From a bacterium (GTDB lineage Bacteria > UBA8248 > JACPRG01 > G963555815), in contig CBDHDG010000007.1 of assembly GCA_965261595.1 (NCBI GenBank), positions 512,001 to 576,000 of the forward strand: DNA of 64,000 nucleotides, read 5' to 3'. A model generated the notes under the pieces. It saw nothing but the letters and a program-made list of their open reading frames with translations. It was not told where the DNA came from and searched no databases. Made by a program: the position numbers and the translations under genes. This document shows, one piece after another, positions 1-64,000 of this stretch (the stretch's first letter is position 1; each line of letters opens with the position of its first letter).

Positions 1-1
1 G

Positions 2-112
2 AGCGAGGTTGTCACCCAGTACGAACCCGAAGGGATTCACTGCTGCCACAACCTCTACCACACCACCCGGCTTCCGATGGCCGATTTCCTGGCGAAGCAT
101 TTGAACCGTTGA
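2..112 (+). CDS. C-terminal end of a probable alpha/beta hydrolase (partial, runs off the window)
   Basis: Frame 2 reads SEVVTQYEPEGIHCCHNLYHTTRLPMADFLAKHLNR*, resembling the G-x-H...MAD(W/F)L C-terminus of 2,6-dihydroxypseudooxynicotine-hydrolase-like proteins. Confidence 0.5.
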   Translation, partial: SEVVTQYEPEGIHCCHNLYHTTRLPMADFLAKHLNR

Positions 113-338
113 TTGGAAACCCCCCGGAGGCCTTGATCCCGCGCAAGGGGGCCGTCCGTCCGGCCACGAATAAGGTTCGGGTTGATGAGGGGGGAGGGGA
201 GTCCGAATTGGAAGCCCCTGGTCCGGGTGCGCCTTTCGGCCGATGATTCCTCGTCCCGATCGGGGATGCGGCATCATTCGCGGGGATGACCGGACCGGTC
301 AACCAACCCGCCGCCTCGGGCCCGGCCGGGTCCGGGTT

Positions 339-1250
339 CTACTTCGCGCCTTTCCCGCCTTTTGCGGCCCTGCCTTCCACGCATTCCCCCGTCCAATCCT
401 CGAGCATGCGGATCAGCGCCGTGTGGTCCCGGTCGCCCGCGCCGCCCTTGACGGCGAAGGCCAGCATTTGTTCCAGCAGGTTGCCGGTATGCATGGGAAT
501 GTTCTCTTCCCTCGCCAGGCGGGTCGCGATGGAGATGTCCTTGAGCAGGAGTTTCAGGGGAAAGCCGGCGTCGAATGTCCGGGGCAGAATGTATTTGGGA
601 AATTTGACTTCCGAGGTGTTGCTTCGGCCCGTACTCTGGTTGAGGATTTCAATCGTCCGGTCCGGATCGAGCCCCAGGCGCGTCGCGAGGATCATCGCCT
701 CGCTCGTGGCCAGGAGGTGTGAGGCCGAAAGAAAGTTGTTCAGGGCCTTGAGAACGTGGCCCGCGCCCGGCCCGCCGACGTAATGGACGTTCGGACCGAA
801 GACGCGGAGGACGGGTTCCGACTTCTCGAACAGATTTTCCTCCCCGCCGACCATGACGGTGAGCGTTCCCGCCACCGCCCCCCGGACGCCCCCGCTCACC
901 GGGGCGTCGAGGAAGTCGATCCCTTTCTCCTTCAGAAGCGTTCCCAGCCGCCGGGTGCTGGACGGGTGGGACGTGCTCATGTCGATGATGACCTGCCCGG
1001 CCGCGGCCGTCCGGAGGAGCCCCCCTTCTCCCTCGACGACACCTTCCACGGCCTTCGAGTCCGGCAGGCTCAGCAGGATCGTCGGGGCATTTTCCGCGAT
1101 CTCGCCGAGGGATGCGGCGGCGCGTCCTCCGGCCTGGACAAAGGCCTCGACCGCGTCCGGGTTGATGTCATATCCCCAGACTTCGTGCCCGGCCTCGAGC
1201 AGCCGCCCCGATATGGGAATTCCCATGTTCCCGAGCCCGATGAAACCCAC
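339..1250 (-). CDS. NAD(P)-dependent oxidoreductase, 3-hydroxyisobutyrate/2-hydroxymethylglutarate dehydrogenase family
   Basis: GFIGLGNMG Rossmann motif, DAPVSGG, KALNN; start uncertain (no in-frame ATG upstream of the GTG before a stop). Confidence 0.88.
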   Translation of the reverse strand: MGFIGLGNMGIPISGRLLEAGHEVWGYDINPDAVEAFVQAGGRAAASLGEIAENAPTILLSLPDSKAVEGVVEGEGGLLRTAAAGQVIIDMSTSHPSSTRRLGTLLKEKGIDFLDAPVSGGVRGAVAGTLTVMVGGEENLFEKSEPVLRVFGPNVHYVGGPGAGHVLKALNNFLSASHLLATSEAMILATRLGLDPDRTIEILNQSTGRSNTSEVKFPKYILPRTFDAGFPLKLLLKDISIATRLAREENIPMHTGNLLEQMLAFAVKGGAGDRDHTALIRMLEDWTGECVEGRAAKGGKGAK

Positions 1251-1414
1251 GCGCTTTTCGATCGGTTCAGATCCCTGGACGAATGCGTAGCATGGACGGC
1301 TTTAAATCGGGCCGGCGCGTTTCTTTGATGTTCCTGCTGCAAACTTGAAAAGACGCCGTGGTTTTCACCTTAGCTGTCAAGAATCTTCGTTGCATGGGAC
1401 ACAATTCTTCACCC

Positions 1415-2218
1415 TCAGTCCGCCATTCGGTTACGGTATAAACGGAGATCGGCATCCGTCACCTCATCCGGCGGCACAAGTTTATAGTGCTTTTCTGAAG
1501 AGATGCCGACGCCCTCTTCGTCTTTTTCGAATTCGAAAAGGGCGATGACATCATTCTGCATGAACTGAGCACCAACGGGTCGGCAGATCAGAGATGGAAA
1601 TTTGTGTGCACAGACCGCCAAATCCTGCTCAATCTGTACGATACTCAATTTATCGTTGCCCGCCTTGGCCTGGATGGGAAAGACGTAATGTGAGCCTCTC
1701 TTGTCTACACCGACGTACAACTCGTCCGTCTCCACTTGGCCGATATCCGGTGCGGTTGTGCGGAGATGGTTCTGGATCGAGTAGCAGGCAACACCCGTGA
1801 AGATATCCACCAGCCGATTGTATCGGACCTTCGCGAGAAGCGCCTGTTCATCGTTGAGAGCGTACTTCGCCACGAGTCCTGGCGTAGCATCCGGGACTTT
1901 GGTCGCGACCATGTTTTCGTTTGGGACAAGCGGTTTGTCGGTGACCAAAGCAAAACAGTATTTGGCCCGCCCTGCGGGCCGAATGATCCAGATGGTCTTT
2001 TCCGGCGCATGTTGCCTTATGCTCTCGGTTAATTCCGCGCGGTAGCGGAAGCTGTAGACTAGGTCACCTGGATTTTTGGGTAGTTTGAGCTTCATTTCGC
2101 TCGCGAATTTTACGATGTCCTCGCGCTCGAACGCAACTTCCCGCATTCCAGGCCTGAATTTCGAGTGGAAAATCTTCTCGATAATCGACGAGTAAACGTT
2201 TTTGTTTTTCCGGCTCAA
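1415..2218 (-). CDS. Putative type II restriction endonuclease (PD-(D/E)xK-like)
   Basis: ETDE...IQAK motif; directly downstream of an amino-methyltransferase; lower GC than flanks. Confidence 0.65.
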   Translation of the reverse strand: MSRKNKNVYSSIIEKIFHSKFRPGMREVAFEREDIVKFASEMKLKLPKNPGDLVYSFRYRAELTESIRQHAPEKTIWIIRPAGRAKYCFALVTDKPLVPNENMVATKVPDATPGLVAKYALNDEQALLAKVRYNRLVDIFTGVACYSIQNHLRTTAPDIGQVETDELYVGVDKRGSHYVFPIQAKAGNDKLSIVQIEQDLAVCAHKFPSLICRPVGAQFMQNDVIALFEFEKDEEGVGISSEKHYKLVPPDEVTDADLRLYRNRMAD

Positions 2219-2233
2219 ATGGGTGTTCCTTGT

Positions 2234-3592
2234 TCAGACCTTATCGCCCTGCCACCGAAGGACAACAACCTCCTCCCGGAGTTGTTTCTTGGTGGCCGTC
2301 GCCAATCGGGTGCGGAACAGGTCAATGCCGACCACTTCATATCCCAGAGATTGCGCAAGGTCGGCCACCAGCTGCCCTGTCCGAATCATCACTTGTAAAT
2401 AGGAAGCTTGGTCCCCCACCACATAGGCGAGAAGGGCGTCGGGCCGCAGGACGGCGCGCAGGTCGGAAAGATGCCGGTACATGCCTCCGAAATACAGCTT
2501 TGTCACCCTTGCGTACATTCTCTCAAAACCGGAGGTCTTGCCGAGTTCAAGCCGTCGATTCTCGATGGTCTCGGCGATTTGTTGTATCGCCTCATGATCG
2601 GCCACCAAGAGGTCGTCGCAATCGCCCTTGTAGACACCTCGGGTGTTGGAGCGCACCAAATTCTGCTTGAGCGAGCGTAAATCCTGCTTGTTCCGGATGA
2701 ACCCCAAAAGTACGGACTCCAGGCGCGTGGTTCGGGTGTAGTCCTTTTCATTCGGGTACGGCGGCGACGTGATCACGGCATCCACCGAGTTCGGCTCAAG
2801 GACGCCGCGAAGAGAACGAGAATCGGCCGGATGGACGATGGCCTCAGTGGGGGCTTTGTTTTTCAACGCTCGAAGGTCGTCCGCCATTGACCGAACGGCG
2901 CTCAACCATGTCGCGACCACCGGGGTGTTTGTCTTTGTAACGCGGACTCCGACCTCCGGTCCGAAGTGCAGATTGCTCACACCGGATAGGACCGCTTTCG
3001 CAACGGCCAAACGCTCATGCCGGACAAATCGCTCGTTTCTTTCCTTCTGGATCGTCTCAAGCAAGAGCAAAGTTTTGTGCAGTTGTAGAGGACTGATGGA
3101 ATCCTTAAGGAGCAAATTAAACGATTCTTCCGGGAGTGTTCGCAGCTTCAGACCGGAGGTCATGGAACTCCGAAACAACGGCCTGTCCTCGACATCTATA
3201 TCCTCCAGACCGTCTTCAGCGAACTTTTTCGTCGTCCGCTCCGCGATTCGATGCGCGTCTTCGACAAGTCCGTCCGGGTTAACGCGCCAATCGACTTTGA
3301 CCCGGCTGGCGAAGCACGCAATGGGGTTAGGTTCCGTCCCGACACTCGGAATGCCCAACTTCTTGCACTCGACCAAGGTTGTTCCAGTACCGCAGAACGG
3401 ATCCAAGACGCGCTTGCGGCCGTCCACGCCAAGTTTTTGCAAGTATTCGCGCACCAAGTGAGGCGGAAACGAAAGGACGAAACGATACCAGTCGTGAGCG
3501 GCGCGGTCGGCAAGCCGAAGACGGTTGTCCTCCCGTCCCCCCTTCTGCGGGGCGCGGTTTTCAGACTTAATCGCGATGGAGTTCGTTTTCAT
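2234..3592 (-). CDS. DNA amino-methyltransferase, probably N4-cytosine (motif I before motif IV)
   Basis: VLDPFCGTGTT SAM-binding motif followed by ITSPPY catalytic motif. Confidence 0.88.
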   Translation of the reverse strand: MKTNSIAIKSENRAPQKGGREDNRLRLADRAAHDWYRFVLSFPPHLVREYLQKLGVDGRKRVLDPFCGTGTTLVECKKLGIPSVGTEPNPIACFASRVKVDWRVNPDGLVEDAHRIAERTTKKFAEDGLEDIDVEDRPLFRSSMTSGLKLRTLPEESFNLLLKDSISPLQLHKTLLLLETIQKERNERFVRHERLAVAKAVLSGVSNLHFGPEVGVRVTKTNTPVVATWLSAVRSMADDLRALKNKAPTEAIVHPADSRSLRGVLEPNSVDAVITSPPYPNEKDYTRTTRLESVLLGFIRNKQDLRSLKQNLVRSNTRGVYKGDCDDLLVADHEAIQQIAETIENRRLELGKTSGFERMYARVTKLYFGGMYRHLSDLRAVLRPDALLAYVVGDQASYLQVMIRTGQLVADLAQSLGYEVVGIDLFRTRLATATKKQLREEVVVLRWQGDKV

Positions 3593-3819
3593 TTTGTCAC
3601 GCTCAAGATGCGCTACAGCAAGCGCATGGTTAAAACGAAATCCGATTCTACCCTTTGTTGTCCCTCAAGGCCAATTCACGTATACTCGCGCACCAATTTA
3701 GAAAAATCATTCAATCGGCCTCAGTTTGAAACCGCCCCTTGAGCTCCAATCCGAAATTTAAAGGGCTCTCGGGAGCGTGCTTGGCCTGTTGCACAACCCC
3801 TCCCATGTGAGGATTCAAA

Positions 3820-4194
3820 ATGAAGATCGTGAATTCCCACGAGATCAAGGGCCACACCGCCGCGGGGGGGCGGCTCACGCGGATTCTCCTGGACCATGAA
3901 GTCGGCCTGGAAGACGCCGCGGTGGTCCAGGTGGACTTTGCCGAGGGGACGGCCTCGGAGTTTCATGCGCGCGAGGGACAAATCGAGATCCTTTACTCCC
4001 TCAAAGGGGTTAACGCCGTCGGCTATCCCGACGGGCGGCGTGATCTGCTTCCCGAAGGCAGCGCCGCTTACATGACCCCCGGCATCGAGCACCGGCACGA
4101 AAACGGCGGAACCCCCATGGCCACGCTCCTGGTCGTCTTCATTCCGCCCGGGAGCGTCACCGACGCCGTCCGCAAGCGCCCCCTGGAGGACTGA
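3820..4194 (+). CDS. Cupin domain protein
   Basis: H-x(n)-E...G and PGIEHRHEN cupin motifs; GAGGA RBS. Confidence 0.8.
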   Translation: MKIVNSHEIKGHTAAGGRLTRILLDHEVGLEDAAVVQVDFAEGTASEFHAREGQIEILYSLKGVNAVGYPDGRRDLLPEGSAAYMTPGIEHRHENGGTPMATLLVVFIPPGSVTDAVRKRPLED

Positions 4195-4197
4195 CCG

Positions 4198-5556
4198 GTG
4201 GCCTCCCACATGGTGGACTCCGCGCTCTTCAAGGACCAGTTCGGCACCGAGGAGATGCGGCGGATTTTCGACGACCGGAACCTGCTTCAGAGGTGGATGG
4301 ACGTGGAGGCGGCCCTCGCCCGGGCGGAGGCGGCCGTGGGGCTGATCCCCGACTCCGCGGCGGAGGAGATCTCCCGCAGGTGCGAGGCGGACCTCCTGGA
4401 CGTCGAGGCCATCAAACGGGGCATCGACGAGACGAGCCACCCGATTGTGCCCTTCCTGCACGCCTACCAGGCGGTCTGCGGGAAGGAGGCGGGCGAATAC
4501 CTTCACTGGGGGGCGACGACCCAGGACATCATCGACTCGGGGATGGTTCTCCAGATTCGCGAGGCTTACGACGCCATCCAGCGCGACGTGTCGGAGATCA
4601 TCCGGATCATCTGCGACATGGCCCGGAAGTATCGGGACACGCTCATGGCGGGCCGGACCCACGGCGTCCACGCCCTGCCCATCACGTACGGTTTCAAGGT
4701 GGCGATCTGGGCGTGCGAGCTTCACCGCCACCAGGAGCGTCTCCGGGCGGCGAGGCCGCGGGTCCTCGTCTCCAGCTTGTTCGGGGCCGTCGGCACGCTC
4801 AACAGCTTCGGCAAGGACGCCTTGGAGATCCAGCGGCTCGTCTCGGAGGACCTGGGGCTCGACGTCCCGGAGATTTCGTGGCACTCGGCCCGGGACGGCG
4901 TGGCCGAGTGGACGGCCCTGCTCGGGCTTCTGGCGGGGACAATGGGGAAGATCGCCAACGAGATCATCAACCTGATGAAGACCGAGGTGGATGAGGTCGA
5001 GGAGCCCTTTCATCACGGGAAAATCGGAAGCTCCACCATGCCCCACAAGCGCAATCCGATGATCTGCGAAGCGGTGCTCGCCGCCTCGCGCATCGTGCGG
5101 AGTCACGTCCCGCTGGCGCTGGAGGTCATGATGTCCGAGCACGAGCGGGACATGTCCGCCTGGCAGGCGGAGTGGGAGTTCGTCCCCGAGGCCTGCATCC
5201 TGACCGGGGCCGTCCTCCATCAGATGAAGTTTGTTCTGTCGAACCTCATCGTGAAGCCCGACAACATGCGGAAGAACCTCGATGCCCTGGGCGGTCTGAT
5301 ACTCTCGGAAGCGGTTATGCTCCGCCTGGGCGAGTCCATCGGCCGGCAGACGGCTCACGATTTGGTGTATGAGATCAGCATGGAAACTTTCGAGAAAGGG
5401 GTCCCCTTCGCCGATCTGCTCGCAAAGGATGAGAAGGTCTCCGCCCATCTCTCCCCGGAAGAAATTGAGGGGCTGCTCGATCCCGCGAACTACGTCGCCC
5501 ATTGCGGAACCCTGGTGGATCGGGCCGTCGCGGCGTGCGAATCGGGTTCTTCCTGA
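4198..5556 (+). CDS. Adenylosuccinate lyase / carboxymuconate cycloisomerase family (fumarase superfamily) lyase
   Basis: HWGATTQDI, MAGRTHG, GSSTMPHKRNP signatures. Confidence 0.88.
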   Translation: MASHMVDSALFKDQFGTEEMRRIFDDRNLLQRWMDVEAALARAEAAVGLIPDSAAEEISRRCEADLLDVEAIKRGIDETSHPIVPFLHAYQAVCGKEAGEYLHWGATTQDIIDSGMVLQIREAYDAIQRDVSEIIRIICDMARKYRDTLMAGRTHGVHALPITYGFKVAIWACELHRHQERLRAARPRVLVSSLFGAVGTLNSFGKDALEIQRLVSEDLGLDVPEISWHSARDGVAEWTALLGLLAGTMGKIANEIINLMKTEVDEVEEPFHHGKIGSSTMPHKRNPMICEAVLAASRIVRSHVPLALEVMMSEHERDMSAWQAEWEFVPEACILTGAVLHQMKFVLSNLIVKPDNMRKNLDALGGLILSEAVMLRLGESIGRQTAHDLVYEISMETFEKGVPFADLLAKDEKVSAHLSPEEIEGLLDPANYVAHCGTLVDRAVAACESGSS

Positions 5557-5750
5557 CCCGACCCATTCGGGCTTGAAACCCTCCGGACGCTGTGGTAAAT
5601 GGGAAGGGTTCGGAAACCGAAGGCGCGGCGATTGAGAATTCCTGGTGGGGTTGTCTCCGGCGGGGGAGGAGGGGAGCGGGTTTTGCGCGTCCGGCCGGGT
5701 CCCGGAAGGGGCTGGAGCGGGCGAAATCACAATGAGGGAGGACTGGTCTC

Positions 5751-6833
5751 ATGTCGAACGACTGGCCCGTAGCGGCCCACGATCCCAAAGACAGGGCGCT
5801 CGATTATTACATCTGCGATTGCGAAGCGCACATCATGCCGGAGGACTACCGGCGCTTCATCAAGTACTTCCCCGCCACGGCGACGTTCGAGTACGCCCAC
5901 AAGATGTGCAAGCACTGGCAGTGGACCGATCACGTCACGGGGAAGGAGTACAAACAACCGGGGATGGACTGGACCATGGAGAAGATCATCGCCGATTACG
6001 ATTCGTGCGGCGTCGATCAGTCCTGCCTGATGCGCGAGTCCTTCATCGACACAGCCATGGACCACGCCCCCTTCTCCACCAACCAGCACGTCATCGACGC
6101 CCTGGAGAAATACCCGGACCGCTTCATCGGCTGCTCCAACGTCGGTCCCTTCAGCAAGCGGAAGACCAGCGACATCCTCTGGGAGCTGGACTACCTCCAC
6201 ACGAACTTCAACTTCAAGACGACGAAGTTCTACATGCCCGAAGACACCTACATGAACGACCGGCGGCTCTGGCCCGTCTACGAGAAGTGCGAAGAGATGG
6301 GCATTGTCTGCTTCTTCCACACGGGGCTGACGATCCGCATCGGCTACACCAAGTACACCCTGCCGCGGCTCCTGGACGACGTGATGATCGATTTCCCCGA
6401 CCTCAAGGTGGTGGCCTACCACGGCGGCTACCCGTACTGGGAAGAGGCGGCCATGCTGGCGTGGAAGCACCCAAACTTCCACATCAGCTACTCGATCCTC
6501 CTGCCCTGGCTGCTGCGCGCGCCCGAGCGGTTCCTTCACATGGTCGGGACGACGATGCAGATCGCCGGGTCCGACCGCTTCATCTGGGGGAGCGACTGGC
6601 CGGCCTCGGATCCGGGACAGAGCATCCAGGCCGTCCTGAACCTCAAGATGACCGAAGAGCTTCAGGAGAAATACGGCTACCCGGAGATCACCAAAGAGGA
6701 CAAGTTCAAGTTTCTCGGCGGCAACTTGGCCCGCTTGATGGGCATCGACCCGAAGAAGGGCATGCTCAAGGCGAAGCGCGACGGGGCCCGGAAGAAACCC
6801 GCAAAGAAGCGCGCGGCGGGCGGAAAGCGTTAA
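5751..6833 (+). CDS. Amidohydrolase_2 family metal-dependent hydrolase/decarboxylase
   Basis: DCEAH, FHTG, AYHGG, IWGSDWP, FLGGNLARL motifs. Confidence 0.85.
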   Translation: MSNDWPVAAHDPKDRALDYYICDCEAHIMPEDYRRFIKYFPATATFEYAHKMCKHWQWTDHVTGKEYKQPGMDWTMEKIIADYDSCGVDQSCLMRESFIDTAMDHAPFSTNQHVIDALEKYPDRFIGCSNVGPFSKRKTSDILWELDYLHTNFNFKTTKFYMPEDTYMNDRRLWPVYEKCEEMGIVCFFHTGLTIRIGYTKYTLPRLLDDVMIDFPDLKVVAYHGGYPYWEEAAMLAWKHPNFHISYSILLPWLLRAPERFLHMVGTTMQIAGSDRFIWGSDWPASDPGQSIQAVLNLKMTEELQEKYGYPEITKEDKFKFLGGNLARLMGIDPKKGMLKAKRDGARKKPAKKRAAGGKR

Positions 6834-6890
6834 GAGATCGGGCGGCGCGAGTTTCTCGGCGCTCCATTCCGGAAATGGTTTCTCAGATCA

Positions 6891-6925
6891 AGCGGGCGGC
6901 CCGGCGGGCCGCCCGCTCGCGTTTG
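6891..6925 (+). terminator. GC-rich hairpin, probable terminator between convergent genes
   Basis: 12-bp stem AGCGGGCGGCCC / GGGCCGCCCGCT with 3-nt loop; weak U tail. Confidence 0.45.
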
Positions 6926-7102
6926 TCGCGGAATGGGCCGGTGCGGTGATAAAACCGCTTAACCCGTATTTTCCTCAGACATTCCAAACAGGGCGGGTTT
7001 GGCGAAGGGTCTGACCCAACCCCGTCCGGACCCGGCCGCGCCGGGGTTTTCAATACGCCCCCCGGTCTTGCCGGGATTCGATGGTTTGCAAGAAATCCCC
7101 GA

Positions 7103-8200
7103 CTACTCCTTGTACTTGAACACCGGCGCCGCCCGGCGGCCGCGCTTGGGCAGCTTGATCCCGGGCAGGTAGGCGTTGGTGTAAAGCTCCGAGACGGAAG
7201 GCTTTTTCTTCAGCCTAAGAGGCTTGGCCAGGAAGTCGATGGTTTTCTGCCACCTCTCGTCGGTCATCCCCCCGAGCCCCTTCGCCCGGCCGCTCTTCGT
7301 GTACCAGAGGTCGCCCGTGATGTCCCAGACCTCGCGGTTGGATTGCTTTTCGCACACGGGACATTGCTTCATCAGGTAATTGATGGATTCATCCGGATTC
7401 TGAAGGGCGTAGGCGATCCCGCGGCCGGCGGCCTTCAAGAATTTTCGGACGTCCCCGCCCCTCTGCTCGAGCGTCTTGTCCAGAACAATGAGACCCGTGC
7501 CGTAAATTCTCAGGCCCTCGTTGGCAAGGGGAACAAAGTGGATCTCTTTTCCAACCTGCTTGGCCTTCCGGGACAGGATGGGGTACTGCGTGACGAAGCC
7601 GGTAGAGGCCAGGTACGCCCCGGCCAGCATTCCGGCGTCCCGCGCGGCGGGGGTTGTGTTCACAAACTTGACCTTCTTCAGGTCGTAGCCTTTGATGCCG
7701 TAAAGGAGCTTGATGCTCGGCCAGATGGCGTCGTTCTCCGGCGCGCCGATGCTCTTGCCCATGAGGTCCTTGAGCGAGTTGATCCCTCGGTCCTTGAGGG
7801 TCCAGACAACCATCGGCGGGATGTCGTGGTTCATCATCACCGTTTTGGACTTGACACCTTTTCTCCAAGCGATGATCTGGGAGATGGACGGCACGGACCC
7901 TCCCACGGTGTAGGTGCCCGCGCCCACCTTCGTCATCGTGGCCCCGCCGCCGAAACCGCGGATAATTTTGACGTTGTCCAAGCCCTCTTCTTGAAAAAAC
8001 CCCTTGTCGCGGGCCGTCAGCCACCCCAGGTCGCGCCCGTAGAACACCCAGCCGATGCTGAAGACGAAGTCCTTCTGGGCATGGACCATTTGCGGCGCCC
8101 AAACCCCGACCGCAAGCGTCGCGGCCAGGAAACCGGAAACGCCCAGGAGCAACAACCGACGCATTTTCGATTCTCGCCTTCGCATTGATTTTCCCTCCAT
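7103..8200 (-). CDS. ABC transporter substrate-binding protein, NMT1/THI5/SsuA family
   Basis: Signal peptide, A-x-DKGFF-x-EEGL, I-x-SLKDL-x-GKSIG motifs; true start may be a downstream Met. Confidence 0.82.
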   Translation of the reverse strand: MEGKSMRRRESKMRRLLLLGVSGFLAATLAVGVWAPQMVHAQKDFVFSIGWVFYGRDLGWLTARDKGFFQEEGLDNVKIIRGFGGGATMTKVGAGTYTVGGSVPSISQIIAWRKGVKSKTVMMNHDIPPMVVWTLKDRGINSLKDLMGKSIGAPENDAIWPSIKLLYGIKGYDLKKVKFVNTTPAARDAGMLAGAYLASTGFVTQYPILSRKAKQVGKEIHFVPLANEGLRIYGTGLIVLDKTLEQRGGDVRKFLKAAGRGIAYALQNPDESINYLMKQCPVCEKQSNREVWDITGDLWYTKSGRAKGLGGMTDERWQKTIDFLAKPLRLKKKPSVSELYTNAYLPGIKLPKRGRRAAPVFKYKE

Positions 8201-8249
8201 TCGGTGATCGAAATACTGGTTCCGAGCCGCGATCGCGCGACCGATCAGC

Positions 8250-8492
8250 TCACCACGCCCACCGCCCGGACGGGACTTCCGTCGGCCCCGGCCATCGGAA
8301 GCGGAGAGGCGATAATTTGAATCCCGTTCTCGGGGAGCCGATGTGGACGCTCATCGAGAATTTGCAGTTGTGGCGGAAACGCGTCTTCAGCCGCGCGAAC
8401 ACCTCCAGACCAAAATCCGGATGGCTCGGCGGATGGAAGTCGCTGAAGGTCTCGTCCAGCGGCAGGGTGAGATCGATGATCCTCACGGCCAC
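8250..8492 (-). pseudogene. Truncated cyclase (kynurenine formamidase-like) family N-terminal fragment
   Basis: GGAGAG RBS, then RIIDLTLPL...SMSVHIG, after which the similarity stops. Confidence 0.45.
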
Positions 8493-8786
8493 GGCTCTCC
8501 AATTGTGCACGTAAATCCCATTTAACAGAAACGCGAGCGCCGGAGTCAAGGGATATGGACGATGTGAGGCCCCCCGGTCCCCCCCCCCCCCCGAGTCCCC
8601 ACGCCGAGGGTGCGTTTCCTGTCATGGATGCCCGCGTAAATGGTATCCTGTTCCGCGATGGGCCTCTGATCGCAGGTTGGTGCGGGCAATCACCCACGAT
8701 CTTGCGATACGGCGGGTCGGCCCTTCCACCGGGTCTTTCCGCGGCCGCCTTGACCGCCGCGTCCCCTATCCGATTAGAGTGACCGC

Positions 8787-9479
8787 ATGAAGCTTTCCAT
8801 CGTCATGCCCGTCTACAACGAGCGCGACACCATCGAGGAGATCCTCCGGCAGGTCATGGCCCTGGAGCTGGAGAAAGAGATCATCCTGGTGGACGACTGC
8901 TCGACGGACGGAACCCGCGAGTGGCTCCGGGAACGGAAAGAGGGGGGGGGGGATGGGCTCCGGGTGCTGTACCACGAGCGGAACAGCGGGAAGGGGGCCG
9001 CGCTGAGAACGGGGTTCGCCCACGTCACGGGCGATGTGGTCGTCCCCCAGGACGCCGATCTGGAGTACGACCCGCAGGACCTCATCCGGCTGATGGAGCT
9101 CTTCAAGCGGGGCGTGGCCGACGCCGTTTACGGGTCCCGGCTGATGGGGGGCGCACCGCAGCGCGTCCACCTCTTCTGGCACAAGGTGGGCAACGGCCTC
9201 CTCTCTTTCCTCACCAACCTCCTGTTCAACTCCACGCTGAGCGACATGGAGACCTGCTACAAGATGATCCGGGCGGACGTTCTCCGCGATCTGAACCTGG
9301 TCTCCAACGGCTTCTCCATCGAGCCCGAGATCACCGCCAAGATTCTCAAGCGCAAGCTGCGGGTTTACGAGATGCCCATCTCCTATTACGGCCGGACGTA
9401 CGAGGAAGGGAAGAAGATCACCTGGTTGCATGGCTTCGAGGCGCTGTGGACCCTGCTCAAATACCGGTTCGTGAGCTGA
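8787..9479 (+). CDS. Glycosyltransferase family 2 (polyprenol-phosphate glycosyltransferase-like)
   Basis: LSIVMPVYNE, VDDCSTDGT, NSGKGAA, QDADLEYDP. Confidence 0.92.
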   Translation: MKLSIVMPVYNERDTIEEILRQVMALELEKEIILVDDCSTDGTREWLRERKEGGGDGLRVLYHERNSGKGAALRTGFAHVTGDVVVPQDADLEYDPQDLIRLMELFKRGVADAVYGSRLMGGAPQRVHLFWHKVGNGLLSFLTNLLFNSTLSDMETCYKMIRADVLRDLNLVSNGFSIEPEITAKILKRKLRVYEMPISYYGRTYEEGKKITWLHGFEALWTLLKYRFVS

Positions 9480-9488
9480 GGACCCGCG

Positions 9489-10880
9489 TTGGACGCACCT
9501 CGAAACGCCCATTCCTCGGATTGGTTTCCCGCCCGCGGTCGCGCGAACGGCCCGCTTTTGCGAGACCTGTTCTATTTGGCCCTGGCGATCCGGGCGCTGG
9601 CGCTCATCCCCGTCCTCTGGGCGTTCGCGGCGGGAGAGCCGCCCTACCTGGGCGGGGACTGGGGCGCGTTTCATGAATGGGCGAAGGGCATCCTCTCCGG
9701 CGCCGGCATGCTCGCCGACGGCCTCCCCACGGCCGAGTATGCGCCCCTTTATCCGCTTTTCATCGCCGGCGTTTACGCGATAGCGGGGGTTTCTCCCTGG
9801 GCCGTCCTGGTTGCGCAGACGGTCGTGGGCGCGCTGGCCTGTCCCATCATCGCGGCCGCCGCCGGGGATTTGGGCGGGGGGGCCGGGGGGATCGGCAGAA
9901 AATGCGCCACCGTCGCCGGCCTTCTCTACGCCCTCTATCCGCCTTTTATCAAGGCGGAGCATCTCGTCATGACGGAATCCCTGTACGTCTTTTGGGTGAT
10001 CGCGTGCCTGTGGGTCCTGGTCCGGCTCAACCGTAGGTTCTCCTGGGGCGGGATGGCCCTGCTGGGTCTGGCGGGCGCGCTCGGCTCTTTGACGAAGCCG
10101 TCCCTTGCGATCTTCCCGGTGGTATGCGGTGCGGCCCTGGTGGTCCGGGACTGGGCCCGGACGAAAGATTTTTGGAGACCGGCCGGCAAGGGCCTCGTCA
10201 TGGCGCTGGTCTTCGCGGCGGTTCTCTCCCCCTGGGTGGTCCGGAACTACGGGATTTTCGGCCGGTTCGTCCCCCTGGGGACGGAGGGGGGGGCCGTCTT
10301 CTACGACGGCGTCAACCTCAAGGACGGCTGGAAGCCGGGGTTCCGGACGAAGGACGAGGTCACGGCCCGGGCCGCGCGGATCGCCTCCGAGCCGGAGCGC
10401 AGCGCGTTCCTGATGAGGGCCGGTCTGAAGAAGATCGTCTCCGATCCGTCCCGGCTGCCTCGGCTTCTCGCCGTCAAGGCCGCCTTTTTCTGGAGCCCGT
10501 TCGATTGGGAGATCTTCCTCGGGGGAACGTACAGCTTCGGGTTCGTGTTCCTTCTTCCGTTCGCGGTCTGCGCCTTTTTCAAGCGCCGGCCCGCCGGCGG
10601 AATGGGCCGGGAGGACGGCTGGAGGGCTTCGGCGCTCTGGCCGGCCTGGGGGATCGTGATCTACTACTTTCTCCTGGGCATTGCCTTCATCGGCTCGCCC
10701 CGGTTGCGGCTTCCGGCCGAGGCGGGCATCCTGATCCTGGCGGCCCTGGGGGTCGTCCGGTTTCTGGAGACCTCCCGGCGCGGGACGCTCTGGACGGCCT
10801 CGGGGGCCTGGCTGGCGGTGAACCTCCTGGTCTTCTTTCTCTCGGACGCCCTGCGGTCTATGCTGAGGGGGATTTTTTGA
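9489..10880 (+). CDS. Membrane glycosyltransferase, GT-C fold (family 39/PMT_2-like)
   Basis: Multi-TM; APLYPLF, MTESLY, LTKP, PWVVRNY, PRLRLP motifs; follows a GT2. Confidence 0.8.
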   Translation: MDAPRNAHSSDWFPARGRANGPLLRDLFYLALAIRALALIPVLWAFAAGEPPYLGGDWGAFHEWAKGILSGAGMLADGLPTAEYAPLYPLFIAGVYAIAGVSPWAVLVAQTVVGALACPIIAAAAGDLGGGAGGIGRKCATVAGLLYALYPPFIKAEHLVMTESLYVFWVIACLWVLVRLNRRFSWGGMALLGLAGALGSLTKPSLAIFPVVCGAALVVRDWARTKDFWRPAGKGLVMALVFAAVLSPWVVRNYGIFGRFVPLGTEGGAVFYDGVNLKDGWKPGFRTKDEVTARAARIASEPERSAFLMRAGLKKIVSDPSRLPRLLAVKAAFFWSPFDWEIFLGGTYSFGFVFLLPFAVCAFFKRRPAGGMGREDGWRASALWPAWGIVIYYFLLGIAFIGSPRLRLPAEAGILILAALGVVRFLETSRRGTLWTASGAWLAVNLLVFFLSDALRSMLRGIF

Positions 10881-10910
10881 GGCGACGCATTTTGAATTCG
10901 GCCGATTGTT

Positions 10911-10990
10911 GGGGGCGGGTACAGAGCCCCGCCCCTACACGCGAACGCCTTCACGATTACTCAATTGTAGGGGCGGGGCTTCAGCCGGGG
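10911..10990. repeat. REP-like inverted repeat pair
   Basis: Perfect 15-bp IR AGCCCCGCCCCTACA (10925-10939) / TGTAGGGGCGGGGCT (10966-10980) with GTAG tetranucleotide. Confidence 0.6.
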
Positions 10991-11026
10991 GGCTGTATGT
11001 ACCCGGTCGTCTAAGGAGGAAGGACG

Positions 11027-12016
11027 CTGAGCTGGCGGGATAAGAAGGTTTTGGTCACCGGGGCGGGCGGATTCATCGGGAGCCACCTGGTCGAGGGGCT
11101 TCTGCGCGAGGGGGCGCGGGTCCGGGGGCTGGTCCGGTACAACTCCCGGGGCGGCGCCGGGTTCCTCTCCGAATCCGCGGCGGAGCACGGCGACCGTCTG
11201 GAGATCATCCACGGCGATCTCAACGTCGAGGAGACCGTCCGCAAGGCCGTCCGGGGCATGGAAGTCGTCTTTCATCTCGCGGCCCTCATCGGCATCCCGT
11301 ACTCCTACGTCCATCCGGCCGAGGTCGTCCGGACCAACGTTATCGGGACGCTCAATGTCCTCCTCGCGGGACGGGACGAGGGAGTCGACCGTGTCATCCA
11401 CACGTCGACCAGCGAGGTGTACGGCTCGGCCGTCTCCGTTCCCATCGCCGAGAGCCATCCCCTTCAGCCCCAATCGCCCTACTCGGCGTCGAAGATCGGC
11501 GCTGACGCCGTCGCCCTCAGCTTTCAGAACGCCTTCGACCTGCCGGTCGCCGTCATCCGGCCCTTCAACGTCTACGGCCCCCGCCAGTCGGCCCGGGCGG
11601 TGATCCCGGCCGTCATCGTCCAGGCGCTCACGCGGGACGTCGTCCGTATCGGCGCGACGCATCCCACCCGGGACCTGACGTTCGTCGGCGACACGGTCCG
11701 GGGGTTCATGGCGATGGGCGAGGTCCCCGGCGCCATCGGGCAGACCGTCAACATCGGCTCAGGGTTCGAGATCTCGATTGGCGAATTGGCCGAAAAGATC
11801 ATCGAGCGCGTCGGCCGTCCCGTCCGGCTGGAGACCGACGCCTCCCGCCTGCGTCCCGCCAAGAGCGAGGTCACGCGCCTTTGGGCGTACAACAAGAAGG
11901 CCAAGGACCTGCTCGGCTGGGAACCCGAAGTCTCCCTGGATGAGGGCCTCGACCGGACCATCGCGTATATCAAAGACCACCTGGACGATTACGACCCGGA
12001 CCGCTACGCGGTGTAG
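11027..12016 (+). CDS. NAD-dependent nucleotide-sugar epimerase/4,6-dehydratase
   Basis: VLVTGAGGFIGSHL, TSTSEVYG, YSASK; probable CTG start at 11027 after AAGGAGG. Confidence 0.9.
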   Translation: MSWRDKKVLVTGAGGFIGSHLVEGLLREGARVRGLVRYNSRGGAGFLSESAAEHGDRLEIIHGDLNVEETVRKAVRGMEVVFHLAALIGIPYSYVHPAEVVRTNVIGTLNVLLAGRDEGVDRVIHTSTSEVYGSAVSVPIAESHPLQPQSPYSASKIGADAVALSFQNAFDLPVAVIRPFNVYGPRQSARAVIPAVIVQALTRDVVRIGATHPTRDLTFVGDTVRGFMAMGEVPGAIGQTVNIGSGFEISIGELAEKIIERVGRPVRLETDASRLRPAKSEVTRLWAYNKKAKDLLGWEPEVSLDEGLDRTIAYIKDHLDDYDPDRYAV

Positions 12017-12518
12017 GGGGCTGCGCTGAGCAGTTGGTGTCATTCCGAGAGCAACGAGGAATCTCGCCTTGGTTCAAGCCCTTCAGGGCGGCGCCCCGTG
12101 GAGAGATCCCGCGATGGCGTTTTCCGATGTCTCGCTAAGACGAAGATCCTATTTTGAGGACCACATATTCCTTAATCCACTGATTTTATTGTGATTCAGC
12201 CTTTGGGTTTGGATCGTACTTTTACATTGTGCGCGGCCCCCCCCCTCCTAATCGGTGTGACCGTCCATCCTTCGGCAAGCCGGGCATCATGTCATCCATC
12301 GGTAGGCCGGGCATCCTGCCCGGCTGTATGGAACAATTCGGGTCTCGAAACGCAATGCCATTGACCAGACACCCCACCAACTCGCGTACCAGTCGCCCTT
12401 TCTTTGAAGCAGGGATTGGGCGGTTTTGGTTGTATTGGCTGAAAAGGTTCATAGGATTGAATTTAGGAAATATAAAGCGAAAGTCAAATCATCTGCGGCG
12501 GGCCCCACGTCACCCAGG

Positions 12519-12920
12519 GTAATGTCACGAGTTTTGTGTAGAAGTGCAGAGAGGGTTTGTCTCCCACTAGGTGTTAATGCGGTGGAACACGCTGTAGGCG
12601 ACGCGTTCCAGGGACTCGTTGTTGTTCATGACGGTCATGGGTCTGGTTCTTCGTCTCACCTCCCGAAAGACCCGCTCAATGGGGTTTATCGTGCGCAGGG
12701 TGACCCGAAGGGCGGGGGGCTCTTGGAAGTGGGCCAACAACGTCTCGAGGTCGCTCTCGATGCACGCCACCGCCTTGGGCTCCCGCCCTCGCCACTGCTT
12801 GGCACATCGCCAAAAGGCGGCGATGGCCGCCCGGCGGCTGTGGGCCTCGTAGATCCTTTGTGCGCCCGAGACCACCGCCTCCTGGTTGCGCTTTCGGACC
12901 TTCTTCACGACGTTTTGCAT
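12519..12920 (-). mobile_element. IS256-family remnant (transposase C-terminus plus right end)
   Basis: LRTINPIERVFREVRRRTR motif; IS256-like end sequence GGTAATGTCACGAGTTTTGTGTA near 12519. Confidence 0.75.
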
Positions 12921-13092
12921 CTTGATTCATCCGTAAAGCCGTTCTTTCCAGCCGTGAGGTCCTATTATCCTATTGATATTATTGAGAATATATATGATTT
13001 CCAATCTCATTCAGAACCTGCCTTCTGCAGTCCGTAATCAAAATGAAAGCGGATTCGTTAAAACTCCTGCGCATCTCGGCGAGTCCCTGTCG

Positions 13093-13445
13093 GTAACCGT
13101 TCGGACGGGCCGTGATGGGGGGTTAATTTAGCTGTTGAGGGTTCGTTTCCAATTTTTTTTGAGGGGGCGGAGCCAGATATCCTTTTTCGGTTGGGCGCGT
13201 CTCGTGTACCTGTCGTAGCGTCCGCGTCCCTGGGTGGTTCCGACGTGGGTCCATCCCGATGCCCTGTAGACGGCGCCGGTGTAGCGGGGGGTCTCGACGA
13301 AGGTTTCGATGAGCACGGGGGTGGTGTTGTAGCGCTCGGCCCAGTCCTGGGGCAGGCGACGGCGGACGATGGCGAGGATGTGCGAGCCCAGGTTGGGGAT
13401 CTTGATCCAGGGCAGGATGAGGAACCTCGGGTTGTCGACCACGAG
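13093..13445 (-). pseudogene. DUF4338 protein C-terminal remnant with IS66-like terminal sequence
   Basis: RFLILPW.KIPNLGSHIL...LIETFVE...G..YRASGWTHVGTTQGRGR; GTAACCGTTC end at 13093; 5' part replaced by the IS3 element. Confidence 0.7.
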
Positions 13446-14857
13446 TGGAGTTACCCCGTTTTTGTGGACACCTTCAGACTGTGCGGAGGAGGTGTTCAGA
13501 TGCCGAAAACTCATTCACCCTACGCGCCGGAGTACCGGCGCCAGATGGTTGAGCTGGTTCGCTCGGGGCGTACGCCCGGGGAGCTGGCCCTGGAGTTCGA
13601 GTGTTCCGCTTCGGCGATTCGCAACTAGGTGCGCCAGGCCGACCGCGACGAGGGCCGTCGTGAGGACGGTCTGACAAGCTCAGAGCTCGAGGAGCTACGG
13701 CGGCTTCGTCGGGACAATCGTCAGCTTCGCGAAGAACGCGAGATACTGGCAAAAGCTACGGCCTGGTTCGCTCGGGAGACCGGCTCGGTCCGGGCGAAGT
13801 CTTCGAGCTCGTGAAGGCGAATCAGGCCCATCATCGGGTGGCCACGATGTGCCGGGTGCTGGGCGTCTCCCCCAGCGGGTACTACGCGTGGCGAGGCCGT
13901 GGGCGTTCTCCTCGTGCGAAGCGCGACGAGGTGTTGGGGGGCACGATACGGGCCATCCACGAGGCATCTGGTGGCACCTACGGGGCGCCTCGGGTTCATG
14001 CCGAGCTGATGGCCGGCGGCTGCCGGGTGAGCCGAAAACGGGTGGCTCGTCTGATGCGCGAGGCAGGGTTGGCCGGGGTGAGCCGACGCCGAGGCATGCG
14101 CACTACGCGCGTGGACCAGAGCCATTGTGTGGTCCCGGACCGGGTCGAACGCCAGTTCCAGGCCGATGGGCCGGACCGAATCTGGGTGGCCGACATCACC
14201 TACGTGCCGACCTGGGCGGGGTTCGTGTACTTGGCCATCGTGCTCGACGTGTTCAGCCGCCGGGTGGTGGGATGGTCGATGGCCCATCATCTTCGCACCG
14301 AGCGGGTGCTCGGGGCGCTCAACATGGCGCTGGGACAGCAGCCGGCCCTATAGGGTCGTGCATCATTCGGACCGGGGAACGCAGTACACTTCGCTCGCCT
14401 TTGGCAAGCGTTGCCGGGAGATGGGGGTGCTTCCATCGACCGGGTCGGCCGGGGACTGCTTTGATAACGCCATGGCCGAGAGCTTTTTCGCCGCGCTGGA
14501 GTGCGAGATCATCGACCGGCGTTCGTTCCGTACCCAGGCCGAAGCGCGCATGGCGATCTTCCAATTCATCGAAGGCTGGTACAACCCACGCCGCCGGCAC
14601 TCCGCCCTGGGTTACCTCAGCCCCAACGACTACGAGCGGTCCGCGGCGAAGGAAACGCCACGTGCAGTGCGCAACGCTCATCGTCCGGCTCGAGCCGGCC
14701 CCGGTGCTTCCCGGAGCAGCGAGCCAAAGGTCAAGACATACCCCCCGGGGGCACCCTGTCTATCGGATCGGGAGAAGACTGTACGTCCACCGGCTGTCGC
14801 CCACCTCAGGGCTGGGGACGACAGCCCTAAACTGTCCACTGAAACGGGGTAACTCCA
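13446..14857 (+). mobile_element. IS3-family element, inactivated
   Basis: IRs TGGAGTTACCCCGTTTTTGTGGACA / TGTCCACTGAAACGGGGTAACTCCA; orfA from 13500 with in-frame TAG at 13626; orfB (WVADITY, HSDRGTQY, DNAMAESFF) frameshifted near 14345; no TSD. Confidence 0.92.
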
Positions 14858-15287
14858 CTTCGTCATTTTGCCCTTGTGTGGACTCCGCTTAGGGTCGCTA
14901 GACAGGCACCGGGCATCATCGCTTGATTCTCTCCAAGATAAGGGCAAATGTCTTCCTGGATACACCGACCTCGGCCAACTGGAAGGTGATGTGGCGGGCG
15001 TACCGCACGAGCCGGCCGCCCATTTTGAGGAGCTTAAGCTGAAGGCCGCGTAACGACCAGTGCTTGATCCCTCTCGGCAGGCCAGCAATCCCGCATCCGA
15101 AGTCATTCTGGTTCCGTGAAACTCAAGCCTCAGCCGACGCTCAAAACGGACCTTCAACGCCCACTTTTTCGCTTCACCCATTGGATTACCCCGCGAGAGG
15201 ATGGCTCGGGGAGGCTCATGCATTGATTTTACTCCAGAAAATGTCCTCCGGTCCGACAAAAGTTATGATCCATATGGGATATCTGGG
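14858..15287 (-). mobile_element. Internally deleted mini-IS1380 (copy 1, right part truncated by IS3)
   Basis: Left end CCCAGATATCCCATATGG; transposase N-terminus (EFHGTRMTSDAGLL) joined to C-terminus (KHWSL..LQLKLLKMGGRLVRYARHITFQLAEV); matches 33094-33395 + 34804-34931. Confidence 0.85.
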
Positions 15288-15453
15288 GTAAATACGACCA
15301 TTCGGTAACTTTTGAATGGGATTTGCATTACGAATTATCAATTAAGCTATCTCACTTAGTTTTAGATTAATGACTATGTGTGCGGATTAATTTCAGTCTT
15401 CATATATAGTATAAATTACCCGTTTGTGGGTCACTCGATCGGGAGAAATATCC

Positions 15454-16194
15454 ATGTCCACACCGAAAATTCTCTTCATTGATGACGAAGAAAACATTCG
15501 CACCTTTGTTCAGGTTAGTCTTGAGGTCATCGCCGGGTTTGAGGTTCTTCTGGCTTCCAGCGGCGCCGAGGGGCTTGAAATGGCCGCCCGGGAAAAGCCC
15601 GTCGCCATTTTGCTGAATGTCGTCATGCCCGACATGGAGGGTCCGGAAGTTCTGGAGAAGCTGAGGCAGGATGAGCGCTGCGTCGGCATTCCGGTCATTT
15701 TCCTGACCGCAAGATCCAGGTTGGCGCAGATCGAGCATCTGAAATCGCTCGGTGCCCTGGAGGTCTTGGCGAAGCCGCTCCACCCCATGGAATTCGCGGA
15801 GAATGTGCGGCGGATCATCTCCCGGTTTCATCCCTTCCAATCAGACAAACTCACCCTTTTGGACCTGGAAGAGCGCTATCTCCAGCGGCTGGAGGGGCGG
15901 GTTCAAGACCTCAGGGCGCGATTTGGAGAATTGAAAGAGCGCGAGGGCGGCGCGCCCCCGAGTGAGGGCCTTCAGAAAACGAAGGAAGTCCTGCTCTACC
16001 TGGCCAACGCGTTTCACAGTCTCGCCGGCAGCGGGACAACGCACGGGTTCGCGGCGATCCGCCGGGTCGCGGGTTCGGCGGAAAGCTGTATCCTGGGCCA
16101 CCTGGAAATGGAGGCCGAGCTGTCGGGCGAGGCGATGGCCAAGATCAGTGCGTACATCGATGAGCTGGACCGCTATCGGAAGATCGCCGTTTAG
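15454..16194 (+). CDS. Receiver-like domain fused to Hpt domain
   Basis: KILFIDDE, PVIFLTA, AKP receiver motifs, but acceptor site reads ILLNVVMP; C-terminal FHSLAGSG Hpt motif. Confidence 0.82.
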   Translation: MSTPKILFIDDEENIRTFVQVSLEVIAGFEVLLASSGAEGLEMAAREKPVAILLNVVMPDMEGPEVLEKLRQDERCVGIPVIFLTARSRLAQIEHLKSLGALEVLAKPLHPMEFAENVRRIISRFHPFQSDKLTLLDLEERYLQRLEGRVQDLRARFGELKEREGGAPPSEGLQKTKEVLLYLANAFHSLAGSGTTHGFAAIRRVAGSAESCILGHLEMEAELSGEAMAKISAYIDELDRYRKIAV

Positions 16195-16440
16195 CGCCAT
16201 TCTCGTGTGTTCCCGGCTCTCGCGCCGTGTGCCGGCGCAGGCGCGAATGCCCGTTTTGAAACCGGCTTCTCGGGGGGAGGCGTTTGGCCGAACCCCTATC
16301 GCGGTTCCGTAGACCGTATGGGCGAGACCGGCCCCCGGTGCGGATGTACAATTGCGCGCGGAGTTCGGCGCGTGTATGTTGAGGGTGGACTTGGGTCCGC
16401 GGCGGTGAAACCGGCCGCCCGAATTTTTGCTGACTTTGTC

Positions 16441-16503
16441 TTGACAGAAGGGCCGAATCCCAAACATTATATAACCCGTGTAGGCTGTGATTTATTTCAC
16501 AAG
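16441..16503 (+). promoter_or_regulatory. Sigma70-like promoter with downstream TGTGA-N6-TCACA palindrome (CRP/Rex-type operator)
   Basis: TTGACA at 16441, AT-rich -10 near 16465-16474, TGTGA TTTATT TCACA at 16486-16501. Confidence 0.65.
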
Positions 16504-16678
16504 ATGAAGCGTCCGGAAAGCGGAGGTTCATGCGTCGAATCTCGGCGGCGGTCGGGGAATACCGCACTTTCGTTCTGAACGGACGAGTTTTCGGAGGGAA
16601 TGTCACCGGGTCGGTCGGGTTCTGAGGGGGCGCCGTCGTTATCACTTCGCCGAACAGGCAAGAAAAAGGATACGGGAC

Positions 16679-17419
16679 ATGCGCAGAAGTCTAATCGGTT
16701 TCATCGCACTCGGATTGAGCGTGGCTCTCGTGGCGCCCGCCTCGGCCTACAAATCGAAAAAGGGCATCGAAGGAGGAACCATCGCGGGCGTGGTGAAGTT
16801 TGACGGAACGCCGCCCGCTCCAATGAAGCTCGAGGTCAACAAGAACCCGGAAGTCTGCGGCAAAAATCCGATCTTTGATGAAAGCCTGGTGGTGGGCGAA
16901 GGCGGCGGCATCCGTTGGGCGGTCGCCCGGCTCATCGATATCAAGAGCGGGAAGAAGTGGAGCAAAAAGGTTTGGGGCAAGAAGAAGGCGGTCATCGATC
17001 AAAACGGGTGCTTTTTCTCCCCGCATGTCTTGCTCCTGAAAAGAAAGCGGTCCCTGACGATCTTGAACAACGACGGGCTCCTCCATAACTTCCATAGCTT
17101 CCCCGAGGTGAACAAGGGCGTGAACCGGGCGCAGCCCAAGTTCCTGAAGAAGATGACCCTGAAGGGGAAGAAATACTTTTCAAAGCCCGAGATTCTCACC
17201 GTCAAGTGCGACGTTCACGGCTGGATGAAGGGCGTCGTCGTAGTGGCCGAGCACCCCTACTACGCGGTGACCGGAGCGGACGGCAAGTTCGAGCTGACCC
17301 GTGTTCCACCCGGCGAATACAAGCTCGAGATCTGGCACGAGACCCTGGGCGTATCGGTCCAGGCGGTGACGGTCAAGGCCAATGAAACAGCGACCGTTGC
17401 CGTAAGCCTGAAGAAATAG
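16679..17419 (+). CDS. Exported carboxypeptidase-regulatory-like/cupredoxin-like protein
   Basis: Signal peptide ending ASA; DQNGCFFSPHV, LHNFH, CDVHGWM; C-terminal VTGADGKFEL..VPPGEYKLEIWHE. Confidence 0.75.
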   Translation: MRRSLIGFIALGLSVALVAPASAYKSKKGIEGGTIAGVVKFDGTPPAPMKLEVNKNPEVCGKNPIFDESLVVGEGGGIRWAVARLIDIKSGKKWSKKVWGKKKAVIDQNGCFFSPHVLLLKRKRSLTILNNDGLLHNFHSFPEVNKGVNRAQPKFLKKMTLKGKKYFSKPEILTVKCDVHGWMKGVVVVAEHPYYAVTGADGKFELTRVPPGEYKLEIWHETLGVSVQAVTVKANETATVAVSLKK

Positions 17420-17599
17420 GGATGTTTCGGAAGGCTGTCCGGCCTTCTTCGGAGTTCCCCGAATCGCGTAGGATTCGGCGAAGTGCAGGGGGGAGAGAAG
17501 GGACTTTGTGTGACCGCGATCGGCGCTTGCCGGCGCACGACCCGGGACGGCGCTCTTCCCATAGGCGACGATTAACCTGAGAAGGACGGATCAAGGCCC

Positions 17600-18259
17600 A
17601 TGCTGAGCTGGCTCCCAGAAAATGTTTCCACCTACGGAGGGGAGATCGATTCCCTCTTCTATGTCATCTACTACATCACACTGATCGCCTTCCTGCTGGT
17701 GGCGATCACGATGATCGTCTTTCTCATCAAATATCGGCATCGGGAAGGTCGGCGCGCGACCTACACCCACGGGAACAACACCCTCGAGGTGATCTGGACC
17801 ATTGTTCCGGCCGTTATCCTCGTCATCCTGGCCTTCATGGGGCAGGATTTGTGGGAAAATATCAAAATGCGAACCCCCCCGGGGGACGTCCATGTCCAAG
17901 TGACCTCGAAGCAGTTCAACTGGGACATGGTTTATCCCGGACCGGACAAGAAGTTCGGGACGAAGGACGACCTCAAGATCGAGAACGAGCTGCACGTTCC
18001 GGTCAACAAGGTCGTGATCCTGACGCTGATGTCGACGGACGTGATTCACAGCTTCTTCGTCCCCAACCTGAGGCTCAAGCAGGACACCCTGCCGGGCAGG
18101 GAGATCCCGGCTTGGTTCGAGGCCATCAAGGCCGGAACCTACGAAATCCCGTGCGCCGAGTTGTGCGGGTTCGGCCATTCAGGCATGAAGGGAACATTGA
18201 TTGTTCACACCCCGGCCGATTACGCCAAGTGGGTCAAGAAGCATTGGCCGTCCTCCTAG
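17600..18259 (+). CDS. coxB: Cytochrome c oxidase subunit II
   Basis: Two TM helices, LEVIWTIVP, DVIHSF, CuA motif CAELCGFGHSGM; no fused cytochrome c. Confidence 0.96.
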   Translation: MLSWLPENVSTYGGEIDSLFYVIYYITLIAFLLVAITMIVFLIKYRHREGRRATYTHGNNTLEVIWTIVPAVILVILAFMGQDLWENIKMRTPPGDVHVQVTSKQFNWDMVYPGPDKKFGTKDDLKIENELHVPVNKVVILTLMSTDVIHSFFVPNLRLKQDTLPGREIPAWFEAIKAGTYEIPCAELCGFGHSGMKGTLIVHTPADYAKWVKKHWPSS

Positions 18260-18331
18260 CCCGCCGGAACCGGAAGGGCACGAGGGCGATTCGAAACAAC
18301 CCCAGGAGTTCCCGATTGCAAAGGGGGGGAG

Positions 18332-20083
18332 ATGAGTGAAGCGGCTGCCGGCCATGCGGCGCATGAGCAGGCTCACGGCCACGGCGAGAGTTTCATCGAC
18401 AAATACATTTTCTCGACCGACCACAAGATGATCGCCAAGCAGTTTCTTTGGTACGGCTTGATCATGATGATTTTCGGCGGGTTGTTCGCCATGATGGTCC
18501 GCTGGCAGCTGGCGTGGCCGGAGACGGCGGTGCCCGGGTTCGGATGGGTTCCCGAGCCCTATATGTACGGTGGGATCATTCCGCCCGCGTTTTACAACAC
18601 GCTGTTCACCATGCACGCCACCATCATGATCTTCTTCGTGGTCATGCCGATCCTGGTGGGCTGCTTCGGGAATTACCTGATCCCGCTGATGATCGGCGCC
18701 GAGGACATGGCGTTCCCCAAGCTCAACATGCTCTCCTTCTGGGTGGCCGTGATAGCCGCCGTCGTGATGATCGCGGGGTTCTTCGTCCCCGGCGGGCATG
18801 CGGCCGGGGGCTGGACGGCGTACGCGCCCCTCTCGGCGAAAGAAGAGTTCACCAGCGTCGGAATGGGCATGAACCTTTGGATCATCAGTCTGATCATCCT
18901 GGGGTTCTCCTCGATGGGCGGCTCCATCAATTACATCACCACCACCATCAACATGCGCGCCTCCGGGATGACGTTCTTCCGGATGCCCCTCGTCCTGTGG
19001 TCCCTCTTTGTCGTCGCGGTCCTTCTTCTGCTGGCGCTGCCGGTCCTGGTGGCCGGTTTGGCGATGCTGCTGTTCGACCGGATGTTGGGCTCCAGCTTCT
19101 TCCTGGCCGAGGGCGGCGGCGACCCCCTGCTCTGGCAGCATATATTCTGGTTTTTCGGCCATCCCGAGGTGTACGTCCTGATCCTGCCAGCGATGGGGAT
19201 CGCCTCCGATGTCCTCTCGACCTTCTCGCGGAAACCCGTCTTCGGCTACCGCTCGATGGCCTACGCGTTGATCGCCATCGGTTTCCTCGGGTTCGTCGTC
19301 TGGGGCCACCACATGTTCCAGAGCGGGATGAACCCGGCCCTGGGAACCGGCTTCATGATCTCGACAATGGTCATCGCGGTTCCCTCCGCCATCAAGACCT
19401 TCAACTGGCTGGGCACGCTGTGGGGGGGGCAGATCCGCTTCACCGTCCCCATGCTGAACGCCCTGGCCTTCGTTTCGATGTTCGTGATCGGCGGCCTGAG
19501 CGGAATCTACATGGCTTCCACCCCCGTGGATATTTATATCCACGACACCTACTTCATCGTGGCCCACATCCATTACGTCGTCTTCGGAGGCAGCTTCTTC
19601 GGCCTCTTCGCCGGCATCTATTACTGGTACCCGAAGATGTTCGGAAAAGAGATGAGCAAGAAACTGGGCTACTGGCATTTTTTCCCGACGTTCGTTTTCT
19701 TCAACTGCACGTTCTTCCCGATGCACATTCTGGGCGTGGGCGGAATGATGCGACGAATTTACAACCCGGCGGAGTATGATTTTCTCCAGCCCCTCCTGCC
19801 CATGAATGTGTTCGTGACGGTCAGCGCCATCCTGCTCGGATTCTCCCAGATCCCCTTCGTCATCAACTTCATCGGGAGCATGGTGAAAGGGAAGAAGGCC
19901 GCTGAGAACCCCTGGCAGGCCAACACCGTGGAGTGGAGCGCGCCGACGCCCGTTCCACACGGCAACTTCCCGGTCGCCCCGGTGGTATACCGGGGCCCCT
20001 ATGAGTACAGCTCGCCCGAGGTGACCGAGGACTGGCTTCCCCAGACCAAGAAGCTCGAGACCCAAGCGGATTCGGCCCACTGA
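18332..20083 (+). CDS. coxA: Cytochrome c oxidase subunit I, A1 type
   Basis: STDHK, TMHATIM, WFFGHPEVY, WGHHMF, HDTYFIVAHIHY. Confidence 0.97.
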   Translation: MSEAAAGHAAHEQAHGHGESFIDKYIFSTDHKMIAKQFLWYGLIMMIFGGLFAMMVRWQLAWPETAVPGFGWVPEPYMYGGIIPPAFYNTLFTMHATIMIFFVVMPILVGCFGNYLIPLMIGAEDMAFPKLNMLSFWVAVIAAVVMIAGFFVPGGHAAGGWTAYAPLSAKEEFTSVGMGMNLWIISLIILGFSSMGGSINYITTTINMRASGMTFFRMPLVLWSLFVVAVLLLLALPVLVAGLAMLLFDRMLGSSFFLAEGGGDPLLWQHIFWFFGHPEVYVLILPAMGIASDVLSTFSRKPVFGYRSMAYALIAIGFLGFVVWGHHMFQSGMNPALGTGFMISTMVIAVPSAIKTFNWLGTLWGGQIRFTVPMLNALAFVSMFVIGGLSGIYMASTPVDIYIHDTYFIVAHIHYVVFGGSFFGLFAGIYYWYPKMFGKEMSKKLGYWHFFPTFVFFNCTFFPMHILGVGGMMRRIYNPAEYDFLQPLLPMNVFVTVSAILLGFSQIPFVINFIGSMVKGKKAAENPWQANTVEWSAPTPVPHGNFPVAPVVYRGPYEYSSPEVTEDWLPQTKKLETQADSAH

Positions 20084-20105
20084 GAGCGGCTTTGAGAAGC
20101 GGAGA

Positions 20106-21119
20106 ATGATGGGGAGCGCCGACCGTCAAATCCGAGACCGGAGGGAAAGCCGATCCGGGTTGCTCCACGGATTTGCCGTCCTGACGGCGTGGTGCACCTT
20201 CGGGTTGATCTTCATCGGCGGACTCGTCACGAGCACCGGTTCGGGCCTAGCCGTCCCGGACTGGCCGCTTGCCTTCGGCCAGGTATTCCCGAAGCTGGCC
20301 GGCGGGGTGCTCTTTGAGCACGGCCACCGTCTGGCCGCCGCCGCGGTGGGCCTGTTGACGGTCATCCTCACGGTCTGGATCTGCATGAGGGACTCCCGAA
20401 AATGGGTCCGGGTTCTGGCCCTGTCGGGTCTGGGCGCGGTCATTTTCCAGGGATTGCTCGGGGGCGCCACCGTCGTCCTGCAACTGCCGACGGCGGTTTC
20501 CGTTTCACACGCCCTGCTCGCCCAGGTCTTCTTTTGCGTGATGGTGACGCTCGCAATTGTCACGAACCCCGGTTGGAGAACCCGATCCCCTGAAGAATCG
20601 GCCAAGGGAGCGGCGGCGGGAGAGGGGGGAGGAGACCCCGGCTTGCAAAGGCTTTGCGTCGCGACGGCTGCGGTCATCTTCATCCAGTTGCTGCTCGGGG
20701 CGCTGATGCGGCACACCCACGCGGGGCTCGCCATTCCGGATTTCCCGCTCGCCTTCGGGGGCCTTGTTCCGCCGCTGGGCGATCCGCGCGTTGTGATCCA
20801 TTTTCTGCACCGCCTGGGCGCGGCGGCCGTGGCCGGGTTCGTGATTTGGACCGCGACGCGGGTCATCCGCCGCCGCCCGGAAGAATCGAAACTGCTTTGG
20901 CCCGCTTGTTCTCTGCTCGCCCTGTTGGCCTTTCAGATCATCCTGGGCGCTTTGATCATCTGGACGCGCAAGGCGGTGATCCCGACGACGGCCCACGTGG
21001 CCGTCGGCGCGGGGATCCTGGCCGTCACGGTGATCCTGACGCTACGCCTCCGGGCGCGCCGGGAGACGGAAGACGCCCCGGGCGCGCACCGGTGGGTTGC
21101 GGAGGGCGTTCCGGTATGA
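20106..21119 (+). CDS. ctaA: Heme A synthase COX15/CtaA family
   Basis: GG.VTSTGSGLAVPDWP, FEHGHR, HFLHR, AHV. Confidence 0.88.
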   Translation: MMGSADRQIRDRRESRSGLLHGFAVLTAWCTFGLIFIGGLVTSTGSGLAVPDWPLAFGQVFPKLAGGVLFEHGHRLAAAAVGLLTVILTVWICMRDSRKWVRVLALSGLGAVIFQGLLGGATVVLQLPTAVSVSHALLAQVFFCVMVTLAIVTNPGWRTRSPEESAKGAAAGEGGGDPGLQRLCVATAAVIFIQLLLGALMRHTHAGLAIPDFPLAFGGLVPPLGDPRVVIHFLHRLGAAAVAGFVIWTATRVIRRRPEESKLLWPACSLLALLAFQIILGALIIWTRKAVIPTTAHVAVGAGILAVTVILTLRLRARRETEDAPGAHRWVAEGVPV

Positions 21120-22021
21120 CGACGCGCGCGCAGACCCTGTCAATCGGTTTCACGGGCGTACGCCGGCGGGCCGGGGATTTTCTGGAGATGAGCAAACCCC
21201 GCGTCGTCTTGATGGTCCTGACGTCGATCCTCGTCGGCTTCTACCTGGGCGCGAGGGGGGTTGTGGATTATTGGGTTTTGCTTCAGACCCTGGCGGCGAC
21301 GGGGCTGACCACCGGGGGGACGCTCGCGTTGAACCAATACCTGGAGCGGGAGGTGGACGCCCAAATGGAGAGGACCCGGCTCCGGCCATTGCCGGACGGC
21401 CGTCTGAAGCCGGCGGAGGCCCTGGGATTCGGTGTGATCCTCGTCACCGCGGGTTTGCTCTACGCGACGTTTGCGGTGAACGTGCTGACGGGCTTTCTGA
21501 CCGCCTTGATCGTCGGCGCCTATCTCCTTCTGTATACGCCGCTGAAGGTGAAAACCGAGTTTTGCAATCTTCCCGGCGCCGTTGCGGGCGCGCTCCCGCC
21601 GGTGGTGGGGTGGGCCGCGGCCACCGGATCGCTGGAAATGAAGGCATGGGTGCTGTTCGCCATCATGTTCGTCTGGCAGTTCCCTCACCTGTTGGCCATT
21701 GGCTGGCTGTACAAGGAGGAATACGCGCGCGCGGGCGTCCGGCACATTGTGAGCAAGGACGCGAACCCCAGGGGCATCGGCCGGCAGATTGTGATCAACT
21801 GCTTGGCCCTCCTGGTCCTGGGATTGATGCCCACGCTGGTCGGTCTGGCGGGATCGGTTTACTTCATCGCCGCCCTGGCCGTCGGAATCGCTTTCCTGGT
21901 GTGCGGGATCGGGGCCGCCTTCTCGTTGACGGAATCCAGCGCCCGAAGGCTCCTGGTGGCCTCGCTGGTGCACTTGCCGGTCCTGCTCCTGTTGATGGTG
22001 ATCGACAAGGTTCCGGCCTAG
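21116..22021 (+). CDS. ctaB: Protoheme IX farnesyltransferase (heme O synthase)
   Basis: KPRVV, NQYLEREVDAQMERTRLRPLP, YTPLK, WQFPH; ATGA overlap with ctaA stop. Confidence 0.93.
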   Translation: MTTRAQTLSIGFTGVRRRAGDFLEMSKPRVVLMVLTSILVGFYLGARGVVDYWVLLQTLAATGLTTGGTLALNQYLEREVDAQMERTRLRPLPDGRLKPAEALGFGVILVTAGLLYATFAVNVLTGFLTALIVGAYLLLYTPLKVKTEFCNLPGAVAGALPPVVGWAAATGSLEMKAWVLFAIMFVWQFPHLLAIGWLYKEEYARAGVRHIVSKDANPRGIGRQIVINCLALLVLGLMPTLVGLAGSVYFIAALAVGIAFLVCGIGAAFSLTESSARRLLVASLVHLPVLLLLMVIDKVPA

Positions 22022-22041
22022 CGGGGCGGGTTGTTGAATCG

Positions 22042-22152
22042 ATGAGCGCCCTGAGCGTAAAAGAGCGAAACCGGCGTTTGGTCGCAATCCTGGCGCTGAC
22101 CGCCGGGGGGATTTTCGTCCTCGCGGTGGTCGGCATCTTGACTTTGAACTGA
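22042..22152 (+). CDS. Small single-TM protein in the cox operon (36 aa)
   Basis: MSALSVKERNRRLVAILALTAGGIFVLAVVGILTLN: basic patch plus hydrophobic helix, fills the gap between ctaB and subunit III. Confidence 0.55.
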   Translation: MSALSVKERNRRLVAILALTAGGIFVLAVVGILTLN

Positions 22153-22192
22153 GGTCGCTGAAGGTTCTTGGCGCCTTTCGGGGAGCCGGAGG

Positions 22193-22882
22193 ATGGTTGG
22201 GACAATCCCGGCGGATGCGGCCGTTGAAGAAAAGCTCGGAGGTTCCATTCCGCCGGAGCCGCCCGGGGGGCCGCCGCGCGACGACGGGGGACCGCGACCC
22301 GACTCCTCCCCGCGGGGCGAGCCGGGGAAACGGCCCGTGGGCAACGCCTACATCGGCCTGGCCATGTTTCTGGGGGCGGAAGCGATGTTTTTCGCCGGGC
22401 TCATCGCGGCCTTTCTGGTTTTCCGGTACGGAAGCCTGGTTTGGCCCCCGCCGTTTCAGCCCCGCCTGCCGTTGGGGGTGACGTGGGCCAACACGGGGGT
22501 CCTGCTCCTCAGCGCGCTGACGATGTTGTTGGCCTGGATGGCCTGGAAGAAGAGAGATCGGAAGAGGCTGATCAGACACCTGATCATCACGTCGGTGTTG
22601 GGGGGGGTGTTCCTGGCCGTTCAGGGCTCCGAGTGGGCCCGTCTCCTCCACTTCGGTCTTACGATCTCCAGCGGGGTGTATGGCGCGACCTTCTACACGC
22701 TGATCGGTTTTCACGGACTCCACGTCATCGGCGCGGTGATCTGGCTTGTGAGTGTTTCCGTCATGCTCCGGCGGGCGCCCTTCGCCCCGCGCTTTCGGAT
22801 AAGGCTTGAATTGTGCGCCATCTACTGGTATTTCGTCGTTGGGCTTTGGCCGGTGTTGTTCGGTTTGGTGTACTTGAGCTGA
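22193..22882 (+). CDS. Cytochrome c oxidase subunit III family (paralogue 1)
   Basis: GLAMFLGAEAMFFAGL, TFYTLIGFHGLHV, IYWYFV. Confidence 0.9.
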   Translation: MVGTIPADAAVEEKLGGSIPPEPPGGPPRDDGGPRPDSSPRGEPGKRPVGNAYIGLAMFLGAEAMFFAGLIAAFLVFRYGSLVWPPPFQPRLPLGVTWANTGVLLLSALTMLLAWMAWKKRDRKRLIRHLIITSVLGGVFLAVQGSEWARLLHFGLTISSGVYGATFYTLIGFHGLHVIGAVIWLVSVSVMLRRAPFAPRFRIRLELCAIYWYFVVGLWPVLFGLVYLS

Positions 22883-22910
22883 GCGAGCCGAATCGAAGGG
22901 TGGCGGGAGG

Positions 22911-23207
22911 ATGAAGTTGGAACGGGTTTCGAGGTTTAGGAAGAGGGCGCATTCCGGCGTTGCCTGGACGGCCGCCTTTGTCTGGGCGCTCTCGCCCGGG
23001 CCCGCCAGGGCCTGCGCGCTCTGCTTCGGAGACGTGGAATCCCTGGCGGGTTTCACCGTAAGCTGGCTTTTTCTCGTATTGATGCCCTTCGCCGTATTCG
23101 GCTCCGTCGGGGGATGGATCTATTGGATCCACCGGCGGAATGCATCGCGGAATTCGCCTGAGCGTTCGGGACGCCCGGCCTTGACACAGAAGGAGAGCGG
23201 ATGTTGA
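22911..23207 (+). CDS. Small membrane protein with CxxC after a signal-like segment
   Basis: ARA-CALCFGD followed by a TM helix; in the cox operon. Confidence 0.6.
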   Translation: MKLERVSRFRKRAHSGVAWTAAFVWALSPGPARACALCFGDVESLAGFTVSWLFLVLMPFAVFGSVGGWIYWIHRRNASRNSPERSGRPALTQKESGC

Positions 23208-23821
23208 CGCAAGAAGCGGCTGTTCACGCCGGCGCGGGGACGCACGAATCTCCTCTGACGCCGGAAAGCTGGGGCAAGCTGGGGATGTGGCTCTTCCTCG
23301 TGGGGGACGCCATGTCCTTCGGCGGTCTGCTGGCCGCCTATGGCGCGGCCCGGCTGGGAAGCGTCGATTGGCCGAATTCATCGGAGGTTCTGGGGATCAA
23401 CCTGACGGCGTTCATGACCTTCCTGCTGATTTGCAGCAGCTTGACGATGGTCAAGGCCCTTGCGGCCGTGAAACAAGGAGATGGGAAGGGTTTTCAGAAG
23501 TTCATGCTCCTGACCATCTCGGGGGGTGTCATCTTCCTCGCCCTCCAGGCGTATGAGTGGAACCATCTCATCAATACGGGCCTGAATATCAGCAGCAACC
23601 CGTGGGGAGCCTCGCTCTTCGGAGCGACTTTCTTCGCGATTACGGGTTTCCACGGACTGCATGTGACGGGCGGGGTCATCTATCTGAGCTGCGTTCTGAT
23701 TGAAGGTAAACGGGGACGGTTCGCCGGTGGAAAGTTCCAGCGGGTCGAAGTCGTGGGCCTCTACTGGCACTTCGTCGACTTGGTCTGGATTCTGGTGTTC
23801 ACGTTCGTTTACCTGTTGTGA
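23201..23821 (+). CDS. Cytochrome c oxidase subunit III family (paralogue 2)
   Basis: KLGMWLFLVGDAMSFGGL, FFAITGFHGLHV, GLYWHFVDLVW. Confidence 0.92.
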   Translation: MLTQEAAVHAGAGTHESPLTPESWGKLGMWLFLVGDAMSFGGLLAAYGAARLGSVDWPNSSEVLGINLTAFMTFLLICSSLTMVKALAAVKQGDGKGFQKFMLLTISGGVIFLALQAYEWNHLINTGLNISSNPWGASLFGATFFAITGFHGLHVTGGVIYLSCVLIEGKRGRFAGGKFQRVEVVGLYWHFVDLVWILVFTFVYLL

Positions 23822-23852
23822 ACCCTCGGCATGAAATGAAGGGAACGCCCTG

Positions 23853-24245
23853 ATGGCGGAAGAACACAAAGACACCAATTACATGGCCATCTTCTGGTGG
23901 CTTCTGGCGCTGACGATCCTCGAGGTTCTGGCGGCCATCTCTCCGATCGGCCAGGGCGCAAAGGCGACGCTTCTGGTGGTGATGGCCCTGGCCAAAGCCA
24001 TTCTGGTCGCCATGTATTTCATGCACCTGCGGTTCGAGACGAGAACCTTGGCCGCGATCGTCGTCACGCCGCTTGTTTTGTGCGTGTTCCTGTTGGTCAT
24101 GCTGTTCCCCGACATGCTGACGAATCCCAGCCAAACGGCGAAAACCTGGGGCGTTGAGAAGGTCAAGAAGGTGGACGCCGCTGACACGGACGATGATGAC
24201 GATGATGATGAAGATGATGATGAAGATGATGATGAAGATGATTGA
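23853..24245 (+). CDS. Cytochrome c oxidase subunit IV family with acidic tail
   Basis: LLALTILEV, KAILVAMYFMHLRFE; Asp/Glu tail. Confidence 0.85.
   Translation: MAEEHKDTNYMAIFWWLLALTILEVLAAISPIGQGAKATLLVVMALAKAILVAMYFMHLRFETRTLAAIVVTPLVLCVFLLVMLFPDMLTNPSQTAKTWGVEKVKKVDAADTDDDDDDDEDDDEDDDEDD
24192..24242 (+). repeat. GAT-rich tandem repeat encoding poly-Asp/Glu
   Basis: (GATGATGATGAA)x3 flanked by further GAT/GAC codons. Confidence 0.9.
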
Positions 24246-24346
24246 CCGGGACGTCCGGAAGGCCTCGTCCTCCTGGGGCGGCGCGCCGCCCATCCGCTTT
24301 TCTCCGGTCCGTGAACCGGATTTCCCTTTGAAGAGAACGGCCGCCC

Positions 24347-24802
24347 GTGCTCTCGGTTGCTGACCTTCCCGCGGTCAACGCGACGCTCAACGCCATCAGC
24401 GCGGCGCTCCTGATCTGTGGTTACGCGTTCATCCGGCGGAAAAACGTAACGGCCCACAAGGCGTGCATGCTCTCCGCTTTCGTGGTCTCGATCCTCTTTC
24501 TGGCCTCTTATCTGACCTACCATTACCACGTGGGTTCCGTCCCGTTCGGAGGCCAGGGCAGGGCCCGGCCTGTCTATTTCACCATTCTCATCTCCCACAC
24601 CGTCTTGGCGGCGGCCATCCCGCCTTTGGCGCTGGTCACGCTTTACCGGGCGTGGAAGGAACAATTCGAAAAGCACAGGCGCATCGCCCAGTGGACGCTC
24701 CCGATCTGGATCTACGTTTCGCTCACGGGGGTGGTGGTCTATTTGATGCTTTACCGGATTTACGGGCCGGCCCTACCGATCCAGCCGCTTGGAGGCGGAT
24801 AG
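24347..24802 (+). CDS. DUF420 family membrane protein
   Basis: LPAVNATLN, HKACML, FLASYLTYH, HRRIA..TLPIWIYVSLTGVVVY. Confidence 0.9.
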   Translation: MLSVADLPAVNATLNAISAALLICGYAFIRRKNVTAHKACMLSAFVVSILFLASYLTYHYHVGSVPFGGQGRARPVYFTILISHTVLAAAIPPLALVTLYRAWKEQFEKHRRIAQWTLPIWIYVSLTGVVVYLMLYRIYGPALPIQPLGGG

Positions 24803-24832
24803 CGCCCGCGCCCCGGACGCCCGTGTTGTGAT

Positions 24833-25234
24833 TTGTCCAGGGATGAAAGCACAGGGAATCGGATGGACGGCCCGGGTGGTCTCAGCATCCTGCGCAGGGG
24901 CGCGCGCCTGAAATGCCCGCGCTGCGGAACCGGCGCATTGTTCCGGGGGTTCTTCGCGATGCGTCCTGAGTGTCCGGATTGCGGTCTTCTCACCGAGCCG
25001 GAGATGGGGTATTACGTGGGCGCGATTTACATCAACTACGGGTTCACCGTCGGGATCGCCGTGACGGGATATTTTCTTCTGGATGCGTACACAAACATCG
25101 CGCTGAAAGGCCAGCTTGTCCTGTGGATCCCGTTTTGCGTCTTGTTTCCACTCTTATTCTTCCGGCATTCCAAGAGCCTGTGGTTGAGTCTCGACATCCT
25201 CTTCAACCCGCCGAAGGAAGGCGGATCTCCGTAG
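24833..25234 (+). CDS. DUF983 family Zn-ribbon membrane protein
   Basis: CPRCGTGALFRGFF...CPDCGL plus two TM helices. Confidence 0.8.
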   Translation: MSRDESTGNRMDGPGGLSILRRGARLKCPRCGTGALFRGFFAMRPECPDCGLLTEPEMGYYVGAIYINYGFTVGIAVTGYFLLDAYTNIALKGQLVLWIPFCVLFPLLFFRHSKSLWLSLDILFNPPKEGGSP

Positions 25235-25248
25235 AAAGCGTCCCGGCC

Positions 25249-26271
25249 GTGAGCCAACCCCCCATAAGCGTTGAACCCCTCCCCCCTGATTCGGCCGGCT
25301 CGCAGACCGAGCCGCCCGCGGTCGTCACCGAGGATCTCCACCACGCCTATGGCGCGCACATCGCGTTGAAAGGGGTCTCGCTCTCCGTCCGCCGGGGCGA
25401 GATTTTCGGCGTCCTGGGCGAGAATGGTGGCGGGAAGACCACGTTGTTCAAGATCCTCTCCACGCTCATGCCCCCCACCGGCGGAAGGGTCTCTCTCCTG
25501 GGTCGGGACGCCCTGAGGAATCCGCACGCCGTCCGAAAGCGCATCGGGGTGGTTTTCCAGCACGCGAGCCTCGACCCCAAGCTCACGGTCATCGAGAACC
25601 TCTTGCACCAGGGCCGGCTCTACGGCATGCGGGGAAGGGCCCTCAAAGAGCGGGCCCGGACAAACCTGGATCGCCTGGGCCTGGCCGGCCGGAGCCGGGA
25701 CCGGGCGGAAACCCTTTCCAGCGGCTTGAAACGCAGGGCGGAGCTGGCCAAGGCCCTCCTGCACCGGCCGGAAGTCCTCATCATGGATGAGCCTGGAACC
25801 GGTCTCGACCCCGGCGCCCGTTGTGATTTCGACGATTATCTGGCCGAGCTTCGGGAGTCGGATGGGACGACCGTTTTGTTGACGACGCATTTTCTGGAAG
25901 AGGCCGAGCGGTGCGACCGCGTCGCCTTCCTTCATCGGGGGGAGGTCGTCGCCCTGGGCGCGCCCGAGGAGATCAAGGCCCGCGTCGGCGGGGACGTGGT
26001 GGCTATCCACTCGGGCAATCCCGAAGGGTTGGGCGCGAAGGTGCGGGAGCGCTTCGGCTGCAAGGCGCAAGTCGTGCGCGGCGCGCTTCGCGTCGAGCGG
26101 CCGGAGGGCCATGAGTTCGTCCGGGAGGTGGTCAACGCCTTCCCCGGCGACATCCGCTCCGTCGCCTTCGGCAAGCCGACGCTGGAGGACGTCTTCGTCC
26201 GGCTGACCGGCCGCGGGCTCGACGACGGCGAGGCGGCGGAAAATGAGGGGGGGGGGGGGGCGGCGGCGTGA
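25249..26271 (+). CDS. ABC transporter ATP-binding protein
   Basis: GENGGGKTT Walker A, LSSG signature, IMDEP, TTH; start approximate. Confidence 0.9.
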   Translation: MSQPPISVEPLPPDSAGSQTEPPAVVTEDLHHAYGAHIALKGVSLSVRRGEIFGVLGENGGGKTTLFKILSTLMPPTGGRVSLLGRDALRNPHAVRKRIGVVFQHASLDPKLTVIENLLHQGRLYGMRGRALKERARTNLDRLGLAGRSRDRAETLSSGLKRRAELAKALLHRPEVLIMDEPGTGLDPGARCDFDDYLAELRESDGTTVLLTTHFLEEAERCDRVAFLHRGEVVALGAPEEIKARVGGDVVAIHSGNPEGLGAKVRERFGCKAQVVRGALRVERPEGHEFVREVVNAFPGDIRSVAFGKPTLEDVFVRLTGRGLDDGEAAENEGGGGAAA

Positions 26272-27068
26272 TGGGGTTCTGGCTGCCGGTCCTGTCCCTT
26301 TGGCGGCGGGAGATCGTCCGGTTCGTGAGACAAAGGAGCCGGGTCGTCGGCGCGCTGGTTCAGCCGCTGCTCTTCTGGGTCCTGCTGGGGAGCGGGTTCC
26401 GGGCGTCGTTCCGGGCGCCGGGAACGCCGGAGGGGGGGGGGGGAGGGGGGGGGATGAGCTATGCCGAGTATTTCTATCCGGGGATCATCGCGCTCGTCCT
26501 TCTCTTCACAGCGATCTTCTCGACCATTTCCACCGTCCAGGACCGGAGCGAAGGTTTTCTTCAGGGCGTGCTGGTGGCCCCGGCGCCCCGTTCGAGCATT
26601 GTCCTCGGGCAGGCCCTGGGCGGGACAACCCTGGCCCTCGTCGAGGGGCTGCTTCTCCTTCTCCTCGCCCCGCTGGCGGGCATCCCGCTGACGGTTCAAT
26701 CCGTGGTTCTGTCCCTGGCGGTGATGGCCCTGCTCTCTTTCGGGATGACGAGTCTGGGCCTCGCGATTGCCTGGCGGATGGAGTCGGTCCAGGGGTTTCA
26801 CGCCATCATGAACCTGTTCCTGATGCCGCTGTGGCTGCTTTCGGGGGCCATTTTTCCCGCCGAAGGGGCCCCTGTCTGGCTTGGATGGGTGATGCGGGTG
26901 AACCCGATGACCTACGGCGTCGCGGCCCTGCGGCGTTCCATGTACTGGGGGGGGGGAGGCCCGGCGAGTCCGCTTCCCTCTTTTTCGGCCTCCCTGACCG
27001 TCATGATCTTCTTTTCGGTCCTGATCTTCCTGACAACCGTCTGGATTGCTACGCGGCGCTCCGTCTAA
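26268..27068 (+). CDS. ABC-2 type permease
   Basis: PLLFWVLLGSG, YFYPGII, LSGAIFP, NPMTYGV. Confidence 0.88.
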   Translation: MMGFWLPVLSLWRREIVRFVRQRSRVVGALVQPLLFWVLLGSGFRASFRAPGTPEGGGGGGGMSYAEYFYPGIIALVLLFTAIFSTISTVQDRSEGFLQGVLVAPAPRSSIVLGQALGGTTLALVEGLLLLLLAPLAGIPLTVQSVVLSLAVMALLSFGMTSLGLAIAWRMESVQGFHAIMNLFLMPLWLLSGAIFPAEGAPVWLGWVMRVNPMTYGVAALRRSMYWGGGGPASPLPSFSASLTVMIFFSVLIFLTTVWIATRRSV

Positions 27069-27123
27069 ACATCCGCGGAGGGAGAATTTTCCCCTGTGAG
27101 GATTGAGGGGAGTGTTTTTTTTA

Positions 27124-27152
27124 TTGACTTTCGTGTATTATTTGTCTATATT
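27124..27152 (+). promoter_or_regulatory. Sigma70 promoter whose -10 overlaps the IS1595 target duplication
   Basis: TTGACT-17 bp-TATATT. Confidence 0.6.
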
Positions 27153-27181
27153 CAAGGCGATTATATACTTCACAGGACCAA

Positions 27182-27373
27182 TCAGGAGTGGAGTTCGAGG
27201 GGATCGCTGATTTCCTCGTCGTTCTTGTCGGTGTTCTTCGCCTTTACTTTCTCTTTCTTGGGTTTATTCATAGTTAAGAGTTTCTCTAACAGCTTTCTGA
27301 ATTTCTTCTCATCTAAATTTTCGTCGTTACTCTTGCTCATCTTGCCCTGGGGTCCTTTGGTCTCTAGTCCCAT
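27182..27373 (-). CDS. Small charged hypothetical protein (IS passenger, uncertain)
   Basis: 63 aa Lys/Glu-rich ORF overlapping the PIN gene end and stopping next to the IR. Confidence 0.35.
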   Translation of the reverse strand: MGLETKGPQGKMSKSNDENLDEKKFRKLLEKLLTMNKPKKEKVKAKNTDKNDEEISDPLELHS

Positions 27374-27869
27374 AACCTAGCTCTCCTTGGTCAGGCTGTG
27401 GGGGGGTGCAAATCTTCAGCTTTTCACCATCCTCTCTGTCAATCAGCCCATCGAGAGATAAAAGGTCGGAGCCATTAAAGGTGTGAAACTTGTCAACGTT
27501 ATGAAGGGCGGCTGAGGCGAGATGAATTGCATCCTGGGGTTTCAGCGTCTTGTCGGGGAGTGCGTTTATGGATCTGAGAATCCGCCGCGCCAAGATACCG
27601 ACGTCTCTATCCAATTGGATGTAAACAACATAATCTTGCTCAAGGAATTCCTCAAACATGGCGTCTTTTGCCTGAGCCAATCCTTTGTTCACCCCTTCAC
27701 ACTTTTTCTTGAAGACCTCTGCGAGGGTAAATGTTGACGTTAGTATCACAACCTCTTTTACCTCGGCCTGTTTGATGGCATGCCTACATGCAACTAGCCT
27801 GCCTTCTTCCTCGTTGATCAGGCCAATCCACACGCATGAATCCCAGTAGACCCGAGACTTATCCGTCAA
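27327..27869 (-). CDS. PIN-domain (VapC-like) nuclease
   Basis: VYWDSCVWI, TSTFTLAEV, DAIHLASA, FHTFNGSD acidic PIN pattern. Confidence 0.85.
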   Translation of the reverse strand: MTDKSRVYWDSCVWIGLINEEEGRLVACRHAIKQAEVKEVVILTSTFTLAEVFKKKCEGVNKGLAQAKDAMFEEFLEQDYVVYIQLDRDVGILARRILRSINALPDKTLKPQDAIHLASAALHNVDKFHTFNGSDLLSLDGLIDREDGEKLKICTPPQPDQGELGYGTRDQRTPGQDEQE

Positions 27870-28722
27870 GGTTCTCTTCCCTAAGATTGTCTAAATACTC
27901 CGACGGTCCCATGCCACCGGTGAAATCAGGATCTCGAATATCGTCAATGGACACGTTCGTCGGATCAATCAGGGTTACACTAGAGGCCTGGACCCGAGAA
28001 ATAGAACCGCCATCCGTATAGCTGATTATCCCTCGAACCAGAATCCGCTTCTGCCTCCAGACATCCAGGAGAGTCGCTTCTCCGGCAATCGTTTCTTGGA
28101 GGTCGTCCGAGATCCGACACCAAAATTTTTTTCTGGTTACCCTCTCGATTATCCAGAGCGCTGGGTTGTTGGATTTCGTGCCCACATCATGCAGATACCC
28201 TTCAACAGATCCGAGTTCACTCCGTGCGCTTCTTGCAATCTTTTGCTCGATCTCAACTAAAACTTCAACCATTCTTTCGTACTCCAGAATAGCGCGACTG
28301 GCTTTTTGTGGGGTGATCTCGATAGGTGGCGCGTCTTTTTCTAAGACGATTTCGGTCTTTCCTATGCCGTTGGCACATCTCTCAAGGATTCCTCCAACGA
28401 GTTCCGCCGGAGGCCCGGAGCGCCACCGCTGGGGGATTCGGCCTTCGGACAGCTCCCTGATATCGTTCCCGAAACGCTCCTTCTGGTGTTTGGCAATTCG
28501 ATCAACGTCAACGGTTTGGGTCTTCCCAACGGCTTCCCCTTCAACCATTAACGGGCTATCCATGCTTACAGCGGCCAATCGCCAGAATATCTCTTTTCCC
28601 TCCGGATCGTCTTGAAGGGCAAGATCAAAAATGTCCAACACCTGTTGCATTGCGTCTTGGACCGTTAGTAAATCAGGGGTTTTGCTCGGACCCTGAACAC
28701 CCACCTGGATGAATTCAGCCAT
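27859..28722 (-). CDS. Hypothetical protein, putative PIN partner/antitoxin
   Basis: ATG after GGAG; 287 aa; C-terminal PDFTGGMGPSEYLDNLRE; overlaps the PIN start by 11 nt. Confidence 0.7.
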   Translation of the reverse strand: MAEFIQVGVQGPSKTPDLLTVQDAMQQVLDIFDLALQDDPEGKEIFWRLAAVSMDSPLMVEGEAVGKTQTVDVDRIAKHQKERFGNDIRELSEGRIPQRWRSGPPAELVGGILERCANGIGKTEIVLEKDAPPIEITPQKASRAILEYERMVEVLVEIEQKIARSARSELGSVEGYLHDVGTKSNNPALWIIERVTRKKFWCRISDDLQETIAGEATLLDVWRQKRILVRGIISYTDGGSISRVQASSVTLIDPTNVSIDDIRDPDFTGGMGPSEYLDNLREENLDG

Positions 28723-28779
28723 GATTTTTTCTCCGCCTGCGAAGGATCCGCCTGCGCTTAGATTTGCGTTCTCGCCCAA

Positions 28780-29709
28780 TTATGAGTGCCGATACAAGAG
28801 CCGTTTCCCCTCAAATCCGCTTAGGGCGAGGCGCATCCTCTCGACATCCCCCATCTTACGGCTGTTCCATCGGAAATTAAACTCCGCCAGGTAGCGGTCC
28901 ATGTGCCCTTCGCTGATATGGTGGAAGGCCCCCATAATGCCGCGTTTAAACAGGGAAAAGTACGACTCCGCGAAGTTCGTGTGAACGATTCCGCGGACAT
29001 AGGTTTTCGCATGGTCAACAGTCTGATGGCTTTTGAAGTGTTTGTCCAGCCCGGAATAGGACTGAAACTTGTCGGTCATAATGTCGGCGGTGATCTCAAC
29101 ATTTTCCCGAATGAGCCGACGCAGGGTTCCCTTTCCAACATTGGGAACGGTGAAGGCCTTAACCCGGCCATCCCTCTCAATCAGCGTGACAACCGGGGTC
29201 TTTTTGTCAGCCCCACGTCCACGAGTCCCGGTTCCCCTCTTCCTTCCGAATCGGTTGCGGACCTTTCCGCCGACATAGGTTTCATCAACCTCAACGATTC
29301 CGGTGAGCATTTCCTGGACATCGGGATCACCCATGGCATGGCGGATACGGTGACAAAGGAACCACGCGCTTTTGTAGGTGATACCTACAGACCGTTCTAT
29401 CTGTTTCGCAGAGATTCCCTTCTTGCTGGAGGACATCAAATAGACGGTGGCCAGCCATTTATTCAGGGGGATATGGGAAGCCTCAAAAATGGTCCCTACC
29501 GTCACAGAAAATTTCTTGCGGCAGGAAGCGCACTTGTAAGACCTCCGCTTGCTCTTCTTGTTCTTGGAGTTCGGGGCAGTCAACCAGGATTTCCCATGCC
29601 CGCAATGAGAACAGATTCGACCATCTGCCCATCGAACTTCCTCAATTAAATCAATGGCCTTTTCTTCATCGGCGAAACAGGAAGAAAGCTTAATCAAGTT
29701 GGATTCCAT
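28780..29709 (-). CDS. IS1595-family DDE transposase
   Basis: Zn ribbon CSHC...CASC, VEVDETYVGG, TD, HTNFAESYFSLFKR, RYLAEFNFRWN. Confidence 0.95.
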   Translation of the reverse strand: MESNLIKLSSCFADEEKAIDLIEEVRWADGRICSHCGHGKSWLTAPNSKNKKSKRRSYKCASCRKKFSVTVGTIFEASHIPLNKWLATVYLMSSSKKGISAKQIERSVGITYKSAWFLCHRIRHAMGDPDVQEMLTGIVEVDETYVGGKVRNRFGRKRGTGTRGRGADKKTPVVTLIERDGRVKAFTVPNVGKGTLRRLIRENVEITADIMTDKFQSYSGLDKHFKSHQTVDHAKTYVRGIVHTNFAESYFSLFKRGIMGAFHHISEGHMDRYLAEFNFRWNSRKMGDVERMRLALSGFEGKRLLYRHS

Positions 29710-29895
29710 GACAAATGTCTCCTTTCAAGACTGAATATAGACCATGGGAGAGGTCCTGTCAAGTATATAATCACCATATTCAATGGAACCGAACGGCACG
29801 AAAATCGCTCCAATCATTAAGGCAGGGATTAGATTTACAGGTAGTGGAGACTTTCATCCGCTGTTTCAAGGGGTGGGAGAAAGGAGATCCCGGCG

Positions 29896-30096
29896 ATGAA
29901 AACGCTGAAAGAGAAGGAAGTGGCGCTCCTTTCCATCCGCAACCTGAACCGCTATCTCCATGGAGAGATCAAAAAAGAGGAGTGGCGGGAGAACATGCGC
30001 TGGATCGAGGACATGCTCGCCCGCCAGCAGGCCCTGCCGTTATCCGGGGACAAACTGGACGACCCCCCCCGGGCCGGATCGGTCTCGGACAATTGA
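29896..30096 (+). CDS. Small hypothetical protein (66 aa)
   Basis: AAGGAG RBS, plausible helical composition. Confidence 0.55.
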   Translation: MKTLKEKEVALLSIRNLNRYLHGEIKKEEWRENMRWIEDMLARQQALPLSGDKLDDPPRAGSVSDN

Positions 30097-30336
30097 AGCG
30101 CATCGGGCAAAACATCGGGGCCGTCTCGACTAACTCGCGCAGCTTGCCCCGGGATGCCCGCGAGGGCGTGTCACCCTCCCGGTCCGCGTCCGGGATGTCC
30201 CCTTGATGGAGGGGCCTCGCAGCGGACTTCCCGGATGATCGTCCGTCAATCAAAACCAACATCATTAAATTGGAAGACCTGCCCCCCCCGGGCTGAATCC
30301 TCAGCGCCCTTTCCGGGTCCTGCCCCGGGAGCGTCC

Positions 30337-31368
30337 TCACGATTGCACCTCGCTCGTCTCCGTCTTCGTCGGGACCTGCCAGCGCCCGCCCAGTTGATAG
30401 CGCGAGAAGAGAAGCATGCCGAGGGAGATGTAAAATATTTCCCGGAAGCGGCGAAGGATGCTGAACGAGAGGGCGGTTGTGGCGGGGAGGCCGTAAGCCG
30501 CGAAAATAAGGATGTTTCCCCCCTCCGTCGCGCCGATCCCCCCCGGGATAAAGAAAATCGCCCCCTTGATCATCGCGACGATGGATTCGATGGCAAAGGC
30601 CATCCCCCAATTGACGGGGACGCCCAGGAGCCAAAGCACGAAGTACGTTTCCCCGACTCCCGCCACCCAACCTAGAAAATGAAAGAGAATCCCGAGCGTC
30701 ATCCCCCGGCGGTTTTCCCGGTAATAACGGGAAAGTTTCTCGTCCAGGCTGATCATTCGGCTTTCCACTTTGGCCAGCGCGGCCCCCTTCAGTCCGAGGT
30801 ATCGCAAAAACCGCATGATGGCCCCGAACATTCCCAGCCGCTGCGCGACCAGGAGCGCGACACACAGGGGGATGAAGGCCACCATCGTCCACATCAGCCC
30901 TTTTATGATCGCCGGGCCGGTCCCGATTTGGTAGATGGCGATGCAGATTCCGATCAGCACAAAGAGCGCCTCGGCAATCGTCATGACCGTCTTGGCCACG
31001 ACCACTGAGGAAGCGCCATCCACCATGTTCACGCCGTGGCGCTCCAGGAAGAACACCTTGACCGGCTCCCCCCCCATATACGCGGTGGGGGTGATGGTGT
31101 TCATCGTTTCGCCGATGAGGCGCAGCCAAAGGAGGCGAACCATCCGGATGGCCGGTTTCTCGGAAAAACAGTAGCGCCACCCGACGTTGTTAATCCAGGT
31201 GGCGACGAAATACGGAAGGATGATGAAGGGAAAGTAGATCCCCGCCCGGCCGAGCTCTCTTCCAATGGCGCGCGCGTCGAGGAAGTAGAGCAGAACGCCG
31301 AAGAATGCGAGTCCCGCCGCCAGAAAAAACAGACTGATCAGACGCCCAACCGTGGAGCTCGCGGACAT
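30337..31368 (-). CDS. Lysylphosphatidylglycerol synthase TM/flippase-like membrane protein (UPF0104)
   Basis: GETMNTITPTAYMGGEPVK, IPGGIGATEGG, RRFRE. Confidence 0.85.
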   Translation of the reverse strand: MSASSTVGRLISLFFLAAGLAFFGVLLYFLDARAIGRELGRAGIYFPFIILPYFVATWINNVGWRYCFSEKPAIRMVRLLWLRLIGETMNTITPTAYMGGEPVKVFFLERHGVNMVDGASSVVVAKTVMTIAEALFVLIGICIAIYQIGTGPAIIKGLMWTMVAFIPLCVALLVAQRLGMFGAIMRFLRYLGLKGAALAKVESRMISLDEKLSRYYRENRRGMTLGILFHFLGWVAGVGETYFVLWLLGVPVNWGMAFAIESIVAMIKGAIFFIPGGIGATEGGNILIFAAYGLPATTALSFSILRRFREIFYISLGMLLFSRYQLGGRWQVPTKTETSEVQS

Positions 31369-31511
31369 AAACACCCAAACTTTCCGGAAACAGATCCGCC
31401 GCAACCGACTTCAGGGGGAAAGGGGCCGTTCAGAAAACCTCTGCTACAATACCACACTTGGTAGAACCCAGCGCTTGATTCAACCATTCCTGCTGATCGG
31501 GGACCACCGAT

Positions 31512-32822
31512 TTGCCGCCTCCCATGGAACCCCTTCTGCGGGCCATCGTGATTTCCCCGGGGCCCGAAAAGGACTCGGCCCCTTGTCCGTCTTTCCTTCG
31601 CGCCGGGGGGCTTTCCATCCTCGTTCGCGCGCTCCTCACCCTGAAACGGGGCGGGGTGAGCGATTTCACCGTCGTTGCGTTGGGCGAGAGGGACGCGATC
31701 CATGAAGAAGTCCGCCGGGAACCCGGGTTGCGAGAAACCCGAATCCTGGATGTCTCCGAGGCGACCCATGAAGCGGCTTTGGCCGGAGGGGGGGAGGGGG
31801 GGGGGAGGGGGGGGGATTTCCTCCTCGTCCTGGGCGACCGGGTCTTCTCCGCGGATGCGGCCGACGACCTGAACCGCGCGAGATCGGCGGAGGGCAAGGG
31901 CCTGATCCTCCTGGAAGAAGGCGGGGGGTTTTCAGGGTTGGCGTTCTGCCGGGCCGCGCGTGCGGCCGAAATCTGGGCCGCCCTGTCGGGGACCGGCGAT
32001 CCCGCCGGCCGGCTGGAACGCGCCATCGGACCCGCGGACCGACTACCCTTGAAAAAGGGATTCATCGACCGGGTCCGTTCCGCGGCGGATGCGCGCCGGG
32101 CGGAGGACCGTTTGCTGCGGGGCCTCGTCAAAGAGACGGACAGCTTCATGTCCCGCCACATCGACCGGCGCATATCCCTCCGGGTCACCCGCCGGCTGGC
32201 CCGCACCCGTTTGACGCCCAACCAGATGACCGGGGTTCATTCATTCATCGGATTGGCGGGTGCCGTTCTGTTCGCCCAACCGGTCCGTTGGGTCCAGGTC
32301 CTGGGGGCGCTTTTGTTCATGCTCTCCTCGACGTTGGACGGCTGCGACGGTGAAATCGCCCGGTTGAAATTCCGGCAGAGTCGGTTCGGCGGCTGGCTGG
32401 ACATCTGGTCCGACAACGTCGTTCACGTGGCGGTCTTCGGGGCCATCGCCGTCGGGCTCTATCGACAAGCGCCGGCCGAGCGGTTCCTTTGGCTGGGGAC
32501 CTTCGCCTGTCTGGGCGTCGTGCTCTCCGCGGGGCTCGTCTCGTGGAAGACCCTGCGCCGCAAGACCGGCGAGGGGAATTTCTTTGTCTCCGTCGGCGAA
32601 GTGGAAACCGATCCACCTGCCGCCCCGCAAAAGCCCAAAAAGGACTCTCTCCGGGATATCGACGACTATCTCGCCCGCAGGGATTTCATCTATCTTCTCC
32701 TGCCCCTCGCGGCATTCGGAAAACTGGAGTGGTTCCTCTGGGCGAGCGCCATCGGCGGGAACCTCTTCTTCCTGAGCCTCTTGTTCCTGTACGCCCGCGC
32801 GAGAACCGCCCCTGAAGCTTGA
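31512..32822 (+). CDS. CDP-alcohol phosphatidyltransferase with degenerate N-terminal nucleotidyltransferase-like domain
   Basis: TPNQMT, DGCDGEIAR...GGWLD..SD signature. Confidence 0.85.
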   Translation: MPPPMEPLLRAIVISPGPEKDSAPCPSFLRAGGLSILVRALLTLKRGGVSDFTVVALGERDAIHEEVRREPGLRETRILDVSEATHEAALAGGGEGGGRGGDFLLVLGDRVFSADAADDLNRARSAEGKGLILLEEGGGFSGLAFCRAARAAEIWAALSGTGDPAGRLERAIGPADRLPLKKGFIDRVRSAADARRAEDRLLRGLVKETDSFMSRHIDRRISLRVTRRLARTRLTPNQMTGVHSFIGLAGAVLFAQPVRWVQVLGALLFMLSSTLDGCDGEIARLKFRQSRFGGWLDIWSDNVVHVAVFGAIAVGLYRQAPAERFLWLGTFACLGVVLSAGLVSWKTLRRKTGEGNFFVSVGEVETDPPAAPQKPKKDSLRDIDDYLARRDFIYLLLPLAAFGKLEWFLWASAIGGNLFFLSLLFLYARARTAPEA

Positions 32823-33441
32823 GGGACATCCACGCCAAGCCGATCATGCCGGCGATGATGAGGCTGAGACCGCCCAGGAAGATGAAAGTCCGGGATTTGG
32901 AGCGTGTGGAGGAAGGCGGGGAAGAGGACCGCAGGGTGGAGGGTCCGCCGGATCTTCGGCCCACGCCCGTTCTGGCGGAACCCGGGAACAGGCTCGACGG
33001 ACCGCGCTTCAGCGTTGAATTCTTTCGCTCCGGGCTCATCAAGACTTCACACTGCGGAGAGACCGAAAGGATGAAGTCAGCACTTACATTCTACCCAGAT
33101 ATCCCATATGGATCATAACTTTTGTCGGACCGGAGGACATTTTCTGGAGTAAAATCAATGCATGAGCCTCCCCGAGCCATCCTCTCGCGGGGTAATCCAA
33201 TGGGTGAAGCGAAAAAGTGGGCGTTGAAGGTCCGTTTTGAGCGTCGGCTGAGGCTTGAGTTTCACGGAACCAGAATGACTTCGGATGCGGGATTGCTGGC
33301 CTGCCGAGAGGGATCAAGCACTGGTCGTTACGCGGCCTTCAGCTTAAGCTCCTCAAAATGGGCGGCCGGCTCGTGCGGTACGCCCGCCACATCACTGGAC
33401 CGCCCCTGGGTTATTGGACACTCGGGTGAGGGTATTCGACC

Positions 33442-34359
33442 TCATGCGGCCTCCGCAACTTGAGCGAGTTTTTCCTGCCTTGCCTGGGCCGGCGTTCGGT
33501 AGCCGTAGCCCTCGAGAATCCAATGATGGTTGTACAGGTTCTTGAACTCAAGCAGCGCCCACCGCAGTTCCTCTACGGTGGCGAAAGAGCGCACCCACAG
33601 GAGATTCTCCTTCAAGATGCGGATGAACCACTCACAGTAGCCATTTCCCTCGGGCGCCCGCACGAAGCTGGGCGAACTGGTCATGCCCAGGTAGGCGATC
33701 TCCCGCTGAAAGTCATCGGACAGATAGGCGGGGCCGTGGTCGTGACGAACTTTAAGCCCCTCGGCGACGTCCGCCTCCAAGCCGGCGAAGCGCTCGGCGA
33801 CCCCCTGCCGGATCGGCTCCAGGGCCTCGAAGCGGTTGCCGCTCTTGGCCGCATGGATCCCCACGCAGTCCACCGAGCAGTGATCCACCGCCACGAACAC
33901 CGAGGCCATCCCCTCCTCGGTGGTCACCGTCGTCGTCATGTCCGTGCCCCACATTCGGTCGGGCCGCTCGGTGCGGATGGTCCCGTTGTGGGCCTTGGGA
34001 CCTCGGGGTTTGCCCACCCGGTGGGGGGCCTGAAGCCCCGCCTCCCGCATCAGGCGACGCACCCGCTCCTTGCTGGTGCGGATGCCCGCGAAGCGCAGCC
34101 TCGCCCACACCTTGCGGTAGCCCTCGCCATGGAAGGGAGAGTCCTCCAGGACCTGCCGGATGTGGCCGAGGAGTTCCGCATCGGTGCACGGGCCCACAGG
34201 GCCGCGCTTATTGGGCGTGGGGCGTTCATGAACGGGGACCGCCTCTCGCCGCCGTTGCGCGTAGACCGTGGAGCGCGCCAAGCCCCAAAGGGCGCACACC
34301 CGCTTCAGGCCGTAGGCTCTGCCCGTGGAGGTGAAGCGGGCCTGACTCATCGCCTCCAC
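33442..34359 (-). CDS. IS3-family transposase OrfB (integrase core)
   Basis: GYRKVWARLR, WGTDMT, RHDHGPAY, PEGNG..E. Confidence 0.9.
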   Translation of the reverse strand: MEAMSQARFTSTGRAYGLKRVCALWGLARSTVYAQRRREAVPVHERPTPNKRGPVGPCTDAELLGHIRQVLEDSPFHGEGYRKVWARLRFAGIRTSKERVRRLMREAGLQAPHRVGKPRGPKAHNGTIRTERPDRMWGTDMTTTVTTEEGMASVFVAVDHCSVDCVGIHAAKSGNRFEALEPIRQGVAERFAGLEADVAEGLKVRHDHGPAYLSDDFQREIAYLGMTSSPSFVRAPEGNGYCEWFIRILKENLLWVRSFATVEELRWALLEFKNLYNHHWILEGYGYRTPAQARQEKLAQVAEAA

Positions 34360-34760
34360 CTCCTGCCGGCTAAAGGGCGGCCGGCCTCCAGGCGGTCGAT
34401 CTTCTCCCGCAGGACCTCGCCCTCCATCGTGAGTTCGCCCACCTTGGCCTTGAGCCGGGCGTTCTCCTCGTCCCGCTCATCCGCCGGGCGGGCTTTGAGC
34501 GCCGCCTCGCCCCCGCGAAGGAACGCCTCGCGCCAGGCGGAAAGCCGAGCCGCTGTCGTGCCCAACTCGCGGCAGAGCGTCTCCAGGCTCTCGCCCCGCA
34601 AAAGACGCAGGACCGCCTCCCGCTTGCGCTGGCAGGAGAACCGACCCCGCTCACTGCGATGCCCTGGGGCCTTGGCTCCGTTCGCCCTGCGGGCGCCCTC
34701 CGCCAAAGCCCCCTCTTGCTTTTGTTCGTTCATCGCGACACCCCTTTCTCCATGAATCAT
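34347..34760 (-). CDS. IS3-family OrfA (HTH)
   Basis: KREAVLRLLRGESLETLCRELG, coiled-coil LKAKVGELTME. Confidence 0.85.
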   Translation of the reverse strand: MIHGERGVAMNEQKQEGALAEGARRANGAKAPGHRSERGRFSCQRKREAVLRLLRGESLETLCRELGTTAARLSAWREAFLRGGEAALKARPADERDEENARLKAKVGELTMEGEVLREKIDRLEAGRPLAGRRWRR

Positions 34761-35032
34761 GGATCAATCGAGTGTCCAACAAAACCCTAGAGCGGGGGAT
34801 CACCTTCCAGTTGGCCGAGGTCGGTGTATCCAGGAAGACATTTGCCCTTATCTTGGAGAGAATCAAGCGATGATGCCCGGTGCCTGTCTAGCGACCCTAA
34901 GCGGAGTCCACACAAGGGCAAAATGACGAAGACTCCAAACCTGGTGGTCAAGCCCGTTTACACGCCGGCGCTGACATGGTTTTCCAATGGCGGATACCGC
35001 TCCGATCAGGGTTTCAGGCGCCCGAAATGGTG

Positions 35033-35061
35033 TTGACAGCCCCGGTAAAGAGGGCTCTAAT
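35033..35061 (+). promoter_or_regulatory. Near-consensus sigma70 promoter in the mini-IS1380 right part
   Basis: TTGACA-17 bp-TCTAAT. Confidence 0.55.
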
Positions 35062-36379
35062 TGAGTTAAAGAGCAACGGGTGGTCAATACAAGAGTTGTC
35101 TTGATTTAAACCGGGATTTCCCAGATGACCACTCTTAGCCATCCTGCGGTCCTCCTGTGTCATCAAAGTACCCCATTTTACTACAGATTCAGGGTCTCTT
35201 TGCAGAACCATCTGCTCAATCGAGGGGCAACGGCCGTCCTAAAGCCGCAATCCCTTGAAAACCCAGCTCTACCGGCACACTCAGGGGAGTTCGGCACAGA
35301 CTGATCCCCCGTCTCCACCACGTCACTAAGCTTCCGGGCCATCTGCTCCGTCATCCGGTATCTGGTACGGGAGGCGGTAACCACAACCGTCGAATTCGTT
35401 CAAGGATTGCCCTGAACAGTTGACGCGGCACGGCCACCTCGGCCATCTGGAAGGTGGTGTGCCGGGCGTGGGTGACCACCTTGGCCCCAATCTTAATCAG
35501 CTTCTCGCGTAACGTCGTCAGCGACCAGTGCTTCACCGCTCTGGGCAACGCCAGCCGCCGCAGGAAGTTTGCCAGGTTGTACGCCAAGGCAAATAGTTGC
35601 AAGCGAACCTGGTTCTCTTCAAAGCCGTGGCAGGACAGGCGCGTCCAGTTCAGGGCGTACTTGCCCTCCTTGATCCACTGCTCCGCCGTCCCACGCTGGT
35701 TGTAGAACCTCACGACGTTCTCTTCCCGCCAGTGCAGGTTGGTCACGATGAAGCTGACTCTTGGAAACAACTCGCCCTGGTGCCACTCGACCGCCACCAC
35801 CACCCGGCGAGGCTTCTCCCAACTAGCCGCCTGATAGGAGACGCTGTGGTAGAAGATAATGGGCCTTTTGGGCGGTCGGCCAACCGGCCGGGTCAGAAGG
35901 CATTCGATGTCCCTGTACAAGATGGCGTTGGCCGGAAGCCGAATCGCATAGGAGTAGCCCTCCGCCTCAAGGTATCGGTACACCTCCGGCTTGGCAAATG
36001 CCGCGTCGCCTCGAAAAAACCGACAGACCTTCGCATCCCGGTAGCGAGCTACCACCGGCTCCAATACAGACCACCAGTCATCAGCGCTGTGGACCTTGCC
36101 GTTGCGCAACAGCGCCCGCTCCAGATCGCCAAACTGGTTGAAGCAAAACAGTGGGTGATAGCAGGTGCAGCCGAAGTGGCCGTTGTAGGAAGAGCCTTCC
36201 TGCTCACCGTGGGTCGGGCTGACCGAACTGTCCATGTCCAGGATCAGCTTGCGAATCGGCTTGCGTTTGCGGACACGATCCACCAACACACCGGGCAGAC
36301 CGCTCAGCGCCTTGAGGGGTTAAGGGGCCGGGTGAGGGTCTCCCCCGCTCTAGGGTTTTGTTGGACACTCGATTGATCC

Positions 36380-36793
36380 ATGATTCATGGAGAAAGGGGT
36401 GTCGCGATGAACGAACAAAAGCAAGAGGGGGCTTTGGCGGAGGGCGCCCGCAGGGCGAACGGAGCCAAGGCCCCAGGGCATCGCAGTGAGCGGGGTCGGT
36501 TCTCCTGCCAGCGCAAGCGGGAGGCGGTCCTGCGTCTTTTGCGGGGCGAGAGCCTGGAGACGCTCTGCCGCGAGTTGGGCACGACAGCGGCTCGGCTTTC
36601 CGCCTGGCGCGAGGCGTTCCTTCGCGGGGGCGAGGCGGCGCTCAAAGCTCGCCCGGCGGATGAGCGGGACGAGGAGAACGCCCGGCTCAAGGCCAAGGTG
36701 GGCGAACTCACGATGGAGGGCGAGGTCCTGCGGGAGAAGATCGACCGCCTGGAGGCCGGCCGCCCTTTAGCCGGCAGGAGGTGGAGGCGATGA
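36380..36793 (+). CDS. IS3-family OrfA (HTH)
   Basis: Same protein as 34347-34760. Confidence 0.85.
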   Translation: MIHGERGVAMNEQKQEGALAEGARRANGAKAPGHRSERGRFSCQRKREAVLRLLRGESLETLCRELGTTAARLSAWREAFLRGGEAALKARPADERDEENARLKAKVGELTMEGEVLREKIDRLEAGRPLAGRRWRR

Positions 36794-37698
36794 GTCAGGC
36801 CCGCTTCACCTCCACGGGCAGAGCCTACGGCCTGAAGCGGGTGTGCGCCCTTTGGGGCTTGGCGCGCTCCACGGTCTACGCGCAACGGCGGCGAGAGGCG
36901 GTCCCCGTTCATGAACGCCCCACGCCCAATAAGCGCGGCCCTGTGGGCCCGTGCACCGATGCGGAACTCCTCGGCCACATCCGGCAGGTCCTGGAGGACT
37001 CTCCCTTCCATGGCGAGGGCTACCGCAAGGTGTGGGCGAGGCTGCGCTTCGCGGGCATCCGCACCAGCAAGGAGCGGGTGCGTCGCCTGATGCGGGAGGC
37101 GGGGCTTCAGGCCCCCCACCGGGTGGGCAAACCCCGAGGTCCCAAGGCCCACAACGGGACCATCCGCACCGAGCGGCCCGACCGAATGTGGGGCACGGAC
37201 ATGACGACGACGGTGACCACCGAGGAGGGGATGGCCTCGGTGTTCGTGGCGGTGGATCACTGTTCGGTGGACTGCGTGGGGATCCATGCGGCCAAGAGCG
37301 GCAACCGCTTCGAGGCCCTGGAGCCGATCCGGCAGGGGGTCGCCGAGCGCTTCGCCGGCTTGGAGGCGGACGTCGCCGAGGGGCTTAAAGTTCGTCACGA
37401 CCACGGCCCCGCCTATCTGTCCGATGACTTTCAGCGGGAGATCGCCTACCTGGGCATGACCAGTTCGCCCAGCTTCGTGCGGGCGCCCGAGGGAAATGGC
37501 TACTGTGAGTGGTTCATCCGCATCTTGAAGGAGAATCTCCTGTGGGTGCGCTCTTTCGCCACCGTAGAGGAACTGCGGTGGGCGCTGCTTGAGTTCAAGA
37601 ACCTGTACAACCATCATTGGATTCTCGAGGGCTACGGCTACCGAACGCCGGCCCAGGCAAGGCAGGAAAAACTCGCTCAAGTTGCGGAGGCCGCATGA
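36781..37698 (+). CDS. IS3-family transposase OrfB
   Basis: Same protein as 33442-34359. Confidence 0.9.
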   Translation: MEAMSQARFTSTGRAYGLKRVCALWGLARSTVYAQRRREAVPVHERPTPNKRGPVGPCTDAELLGHIRQVLEDSPFHGEGYRKVWARLRFAGIRTSKERVRRLMREAGLQAPHRVGKPRGPKAHNGTIRTERPDRMWGTDMTTTVTTEEGMASVFVAVDHCSVDCVGIHAAKSGNRFEALEPIRQGVAERFAGLEADVAEGLKVRHDHGPAYLSDDFQREIAYLGMTSSPSFVRAPEGNGYCEWFIRILKENLLWVRSFATVEELRWALLEFKNLYNHHWILEGYGYRTPAQARQEKLAQVAEAA

Positions 37699-38304
37699 GG
37701 TCGAATACCCTCACCCGAGTGTCCAATAACCCAGGGGCGGTCCAGTCTGCGTCTCGAATCGGCTCATCTGGCTGGTGGAGGCAGCGGTGTGATACTTCGC
37801 TCGCCCCCCAACCACCTGACGCATGGCGGGATCGACACAGAGCCGCTCGGCATCATTGGTGTCTTTATATCCTGCCAGGCGGCTGTAGACCGACTGGCGC
37901 ACCAAAGCGGTGAGGCTGTGCCGGGTGTTCCCGCCCGTCCGTGAATCGGACAGAAACCCCTCGGCCGCCTTCGTCAGCCCCAACACCTCATCCAGTTCAC
38001 GATAGGCAAGCAAACCGGCGTCACTCGTAACCTTTGCTCCGTGAAACTCCAGCCTGAGCCGACCGTCGAATTGGAGCCTCAACGGCCTCTTTTTCGCTTC
38101 ACCCATCGGGTCCCCTCGCAAGATGATGGCAGGGAGAGGACAACACCTTGATTTTACACGAGAAAACGGCCTTCGGGGCGTTAAAAATTATCATCCATAT
38201 GGGAAATGCGGGTTTACTCCCCCCCCAGCAAAACATCCCTGGCGGGCGAGTTGGTTCAAACGTTGCTTGCCGTTTGTGGAAATGGGCTGAAAGGGGAAAT
38301 TTGC

Positions 38305-39595
38305 TCAGGAAGGAGGGACTTCCGCCCGGCCGAGGCGATACGCCAGGGTCTCGGCAATGAGCTTGGCCCCGTTCGGGTCCGGGTGAATGTAATCCCAGAT
38401 GAAAAATTGGCCCGGGTCGGGGTAACGCTTGAAGGCCCCTTCGATGTCGCAGACCGGAATCGTACGTACGGCGGCGATTTCCCGGATGGCGCGGTTCAAC
38501 GCGGCCAGTGAGCCGCTTTCCAGGATGTGCCGCGCGCCGGGGTGGTTCCACTGAACGGGCAGGGTCATGAGCATCGCGCCGGCGCCCGCCGCCTTGATGT
38601 TATCGAGGAGGTGATTGATGTTGGCCTGATACCACCCCATGACGGCGGGCAGGTCGATGGACACCTTGAAGCGCGGAGAGGCGGCCCGGACGGCCGCCTT
38701 TCGGCGTCCACCCTGATTGCCGCCGCTTTCCGGCCGACCCGGCGCCCGCTCAACGCCTGTCTTTTTTTCCCGCGCCGCGGCCGCCGTTCTTTTTTCGGGC
38801 TCTTCCATTTTATTCGCCTTGCTTTTCCGGACCGATCTCTCCCTCTCCCGCTTGTAGAAATATTCGATGTCTTTGTACCAGACCTTCCCAATAAATTCCC
38901 GGAGCCGGTGGGCGAAGGAGCTGTAGTTCAAGATAAAAAGCGTAACGCGCTCGACCAGGTCCACGCGCCTGGAAAGGCCGGGTTCGGATTCCACCGGGCG
39001 GTTTACGTTTTCCGGCAGAGGCCGTTCCCCGGGTTGCGGGTTTGGGGCCGGGCCGGTTTGGCGTCGAGACCTTCTCTGTCCGGAGTGAATCCTGTTTTTT
39101 TGCTGTGAGGACTGTTCTTAAGTTTTTATCGTAGTCGTTGTACCCACTGAAGATGATGTAGTAATCCGGACGGAATTGCTTTGCCGCCGGGAATCACCGT
39201 TTGAGCAGCATTTCAGAGGTCGCGTGAGGCTCCCCGAAATTGATGACTTCGACCCGGGATTTCCCGACCTTCCGCCGCAGGATGGTTTCCAGTTGGGCGG
39301 GCCACGTTTTGGAGTCGGATTCGATCCCCCAACCAGAACGTCGTGGACCCCCCAACGCGATAATTCGAAATACACCCGTCCGTTTATTTTCGGACATCTC
39401 CCTTCCCCGGTATGGCAGCGGCCCCAGACCGAATCGCAGGGCCTTGGTCGGGGTGGTGTAGAGGTGCTTTTTGTTTCCGGTGTCGAGATACGTCTTGACC
39501 CGGGCGTAGCCTTCCAACAGGACGATGAACAGAAGTAAAACAAGGCAGGCAAAGAACACCTTCTTCGCGGCCGAGGTTTTTGTGGTCGATCCCAT
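38305..39595 (-). pseudogene. SGNH/GDSL hydrolase family, disrupted
   Basis: N-terminal TM, FRIIALGG(STT out of frame), VEVINFG, in-frame TGA at 39194-39196 before FRPDYYIIFSGYND, further frame break, C-terminal DYIHPDPNG. Confidence 0.75.
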
Positions 39596-39885
39596 GGGCT
39601 TCGGTCGGTCAACGGGGGAAATGAATCCACAGTCCGGACGCCCGATGCGCCGGTCCATCGGGAGAATTTCAGCGGCCGGGAAGAGATGAAGTGTATCACA
39701 GAGAAATCATCCGGGCGAAGGAATCAGCCGCCGCCGGCGCCTTTGTCGTTCCGGCCCGTCCCCCGCTTCACCCATTCTCCAATGCGGAGCACCGGGCGGG
39801 CGTCCGCGTCTCTCGGATATCGAGCTCGCCGAACCGGATTCACGGTGCGGATGAGCTCAAATTTCACCCGATATCCCGAAGCGGA

Positions 39886-39915
39886 TTGACAGGACGCCCG
39901 GTGCGTCCCTAGGAT
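39886..39915 (+). promoter_or_regulatory. Sigma70-like promoter with palindrome in the spacer
   Basis: TTGACA-18 bp-TAGGAT; spacer contains GGACGC-N5-GCGTCC. Confidence 0.5.
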
Positions 39916-39963
39916 GATTAACATTCTCCGGCCGATTCATCGAGAACCGCCAAGGAGCTATCC

Positions 39964-40677
39964 ATGGCCTATCCGGGACACCGCATTGTCGATCTCACCC
40001 AGGACCTCTACGAGGGGCAGCCCATCTTCGTCGGGCATCCGGAAACCAAGGTCTGGTCCTGCATGACCCATGAAGAATCAGCCGCGTCGGGGCGGTTCAC
40101 CGGGGAGATGAGCTACACGGCGAAGGTGGTCCAGCTTTGCGAGCACGGCCCGACGCACGTGGATTCGATCAGCCACATCGACCCCCGGCCCGAGGCCCCC
40201 GCCATCGACCGGATGTCCCTCGATTTTTTTTACAATGAGGCGATTTGTCTCGACCTCTCCGACGCCGCTTCCCGCACCTCCATCGCCCGGGAGCGAATAG
40301 AAGAGGAGCTGGACAAAACCGGCCTGGAGATCCCCGAGGGCGGAACCGTCCTGTATCACCTCGGGCATTATCAGAGGACTTATCCTCATCCGGAATATTC
40401 GACGGCCTACGCCGGCCTGAGCCGGGAGGCGGCGGAGTTCATCTACGTGGAAAAGGGCGCGGCCAATATCGGAACGGACGCGCCCAGCATCGACAACGCG
40501 GCGGATCCGGCGTTTCCCTGCCACGTCATTTGCCGGCATCATCAAAAGACCAACACCGAAAATCTTTGCAACCTGGAATCGGTGGCGGGCCGGGGGTTTC
40601 TGTTCATCGCGCTTCCCCTCAAGATCCGTGAAGGCACCGGGTCGCCCGTCCGGGCCGTCGCCGTCTTCGGCGCATGA
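39964..40677 (+). CDS. Cyclase / kynurenine formamidase-like hydrolase
   Basis: IVDLTQ, EHGPTHVDS..H, GTDAPSID, ENL, GTGSPVRAVA. Confidence 0.9.
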   Translation: MAYPGHRIVDLTQDLYEGQPIFVGHPETKVWSCMTHEESAASGRFTGEMSYTAKVVQLCEHGPTHVDSISHIDPRPEAPAIDRMSLDFFYNEAICLDLSDAASRTSIARERIEEELDKTGLEIPEGGTVLYHLGHYQRTYPHPEYSTAYAGLSREAAEFIYVEKGAANIGTDAPSIDNAADPAFPCHVICRHHQKTNTENLCNLESVAGRGFLFIALPLKIREGTGSPVRAVAVFGA

Positions 40678-40740
40678 GCCGCGCCGGGACGCGCGACCGT
40701 GCGCCCCCACTCAACAAATTGAATTGAGGAAACAGAATTC

Positions 40741-43029
40741 ATGGTCATCGAGCACACCGTCGTCGGCAAGAAACTCCCCATGGTGGACGCGAAGGAAAAG
40801 GTCTCGGGAAACGGTGAATACATCGCGGACATGACCCTTCCGGGCATGCTCCACGGAAGGATGCTCCGCAGCCCCCACCCCCACGCCCGGATCCTGAACA
40901 TCGACGCCTCGGCGGCCGAGAAAGTCCCCGGGGTTCGGGCCATCCTGACCGGCCGGAGCTCCCCCCAGCCCAAGTTCGGCATCTCCACCCTGGACGAGAC
41001 CCCTTTCGCCACAGACAAGGTCCGCTACGTGGGGGACGAAGTCGCCGGCGTCGCCGCCGAGTCGGAGGACGCCCTCGAGGAGGCCCTGTCCAAGATCGCC
41101 GTTGATTACGAGGTGATCCCCTCCGTCATCGACCCCCTGGAGGCCCTCGAGGCGGGGGCCCCCCTCGTCCACGAGGACAAGCCGGGCAACGTGGCGTATG
41201 CCTTCGAGATCGAGCGCGGCGACGTGAACGGGGCGTTTCAGCGCGCGGACAAGGTTTTCGAGGAGCGCTATCGCACCCACCTCACCCACCAGGCCTATCT
41301 GGAGCCGACCGGGGCCATCGGCGCCTTCGAGAACGGCAAGCTCAAGGTGTGGGGCTGCCTTCAGTCCATTTTCGCCATCCGGCCTTATCTGCTCTCGCGG
41401 CCCATGGGCATCCCCCTGGACGACATCACCGTGATCCAGACCCGCCCGGGCGGCGCGTTCGGCGGCAAGCTGGATGTGAAGCTGGCCCTTCTGGTCTCGC
41501 TCCTGAGCCGCGAGGCGGGCGCGCCCGTCCGCTCCGTCCTGACGCTGGAAGAAGACCTCATCAGCATGCGGCCCCGGATGCCGGCCATCCTGGATATCCA
41601 ATCGGCCTTCACCCGGGCGGGGGAGTTCCTGGGCAAGAAGGTCCGGGTCGTCGCCGACAACGGGGGGTACAGCAGCCTCTCCCCGCAGATCATGAGCTCC
41701 CTCGCCCTGCGGACGGATTCCCTGTACCGCACGCCGGCCGTGCGAATCGACGCCAAGCTCGCCTACACCAACACCGAGCCCACCGGCCAGATGCGGGGGT
41801 TCGGGAACCTCCAGGCCACCTTCGCCTGGGAGAGCCACCTGGACCATGTGGCCGAGGGGCTCGGCATGGACCCGGTGGACCTACGGCTGAAAAACCTCAC
41901 CCACACCGGGGACACCTCCATCCACGGATGGAAGATCATCAGCTGCGGGATCTCCGATTGCCTGAAAAAAGCGGCCGAAGCGATTCAGTGGAAGGAGATC
42001 CGAAGCCGGCGCGAGCCCGGCCGGGGCGTGGGACTGGCCTGCTGCATCCACGTGACGGGGAACCGGGGGTTCAGCGCCTCCCTCGTAGACAAGGACGAAG
42101 ACCCCTCCGAGACCGAGATCCTGATCCGCGAGGACGGCAAGGTGGAAATCCGCTCGGGCGAGTGCGACTTGGGGGAGGGCGGGACAACGGTCATGGCCCT
42201 TGTCGCCGCGGAAGAGCTCGGCCTGCCCTACGAAGACATGGTCGCCTCGGCGCACGACACCTCGATGGTCCCGTTCGGCCTGGGGGCCTTCGCCAGCCGC
42301 ATCACCCTCATGGGCGGGGCGGCGACGCGAGACGCCGCCGTCAACGCCCGGGGGGCGCTCCTGGAGGCCGCGGCGCAGGCCCTCGAGGCGAGCCCGGAGG
42401 AAATCGAGATCGACGGCCGAAGCCTCTTCGTGCGGGGCGCCCCGGCCCGGTCCCTGTCCGTCGGGGAGGTCGTCCGCTTCACCGGCAAGGCGGCCATCTC
42501 CGCGATGGGCCGATTCCAGGCGGGGGGGGACATCCTCGATCCCAAGGACAAGTACGGAAACGCCTCGACGACGTACTCCTTCTCCGTCCACGCGGCCGAC
42601 GTGAGCGTGGACCTGGAGACCGGAGAGGTGAAGATCAACCGCGTCGTCGCCGCCCATGACCCGGGCAAGGTCATCAACCTGTTGGGCGCCGAGGGCCAGG
42701 TCGAAGGGGGCGCGGCCCAGGGGGCCGCATACGCCGTTCTGGAAGAGCTGGTCAAGGACGGGACCGGGAAGATCCTCAACAACAACTTCGAGGGCTACCT
42801 GCTGCCGACCTCCATGGACGCGTTTGACGTGGATTCCATTTGGGTGGAGACCATCGATCCGGTGGGCCCGTTCGGCGCGAAAGGGCTGGCCGAGACAGCC
42901 ATCAACCCCACGCCCGCCGCCGTGGCCAACGCCGTGCACAACGCCACCGGGGTCCGAATCCGCCGCCTTCCGATCACGCCGGAGAAGATCGTCGACGGGC
43001 TGCGGGGGGGCAGGAACGGGGATCAGTGA
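40741..43029 (+). CDS. Xanthine dehydrogenase family molybdopterin-binding large subunit
   Basis: LRSPHPHARI, GGAFGGK, MRGFG, GQVEGG, GPFGAKGLAE, NAVHNATGVRIRRLPITPE. Confidence 0.94.
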   Translation: MVIEHTVVGKKLPMVDAKEKVSGNGEYIADMTLPGMLHGRMLRSPHPHARILNIDASAAEKVPGVRAILTGRSSPQPKFGISTLDETPFATDKVRYVGDEVAGVAAESEDALEEALSKIAVDYEVIPSVIDPLEALEAGAPLVHEDKPGNVAYAFEIERGDVNGAFQRADKVFEERYRTHLTHQAYLEPTGAIGAFENGKLKVWGCLQSIFAIRPYLLSRPMGIPLDDITVIQTRPGGAFGGKLDVKLALLVSLLSREAGAPVRSVLTLEEDLISMRPRMPAILDIQSAFTRAGEFLGKKVRVVADNGGYSSLSPQIMSSLALRTDSLYRTPAVRIDAKLAYTNTEPTGQMRGFGNLQATFAWESHLDHVAEGLGMDPVDLRLKNLTHTGDTSIHGWKIISCGISDCLKKAAEAIQWKEIRSRREPGRGVGLACCIHVTGNRGFSASLVDKDEDPSETEILIREDGKVEIRSGECDLGEGGTTVMALVAAEELGLPYEDMVASAHDTSMVPFGLGAFASRITLMGGAATRDAAVNARGALLEAAAQALEASPEEIEIDGRSLFVRGAPARSLSVGEVVRFTGKAAISAMGRFQAGGDILDPKDKYGNASTTYSFSVHAADVSVDLETGEVKINRVVAAHDPGKVINLLGAEGQVEGGAAQGAAYAVLEELVKDGTGKILNNNFEGYLLPTSMDAFDVDSIWVETIDPVGPFGAKGLAETAINPTPAAVANAVHNATGVRIRRLPITPEKIVDGLRGGRNGDQ

Positions 43030-43104
43030 TTACTTGAATGACCATGTGGACGGTGCGCGGAACCGGAGCCCCTGCCTTCGCCGTGTCCATGAAAGGAACC
43101 TTCC

Positions 43105-43920
43105 ATGCCCGAGAAAAGACCTTGGATTCTCCAGGAAATCACCTGGCCGGAGGTGGAGGCCTACCTGAAGCGCGACGACATCATCCTCCTTCCCGTAGGC
43201 AGCGTCGAGCAGCATGCACACCACATGCCCCTGGGGACCGACTCTTACACGGCCATCGGGTTCGCCGAGGACGCCGCCCGGGCGGCCGACGTCCTGTGCG
43301 CCGCGCCGCTTTGGTACGGCTGGGCGACCCACCACATGGGCTACCCGGGGACGGTCACCCTCAAGCCCGAGACGTTCATCGACTTGGTCTTCGAAGTGGG
43401 CGTCAGCCTCATCCACCACGGGTTCAAGAAGATTGTCATCGTCAACGGGAACGCCCAGGCCAACCTGCCGCCCATGCACATCGCCGCCAACAAGCTGGCC
43501 AACGAGACGAACGCGGCCGCCGTCGTCGTGGACCCCTGGGACATCGGGGACGCCGTCTCCCGGGAGCTGATGGCCGGAGCGCCCGGCGGCATGGGGCACG
43601 CCTCTCAGCATGAATGCTCCCAGATGCTTCACCTGCATCCGCACCTGTGCGACATGAGCAAGGCCCAAGCCTGTGTGTGGGAGCAACGGGAGTTCCACTT
43701 CTCGGACCACTACGTCGTCGGCAACCGTGTCCACTTCGCCAAGACGCCCGAATCCTTCCGGGAGGCGACCCTGCCGACCGGCGCGTTCGGCGACCCGGGC
43801 CACTGCACGGCTGAGAAAGGAAAGATCTTCCACGAGACGATCGTCGCGAACATCGTCAAGGTGATTCAGGAGCTTCGGGAGACGAAGGTCGAGATCCGGC
43901 CGCGGCGGTTTGTCTTTTAA
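43105..43920 (+). CDS. Creatininase family amidohydrolase
   Basis: PVGSVEQHAHHMPLGTD, HHMGYPGT, VNG, GHA..E. Confidence 0.9.
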   Translation: MPEKRPWILQEITWPEVEAYLKRDDIILLPVGSVEQHAHHMPLGTDSYTAIGFAEDAARAADVLCAAPLWYGWATHHMGYPGTVTLKPETFIDLVFEVGVSLIHHGFKKIVIVNGNAQANLPPMHIAANKLANETNAAAVVVDPWDIGDAVSRELMAGAPGGMGHASQHECSQMLHLHPHLCDMSKAQACVWEQREFHFSDHYVVGNRVHFAKTPESFREATLPTGAFGDPGHCTAEKGKIFHETIVANIVKVIQELRETKVEIRPRRFVF

Positions 43921-44144
43921 CCTGCATTTCTCACAAAGATTGGCTGAAACAGCCCGTTCTCCGCGCGGGCGTGTGACGGGCTGGCTCCTACGGTGCAAGA
44001 CACTGTAGACTCGTAGGGGCAAGTCCAGCCCAAAAAGCCTCTCTCTCTCTCAACCTGGACCCGTTTCAGGGGAGCAGGTCAAACTTATAAAGTGGTAGAA
44101 CTTTAGAGGTTTGGTTAAGAAGACGAGAATGGAAAGGTTTTTGA

Positions 44145-45500
44145 TCAAATGGGGGATCGATACTCGAAGCCACGGGTTTTTTCTTTGAACTCTCTTTGTA
44201 TTTTCTTCAACTCTGCTGGGTTGGTGATGAGGTCTAAAGCTGTGCAGGCGATGACTTTGCTCGCTACCTTCATCCCCTTGAAGCCGATCCCCGAGCCGAA
44301 CTGAACGGTGGCGTCCCAGGAATGTTCCGGCGTCCCGGGGGCGCGGCATGAGGTATAGAAAAGACTCAAGGGTGCAAGCCAGCTGACATTGCCCTGGTCA
44401 TTGGCATACGGAGAAGATCCCTCCCGCGGGACATCCACTTTTTCCTTCAGGGGCCGCTTGTAGCCCAATCGGCGCGCCAGGGTTTTGTCTTCAGCTGAGA
44501 ACTTAGGACCACCGACCCATCTCAAGTTCTGATCGATCAAATTTCCCAAAGCAATGTTGGGCAGGCTTTGGTACGTGGCCGCCTGCAGTTTGATCCGCAC
44601 GCGGGTTTTCGTCGCCCGCGCCGCACCCTGAGCAATCCGTCTTGTCTCCGACGTCACGTAATCGGTTTGGGTCCGACTCGGTTTCCAAATCCAGTACCAG
44701 GATTTGGCATAAGGGAGAATAACGCCCGGATACTGACCCGCTTCTGGGATCACATAGTGGAATCCCGTCCCGGGCGGAACTTGGCCGCGCAGTCGGTTCA
44801 CGCCCGCGTTCATGAGTTCGACCGCGCCTAAGGCGCTTTGCCCCAGTTCCGGATCAATCTGGGCGTGGGCGCTTTTCCCGAAGAACTCAAATGTGACGGA
44901 ATCCAGAGATTTACAGGCGCTGTAGTCAGCGAGATTCCCTTCACCCGGGTGCCACGTGAGCACGGCATCCAGCCCCGCGAAGACCCCCGCATTCGCCATG
45001 ACAACTTTGCCGTACAGGATCTCCTCGGCTGGTGTTCCGAACACCCTCACTGTTCCGCGAACCCGGTTCTTTTCCAAAATCTCCTTGACGGCGATCCCCG
45101 CTGAGACGCTGGCCGTGCCGAACAGGTTGTGTCCGCAGCCGTGGCCGTTGTCCGTCTTTTTTGGACCACAGTTTGGAACCGCGTCGTACTCCGCCAGAAT
45201 TCCAATTTGTGACTTCCCCTTCCCCCAGCGGCCCTCGAAAGAAGTGGGCAAACCTGCAAGACCGGTCTTGACCTGAAACCCCGCCTCCTGAAGTTCTTCT
45301 ACCAGAAAGGCAGATGAGCGGGACTCCTCAAGGCTCAACTCGGGGGTTTCCCAGATTCGCTTGGCCAAGGCATTCATGTGGGCCGTTCTTTTTTCCAGAA
45401 ACCCCACGGCCTGCCGCTTATAGGCGGAACCATCCGCCTTGGCCCAACCCTGCGGACCTCCCACTTTTAGAGGGGACACGCCTACCCCTTTCCTTGTCAT
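44145..45500 (-). CDS. M20 family amidohydrolase (AbgB-like)
   Basis: IWETPEL..EE, AEYDA, GHGCGHNLFG, GTPAEE, WHP. Confidence 0.85.
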   Translation of the reverse strand: MTRKGVGVSPLKVGGPQGWAKADGSAYKRQAVGFLEKRTAHMNALAKRIWETPELSLEESRSSAFLVEELQEAGFQVKTGLAGLPTSFEGRWGKGKSQIGILAEYDAVPNCGPKKTDNGHGCGHNLFGTASVSAGIAVKEILEKNRVRGTVRVFGTPAEEILYGKVVMANAGVFAGLDAVLTWHPGEGNLADYSACKSLDSVTFEFFGKSAHAQIDPELGQSALGAVELMNAGVNRLRGQVPPGTGFHYVIPEAGQYPGVILPYAKSWYWIWKPSRTQTDYVTSETRRIAQGAARATKTRVRIKLQAATYQSLPNIALGNLIDQNLRWVGGPKFSAEDKTLARRLGYKRPLKEKVDVPREGSSPYANDQGNVSWLAPLSLFYTSCRAPGTPEHSWDATVQFGSGIGFKGMKVASKVIACTALDLITNPAELKKIQREFKEKTRGFEYRSPI

Positions 45501-45586
45501 AGCCAACTACTCTCTTTCACCCGTGGACCCAAAAATCGAACGGATTTCAATCTTCCTGTCAGCTGATAAGAATTCAGCGGATGGGC

Positions 45587-46105
45587 CTATTTGGGGATGT
45601 GACCGATGATCCCTTGGACCAGGAAATTCATCGAATTCAGATCCTTTTCGGATATCCTTTTTCCCGCAGGGATCCGGACTTTGCCCGACTGGTCCTTTAT
45701 GGGTCCGGTGAACGGTGTGAACTTGCCCGCGATCAGTTCCGCCTTCTTGCGGTCGACCATCTCCCGGGTGTCATGGGGCACCATGGGCCCATAGGGGGCC
45801 AACCCCGCAACCCCGTCCTTCATCGAAGGGGAATACATCGCACTCTTCCAAGTCCCATCGTGAACCGCGCCTGCGATCTTCTTGTAGAAGGAACTCCAGT
45901 TGAAAATGGGCGCCGTTAGGTGCGCTTTGGGGGCGAATGCCGACATGTCGGAGTAAGCGCCAACACTATATTTTCCGCGACGCTGGGCCGTCTGTTGGAC
46001 CGCAGGGGAGTTGAAGTACTGACCCAGTACGTCCGCCCCGATATCCATCAGGCTCTCAGCAACTTCACGCTCTTTGGCCGGGTCGTACCTCCTCACGGCT
46101 TTCAA
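45587..46105 (-). pseudogene. BMP-family substrate-binding lipoprotein, C-terminal fragment
   Basis: DPAKEREVAESL...GADV, FTGPIKDQSGKVRIPAG, MNFLVQGIIG; N-terminal half and signal absent. Confidence 0.7.
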
Positions 46106-46239
46106 CGGGAATTTCCCATTTCAACCTCCGCCGATGTCCTTCCGGTCCCTTTTGTGATTTATTAATTAGACGTCCCTCCAATGGCCTTGTCAAAAACTTC
46201 TCGAGGCCCCCAACGGGGCAAGCCCCCTGGCTATATTAA

Positions 46240-46315
46240 GGGGACACCATACTTATTTCTGACTGTGAGTTGAGGGAACGCCATACATATTTCTGGAATT
46301 ATGTATGGTGTCCCC
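46240..46315. repeat. Cluster of ~20-bp direct and inverted repeats (REP-like)
   Basis: GGGGACACCATACTTATTTCTG, GGGAACGCCATACATATTTCTG and inverted GAATTATGTATGGTGTCCCC. Confidence 0.7.
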
Positions 46316-46590
46316 AAATCCACGCCAACCGAGGCCCTTCGCCATACCGGACGCCGGCCGGGGGTAACGGTCATTTGCACGGGCCGGGACCCCCTGCCTC
46401 CGCAGAGGGCAGGCTTGGACCGGCCCGTTTACCTTCACGCGACGGAGAAGGACACTTTTTGGATGACGCCCACCGCGGCCGAACCTCAGCAAACGTGCGA
46501 GAGAAGGGGTCGGGGATCATCCTTTACGCGTTGAGGCCAAGCGGTTTCGCTGGCGCAATCCCGCCGGTCACGGTGTATAATCAGATCGGT

Positions 46591-46606
46591 TGGCAAGTAA
46601 TTTGCT
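46591..46606 (+). promoter_or_regulatory. Putative sigma54 (-24/-12) promoter
   Basis: TGGCAAG-TAAT-TTGCT with GG-N10-GC spacing, ~75 bp upstream of the dioxygenase. Confidence 0.55.
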
Positions 46607-46679
46607 CTAATTTTACGCATGAAGCGGTCCGGGTCCCGGCGTCCCGGCAATCTCCCAACCCACGAGGAGACGGCAAGGC

Positions 46680-47294
46680 ATGAACGAACCCGACTGCACC
46701 CCCGCATGTACAATCAGCGCCGCGGTCTTCGACGAGTTCGTCGGAGAAATCGCCCTCGGCCTGAAGTCCTCCCGTAACGATGACGAATCCACCGCGGTGG
46801 TCGAAGGGGCCCTGCCGAGGCTTCTGAAAGACGGCGGGTGGCTCCCCCCCGAGAACCGCGCGCCCAACCCCGACACCTACGCCCGAAACCTGATCCACCG
46901 CGACCCCGAGCTCGGGTTCGTCGTCGTCGCCATGGTGTGGCAGCCTGGACAGGGGACCCCCGTCCACGACCACTCCGGGATCTGGTGCGTCGAAGGGGTC
47001 CTGGAAGGGTCCGTCCGGATCACCCAGTACGACCCGGTGGAGAATGAAAGCCCGGCGGAGTCATTCCAACTCCGGCAATCGGGGCGGTTTGAATCCCGCA
47101 TCGGGGACACGGGAAGGTTGATTCCGCCCTTCGAGTTTCACAAGATCGAGAACGTGAGCGACCGGACGGCCATCACCATCCACGTCTACGGGAAAGACCT
47201 CGTCGACTGCCGAATCTTCGAAGACCTGGGAAACGGCTCGTTCGCGGCGAAGTCCATCCAGATGCAATACAATCCCGCGGCGCTCCCCGGCTGA
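46680..47294 (+). CDS. Cysteine/thiol dioxygenase family protein
   Basis: YARNLI, WQPGQGTPVHDH..W, FHKIEN, TIHVY. Confidence 0.88.
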   Translation: MNEPDCTPACTISAAVFDEFVGEIALGLKSSRNDDESTAVVEGALPRLLKDGGWLPPENRAPNPDTYARNLIHRDPELGFVVVAMVWQPGQGTPVHDHSGIWCVEGVLEGSVRITQYDPVENESPAESFQLRQSGRFESRIGDTGRLIPPFEFHKIENVSDRTAITIHVYGKDLVDCRIFEDLGNGSFAAKSIQMQYNPAALPG

Positions 47295-47321
47295 GCCCTC
47301 CCCTCGGAAGAAGGCCCCCCG

Positions 47322-47936
47322 ATGACCTCACAACGAGGCTTGTACGAAGATGTCACGGGCGTCATTCTCGCGGGCGGAAAGAGCCGCAGGATGGGGACCG
47401 ACAAGGCCCTTCTGGAGGTGGACGGCATCCCGCTCATCGAGCGGGTCGCCCGCGTCTTCCGCGGGCTGTTCAGCCGAAACATCCTTGTCACCAACAATCC
47501 GAGCCTGTACCCGGAGCTCGGCTTCCCGGTTTATCGGGACGTCCACCCGGATCGGGCCTCGTTGGTGGGGATCTACACCGGTCTGCTGAAAGCGGAAACG
47601 CCGCACGTCTTTTGCGCGTCGTGCGACATGCCCTTTCTGAATGAGTCTCTCATCCGGTTCCTGGCGGACCTGAGAGCGGAGTTCGACCTGGTGCTTCCCT
47701 TCTCAGACCAGGGGCGCGAGCCCCTCCACGCCATTTACGGGCAGGCCTGCGTCGCCCCCATGGAGAAACTGATCGAAGAAGACCGCCTGGCTATCAGGGG
47801 GATTTTCGACCAGGTCCGGACGCGCAGGGTCGAGCCCGAGGAGGCGGCCGCCTTCGACCCGAAGCTCCTCTCATTCATGAACTGCAACACCCCCGAGGAC
47901 CTGGAAGCCGCGACGGCGCTGGCAAAGGAGATGTGA
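47322..47936 (+). CDS. mobA: Molybdenum cofactor guanylyltransferase
   Basis: GVILAGGKSRRMGTDKA, CDMPF, EPLHAIY, NCNTPEDL. Confidence 0.9.
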   Translation: MTSQRGLYEDVTGVILAGGKSRRMGTDKALLEVDGIPLIERVARVFRGLFSRNILVTNNPSLYPELGFPVYRDVHPDRASLVGIYTGLLKAETPHVFCASCDMPFLNESLIRFLADLRAEFDLVLPFSDQGREPLHAIYGQACVAPMEKLIEEDRLAIRGIFDQVRTRRVEPEEAAAFDPKLLSFMNCNTPEDLEAATALAKEM

Positions 47937-48182
47937 AGGAATCGCGGGGGGCGAAGGCTGAGGCCCCGCGGGGGGGAGGAGGGGTTTTCAACGGGGTCTC
48001 CGGCTCCGAGACATAAGAGAACGAAGCGGGATCCCGCAATCGGTTTTCGTTGCGCCGGCTCCCTGAAAATACTGACCCGCCGCTGCCTGTCTTGCCCCAC
48101 TCAAACAGGTCTTTGATGAACTGAAAAGGGAAGTGACGATGTCCTCCCTACGCCGATGATTTTCTCCCCCCTTTGCCGACAC

Positions 48183-48212
48183 TTGACAAATCCTGGGCGG
48201 ATTTGCGAAAAT
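48183..48212 (+). promoter_or_regulatory. Sigma70-like promoter upstream of the ino1 leader
   Basis: TTGACA-18 bp-GAAAAT with TGn extension. Confidence 0.45.
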
Positions 48213-48236
48213 GCACCGTTCGTTCTTCCAACGTAT

Positions 48237-48336
48237 GGATAGCCCTGATTCAGTCTCCGGATTTTCCGAGGGACGGCGCAAGCGGCATCTATCCGCGAAA
48301 GCGCGTCCCGATGGGAACCAGGGTTCGGGTTTTTTT
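48237..48336 (+). ncRNA. Candidate structured cis-regulatory leader RNA with terminator
   Basis: Nested complementary segments, GCAA and GAAA tetraloop hairpins, T7 tract; family not recognised. Confidence 0.4.
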
Positions 48337-48576
48337 GTGAGGTGAACGGACAAGGGCAGGACCCTTCGATGCCGGTATGAAAATCGCGGGGGGAAGACAG
48401 CCGCGGCCTGCCGGATAAGGGCCGCGATCACTAATCGCTTGCACTTGAACGCATCGCCTCGGTCGGGAAGAAGGATGGTTTGCGGATTCCGGCGCCTTCC
48501 TTTCCGCCTGGACGGTCGTTCTCGCTACTGTGCCGGACGGTTGTAGATGATTGGATTTACGATTAAGGAGGAACCT

Positions 48577-49746
48577 ATGGACCCCATTAGGATTGCGATA
48601 GCGGGAGTGGGAAACTGTGCAAGCTCGCTCCTTCAAGGAATCGAGTATTACCGGAAGACGCCGGAGGCCGAAGCCCTCGGTCTGATGCATTTCGACTTGG
48701 CGGGGCACCGCCCCTTCGACATCCGGCCGGTGGCGGCGTTTGACGTGGACACCCGAAAGGTGGGAAAACCCCTTCACGAGGCCGCCTTCGCCCCCCCCAA
48801 TTGCACCGCGACAATCCTCCCGGATCTGCCGGATTACGGTGTGAGCGTCCACATGGGCAAACTCCTGGACGGCGTCGCTCCCCACATGGCGGACTACCCT
48901 CCGGAACGCAGTTTCTTGGTCGACGGCCGGGAGGCCTGCGACGTGGAGGCGGTCCTGCGGGAAAGCAAAGCCGAGATCCTGATTTGCTACCTGCCGGTGG
49001 GATCCGAGGAAGCCATCCGGTTCTACGCCGAATGCTGCCTGAATACGGGTGTGAGCTTCATCAACTGCGTGCCGGTGTTCATCGTCTCGGACCCCGCGTG
49101 GGAGAAGCGTTTCCGGGAGCGCGGCATTCCCGTGGTGGGCGATGACATCAAGTCCCAGGTGGGCGCCACCATCGTTCACAGAGACCTCGTCCGATTGTTC
49201 CAGGACCGGGGCGTCAAGCTCGAGCGCACCTACCAGCTCAACACCGGCGGAAACACCGACTTCCTGAACATGAAGGCGCAAAACCGCCTGGCTTCCAAGA
49301 AACGGTCGAAGACCGAGGCGGTTCAGTCCCAATTGAACGTGCGCTTGGACAATCAGGACATCCACATCGGGCCAAGCGACTACGTTCCTTGGCAGAACGA
49401 CAACAAGGTCTGCTTCATCCGGATGGAGGGCGTCGGCTTCGCGGGCGTCCCCCTGCATCTGGAGCTCCGCCTATCGGTCGAAGACTCCCCCAACAGCGGG
49501 GGCGTGGTGATCGACGCCATTCGCTTCTGTAAGCTGGCCCGGACCCGGGGCGACGCGGGCGCCCTGCTGCCGGTCTCCGCCTACACCATGAAGCATCCGC
49601 CTGTTCAAATCCCGGACACCGAAGCGCGAACCTATCTGGAAGATTATCTCGTGGGGGAACTCACACTCAAAGAGTTCAATGCCTCGCTCCGGCGGAACGG
49701 GGATGCTCTTCGGAAAATACCGGCAAGAATCCCGACTCACGGCTGA
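48577..49746 (+). CDS. ino1: myo-inositol-1(3)-phosphate synthase
   Basis: AIAGVGNCASSL, YLPVGS, GDDIKSQVGATIVHR, NTGGNTDFLNM, VEDSPNSGG; AAGGAGG RBS. Confidence 0.95.
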   Translation: MDPIRIAIAGVGNCASSLLQGIEYYRKTPEAEALGLMHFDLAGHRPFDIRPVAAFDVDTRKVGKPLHEAAFAPPNCTATILPDLPDYGVSVHMGKLLDGVAPHMADYPPERSFLVDGREACDVEAVLRESKAEILICYLPVGSEEAIRFYAECCLNTGVSFINCVPVFIVSDPAWEKRFRERGIPVVGDDIKSQVGATIVHRDLVRLFQDRGVKLERTYQLNTGGNTDFLNMKAQNRLASKKRSKTEAVQSQLNVRLDNQDIHIGPSDYVPWQNDNKVCFIRMEGVGFAGVPLHLELRLSVEDSPNSGGVVIDAIRFCKLARTRGDAGALLPVSAYTMKHPPVQIPDTEARTYLEDYLVGELTLKEFNASLRRNGDALRKIPARIPTHG

Positions 49747-49950
49747 AACCGGCCCCCTTCAGACGCTCCCGGGGGCGGGACTTATGTCCCGCCCGATGAT
49801 GTTGCGCCCGCCCGGATTTTCTGTCGTCATGCGAATCTCCCGGTTGCGGTCGGTCCCCAACCGCACAATATTACTCAGAGACCGGGAAGAATCCCCTAAT
49901 TCCCGGACGGCCTCCTAAGTCATCCACGGGGGGGAGGGGGACGCATTGCC

Positions 49951-50136
49951 ATGTCGCTGAAACACTTCGAAGTCACCTTCTCATTTGCGGGAATCGTTCA
50001 AGTCCAGGCGGAGGATGAGACGGACGCCATCCGCCAGATCCAGGAAAAAGCCGGGGACTTCCTGATGACACGGCTCGATCCGGAAAAGTTCATGATTCAC
50101 TCGGCCGACGAAGTGGATGTCGGCGGACAGTCCTGA
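49951..50136 (+). CDS. Small hypothetical protein (61 aa)
   Basis: GGAGG RBS; V.V.AEDE.DA beta-beta-alpha pattern. Confidence 0.6.
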   Translation: MSLKHFEVTFSFAGIVQVQAEDETDAIRQIQEKAGDFLMTRLDPEKFMIHSADEVDVGGQS

Positions 50137-50164
50137 CTGACCCCGCGGCCCGTTCGCGCGGTGA

Positions 50165-50620
50165 ATGGGGCCACAGGAAACCATGACCGACCGGCTCAAC
50201 CCCGATTGGTGGGAGATTCTCCGCGGATCGCGCTTTCGCTGCACCCAGTGCGGACACTGCTGCGAGCGGCCCGGACACGTGTATTTCAACCGCGAAGAGG
50301 TCGGGCCCATCGCCCGATACCTGGGAATCCCGGTCCGCCGGTTTCTGAGAAAATTCGCCAAAAAATCCGCCGGCGAGCGCGGCTACGAGCTGCGCATGAA
50401 CCCGCAGGGGGTCTGCCCTTTTTACCAGGAAGAGGAAAACACCTGCGGCATCCACCCGGTCAAGTTCGTCCAATGCCGGACCTATCCCTACTGGCCCGAG
50501 AACGTCGAAAGCCCCGCCGCCTGGGCGGAGGTGCGGCGGGAGTGTGAGGGGATTGGACAGGGAGAGAGGGTCCGCAAGCGGGACGTCCAGGAGGGCCTCG
50601 AAGAAAGCGCGCGCGTCTGA
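50165..50620 (+). CDS. YkgJ family CxxCxxCC cysteine-cluster protein
   Basis: FRCTQCGHCC, CPF, CGIH.VK..QCRTYPYW, CEGIG. Confidence 0.88.
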   Translation: MGPQETMTDRLNPDWWEILRGSRFRCTQCGHCCERPGHVYFNREEVGPIARYLGIPVRRFLRKFAKKSAGERGYELRMNPQGVCPFYQEEENTCGIHPVKFVQCRTYPYWPENVESPAAWAEVRRECEGIGQGERVRKRDVQEGLEESARV

Positions 50621-50810
50621 GGCCCCGGCCGGCCCGGTGCAATCCGGGGGCGATGCGTCTCCCCCCCCCTTCGAAAAGCGTCCGTATCGAACCGGATTCA
50701 ACCTTCCGGGCCGACAGCCGGCGGTTTAACCGCCGCGATGACCGGCTCGTTGACAGCGATGGGTTGGTGATTCAAGACCAGGTCCCGGACGGTTCGCCCG
50801 CCGGGTCCAT

Positions 50811-51479
50811 CTATGTTTTGGCCGCCGTGCCGCGCTCCGCCCAGGCCGCGATGACCTCATCCACCGTCGCGACCCGCCCGAAATAGTTGCGGAAGGTCAA
50901 CAGCGTTGCTTCGTGCTCCTCCCGGCTGGTGGCACCGCAGGCGTCTTCAGCCAAAACCACGTTGTAGTCCAGCATGAATCCTTCGCGGGCCGTGCTCTCG
51001 ACGCATACGTTTGTCGCCACGCCCGTCAGGATGAGGGTCTTCACGCCGAGGCTCCGGAGGGCGAGGTCGAGGTTTGTCCCCGTGAATCCGCCGTACCGGT
51101 TCTTTTTGATGAGAATTTCTCCGGGCCGGGGCTCGAACCCTTCGCAAATGTCGGCGCCCCAGGTCCCTTCAACCACCAGGGGGGTGTAGTCGGGGCCGGG
51201 GTCCGCCGAAGCAAACTTGAACCGTTCCATCCTGTGATAGGCGGGCCATGTCCGCTCCGGCCAATGGGACGTCCAAAGGGAGATGACATGCGCCCCGCTC
51301 GCGCGGGCTTCTTCCATCAAACGCGTCAGGCGCGGAAGCACCTCCTGGATGGGACCCATGTCTACGCCCCGTTGGCCCAGGCCTCCTTCGGGGTGGCAGA
51401 AGTCGTTTTGGATGTCTACAAGGATGAGGGCGGAGCTCGAGGGATCGCCCCATTCGCCCAAGGCCGGATCTTCTTTCAT
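50811..51479 (-). CDS. Cysteine hydrolase (isochorismatase family, RutB-like)
   Basis: LVDIQNDFC, GTWGA, K.RYGGF.GT.L, GVATNVCVESTAR. Confidence 0.9.
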   Translation of the reverse strand: MKEDPALGEWGDPSSSALILVDIQNDFCHPEGGLGQRGVDMGPIQEVLPRLTRLMEEARASGAHVISLWTSHWPERTWPAYHRMERFKFASADPGPDYTPLVVEGTWGADICEGFEPRPGEILIKKNRYGGFTGTNLDLALRSLGVKTLILTGVATNVCVESTAREGFMLDYNVVLAEDACGATSREEHEATLLTFRNYFGRVATVDEVIAAWAERGTAAKT

Positions 51480-51600
51480 TGAGCTTCTCTCCTCTCGATT
51501 CAAAGCGGCGTCGGCGGCGCCTTCAAACCAGAAACCATGGGAGCCATGCGGACATTTTAACATTGCGCCCGGCCTCGAAAACCCACGGGTCCGGATTTTC

Positions 51601-52077
51601 TTACGTGTCCGACTCCTCCCCTCCCCCCAACATCTTGAGGACGTCCACGGCGTGCGTCTCCGTCTGGATGTCCCGAATGACCCGCTCAATCTGTCCGTCG
51701 GGACCGATGAGGAACGTTGTTCGGATGATCCCCATCGATGTTTTCCCGTCGCGGACCCGTTCTCCGTACACCCCGTAGGCCCTGCAGGCCTCGACGCCGA
51801 CATCGGCGAGGAGGAGGAAGGGAAGGTTGTGTTCGGCCGCGAACTCCTCATGACTTTCCGGGGGATCGGGGCTTACGCCGATGATCTCGACGCCCTCTTC
51901 GGTGTAGGTGGCGAAATGGTCCCGGAAGCCGCACGCCTGCTTCGTGCAACCGGGCGTCATGTCGCGGGGATAGAAGTAAAGAACCACGCGCTTGCCCTGA
52001 AAGTCGGAGAGGCGGTGGGTCTTTCCCCGCGCGTCCGGCAAAGAGAAGTCCGGGGCGACGTCGCCGGGTTCAGGCAT
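51601..52077 (-). CDS. bcp: Thioredoxin-dependent peroxiredoxin BCP/PrxQ
   Basis: [27 protein letters not shown]. Confidence 0.92.
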
Positions 52078-52274
52078 GGCCGTTTCCTTTCACCTCGGGG
52101 GGGAGGAGGGGGGAGGGGGGGTCGCGGTCCCCCGCGGCCGATTCGCGCGAACATGCCGGCGCGGACAGGCGGGCGGGGTCCATCAATTGGGTTATAATCG
52201 CATGAAATCCAAGCAGAGGTCGGCTTCCCCTTCCCGGGGGGGTCTCTTTTTCTCGACACCAGGAGGGTTCAACC

Positions 52275-52481
52275 ATGCCGGTTGCGCACATCACATTGCT
52301 GGAAGGCCGATCCAAGGAGGCCAAAGCCAAGATGGCCAGCGAGGTCGCCGAGAGCATCTCCAAGCACTCCGGGGCGCCGATGGCGGCGGTGACTGTCATC
52401 TTCCACGACGTGCCCCCGGACAATTGGGCAAGTGCGGGTGTGCTCTTCAGCGACAAACAGGCCGCCGCCGGGGGCTCCTGA
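52275..52481 (+). CDS. 4-oxalocrotonate tautomerase family
   Basis: N-terminal Pro, EGRSKEAK, NWASAG; AGGAGG RBS. Confidence 0.88.
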   Translation: MPVAHITLLEGRSKEAKAKMASEVAESISKHSGAPMAAVTVIFHDVPPDNWASAGVLFSDKQAAAGGS

Positions 52482-52577
52482 GGCCCGGCCGGGCCGCAAT
52501 CCGGGCCTGGCCGTCATACCGCCATTACAATCGCCGACGCCGCGGAACAGGGGGGCTCTAAACCACGCCCCCGGTCT

Positions 52578-53411
52578 TCACCGTTTCAGAAGCGTTCTCA
52601 CATCCAGCCGCAGCCGGGCCAGCGACTCCGCGTCGTCACTGTGGTAGTAGCCGCGGATCACCGCGCTTCGATCCACGAGGACGAACCGGGAGCTGTGCGT
52701 GTACTTGGAGCTGATAGCGGCGGGGTGGTGCGCCCAGGCCGCTCGCGCCTCGAAGATCCGGAAGATCCTCCCCAACCACCGGGTCGCGGCCCCGATGTCC
52801 GGCCCGGCGTGAGGGCGATCCGCCCTCCCCCCTCTCTCTCCCCCCCGTTCATCGCCGGGTCGCGGGGCCGGGATCGTTTTCCCCCGGGGTTTTTCCGAAA
52901 CGGCGACGCTCAGACGGAATCCATTCCGCACGAGGTCATGGATCGCTTTCCGATCCCCTGTGATGAAGAGCCACCGCTTCCCATCCGCGCCGAAGCGGTC
53001 GGCGTACTCGCGCAGCGACGCCTGCGTGTCCCGCTGCGGATCGATCGTGATGGAGACAAGCCGGAAATCCTTTTCGCCGGCGAAATCCGCTTGAAGACGG
53101 GCCATTTCAGCCGATTGCAGGGGACAGGTGTCTTCGCACCGCGCGTAGAAAAAGTCGGCCACCCAGACCTTCCGCAGAAGGGTCGCGCGCGTCACCTTCC
53201 CGCCGGACCGCTCGGTGAGCGAGAAGTCGGGAACCGTTGAATATGCGGGAATTTCGCGTCCTCCCCGGCCCCGCAGGGAAGACAGCAGCCCGCCCCCAAC
53301 GATTCCCGCCAATATGAGCGCCAAACCTCCCCATAAAGCCGTCTGGACAAGTTTCCCCCAACGGCCCGCCGGTTTCGCTTCAACGCCCTCTGATTCGTTT
53401 TGCGCTTTCAT
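52578..53411 (-). CDS. SCO family copper chaperone
   Basis: TM anchor, FFYARCEDTCP, SITIDPQRDT, HSSRFVLVD. Confidence 0.88.
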   Translation of the reverse strand: MKAQNESEGVEAKPAGRWGKLVQTALWGGLALILAGIVGGGLLSSLRGRGGREIPAYSTVPDFSLTERSGGKVTRATLLRKVWVADFFYARCEDTCPLQSAEMARLQADFAGEKDFRLVSITIDPQRDTQASLREYADRFGADGKRWLFITGDRKAIHDLVRNGFRLSVAVSEKPRGKTIPAPRPGDERGGERGGRADRPHAGPDIGAATRWLGRIFRIFEARAAWAHHPAAISSKYTHSSRFVLVDRSAVIRGYYHSDDAESLARLRLDVRTLLKR

Positions 53412-53658
53412 GGATTGGCTTGCCCCGGCGACGGGACCATGGGTCCCCGAGGACCATCAAACATTCCCCGGTTTCTAACGTCCCATCGAAGCTGAGGGCG
53501 GGCATTTGGGTCGGTTGACCCTTTGCCCGGCCGGAATTGACAATCCGGGTCTCGATCCATACGGCCGTTATCAAGACGCTACATTAACGGGAAAACAATT
53601 CTCAGGGCAAGATAAACCGGCGGGAAACGGACGAAAACGCCCGGCGGAATCCGGGTTT

Positions 53659-54330
53659 CTATCTTTGAAGCGCGGAATGAGACCCCCCCGGTGAAGCCGC
53701 CCGGGAGACATCGAGCAAATTTTCCAAAATTCTCCGCCCGTTCTCCCCGTCCCAATCCTTCGGACCGATTCCCTTGCCGATCATCTCCCCGTTCCGTCCG
53801 ATGATGAACGCGGTCGGAATGAGCGTGACGCCGTAGCGGTCCATCACCTTTTGATTCGGGTCGAGCGGAACAGGGAACGTCAAGCCGAGTTTTTTCAACA
53901 GCGGCAGGACCGACTTTTCACCCCCCGCGTCGATGGAAACGGCGATGACCGCGAGGTCCCGGTCCTTGTAGCGCTCGTGGATCTTCTCCAACGTCGGCAT
54001 TTCCATCCGGCAGGACGGGCACCAGGACGCCCAGAAACTCAGGATCACCACCTTCCCGCGGAAATCGCCGAGGCGGACGGTTTTCCCATCGATCCCGGGA
54101 AGCGAGAAATCCCAAGCCCGCCTTCCATCCAGCGGCTGGAGGCCGAGACTCATGGCGTCCAGGAAGTTGATCGAGGCGGGCCGGGGGGGGGGGGGGAGAG
54201 GGTGTCCCTTCGAGACCGGCTCTTTGGCCGCGGCCGGCCCCAGCCAGAGCAACCCGCCCAGGAGCAGCACCACCAGGCCGGTTCGGCCTCGTCCCTGCGC
54301 GCGCCCCCGGCTGGGAAATTGAAACGACAT
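53659..54330 (-). CDS. TlpA/ResA-family thiol-disulfide reductase
   Basis: FWASWCPSCRMEMP, cis-Pro loop LIPT. Confidence 0.88.
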   Translation of the reverse strand: MSFQFPSRGRAQGRGRTGLVVLLLGGLLWLGPAAAKEPVSKGHPLPPPPRPASINFLDAMSLGLQPLDGRRAWDFSLPGIDGKTVRLGDFRGKVVILSFWASWCPSCRMEMPTLEKIHERYKDRDLAVIAVSIDAGGEKSVLPLLKKLGLTFPVPLDPNQKVMDRYGVTLIPTAFIIGRNGEMIGKGIGPKDWDGENGRRILENLLDVSRAASPGGSHSALQR

Positions 54331-54881
54331 CACAACGCCTTCCCTCGGTTCATGATTCCACGGATCAGCTTCAGGGCGTCCTTTCCGTCCCACTCCCTCG
54401 GACCGACGGCCAGATGGGCGATGCGGCCCTCCCGGTCGATCAGAAAGGTCGTCGGCATGCCGCGGACGCCGAACGCCCTCAAGGCGTCCATGTCGCGGTC
54501 CAGAAGAATGGGATAGGTCAACCCCAGTTTTTTCACAAACGGCGCGACCACCTCTTCGCCCCGGGCGTCGATGCTCACCGCCAGGATCTCGAAGCCTTTT
54601 TCCTTGAGCCTGCCGTAGAGTCTTTCCATGGCGGGCATTTCATGCCGACACGGAAGGCACCAGGTCGCCCAGAAATTGAGAAAGACTACCTTGCCCCGCA
54701 AGGATTTCAGGCTTATGGATTTGCCTTGCAGGGTCGGGATCTCGAGGTCGGGCGCCGGTTTTCCGGCCGTTTGGTGTCCGGCGGATGCGGAATTGGCCCC
54801 CCAGGAGAGCGAAATCAGAAGACCCGCCGCCAGGATGAAACGCCCGCCGCGCCGAGTCCGGAATTTGAGAGGTCTCCGCAT
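54330..54881 (-). CDS. TlpA/ResA-family thiol-disulfide reductase
   Basis: NFWATWCLPCRHEMP, GMPTTFLIDREG. Confidence 0.88.
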   Translation of the reverse strand: MRRPLKFRTRRGGRFILAAGLLISLSWGANSASAGHQTAGKPAPDLEIPTLQGKSISLKSLRGKVVFLNFWATWCLPCRHEMPAMERLYGRLKEKGFEILAVSIDARGEEVVAPFVKKLGLTYPILLDRDMDALRAFGVRGMPTTFLIDREGRIAHLAVGPREWDGKDALKLIRGIMNRGKAL

Positions 54882-54963
54882 CAGTCGCCGGCTCCCGAGA
54901 TCGCCCCCTGGATTGGGTATAACGGCGCTTTGAAAGAAAAATTCCTCGCCGGGACCGGGGTCC

Positions 54964-57588
54964 TCATTCTTCCGGCTCGTCCTCATCAAAGCCCTCAGGG
55001 TCGATCTCGCCGTCGGGCAGGAGCGGATCCGGCGGCATGGCATCCTCCGCCGGCCCGGGAGGAGAAGGCGGCCCCTTCTCCTTCTCATGCCTTTCCCCAT
55101 CCTCTTCGCCGTCCGCCGGTCCCGCTGGCCGGCCGAATTCGCGGAGCCCCTCGGCCAGGTCCTGGAGCCTTTGGTCGACCCGATCGTGCACCGACCCTTC
55201 CGGGAACATGCCTTCTTCGTCGGGCGCTCCGGCGGCCGTTCCCGTGAGGATCTCGATCCCCTCATCCACATGGGATACGGTATAGATGTGGAACTTCCCC
55301 GCCCTGACGGCTTCGATGACGTCATCCTCGAGCATCAGGTTGGACGCATTCTGCTTCGGGATCATGACGCCTTGATCCCCCGTCAGCCCCCTCTCCTCGC
55401 AAACCCGGAAGAAGCCCTCGATCTTTTCGTTGACCCCGCCGATGGGCTGGATCACCCCGTGCTGGTTGACCGAGCCGGTTACGGCGATGCCCTGCCGGAT
55501 CGGCAGATCCGACAGGCTGGAGAGCAACGCGTACAGCTCGGTGGAGGAGGCGCTGTCTCCATCGACGCCTTCGTAAGACTGCTCGAAGCAAATGCTGGCG
55601 GAAAGCGACATCGGCCGGTCCCCGCCGTATTGGCCGCCCATGTACCCGGACAGAATCAGGATCCCTTTGTCGTGGGTCCGTCCGGACATCTTGGACTCGC
55701 GCTCGATGTTGATGACGCCTTCCTCGCCCATGTAGGTTTGGACGGTGATTCGCGACGGCTTGCCGAATCGGTAATCCCCCAGGTCGTAAACGGCGAGTCC
55801 GTTGACCTGGCCGACCACCTCTCCCGTGGTGTCCACCAGGATGACCTCCCGGGTGATGAGCTCCTGGAGCCGCTCTTCCGTCAGGTTGGCTCGCGACTTC
55901 CGCTCGTCCAGGGCCCGCTGGACGTCCCCTTTGCGGATCGCCTGATTTCCCTGTTCTTTGGACCAATACGTCGATTCGTACATCAGGTCCTGGATCTCGC
56001 TGAGGCGGGTGGAGAGCTTGTCCTGTTCGTCCACGTCCCGGGCCGCGTGCTCGATGATTCTCGCCACCGCGTCCCGGTGGAAGGACGGCAGGCCGTTCTT
56101 CGCGGACTGGCAGGCGATAAAGCCGGCGTACTCCAGCAGGTGGCCGTCCTCCCGGCCCATGCGGACGTCGAAATCGGCCTTCACCTTGAAAAGCTTGCGG
56201 AAGTCCTCATCGACCTGGTGCAGGACGTGATAGACGTAGGGATTGCCGACCATCACGACCTTCAGGTTGGTGGGGATGGGCATGGGCTTCATGCCGCCCA
56301 TTGTAACCCCTCCCATCAACTCGGCCAATTCCTCAATCTGAACCTGGCCCGTCCGGAGGGTCCGCTTCAGGGCGTTCCAGACTCCCGGATTCGTCAGGGC
56401 GTCCATGGCATTGAAGACGAGATACCCCCCGTTCGCCCGGCTGACCGAACCGGCCCTGATCATGCTGGCGTCGGTGATGTAGGTTCCGAAGGACGCCTTC
56501 TTCTCGATGAACCCGAACAGGTTTTGAAAGGTCGGGTTGTTTTCGAACAGGACCGGGGGATGCTCCAGATCGCCGTTGTCCACGAAGACGTTCACCCGGT
56601 AGGGGGCGAACGGATCCTGGACCGGGGGTGTGATGTGCATCTCGTGACCGGCCGGCGCTCCCCCCCCCCCCGCGTTCTCGCCGCCTCCCCCGCCCTCCGC
56701 TTTGACGGCGCTTTCGCCCGGGCTCTCCTGGACGCCTTTTCGGAATTCATCCAAACGCGACAGGATACTCTCCCGCACCTGGTCGAAATGGCTCAGGACC
56801 TCGGGGAATTCAGCGTAGTCCTCGCGCAACGCCTGCATGAGAACGCCGATGACCTGGATTCCGACCTCCCGCTGGAGGGCGCGCGCCCGCTCCCGGATCC
56901 CTTTTTCCAGGCCCCTCATCTTTTTGAAGAAATCGCCGAGATTCTGGTTAAAGGCGAGCCGTTTTTTCTCGATCTCCTCTCTCACTTCGGAGTTCAGCGC
57001 GCTGTATTGCTCGTCGCTCAACGTCTGGCCGTTGATGACGGCCCCCAGAACGAAGCCGCCTTGGGTCACGCGGATCGAGAACCCCTCCTTCTCCGCCTCC
57101 TCTTCAAGCTCGCGGAACAGGGCCTGCTGCTTGGCCTGACTCTCCTCCACCGCCCGGCTCCGCTCCCGCTCATAATCTTCGCCCTCGAAGGCCTTCGGGA
57201 TGTCGGTGAGCAGGTCCTGCAAGAGCTCTTCCATGTTTTGTCCAAGCTTCTTGCCCATACCCGCCGGCAGGGAGAGCGCCGTCGGCCGGTCGGGGCGCCT
57301 GAAATTATGGACATACACCCAATCGTTGGGAACGGGCTTGTCCGCGACCCGGCGCTCGCAGTAATCCATGCTGATAGAGGTCCGGCCCGACCCGGGAATG
57401 CCCGCCACGTAGATGTTGAATCCGGGCCGGTCGATCCCCAAGCCGAAGTCCAGGGCGCGGGCGGCCCGGTCCTGGCCCATGATGCCCGTCAGGGGCTCGC
57501 ACCCTTGTGTTGTCTCGAAGGGGAAAATCTCCGGGTCGCACGTCCATTTCAGGGCTTCGGGCGGGAGATCAAAGTCTTTCCGGCTCAT
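54964..57588 (-). CDS. Lon-like ATP-dependent protease (S16, LonB/LonC type)
   Basis: GQDRAARAL, RANGGYL, VGQVNGL, FEQSYEGVDGDSAS, GGVNEKIEGF. Confidence 0.92.
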   Translation of the reverse strand: MSRKDFDLPPEALKWTCDPEIFPFETTQGCEPLTGIMGQDRAARALDFGLGIDRPGFNIYVAGIPGSGRTSISMDYCERRVADKPVPNDWVYVHNFRRPDRPTALSLPAGMGKKLGQNMEELLQDLLTDIPKAFEGEDYERERSRAVEESQAKQQALFRELEEEAEKEGFSIRVTQGGFVLGAVINGQTLSDEQYSALNSEVREEIEKKRLAFNQNLGDFFKKMRGLEKGIRERARALQREVGIQVIGVLMQALREDYAEFPEVLSHFDQVRESILSRLDEFRKGVQESPGESAVKAEGGGGGENAGGGGAPAGHEMHITPPVQDPFAPYRVNVFVDNGDLEHPPVLFENNPTFQNLFGFIEKKASFGTYITDASMIRAGSVSRANGGYLVFNAMDALTNPGVWNALKRTLRTGQVQIEELAELMGGVTMGGMKPMPIPTNLKVVMVGNPYVYHVLHQVDEDFRKLFKVKADFDVRMGREDGHLLEYAGFIACQSAKNGLPSFHRDAVARIIEHAARDVDEQDKLSTRLSEIQDLMYESTYWSKEQGNQAIRKGDVQRALDERKSRANLTEERLQELITREVILVDTTGEVVGQVNGLAVYDLGDYRFGKPSRITVQTYMGEEGVINIERESKMSGRTHDKGILILSGYMGGQYGGDRPMSLSASICFEQSYEGVDGDSASSTELYALLSSLSDLPIRQGIAVTGSVNQHGVIQPIGGVNEKIEGFFRVCEERGLTGDQGVMIPKQNASNLMLEDDVIEAVRAGKFHIYTVSHVDEGIEILTGTAAGAPDEEGMFPEGSVHDRVDQRLQDLAEGLREFGRPAGPADGEEDGERHEKEKGPPSPPGPAEDAMPPDPLLPDGEIDPEGFDEDEPEE

Positions 57589-57886
57589 CGGTGTTCCAAT
57601 CCGTAACGAAGGGGGGGATTGAGAGGCCCTCACGGATCAACGCGCGCCATGAGAACCTGAACGGCTTTGGCACCGCATGAATTGATGGATGAAGGTCTTT
57701 AACGGGATGACGCTGGCGCGCCTCGCCCCTGAAATATGTATCCTACGCCCGGCGAAAACCACTGAACAGGTCCATCCGCCGTCCGCTTCCGCTAGAAATT
57801 CACTTGTGATTTCAAGGGCCGGGACGGCCGGTTCTTTGCTTTTAGGCGGGACGCCTTTCTATAAGCGCCACCCAGGGTTTCCGCCC

Positions 57887-58921
57887 CTACCGGAACGTTT
57901 CCGTCCCGAGCTTCAGGACGTGCATCGTGTCCTCCTCCTCGTGTCCCTTGCGGACGCCGTGGACATCGAGGACGGGGACCACGCCCGCTTCCAGGTACTT
58001 CGTGATCCGCTCCTGAATCACGTCGTCCTTGTATCCCAGGCCGAAGGTCTCGATGAAACCGTCCTCGGCCGCCTCGGCGGCTTCCTCCCGGCGGTTGTCC
58101 CACCAGAGGTTCCGGACCTTTTCCCGCAGCTCCCCCCACTCGGTGTGACCCACGAACCAGTCGAAGGTCTCCGACGCCAGGTGCCAGCAAACGGCCTTTC
58201 GCAGGTTCATCGGGCCGTCCCCCCGGTTCGCGCCGACCGGCTGGTTGGACAAGAGGTGGACCTCGGAGGGGTCGCGGCCCGCGCGCTCGGCGCCGATGGC
58301 GATGTTCTTCTTCACGTCATCGAGGGCCTCCAGGGGGAAATGGGTCATGATGACGCCGTCCGCCATCTCCCCGGCCAGTTGCAGCATCTTCGGGTTGATC
58401 CCGCTGATGTAGATGGGGACCGTGCGGCCTTCCACGCCGAGCCGGAGGCGGAAGTCCCGCTGGATGTGAAAATCGGGGCCTTCATACGTGAGGCGCTCGC
58501 CCCGCAGCAGGGGGCGAATGATCTCCAGCGTCTGGCGGCAGCGCCGGACGGGCTTCTCGAAGGCGATCCCGTGGCCGTGCGTGATGATCTGTGTCCCGCC
58601 GGGGCCGATCCCGAGGATGAACCGCCCGCCCGAAAGCTCATCCAGCGTGAAGGCGCCCATGGCGAGGAGCGTGGGCGTGCGGCTGAAGTAGCTGACGATG
58701 TTCGTCCCGACGCCGATCGTCGAGGACCCCACCATCTGGAGGGTGGCCTGGGCGAAGGCGTCCCGGTCGTTCGTCTCGATGTTCCACGAGCGGTCGTACC
58801 CCAGCTCCTCCGCCTTTCGGGTCATCTCGGTGAAATAGTTCCGGATGCCCGCAGGCTGGCGGGGGACCCTCGGCGTTACGATGTACATGTCCGGCTTGCT
58901 GTAGCGGGGATCTACACTCAC
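57887..58921 (-). CDS. LLM-class (luciferase-like) flavin/F420-dependent oxidoreductase
   Basis: AEELGYD, TLDELSGGRFILGIG, PKMLQLAGEMADG. Confidence 0.88.
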   Translation of the reverse strand: MSVDPRYSKPDMYIVTPRVPRQPAGIRNYFTEMTRKAEELGYDRSWNIETNDRDAFAQATLQMVGSSTIGVGTNIVSYFSRTPTLLAMGAFTLDELSGGRFILGIGPGGTQIITHGHGIAFEKPVRRCRQTLEIIRPLLRGERLTYEGPDFHIQRDFRLRLGVEGRTVPIYISGINPKMLQLAGEMADGVIMTHFPLEALDDVKKNIAIGAERAGRDPSEVHLLSNQPVGANRGDGPMNLRKAVCWHLASETFDWFVGHTEWGELREKVRNLWWDNRREEAAEAAEDGFIETFGLGYKDDVIQERITKYLEAGVVPVLDVHGVRKGHEEEDTMHVLKLGTETFR

Positions 58922-58963
58922 GGGTTCGTTCTCCTTGAATGTCTGAACACGGATGACTCCCGG

Positions 58964-60034
58964 TCAATCATCGAGGCCGGGACCGGGGTCGCGGACGAGG
59001 GGCAGCGTGACACAGCGGATCCCGTTCGTCCCCGCCTGAAGCCCGGTCGTGTCGAACTCGATGATTTCGACTTCGGTCACGCGCAGGCGCTTGATGGTCT
59101 CCTTGGCCTGTGCGTCGATGATGATCTTCCCCGGTTCGATGATCATGAAGTTGGCCGGATAAAACTTGTGGTGCTCGTCCTTCGGGACCTCGACGATCCG
59201 GAAGTGCTTCTCCTTCAGCCAGCGGTAGACGCTGTAATCCAGATACCCGGGGTAGACGACCGCCACCCGGAGATCGGCCACGCCGAAGACCATGTCCAGA
59301 TGGAACTCCCCGCCCGCCTCGAAATCATTGATGACGGTCCCGCAGTTGGCAATGGGGGTCTCTTTCACGCCGCTGCGCTCGAACACCGAGAGGACCTGGG
59401 CCAGGCCGTCCTCATTGGACGAACAGGACCGGTAGCCCATGATCACGTCTTCGGCCACCGGAACGAAAACACCCACTTCGCAGATCCCGTGGCCGTGGAT
59501 CGTGTGGAGGATCGGGCAATTGATCTCGGCGAAGAATTTCGTGAAGTTGACCTCCAGCCCCCGGATGTAGGAAGCGTGCCCCTGGCGGGAGACGATGGCG
59601 CCACCCTTGATCACAAGTGGGAAGGCCGCCATGAACAGCTTCCGCATGGGCCCGTAGGCCCCCCAACTATGGGGCGCCTTCATCCAGCGGACCTTGACGC
59701 CCAGGCTCTCGAGGAGCTTGGCATAGTCCTCGAACCCGCGCTGAAGCCGCTCGAGGTCGATGCGGACCCGGCGGAGGAAGAAGAAGTTGCGGTCCTTTTC
59801 CCACAGGGGATCCACCTCGTGCTCGGTCGGCCAGATGAGAGCGACCTCCCGCAGCCTGCCGATCCCCTGTCCGCCCCCCCAACGGGAGCCCCAGATGTTT
59901 TCCACCTCGTCGAGGAAACTGTATTGCTCGAGAACCTCGACCCGGGGCGGCACGCCCGGCTCGAAATCCGGATAGTTGGTCAGCGGGTAGTCCTTGATGG
60001 GACCCTCCCATCCCTGCGGAGAAGTCTCTGCCAT
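58964..60034 (-). CDS. Amidinotransferase/dimethylarginase-fold (pentein) hydrolase
   Basis: GRLREVAL, FHLDMVF, ANF, terminal GIRCVTLPLVRD with catalytic Cys. Confidence 0.8.
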   Translation of the reverse strand: MAETSPQGWEGPIKDYPLTNYPDFEPGVPPRVEVLEQYSFLDEVENIWGSRWGGGQGIGRLREVALIWPTEHEVDPLWEKDRNFFFLRRVRIDLERLQRGFEDYAKLLESLGVKVRWMKAPHSWGAYGPMRKLFMAAFPLVIKGGAIVSRQGHASYIRGLEVNFTKFFAEINCPILHTIHGHGICEVGVFVPVAEDVIMGYRSCSSNEDGLAQVLSVFERSGVKETPIANCGTVINDFEAGGEFHLDMVFGVADLRVAVVYPGYLDYSVYRWLKEKHFRIVEVPKDEHHKFYPANFMIIEPGKIIIDAQAKETIKRLRVTEVEIIEFDTTGLQAGTNGIRCVTLPLVRDPGPGLDD

Positions 60035-60190
60035 CTTCGCTTCCTCCCTTCTCAGTCGCCCATGAGGCGCACCGGCCACGGAGCGGTCCAACGCCGTCCC
60101 GTGCGATGCGGCCTTTCTTTTCATCAGGGGTGTCGAATTCAACACGGAACCGCCGAAGCGGGCGCAAAGCGCGTCCTTCCGCGCCGGCGC

Positions 60191-61411
60191 TCAGCCGCTG
60201 ATGGCCGAGAACAGCGTGCTTTCGCGCGTATTGTACGTCGCCTCCCGGCCGTCGACGCTCACCTCTACGTCGGAGAAGGTGGTGTTCCTCGCCCTGAGGG
60301 CGATCACCTCCCCGTCCACCATGATCATCCGGATCGCAGGCACGTCCCCGAACTCGATGCACCCGAGGCCGTCGCTCGCGTAGCAGTCCAGGGGCGCGTC
60401 GATGGCGATCAGGTCCGCGTCCCGGCCGACTTCCACCTTGCCGGTGTTCAGCCGGTAGGCGTCGGCGACGGAGCCGGTGGCCATGGCGAGGACTTTTTCG
60501 GCGGGGATCTCGCACATGGACGAGACGAACTGGACGGTCCGGATTATCCCCAGGGGCATGATCCCCGCCCCCACCGGGCTGTCCGTTCCGATCAGCACGC
60601 GGTGGAGCTGGTCCCGCTCCTTCATCAGCAGGACGAAGTCGTACATCGTCCGGTAGTTGCCGTTGCAGATCACTTCGAGATAGGCCTTCGTTCCGTCGAT
60701 GAGCCGTTCGGCCTCGTGGACGGGGGCCGAGGTCGGCCCGCCGTTGATGTGGACCACCACGTCCGGCTGAAGGGCCAGCACCTCATCGGCGTAGAGCCGG
60801 GCCGAGCCGGGAACGGACCGGCCGGCGAAATGCATGGGGACGATCATCCCGACCTCCCGCGCCCAATCCACGTATTCCTTGACGTCGTCGTATTCGAACA
60901 GGCCCGTCCCGCCGATCTCCGCCACGACGCCGACCCCCTCGCGGGCCAGCTCCTCGAAGTCGGCCTTCGTCAGCCCCTTCTCCAGGAAGACGGTCCCGCC
61001 GTGGACCTTCAGCCCGCCTCCCGGCCGGTAGTTCCGGCCCGTCTTGGCCCCGAGGATGGCCAGGGCCTTCACCCCCGCCGGGTCCGACGGACGGCCCTGG
61101 ATGGTCGAGGCGCCCATCGAAACGATGGTCGTCACCCCGCCGTGGAGCGCGCCATCCATCCACCCGATGACGTTGTGGCGCGGATGCCAATCCCCGATGA
61201 CCGGGTGGGTGTGGGCGTCGATGAGGCCCGGCGAGAGGATCAGCCCCTTCACGTCCACGACGTGGTCCACGCCGGTGATGTCCATGTCCGCCTGTTTGCC
61301 GATCTCCGCGATCTTTCCGTCCCGGATCAGAACGGTGTCGGCGTCCAGCAAACCCGTCCGATAATCGCCGGAGACGAGCTTTCCGATGTTGACGATTGCG
61401 GTTGAAGCCAT
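60191..61411 (-). CDS. Enamidase-like amidohydrolase (paralogue 1)
   Basis: NIGKLVSGD, PGLIDAHTH, LHGGVTT, GRPSD.AG.KALAI, LEKGL, HINGGPT, GTDSP resemble Eubacterium barkeri enamidase. Confidence 0.88.
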   Translation of the reverse strand: MASTAIVNIGKLVSGDYRTGLLDADTVLIRDGKIAEIGKQADMDITGVDHVVDVKGLILSPGLIDAHTHPVIGDWHPRHNVIGWMDGALHGGVTTIVSMGASTIQGRPSDPAGVKALAILGAKTGRNYRPGGGLKVHGGTVFLEKGLTKADFEELAREGVGVVAEIGGTGLFEYDDVKEYVDWAREVGMIVPMHFAGRSVPGSARLYADEVLALQPDVVVHINGGPTSAPVHEAERLIDGTKAYLEVICNGNYRTMYDFVLLMKERDQLHRVLIGTDSPVGAGIMPLGIIRTVQFVSSMCEIPAEKVLAMATGSVADAYRLNTGKVEVGRDADLIAIDAPLDCYASDGLGCIEFGDVPAIRMIMVDGEVIALRARNTTFSDVEVSVDGREATYNTRESTLFSAISG

Positions 61412-61544
61412 CTGGCGACCTCCCCTTGTTCGATAACCACGTTGATAGCGAGAAGGAAAGTATACATTTTTCAAGAAGTCGAAGTCATTTTCACGCAACC
61501 CGCGCCGATCAAAAAACTTCCCGGACGCCCCCCCCTCCCCGACT

Positions 61545-62753
61545 TCACCGAAACATGATCGCCTCGCGCGAGCCGAGCTTCGCCTCCTTTCCGTCCACGC
61601 TGATTCGCCGGTCGGTGAGCGTCGTGTTCCTCGCCCGGTGGGCGATGACCTCGCCGTCCACCATGATCATCGCGACCGCCGGGACGTCGCCGAACCCGAT
61701 CGCCCCGAGGGCGTCCGGGGCGTGGCAGTCCCAGGGGGCGTCCAAGGCCAGCAAGTCGGCCTCCCGGCCGATCTCGACCTTCCCGGTGTTCAGCCGGTAG
61801 GCGTCGGCGACGGCGCCGCTCGCCATGGCGAGAGCGGTTTCGGCGGGAACCCCGCACAAGGAGGAGACAAACAGGACCGTCCTCATCATCCCCAGTGGGA
61901 CGACTCCGGCGCCCACCGGACTGTCGGTGCCGATCAGAACCCGGTGCAGGAGGTCCCGCTCTTTCATGAGCATGATGAAATCGTACATGGTCTTGAAGTT
62001 GCCGGTGTAGATCACCTCCAGATACGCCGATGTGGCGTCGATCAGGCGCTCGGCCTCCTCGGCCGGGGCCGAGGTCGGGCCGCCGTTGATGTGAACAACG
62101 ACATCGGGGTCGATCTCAGCCGCCTCGTCCGCGTAGATCCTCGCCGAGCCCGGAACGGATCGGCCCCCGAAATGCAACGGGACCACCATCCCCGCCTCCC
62201 GGGCCCAATCCAGGTATTGTCCGAGCTCCTCGGGCCGGTTGAGCCCGGCCGCCCCGACCTCCGCGACGACCTTGACGCCCTCCCGGGCCATTTCCTCGAA
62301 ATCGGCTTTCTCCAGGCCCTTTTCCAGGATAATGGCCCCCCCATGAAACTTCAGCCCGCCTCCGGGACGATAGTTTTTCCCCACCTTGGCCCCGAGGATC
62401 GCCAGCGACTTGACGCCCGCCGGGTCGGACGGACGGCCCTGGACCATCCCCGAGCCCATGGAGACCATCGTCGTCACGCCGCCGTGAAAGGCGCCCTCCA
62501 TCCAGCCGAGGACGTTCTGGCGGGGGTGCCAGTCTCCGATGACCGGATGGGTGTGGGCGTCGATCAGGCCGGGGGCCACGGTCATCCCCTTCACGTCCAC
62601 CACGTGGTCCGTCTCCGGGACGCCCATGTCCGCCCGCCTGCCGAACGCGTCGATCAGGCCGTCGCGGATGAGGATGGTGTCGGCGTCCAGAAGACCCAGG
62701 CGGCAGTCCCCGGAAACGAGCTTTCCGATGTTGACGATGGCGGTTGCCGTCAT
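61545..62753 (-). CDS. Enamidase-like amidohydrolase (paralogue 2)
   Basis: Same motifs as paralogue 1; GAGGAGG RBS. Confidence 0.88.
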   Translation of the reverse strand: MTATAIVNIGKLVSGDCRLGLLDADTILIRDGLIDAFGRRADMGVPETDHVVDVKGMTVAPGLIDAHTHPVIGDWHPRQNVLGWMEGAFHGGVTTMVSMGSGMVQGRPSDPAGVKSLAILGAKVGKNYRPGGGLKFHGGAIILEKGLEKADFEEMAREGVKVVAEVGAAGLNRPEELGQYLDWAREAGMVVPLHFGGRSVPGSARIYADEAAEIDPDVVVHINGGPTSAPAEEAERLIDATSAYLEVIYTGNFKTMYDFIMLMKERDLLHRVLIGTDSPVGAGVVPLGMMRTVLFVSSLCGVPAETALAMASGAVADAYRLNTGKVEIGREADLLALDAPWDCHAPDALGAIGFGDVPAVAMIMVDGEVIAHRARNTTLTDRRISVDGKEAKLGSREAIMFR

Positions 62754-62994
62754 GCGGTGCACTCCTCCTCAACGCCGGGCCGCTGAGCCCGGGTCCTTGG
62801 CTGGGGTTGACAATGAATCGGCGGCTCCATTAGCATACACTGTGTTGCGAACCAAAAAAACCCGTCCCCGGAAGGCGTGTTGGCGGATTTCTGGACATCC
62901 ACGCCGTTGCGCGTCACAGAAAGGGATGGGGCGTCCGCACGGCGGGTGAAACACGCCCTTCCTCATGCCGTTCGACAGAAGGCGGAGAAGCTCC

Positions 62995-63855
62995 ATGTGG
63001 CGACAATTTGAATACCATGAACCCGCCACCGTGGAAGAGACCTGCGACCTCCTGGCCCGGCACGGGGACGAAGCCCTGATCCTCGCCGGCGGAACGGCGC
63101 TGTTGAAGCTCATGAAGCTCCGCATCGCGCGCCCGGCCGTCCTCCTGAACGTCAAGAAAATCCCCGACCTGGGCTACGTCGAAAACTCGAACGGCGGGAC
63201 GCTGCGCATCGGCGGCCTCGCCATCTACCGGACCCTGGAAAGAGGCGGCCACGGCCGTGAATACCTGGCGCACGTCGCGAGCGACGTCGGATCCGTCCAG
63301 GTGCGGAACATCGCGACGGTCGCCGGGGCGCTCTGCCTGGCCGAGCCGTCCTCGGACATCGGTCCGGTCCTGATGACCCTGGACGCCGAGGTCGAGCTGA
63401 CCTCCCAATCGGGAAAACGGGCCGTTCCCATCAACGACTTCTTCGAAGACGCCTTCGAGACCCGGAGAGAGCCGGAAGAGATGATGACGGAGATCCGGGT
63501 CCCCCCTCTCCCGGAAGGGGCCGGCTGGGACTACCAGAAATTCTGCCTGCGGCGCGGGTTCGACATCGCCGTCGTGGGGGTCGCGGCGGTGGTGGAGCGG
63601 GACGGCGACACCGTCCGATCCGCCCGAATCGCCGTCGGGGCCGCGCGGCCGACGCCCTTCCGGCATCCCGAAGCGGAAGCCATGCTCTCCGGCCAGACCT
63701 TTTCCGAGGATCTGTGCCGGGCGGCGGCCGAAAAGGTGGCGGACGGACTGGACGGGATCACCGATGTCCGCGCCTCCGGCAAGTATCGCGTTCACCTGAC
63801 CCGGGTCCTCGTCCGGCGCGCCCTCGAGGCGGCCTTCCAGCGCGCCTCGGGCTGA
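62995..63855 (+). CDS. Xanthine dehydrogenase family FAD-binding (medium) subunit
   Basis: FEYHEPAT, LAGGTAL, QVRNIATVAG, DVRASGKYR. Confidence 0.92.
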   Translation: MWRQFEYHEPATVEETCDLLARHGDEALILAGGTALLKLMKLRIARPAVLLNVKKIPDLGYVENSNGGTLRIGGLAIYRTLERGGHGREYLAHVASDVGSVQVRNIATVAGALCLAEPSSDIGPVLMTLDAEVELTSQSGKRAVPINDFFEDAFETRREPEEMMTEIRVPPLPEGAGWDYQKFCLRRGFDIAVVGVAAVVERDGDTVRSARIAVGAARPTPFRHPEAEAMLSGQTFSEDLCRAAAEKVADGLDGITDVRASGKYRVHLTRVLVRRALEAAFQRASG

Positions 63856-63868
63856 TTTCGGAGGAGCC

Positions 63869-64000
63869 ATGCGGAAAGACATCGAGATCACGGTCAACGG
63901 CGAGGTCCAGGATATCAACATCCCGGTCCACGCCACGCTGCTTCACGTCCTGCGCTACGACCTCGGTCTCACCGGTACCAAAGAGGGCTGCGGCCAGCAC
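63869..64000 (+). CDS. Xanthine dehydrogenase family [2Fe-2S] small subunit (partial)
   Basis: MRKDIEITVNG...TLLHVLRYDLGLTGTKEGC; GGAGGAG RBS. Confidence 0.9.
   Translation, partial: MRKDIEITVNGEVQDINIPVHATLLHVLRYDLGLTGTKEGCGQH

Follow-up and report, generated by a model that had tools for sequence, protein, structure and literature searches.

An IS1595-family element of about 2.6 kb, intact from end to end, occupies positions 27156-29775 of the window (the whole 64,000-nucleotide stretch of DNA that was analysed). Its three principal genes all lie on the minus strand, in the order transposase, "partner" and PIN-domain nuclease (Table 1). The sequence-only reading of this DNA had picked out an intact IS1595 element with passenger genes, 24-nt inverted repeats, an exact 8-bp target-site duplication, an intact transposase, and a 287-aa protein of unfamiliar type whose gene overlaps that of a PIN protein by 11 nt, all of it in DNA of lower G+C content. 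Each of these points stands: the coordinates of the reading frames agree, and G+C content is 0.45-0.54 within the element vs 0.60-0.71 outside it.

Table 1. Genes and sites of the element, in window coordinates
Feature	Position	Strand	Remarks
Target-site duplication, left copy, ATATTCAA	27148-27155		8 bp, exact match to 29776-29783
Terminal inverted repeat, PIN-side end	27156-27179		24 nt, 92% complementary to 29752-29775 (22/24)
Lys-rich ORF, 63 aa, overlapping the PIN 3' end	27182-27373	-	doubtful counterpart of the small post-PIN ORF of related loci
PIN-domain nuclease gene, 180 aa	27327-27869	-	TTG start; PF01850 at 1.5e-8; 11-nt overlap with the partner gene
Partner gene, 287 aa	27859-28722	-	ATG at 28722, stop 27859-27861
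IS1595-family DDE transposase with N-terminal zinc ribbon, intact, 309 aa	28780-29709	-	Pfam/NCBIfam matches
Promoter-like site, TTGACA-17 nt-TATATT	29734-29762	-	predicted from an 11/12 consensus match only
Terminal inverted repeat, transposase-side end	29752-29775		pairs with 27156-27179
Target-site duplication, right copy, ATATTCAA	29776-29783		8-mer identical to the left copy

A transporter insertion sequence and its movement

The family assignment is secured at both the protein and the DNA level. The transposase matches PF12762 at 9e-43 over the full length of the model (1-153 of 153), the zinc-ribbon model PF12760 at 2e-9, and NF033547 at 1e-65 (221 bits; cut-off 75): a DDE transposase with an N-terminal zinc ribbon is what characterizes the IS1595/ISXO2 type, just as short terminal inverted repeats and an 8-bp target duplication characterize the IS1595 family. 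The repeats begin with GGCGATTAT and GGTGATTAT; they may be those of the ISNwi1 subgroup, which reportedly (ISfinder; Siguier 2009) is set apart by a repeat start of GGnnATTAT and by a transposase motif.

Repeats and duplication are more than a chance pattern, because the empty site itself is found. In contigs of two runs from two studies (X6 and X7), position 27147 is joined straight to position 29776, skipping 2628 nt, and eight letters at the joint fit both sides, as a single copy of the duplicated 8-mer must. The ends of the element are marked equally well by contigs that contain it: those of run X6 have exactly 27156 as their first position, and those of other runs end at 29772-29775. Since the empty site turns up in the runs of two studies, the whole unit must have moved recently. 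(Run X5 has a right junction equal to that of the window over 28 nt and a left flank unlike it; being ambiguous, it was left out of account.) None of 20 related genomes yielded the element, but at 66-76% identity their flanking DNA is too divergent for an empty site to be read. It is present in a single copy in its own genome. Among the 16 within-element differences listed between samples (there are 34 others besides), 13 fall in open reading frames, 6 of them silent and 7 residue-changing. With two or three open reading frames placed between the transposase and the far repeat, and an empty-site joint that skips all 2628 nt, the element is a recently inserted transporter insertion sequence of the IS1595 family.

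The -35 hexamer of the promoter-like site lies within the terminal repeat, and the site reads into the transposase-partner-PIN array; it is the sole minus-strand site of its kind in 26900-30000. Its TTGAC recurs at the same repeat position in seven of eight related elements (in L008 at one end only), and is absent from the IS1-type element that is described below. Judging from these motifs, one promoter in the transposase-side end probably drives the three-gene array. An Rfam search of the same 26900-30000 interval yielded two sub-threshold matches only, at chance level.

The PIN nuclease and its partner

The identification of the nuclease as a PIN protein is borne out by a PF01850 score of 35.7 bits, vs a cut-off of 23.6. 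The window PIN reaches no NCBIfam VapC model, and a profile of its family against PDB sequences gives no match at E<=0.01; lacking a solved PIN relative by sequence, the analogy with VapC comes solely from the Pfam domain. (The NCBI pipeline annotates the homologue on plasmid pMOC1 as a "VapC family toxin".) Besides the window's own, 85 clusters of PIN homologues were found, most of them with PF01850. The window copy keeps D10, E51 and D113, and has N132 at the fourth conserved acidic position, which is Asp in 19/19 locus homologues (as part of an HT[FY]D motif) and at least 90% Asp in the PIN alignment (A3). Thus the family as a whole has the four acidic residues of a PIN domain and the window copy does not, and, since Asn replaces the fourth of them, the toxin encoded in the window may be weakened. 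In one related locus (L020) PIN is split while the partner is intact; together with N132, this is the pattern of decay to be expected of a toxin.

What follows PIN is less clear. A small open reading frame is conserved after it in L008-L016, L019, L025 and L072, and is annotated on plasmid pMOC1. Searched with an HMM of these post-PIN frames, the Lys-rich frame of the window is matched at E 4.6, rank 2 of 1281 frames, which is not significant.

The first possible start of the partner is a TTG that would give a protein of 306 aa; homologues start at the ATG instead. The AF2 model (pLDDT 90.3) has a ferredoxin-like N-domain (residues 1-136), a long helix (138-165), an OB fold (166-254) and a tail, D264-x2-F267-T268-x-G270...Y276-L277...R281, that is conserved among homologues. 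Two suggestions of the sequence-only reading, that the C-terminal half is OB-fold-like and that the protein ends in a DFTGG-type helix, are thereby substantiated. The predicted OB fold is a five-stranded barrel (strands 168-183, 186-193, 199-204, 226-235 and 241-252) with helices (206-222) between strands 3 and 4. It aligns to the OB domains of SSB, PriB, RPA and tRNA synthetases at VIA Z values of 9.6 to 7.4: the best match is to SSB (4dam_A; Z 9.6, rmsd 3.8, 85 residues aligned), AsnRS is matched at Z 8.0, and Foldseek finds LysRS at E 1e-4. The likeness to these nucleic acid binders, the anticodon-binding domains of the Lys-, Asp- and Asn-tRNA synthetases among them, is one of fold: identities are only 3-20%, no relation is seen at the level of sequence, and such Z values are common for OB folds, which leaves the ligand uncertain. 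The N-domain has no specific relative of its fold (best VIA Z 5.6, to PriA 6dgd_A; nothing in Foldseek at E<=1e-3).

The partner belongs to a large family. A first search gave 36 homologue clusters, and 1,197 representatives (of clusters at 50% identity) are found at E<=1e-3. It matches no model of Pfam, NCBIfam, PADLOC or PHROGs; its family profile finds nothing better than E 0.21 among PDB sequences, and a search of the ESM Atlas returns unnamed clusters only. No fused or longer form was found, which is weak evidence. Eight residues are at least 90% conserved in 171 members (D23, Q27, W47, S56, P57, R115, C202 and W222), Cys202 at 98%, and they are spread over both domains. Conserved polar residues over both domains of a well-folded two-domain protein fit an active role of the partner, rather than that of a passive plug. 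Type II antitoxins usually regulate their own genes through a DNA-binding domain of the RHH, AbrB, HTH or Phd kind. No Pfam domain of these four kinds is matched by any of 37 members of the partner family; a protein may bind DNA and yet escape such models.

Pairing, spread and descent of the cassette

Do the two genes belong together? The sequence-only reading would have been refuted had their homologues failed to co-occur, and they do co-occur. In all 36 testable loci from genomes and metagenomes, PIN lies directly downstream of the partner; in the loci that were read, the genes overlap, with the TTG start of PIN laid across the partner's stop codon. Taken separately, the genome loci have PIN after the partner in 21 of 22 cases (the exception, L029, keeps an 85-aa fragment of the partner only), and the metagenome loci in all 15 whose contig extends past the partner. 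Of 301 genomes sampled from one order, six contain the partner, and the six best PIN matches lie within 70 nt 3' of those six genes. Adjacent and co-oriented genes, the one in the antitoxin position placed first, an overlap, and strict co-occurrence: this is the layout of a type II toxin-antitoxin locus. PIN has a weak TTG start set across the stop codon of the partner gene, which couples its translation to that of the partner.

The two genes have also diverged together. In 11 complete elements the identity matrices of partner and PIN are correlated with a Spearman coefficient of 0.84, a value reached in none of 2000 permutations, whereas the transposase is correlated with neither (rho 0.09 with the partner, 0.10 with PIN). 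An IS1595 transposase precedes the pair in 24 of 42 loci, and two loci of a distant family branch, L071 and L072, show the transposase-partner-PIN layout as well. Related IS1595-type elements are flanked by 8-bp duplications in L008, L010, L011, L013, L015, L016 and L019. Of the 18 loci with no adjoining IS1595 transposase, some are on short contigs and one, L023, is the single locus at which an IS1 transposase precedes the pair, which is there enclosed by an IS1-type element that has its own repeats and its own 8-bp duplication. Complete pairs with no transposase at all are found in L014, L017, L020-L022, L024, L026-L028, L032-L037 and L045. Three of the stand-alone loci were read, and the neighbourhoods of these copies contain genes for Mrr, PD-(D/E)XK, a CAP12/Pycsar TIR protein, a type I S subunit, AbiEi and Schlafen/AlbA_2.

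By the titles of their records, the hosts of the cassette include Alpha- and Gammaproteobacteria, Acidobacteriota and Rhodothermales, that is, at least four phyla or classes. No relative is present among 121 pattern matches in viral contigs, and plasmid records contain a relative in one of 72,556; plasmid addiction is therefore not the main niche of the cassette. Partner and PIN form an old and self-contained cassette, one that passes between IS1595 and IS1 elements and is found by itself in chromosomes too; it is a recurrent, ancient companion of both kinds of element, yet shuffled relative to their transposases.

What the cassette resembles and what it may do

The IS1595 and IS1 families include transporter insertion sequences (tIS), reportedly the subject of work by Siguier, Gagnevin and Chandler in 2009. 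The element of the window is like them: it is of IS size, encodes a single DDE transposase, has short repeats at its ends and an 8-bp duplication, and its passengers move along with it. It may differ in that its load is one specific conserved cassette recurring in both families. The 2009 work is cited in PMC8496243, PMC3129680 and the TnCentral preprint, and by the definition given among these, a tIS has passenger genes unrelated to transposition that lie between its ends and move with it. A second precedent is provided by Tn3-family transposons: type II toxin-antitoxin pairs, a number of them with PIN toxins, are present in 39 of 190 (Lima-Mendez et al. 2020, PMC7157771). There too a PIN-type toxin and an upstream partner are housed within a transposable element, and the repeated acquisition or exchange of our cassette independently of the transposase recalls the argument for multiple acquisition made in PMC7157771. 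The Tn3-borne antitoxins, as described there, are small (RHH_6, Phd/YefM or AbrB), and large transposons with resolvases carry them; here a 2.6-kb insertion sequence carries an OB-fold partner of 287 aa that falls in no named family.

With VapBC the cassette shares a PF01850 PIN, antitoxin-first order and overlapping genes, as well as a conserved C-terminal segment of the partner that, from its sequence, could cover the active site. It departs from VapBC in the partner, which at 287 aa is far larger than a VapB, as the sequence-only reading had noted (it is three times the usual size), which has no recognised DNA-binding domain and which is predicted to have an OB fold, as well as in a PIN with neither an NCBIfam VapC match nor a solved relative by sequence. 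A match to a named system, which would likewise have refuted the sequence-only reading, did not turn up: no system match is found in Pfam, NCBIfam, PADLOC or PHROGs, PADLOC-DB 2.0 (2023 library) returns no family for the four window proteins or for any of 37 partner homologues, and a search of one literature collection found no report of this PIN/OB-fold partner arrangement on insertion sequences.

Several accounts of the pair can be offered. The one that we favour, with a confidence only slightly above even, is that the cassette is a toxin-antitoxin-like module riding on transporter insertion sequences. One may ask instead whether partner and PIN are two subunits of one nuclease, in which the OB-fold protein, as the sensor or the subunit that recognises the substrate, brings single-stranded RNA, tRNA or DNA to the PIN active site, the two acting as a joint defence effector against phages or invading DNA. 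The co-divergence of the two proteins fits this account as well, as do an OB domain most like ssDNA binders (SSB 4dam_A) and class IIb tRNA-synthetase anticodon-binding domains, and conserved residues, Cys202 included, in both domains of the partner; some stand-alone copies, moreover, sit among restriction, TIR and Abi genes. Likeness of fold alone shows no function, however; the defence neighbourhoods come from three stand-alone loci, PADLOC models give no match, and gene order, the overlapping weak TTG and the decay of PIN first are what one would look for in a toxin under the control of its inhibitor. We hold a joint effector to be doubtful. It is quite unlikely, in our estimate, that the pair is a transposition accessory, in which PIN as a structure-specific nuclease and an OB protein of SSB type process DNA intermediates or flanks, or regulate the copy number of IS1595-type elements. 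Complete pairs occur without a transposase, the pair rides on an IS1-type element too, and it has not diverged with the transposase; the genome from which the window comes contains 55 matches to IS1595-type transposases (this element's included), yet one copy of the partner-PIN pair, so such elements move without it. The accessory role draws its appeal from the 24 of 42 loci in which the pair directly follows an IS1595 transposase, from a probable co-transcription with the transposase out of the end-repeat promoter, and from the extra small frame that is conserved after PIN in IS-borne copies only; an association with IS1595 that has lasted even in L071 and L072, far apart as these are within the family, could point to some role in transposition.

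There is, finally, the thought that the window holds a decaying relic, with an inactive PIN and genes carried along without function. N132, in place of the Asp of all 19 locus homologues, would be its hallmark, and the element is single-copy; at PIN residue 41, too, the window has Val, vs Glu in a variant of the element sampled elsewhere and in most relatives. All three reading frames, the ends and the duplication are intact nonetheless, and the element was inserted so recently that related populations still have empty sites. Of the acidic residues in PIN domains, besides, the fourth is generally the least strict. We regard a relic as highly unlikely.

How, then, might a toxin-antitoxin-like cassette work? 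PIN would act as a toxin of the RNase type. The partner, produced before PIN and in larger amount, would restrain it, most likely with its conserved C-terminal tail (D264...R281) laid over the PIN active site. The OB fold and the ferredoxin-like domain would add nucleic acid binding or sensing, and so go beyond what a plain VapB does, and the cassette, as a load, would serve its insertion sequence by addiction or stabilisation, and perhaps by defence too. A bolder version, which we consider unlikely, has the partner not as a passive antitoxin but as the gate of PIN, either an OB-fold nucleic acid sensor or a protein that shields the anticodon loops of tRNA; the family would then constitute an unnamed toxin-antitoxin or abortive-infection superfamily carried mainly by IS1595/IS1 transporter insertion sequences, its expression wired to the transposase promoter ("transposition-coupled" addiction or defence).

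Insertion sequences are usually thought to carry a transposase only. Here one specific cassette recurs on two related families of them, and the evidence from populations is that the loaded element still moves. The pair has the look of a novel type of toxin-antitoxin or defence module, with insertion sequences as its vehicle. Its partner stands for a family of 1,197 clusters (at 50% identity) without a name or known function, so that a single assignment would cover many genes. Sensing or shielding of nucleic acid by the OB domain, if real, would subject PIN toxins to a form of control not seen before; should the cassette stabilise its insertion sequence, or be of benefit to it, the notion of toxin-antitoxin genes as part of a transposition module would extend from the Tn3 transposons to the simplest of mobile elements.

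Anatomy and mobility of the element

The element occupies the spacer that separates a plus-strand ABC-transporter gene pair, ATPase and permease (24970-27068), from a minus-strand membrane-protein gene (30337-31404); it starts about 80 nt past the stop of the permease gene and thus leaves the host genes intact. The ends at 27156 and 29775 that a sequence-only reading of this DNA had proposed are exact, borne out by 24-nt inverted repeats, and the 8-bp target duplication that it had reported, ATATTCAA, is present at both edges. The same reading was right about the lower G+C content of the DNA (0.45-0.54 within the element vs 0.60-0.71 in the flanks), about the transposase, which matches IS1595 models over the whole model length (PF12762, 9e-43; NF033547, 1e-65; the zinc ribbon PF12760, 2e-9), and about the 11-nt overlap of the partner's end with the PIN gene, which is read at 27859-27869. 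The PIN ORF scores above the Pfam PF01850 threshold (35.7 bits vs 23.6). Every gene in the element is on the minus strand; the sole minus-strand promoter-like site in the region has its -35 hexamer inside the terminal repeat, and transposase, partner and PIN therefore likely share one predicted transcript.

Features of the element (window coordinates) and of the small ORF that follows PIN at other loci (coordinates within each numbered locus)
Feature	Coordinates	Strand	Remarks
Terminal inverted repeats	27156-27179; 29752-29775		24 nt, 22/24 bases complementary
Target duplication (8-mer)	27148-27155; 29776-29783		ATATTCAA, directly outside both arms
Transposase, 309 aa	28780-29709	minus	PF12762, PF12760, NF033547
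Partner ORF, 287 aa	ATG at 28722, stop 27859-27861	minus	
PIN ORF	27327-27869	minus	TTG start, 11-nt overlap with upstream gene
Promoter-like site TTGACA-17-TATATT	29762-29734	minus	11 of 12, consensus match only
Small ORF	L008:6410-6637; L011:6420-6614; L013:6320-6493; L015:6332-6514; L016:6344-6529; L019:6347-6535; L025:6260-6511		
Small ORF	L072:542-721	minus	
Small ORF, plasmid pMOC1	L074:3122-3310		annotated hypothetical protein

The element is present once in its own genome; IS1595-type transposases are matched there 55 times (the element's own included), the partner gene and a PIN of this type a single time each. No copy turned up in 20 related genomes, where the flanks alone match at 66-76% identity. 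Near-identical copies are present in sequencing runs from several studies, and four runs were compared over window positions 26700-30300. In each of two runs from separate studies, X6 and X7, a contig of 4,987 nt runs straight from 27147 to 29776, skipping 2,628 nt, with 8 letters fitting both sides and with one differing letter and one gap over ~970 aligned bases: this joint is the target site in its uninterrupted form, where the 8-mer stands only once. Both runs also hold the element, on separate contigs beginning at 27156 and stopping at 29772-29775, at lower depth (these are metagenome contigs, so depth cannot be read as copies; the joint, for its part, is clean), and a different flank follows 29775 on one X7 contig, and on one only. 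The element has moved as a single unit, and recently.

Some other IS1595-type transposase copies in the same genome directly adjoin other genes (loci among L058-L066): a P63C-domain protein overlaps the transposase end at L065 (2370-3272) and, by equal scores, at its twin L066, and an HNH endonuclease adjoins L058 (2678-3280) and L059. Such copies may be further transporter ISs.

The partner, its PIN and their association

Co-occurrence of homologues of the two genes had been put forward as a test of their connection, and the pairing held: a PIN homologue (38-54% identity) begins at or just before the partner stop in 21 of 22 genome loci (on one-genome-per-species contigs), the lone exception, L029, having a partner reduced to an 85-aa fragment. 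PIN is likewise next in 15/15 metagenome loci with a contig continuing beyond the partner; the other five of these 20 contigs end inside the partner or at most 65 nt past its end. Among 301 genomes sampled evenly from the order around genome G021, 6 match the partner profile and 40 match the PIN profile; the top six PIN matches (E 2e-68 to 5e-28) lie at most 70 nt past the six partner matches. Four weaker PIN matches were inspected: upstream of PIN stand a 272-aa protein in L072, a 291-aa protein in L073, a 336-aa ORF in L069 and, in decayed pieces, a similar protein in L068. A profile of the upstream proteins of L070-L073 (L070 and L071, with partners of 249 and 246 aa, are among the six pairs) matches the partner family with 97.4% probability (E 1e-11, 229 columns), so the pairing predates the subfamily. 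Across 11 complete elements the partner and PIN pairwise identity matrices correlate with a Spearman coefficient of 0.84, a value reached by 0 of 2000 permutations; kinship among sequences inflates such correlations, so that 0.84 is taken only to say that the two travel together.

What is the partner? It has no match in Pfam, NCBIfam, PADLOC or PHROGs. Word-based search finds relatives in 36 other clusters (26-43% identity, 251-292 aa), all 'hypothetical'. An HMMER pass with the profile of these relatives extends the family to 1,197 representatives at E<=1e-3, of which 249 reach E<=1e-30; among its 150 best matches nearly all are 250-300 aa long. Thirty-seven members yield no consistent Pfam family and no PADLOC model; the ESM Atlas returns unnamed clusters only. 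The AlphaFold2 model (mean pLDDT 90.3) has an N-domain (residues 1-136, beta-alpha-beta-beta-alpha-(alpha)-beta), a long helix (138-165), a five-stranded barrel (166-254) and a short C-terminal helix (273-281). Modelled alone (pLDDT 86.9), the N-domain takes a generic ferredoxin-like fold, for which comparison gives no specific relative (VIA best Z 5.6; Foldseek nothing at E<=1e-3). The barrel, as modelled, is an OB fold, in agreement with the OB-fold-like C-terminal half already suspected: VIA-align ranks SSB 4dam_A best (Z 9.6, rmsd 3.8, 85 aligned), then PriB, RPA, editosome OB proteins and asparaginyl-tRNA synthetase (Z 8.0), and Foldseek the anticodon-binding domains of lysyl-, aspartyl- and asparaginyl-tRNA synthetases (E 1e-4), Z of about 8-10 being ordinary among OB folds and naming no ligand.

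Residues conserved in at least 90% of 171 members are spread over both domains (D23, Q27, W47, S56, P57 and R115 in the N-terminal part; A141, G171, G175, P187, C202 (98%), W222, G231 and G239 further on), and the tail contributes G270. The tail motif (D264, F267, T268, G270, Y276, L277, R281) is 81-91% conserved in the 171, with F267, T268, G270, Y276 and R281 invariant in a closer set of 37. In the window the PIN TTG start lies inside the partner's Leu-Asp codons; part of its last codons is thus also under PIN-start constraint.

The window's PIN keeps D10, E51 and D113 and has a four-residue insertion ahead of the third acidic residue; position 132 is Asn, a site at which Asp stands in 19/19 locus homologues (motif HT[FY]D) and in 90% or more of the sequences of a 59-sequence alignment. 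At L020 (5815-6327) PIN is broken up into two ORFs, of 44 and 115 aa, and the partner is whole. A harmful nuclease with a protective partner would be expected to decay in this way, PIN weakened or lost and the partner intact; two cases are anecdote, not proof. Codon 41 of PIN (27748) is Val in the window and Glu in the element copies of X6, X7 and a third run, X5, and in most relatives.

A Lys-rich ORF of 57-83 aa (motif EQSxRFxExARExxADE...F...L.KIAKxKP) is conserved after PIN in IS-borne copies, the distant L072 included; it has no Pfam or PHROGs match, and none was seen following stand-alone pairs. The window's 63-aa ORF (27182-27373) does not significantly match this family (E 4.6).

Carriers of the pair

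An IS1595 transposase is directly upstream of the pair in 11 of the 22 genome loci (two of the 11 truncated) and in 13 of the 20 metagenome loci, several of them broken by contig ends and some degraded. Repeats and 8-bp duplications enclose transposase, partner and PIN at L008, L010, L011, L013, L015, L016 and L019. At L023 (Acidobacteriota by record title) the pair sits within a different element, with its own repeats and 8-bp duplication, whose opposite-strand transposase matches the IS1 model PF03400 (1.3e-6; 29.2 bits vs 24.1). Transposase and pair do not co-diverge in the 11 complete elements (rho 0.09 and 0.10, p 0.29 and 0.28), which means that the cassette has passed between elements. 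Pairs that are complete but have no transposase also exist (e.g., L020, with its split PIN, L022 and L028). The 72,556 plasmid records contain one relative, on pMOC1, where the annotation lists in succession an IS1595 family transposase, a hypothetical protein, a 'type II toxin-antitoxin system VapC family toxin' and a hypothetical protein of 62 aa; the viral contigs searched contain none.

Several surroundings may be recorded. At L022 (Gammaproteobacteria, 1745-9689) the pair separates an Mrr restriction enzyme and a PD-(D/E)XK nuclease from a CAP12/Pycsar TIR protein plus a type I specificity subunit; the L020 pair is near an AbiEi gene (2.4 kb upstream), with an rve-type IS after PIN, and the L028 pair is near a Schlafen/AlbA_2 protein. 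At L011 a second IS1595-type element, without the pair, abuts the right end of the loaded one (3993-7025) from 7026, with the duplicated 8-mer, then another GGCG... end and a second transposase (7349-8221). Several frames of the L012 flanks (2100-4100, 6800-8500) give repeated short motifs (PRGGADRN, GARIET, SRGRGSK), the apparent signature of a dense direct-repeat array, REP-like or CRISPR-like.

Readings of the cassette

The element is a mobile transporter IS, and its cassette is a strictly paired, co-diverging and translationally overlapping partner and PIN. We consider it somewhat probable that the cassette is toxin-antitoxin-like: PIN would be a VapC-like toxin; the partner, first to be translated, would neutralise it through the conserved tail; the weak overlapping TTG start would hold the amount of toxin below that of the partner; and the cassette would stabilise whatever carries it, and may additionally defend against phages. 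Of the mobile toxin-antitoxin or anti-phage module originally proposed, the mobility, strict pairing, OB fold and conserved tail stand, and the function is what we infer.

An alternative, which we consider unlikely, is that the two proteins form one nuclease, with the OB protein as the subunit that recruits substrate for PIN. That the pair is an accessory of transposition is distinctly improbable, considering that it stands alone at some loci, is also carried by an IS1 element and does not co-diverge with the transposase. It is slightly less probable still that this particular copy, with its Asn at position 132, is a functionless relic.

The TnCentral preprint records transporter ISs in the IS1595 and IS66 families, and PMC8496243 records them in IS1 and IS1595. 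Tn3-family transposons carry a type II toxin-antitoxin pair in 39 of 190 cases (PMC7157771), with PIN or PIN_3 toxins beside small RHH_6, Phd or AbrB antitoxins, and made several independent acquisitions. The carrier here is instead a plain IS, and the partner differs from those small antitoxins in family and architecture; relative to what these texts record, partner family and architecture, plain-IS carrier and lasting association are new. A literature search, with most subscription journals outside it, found no paper on an IS-borne partner-PIN arrangement. A large unnamed partner family, whose function we still infer, gains a clear genomic context.
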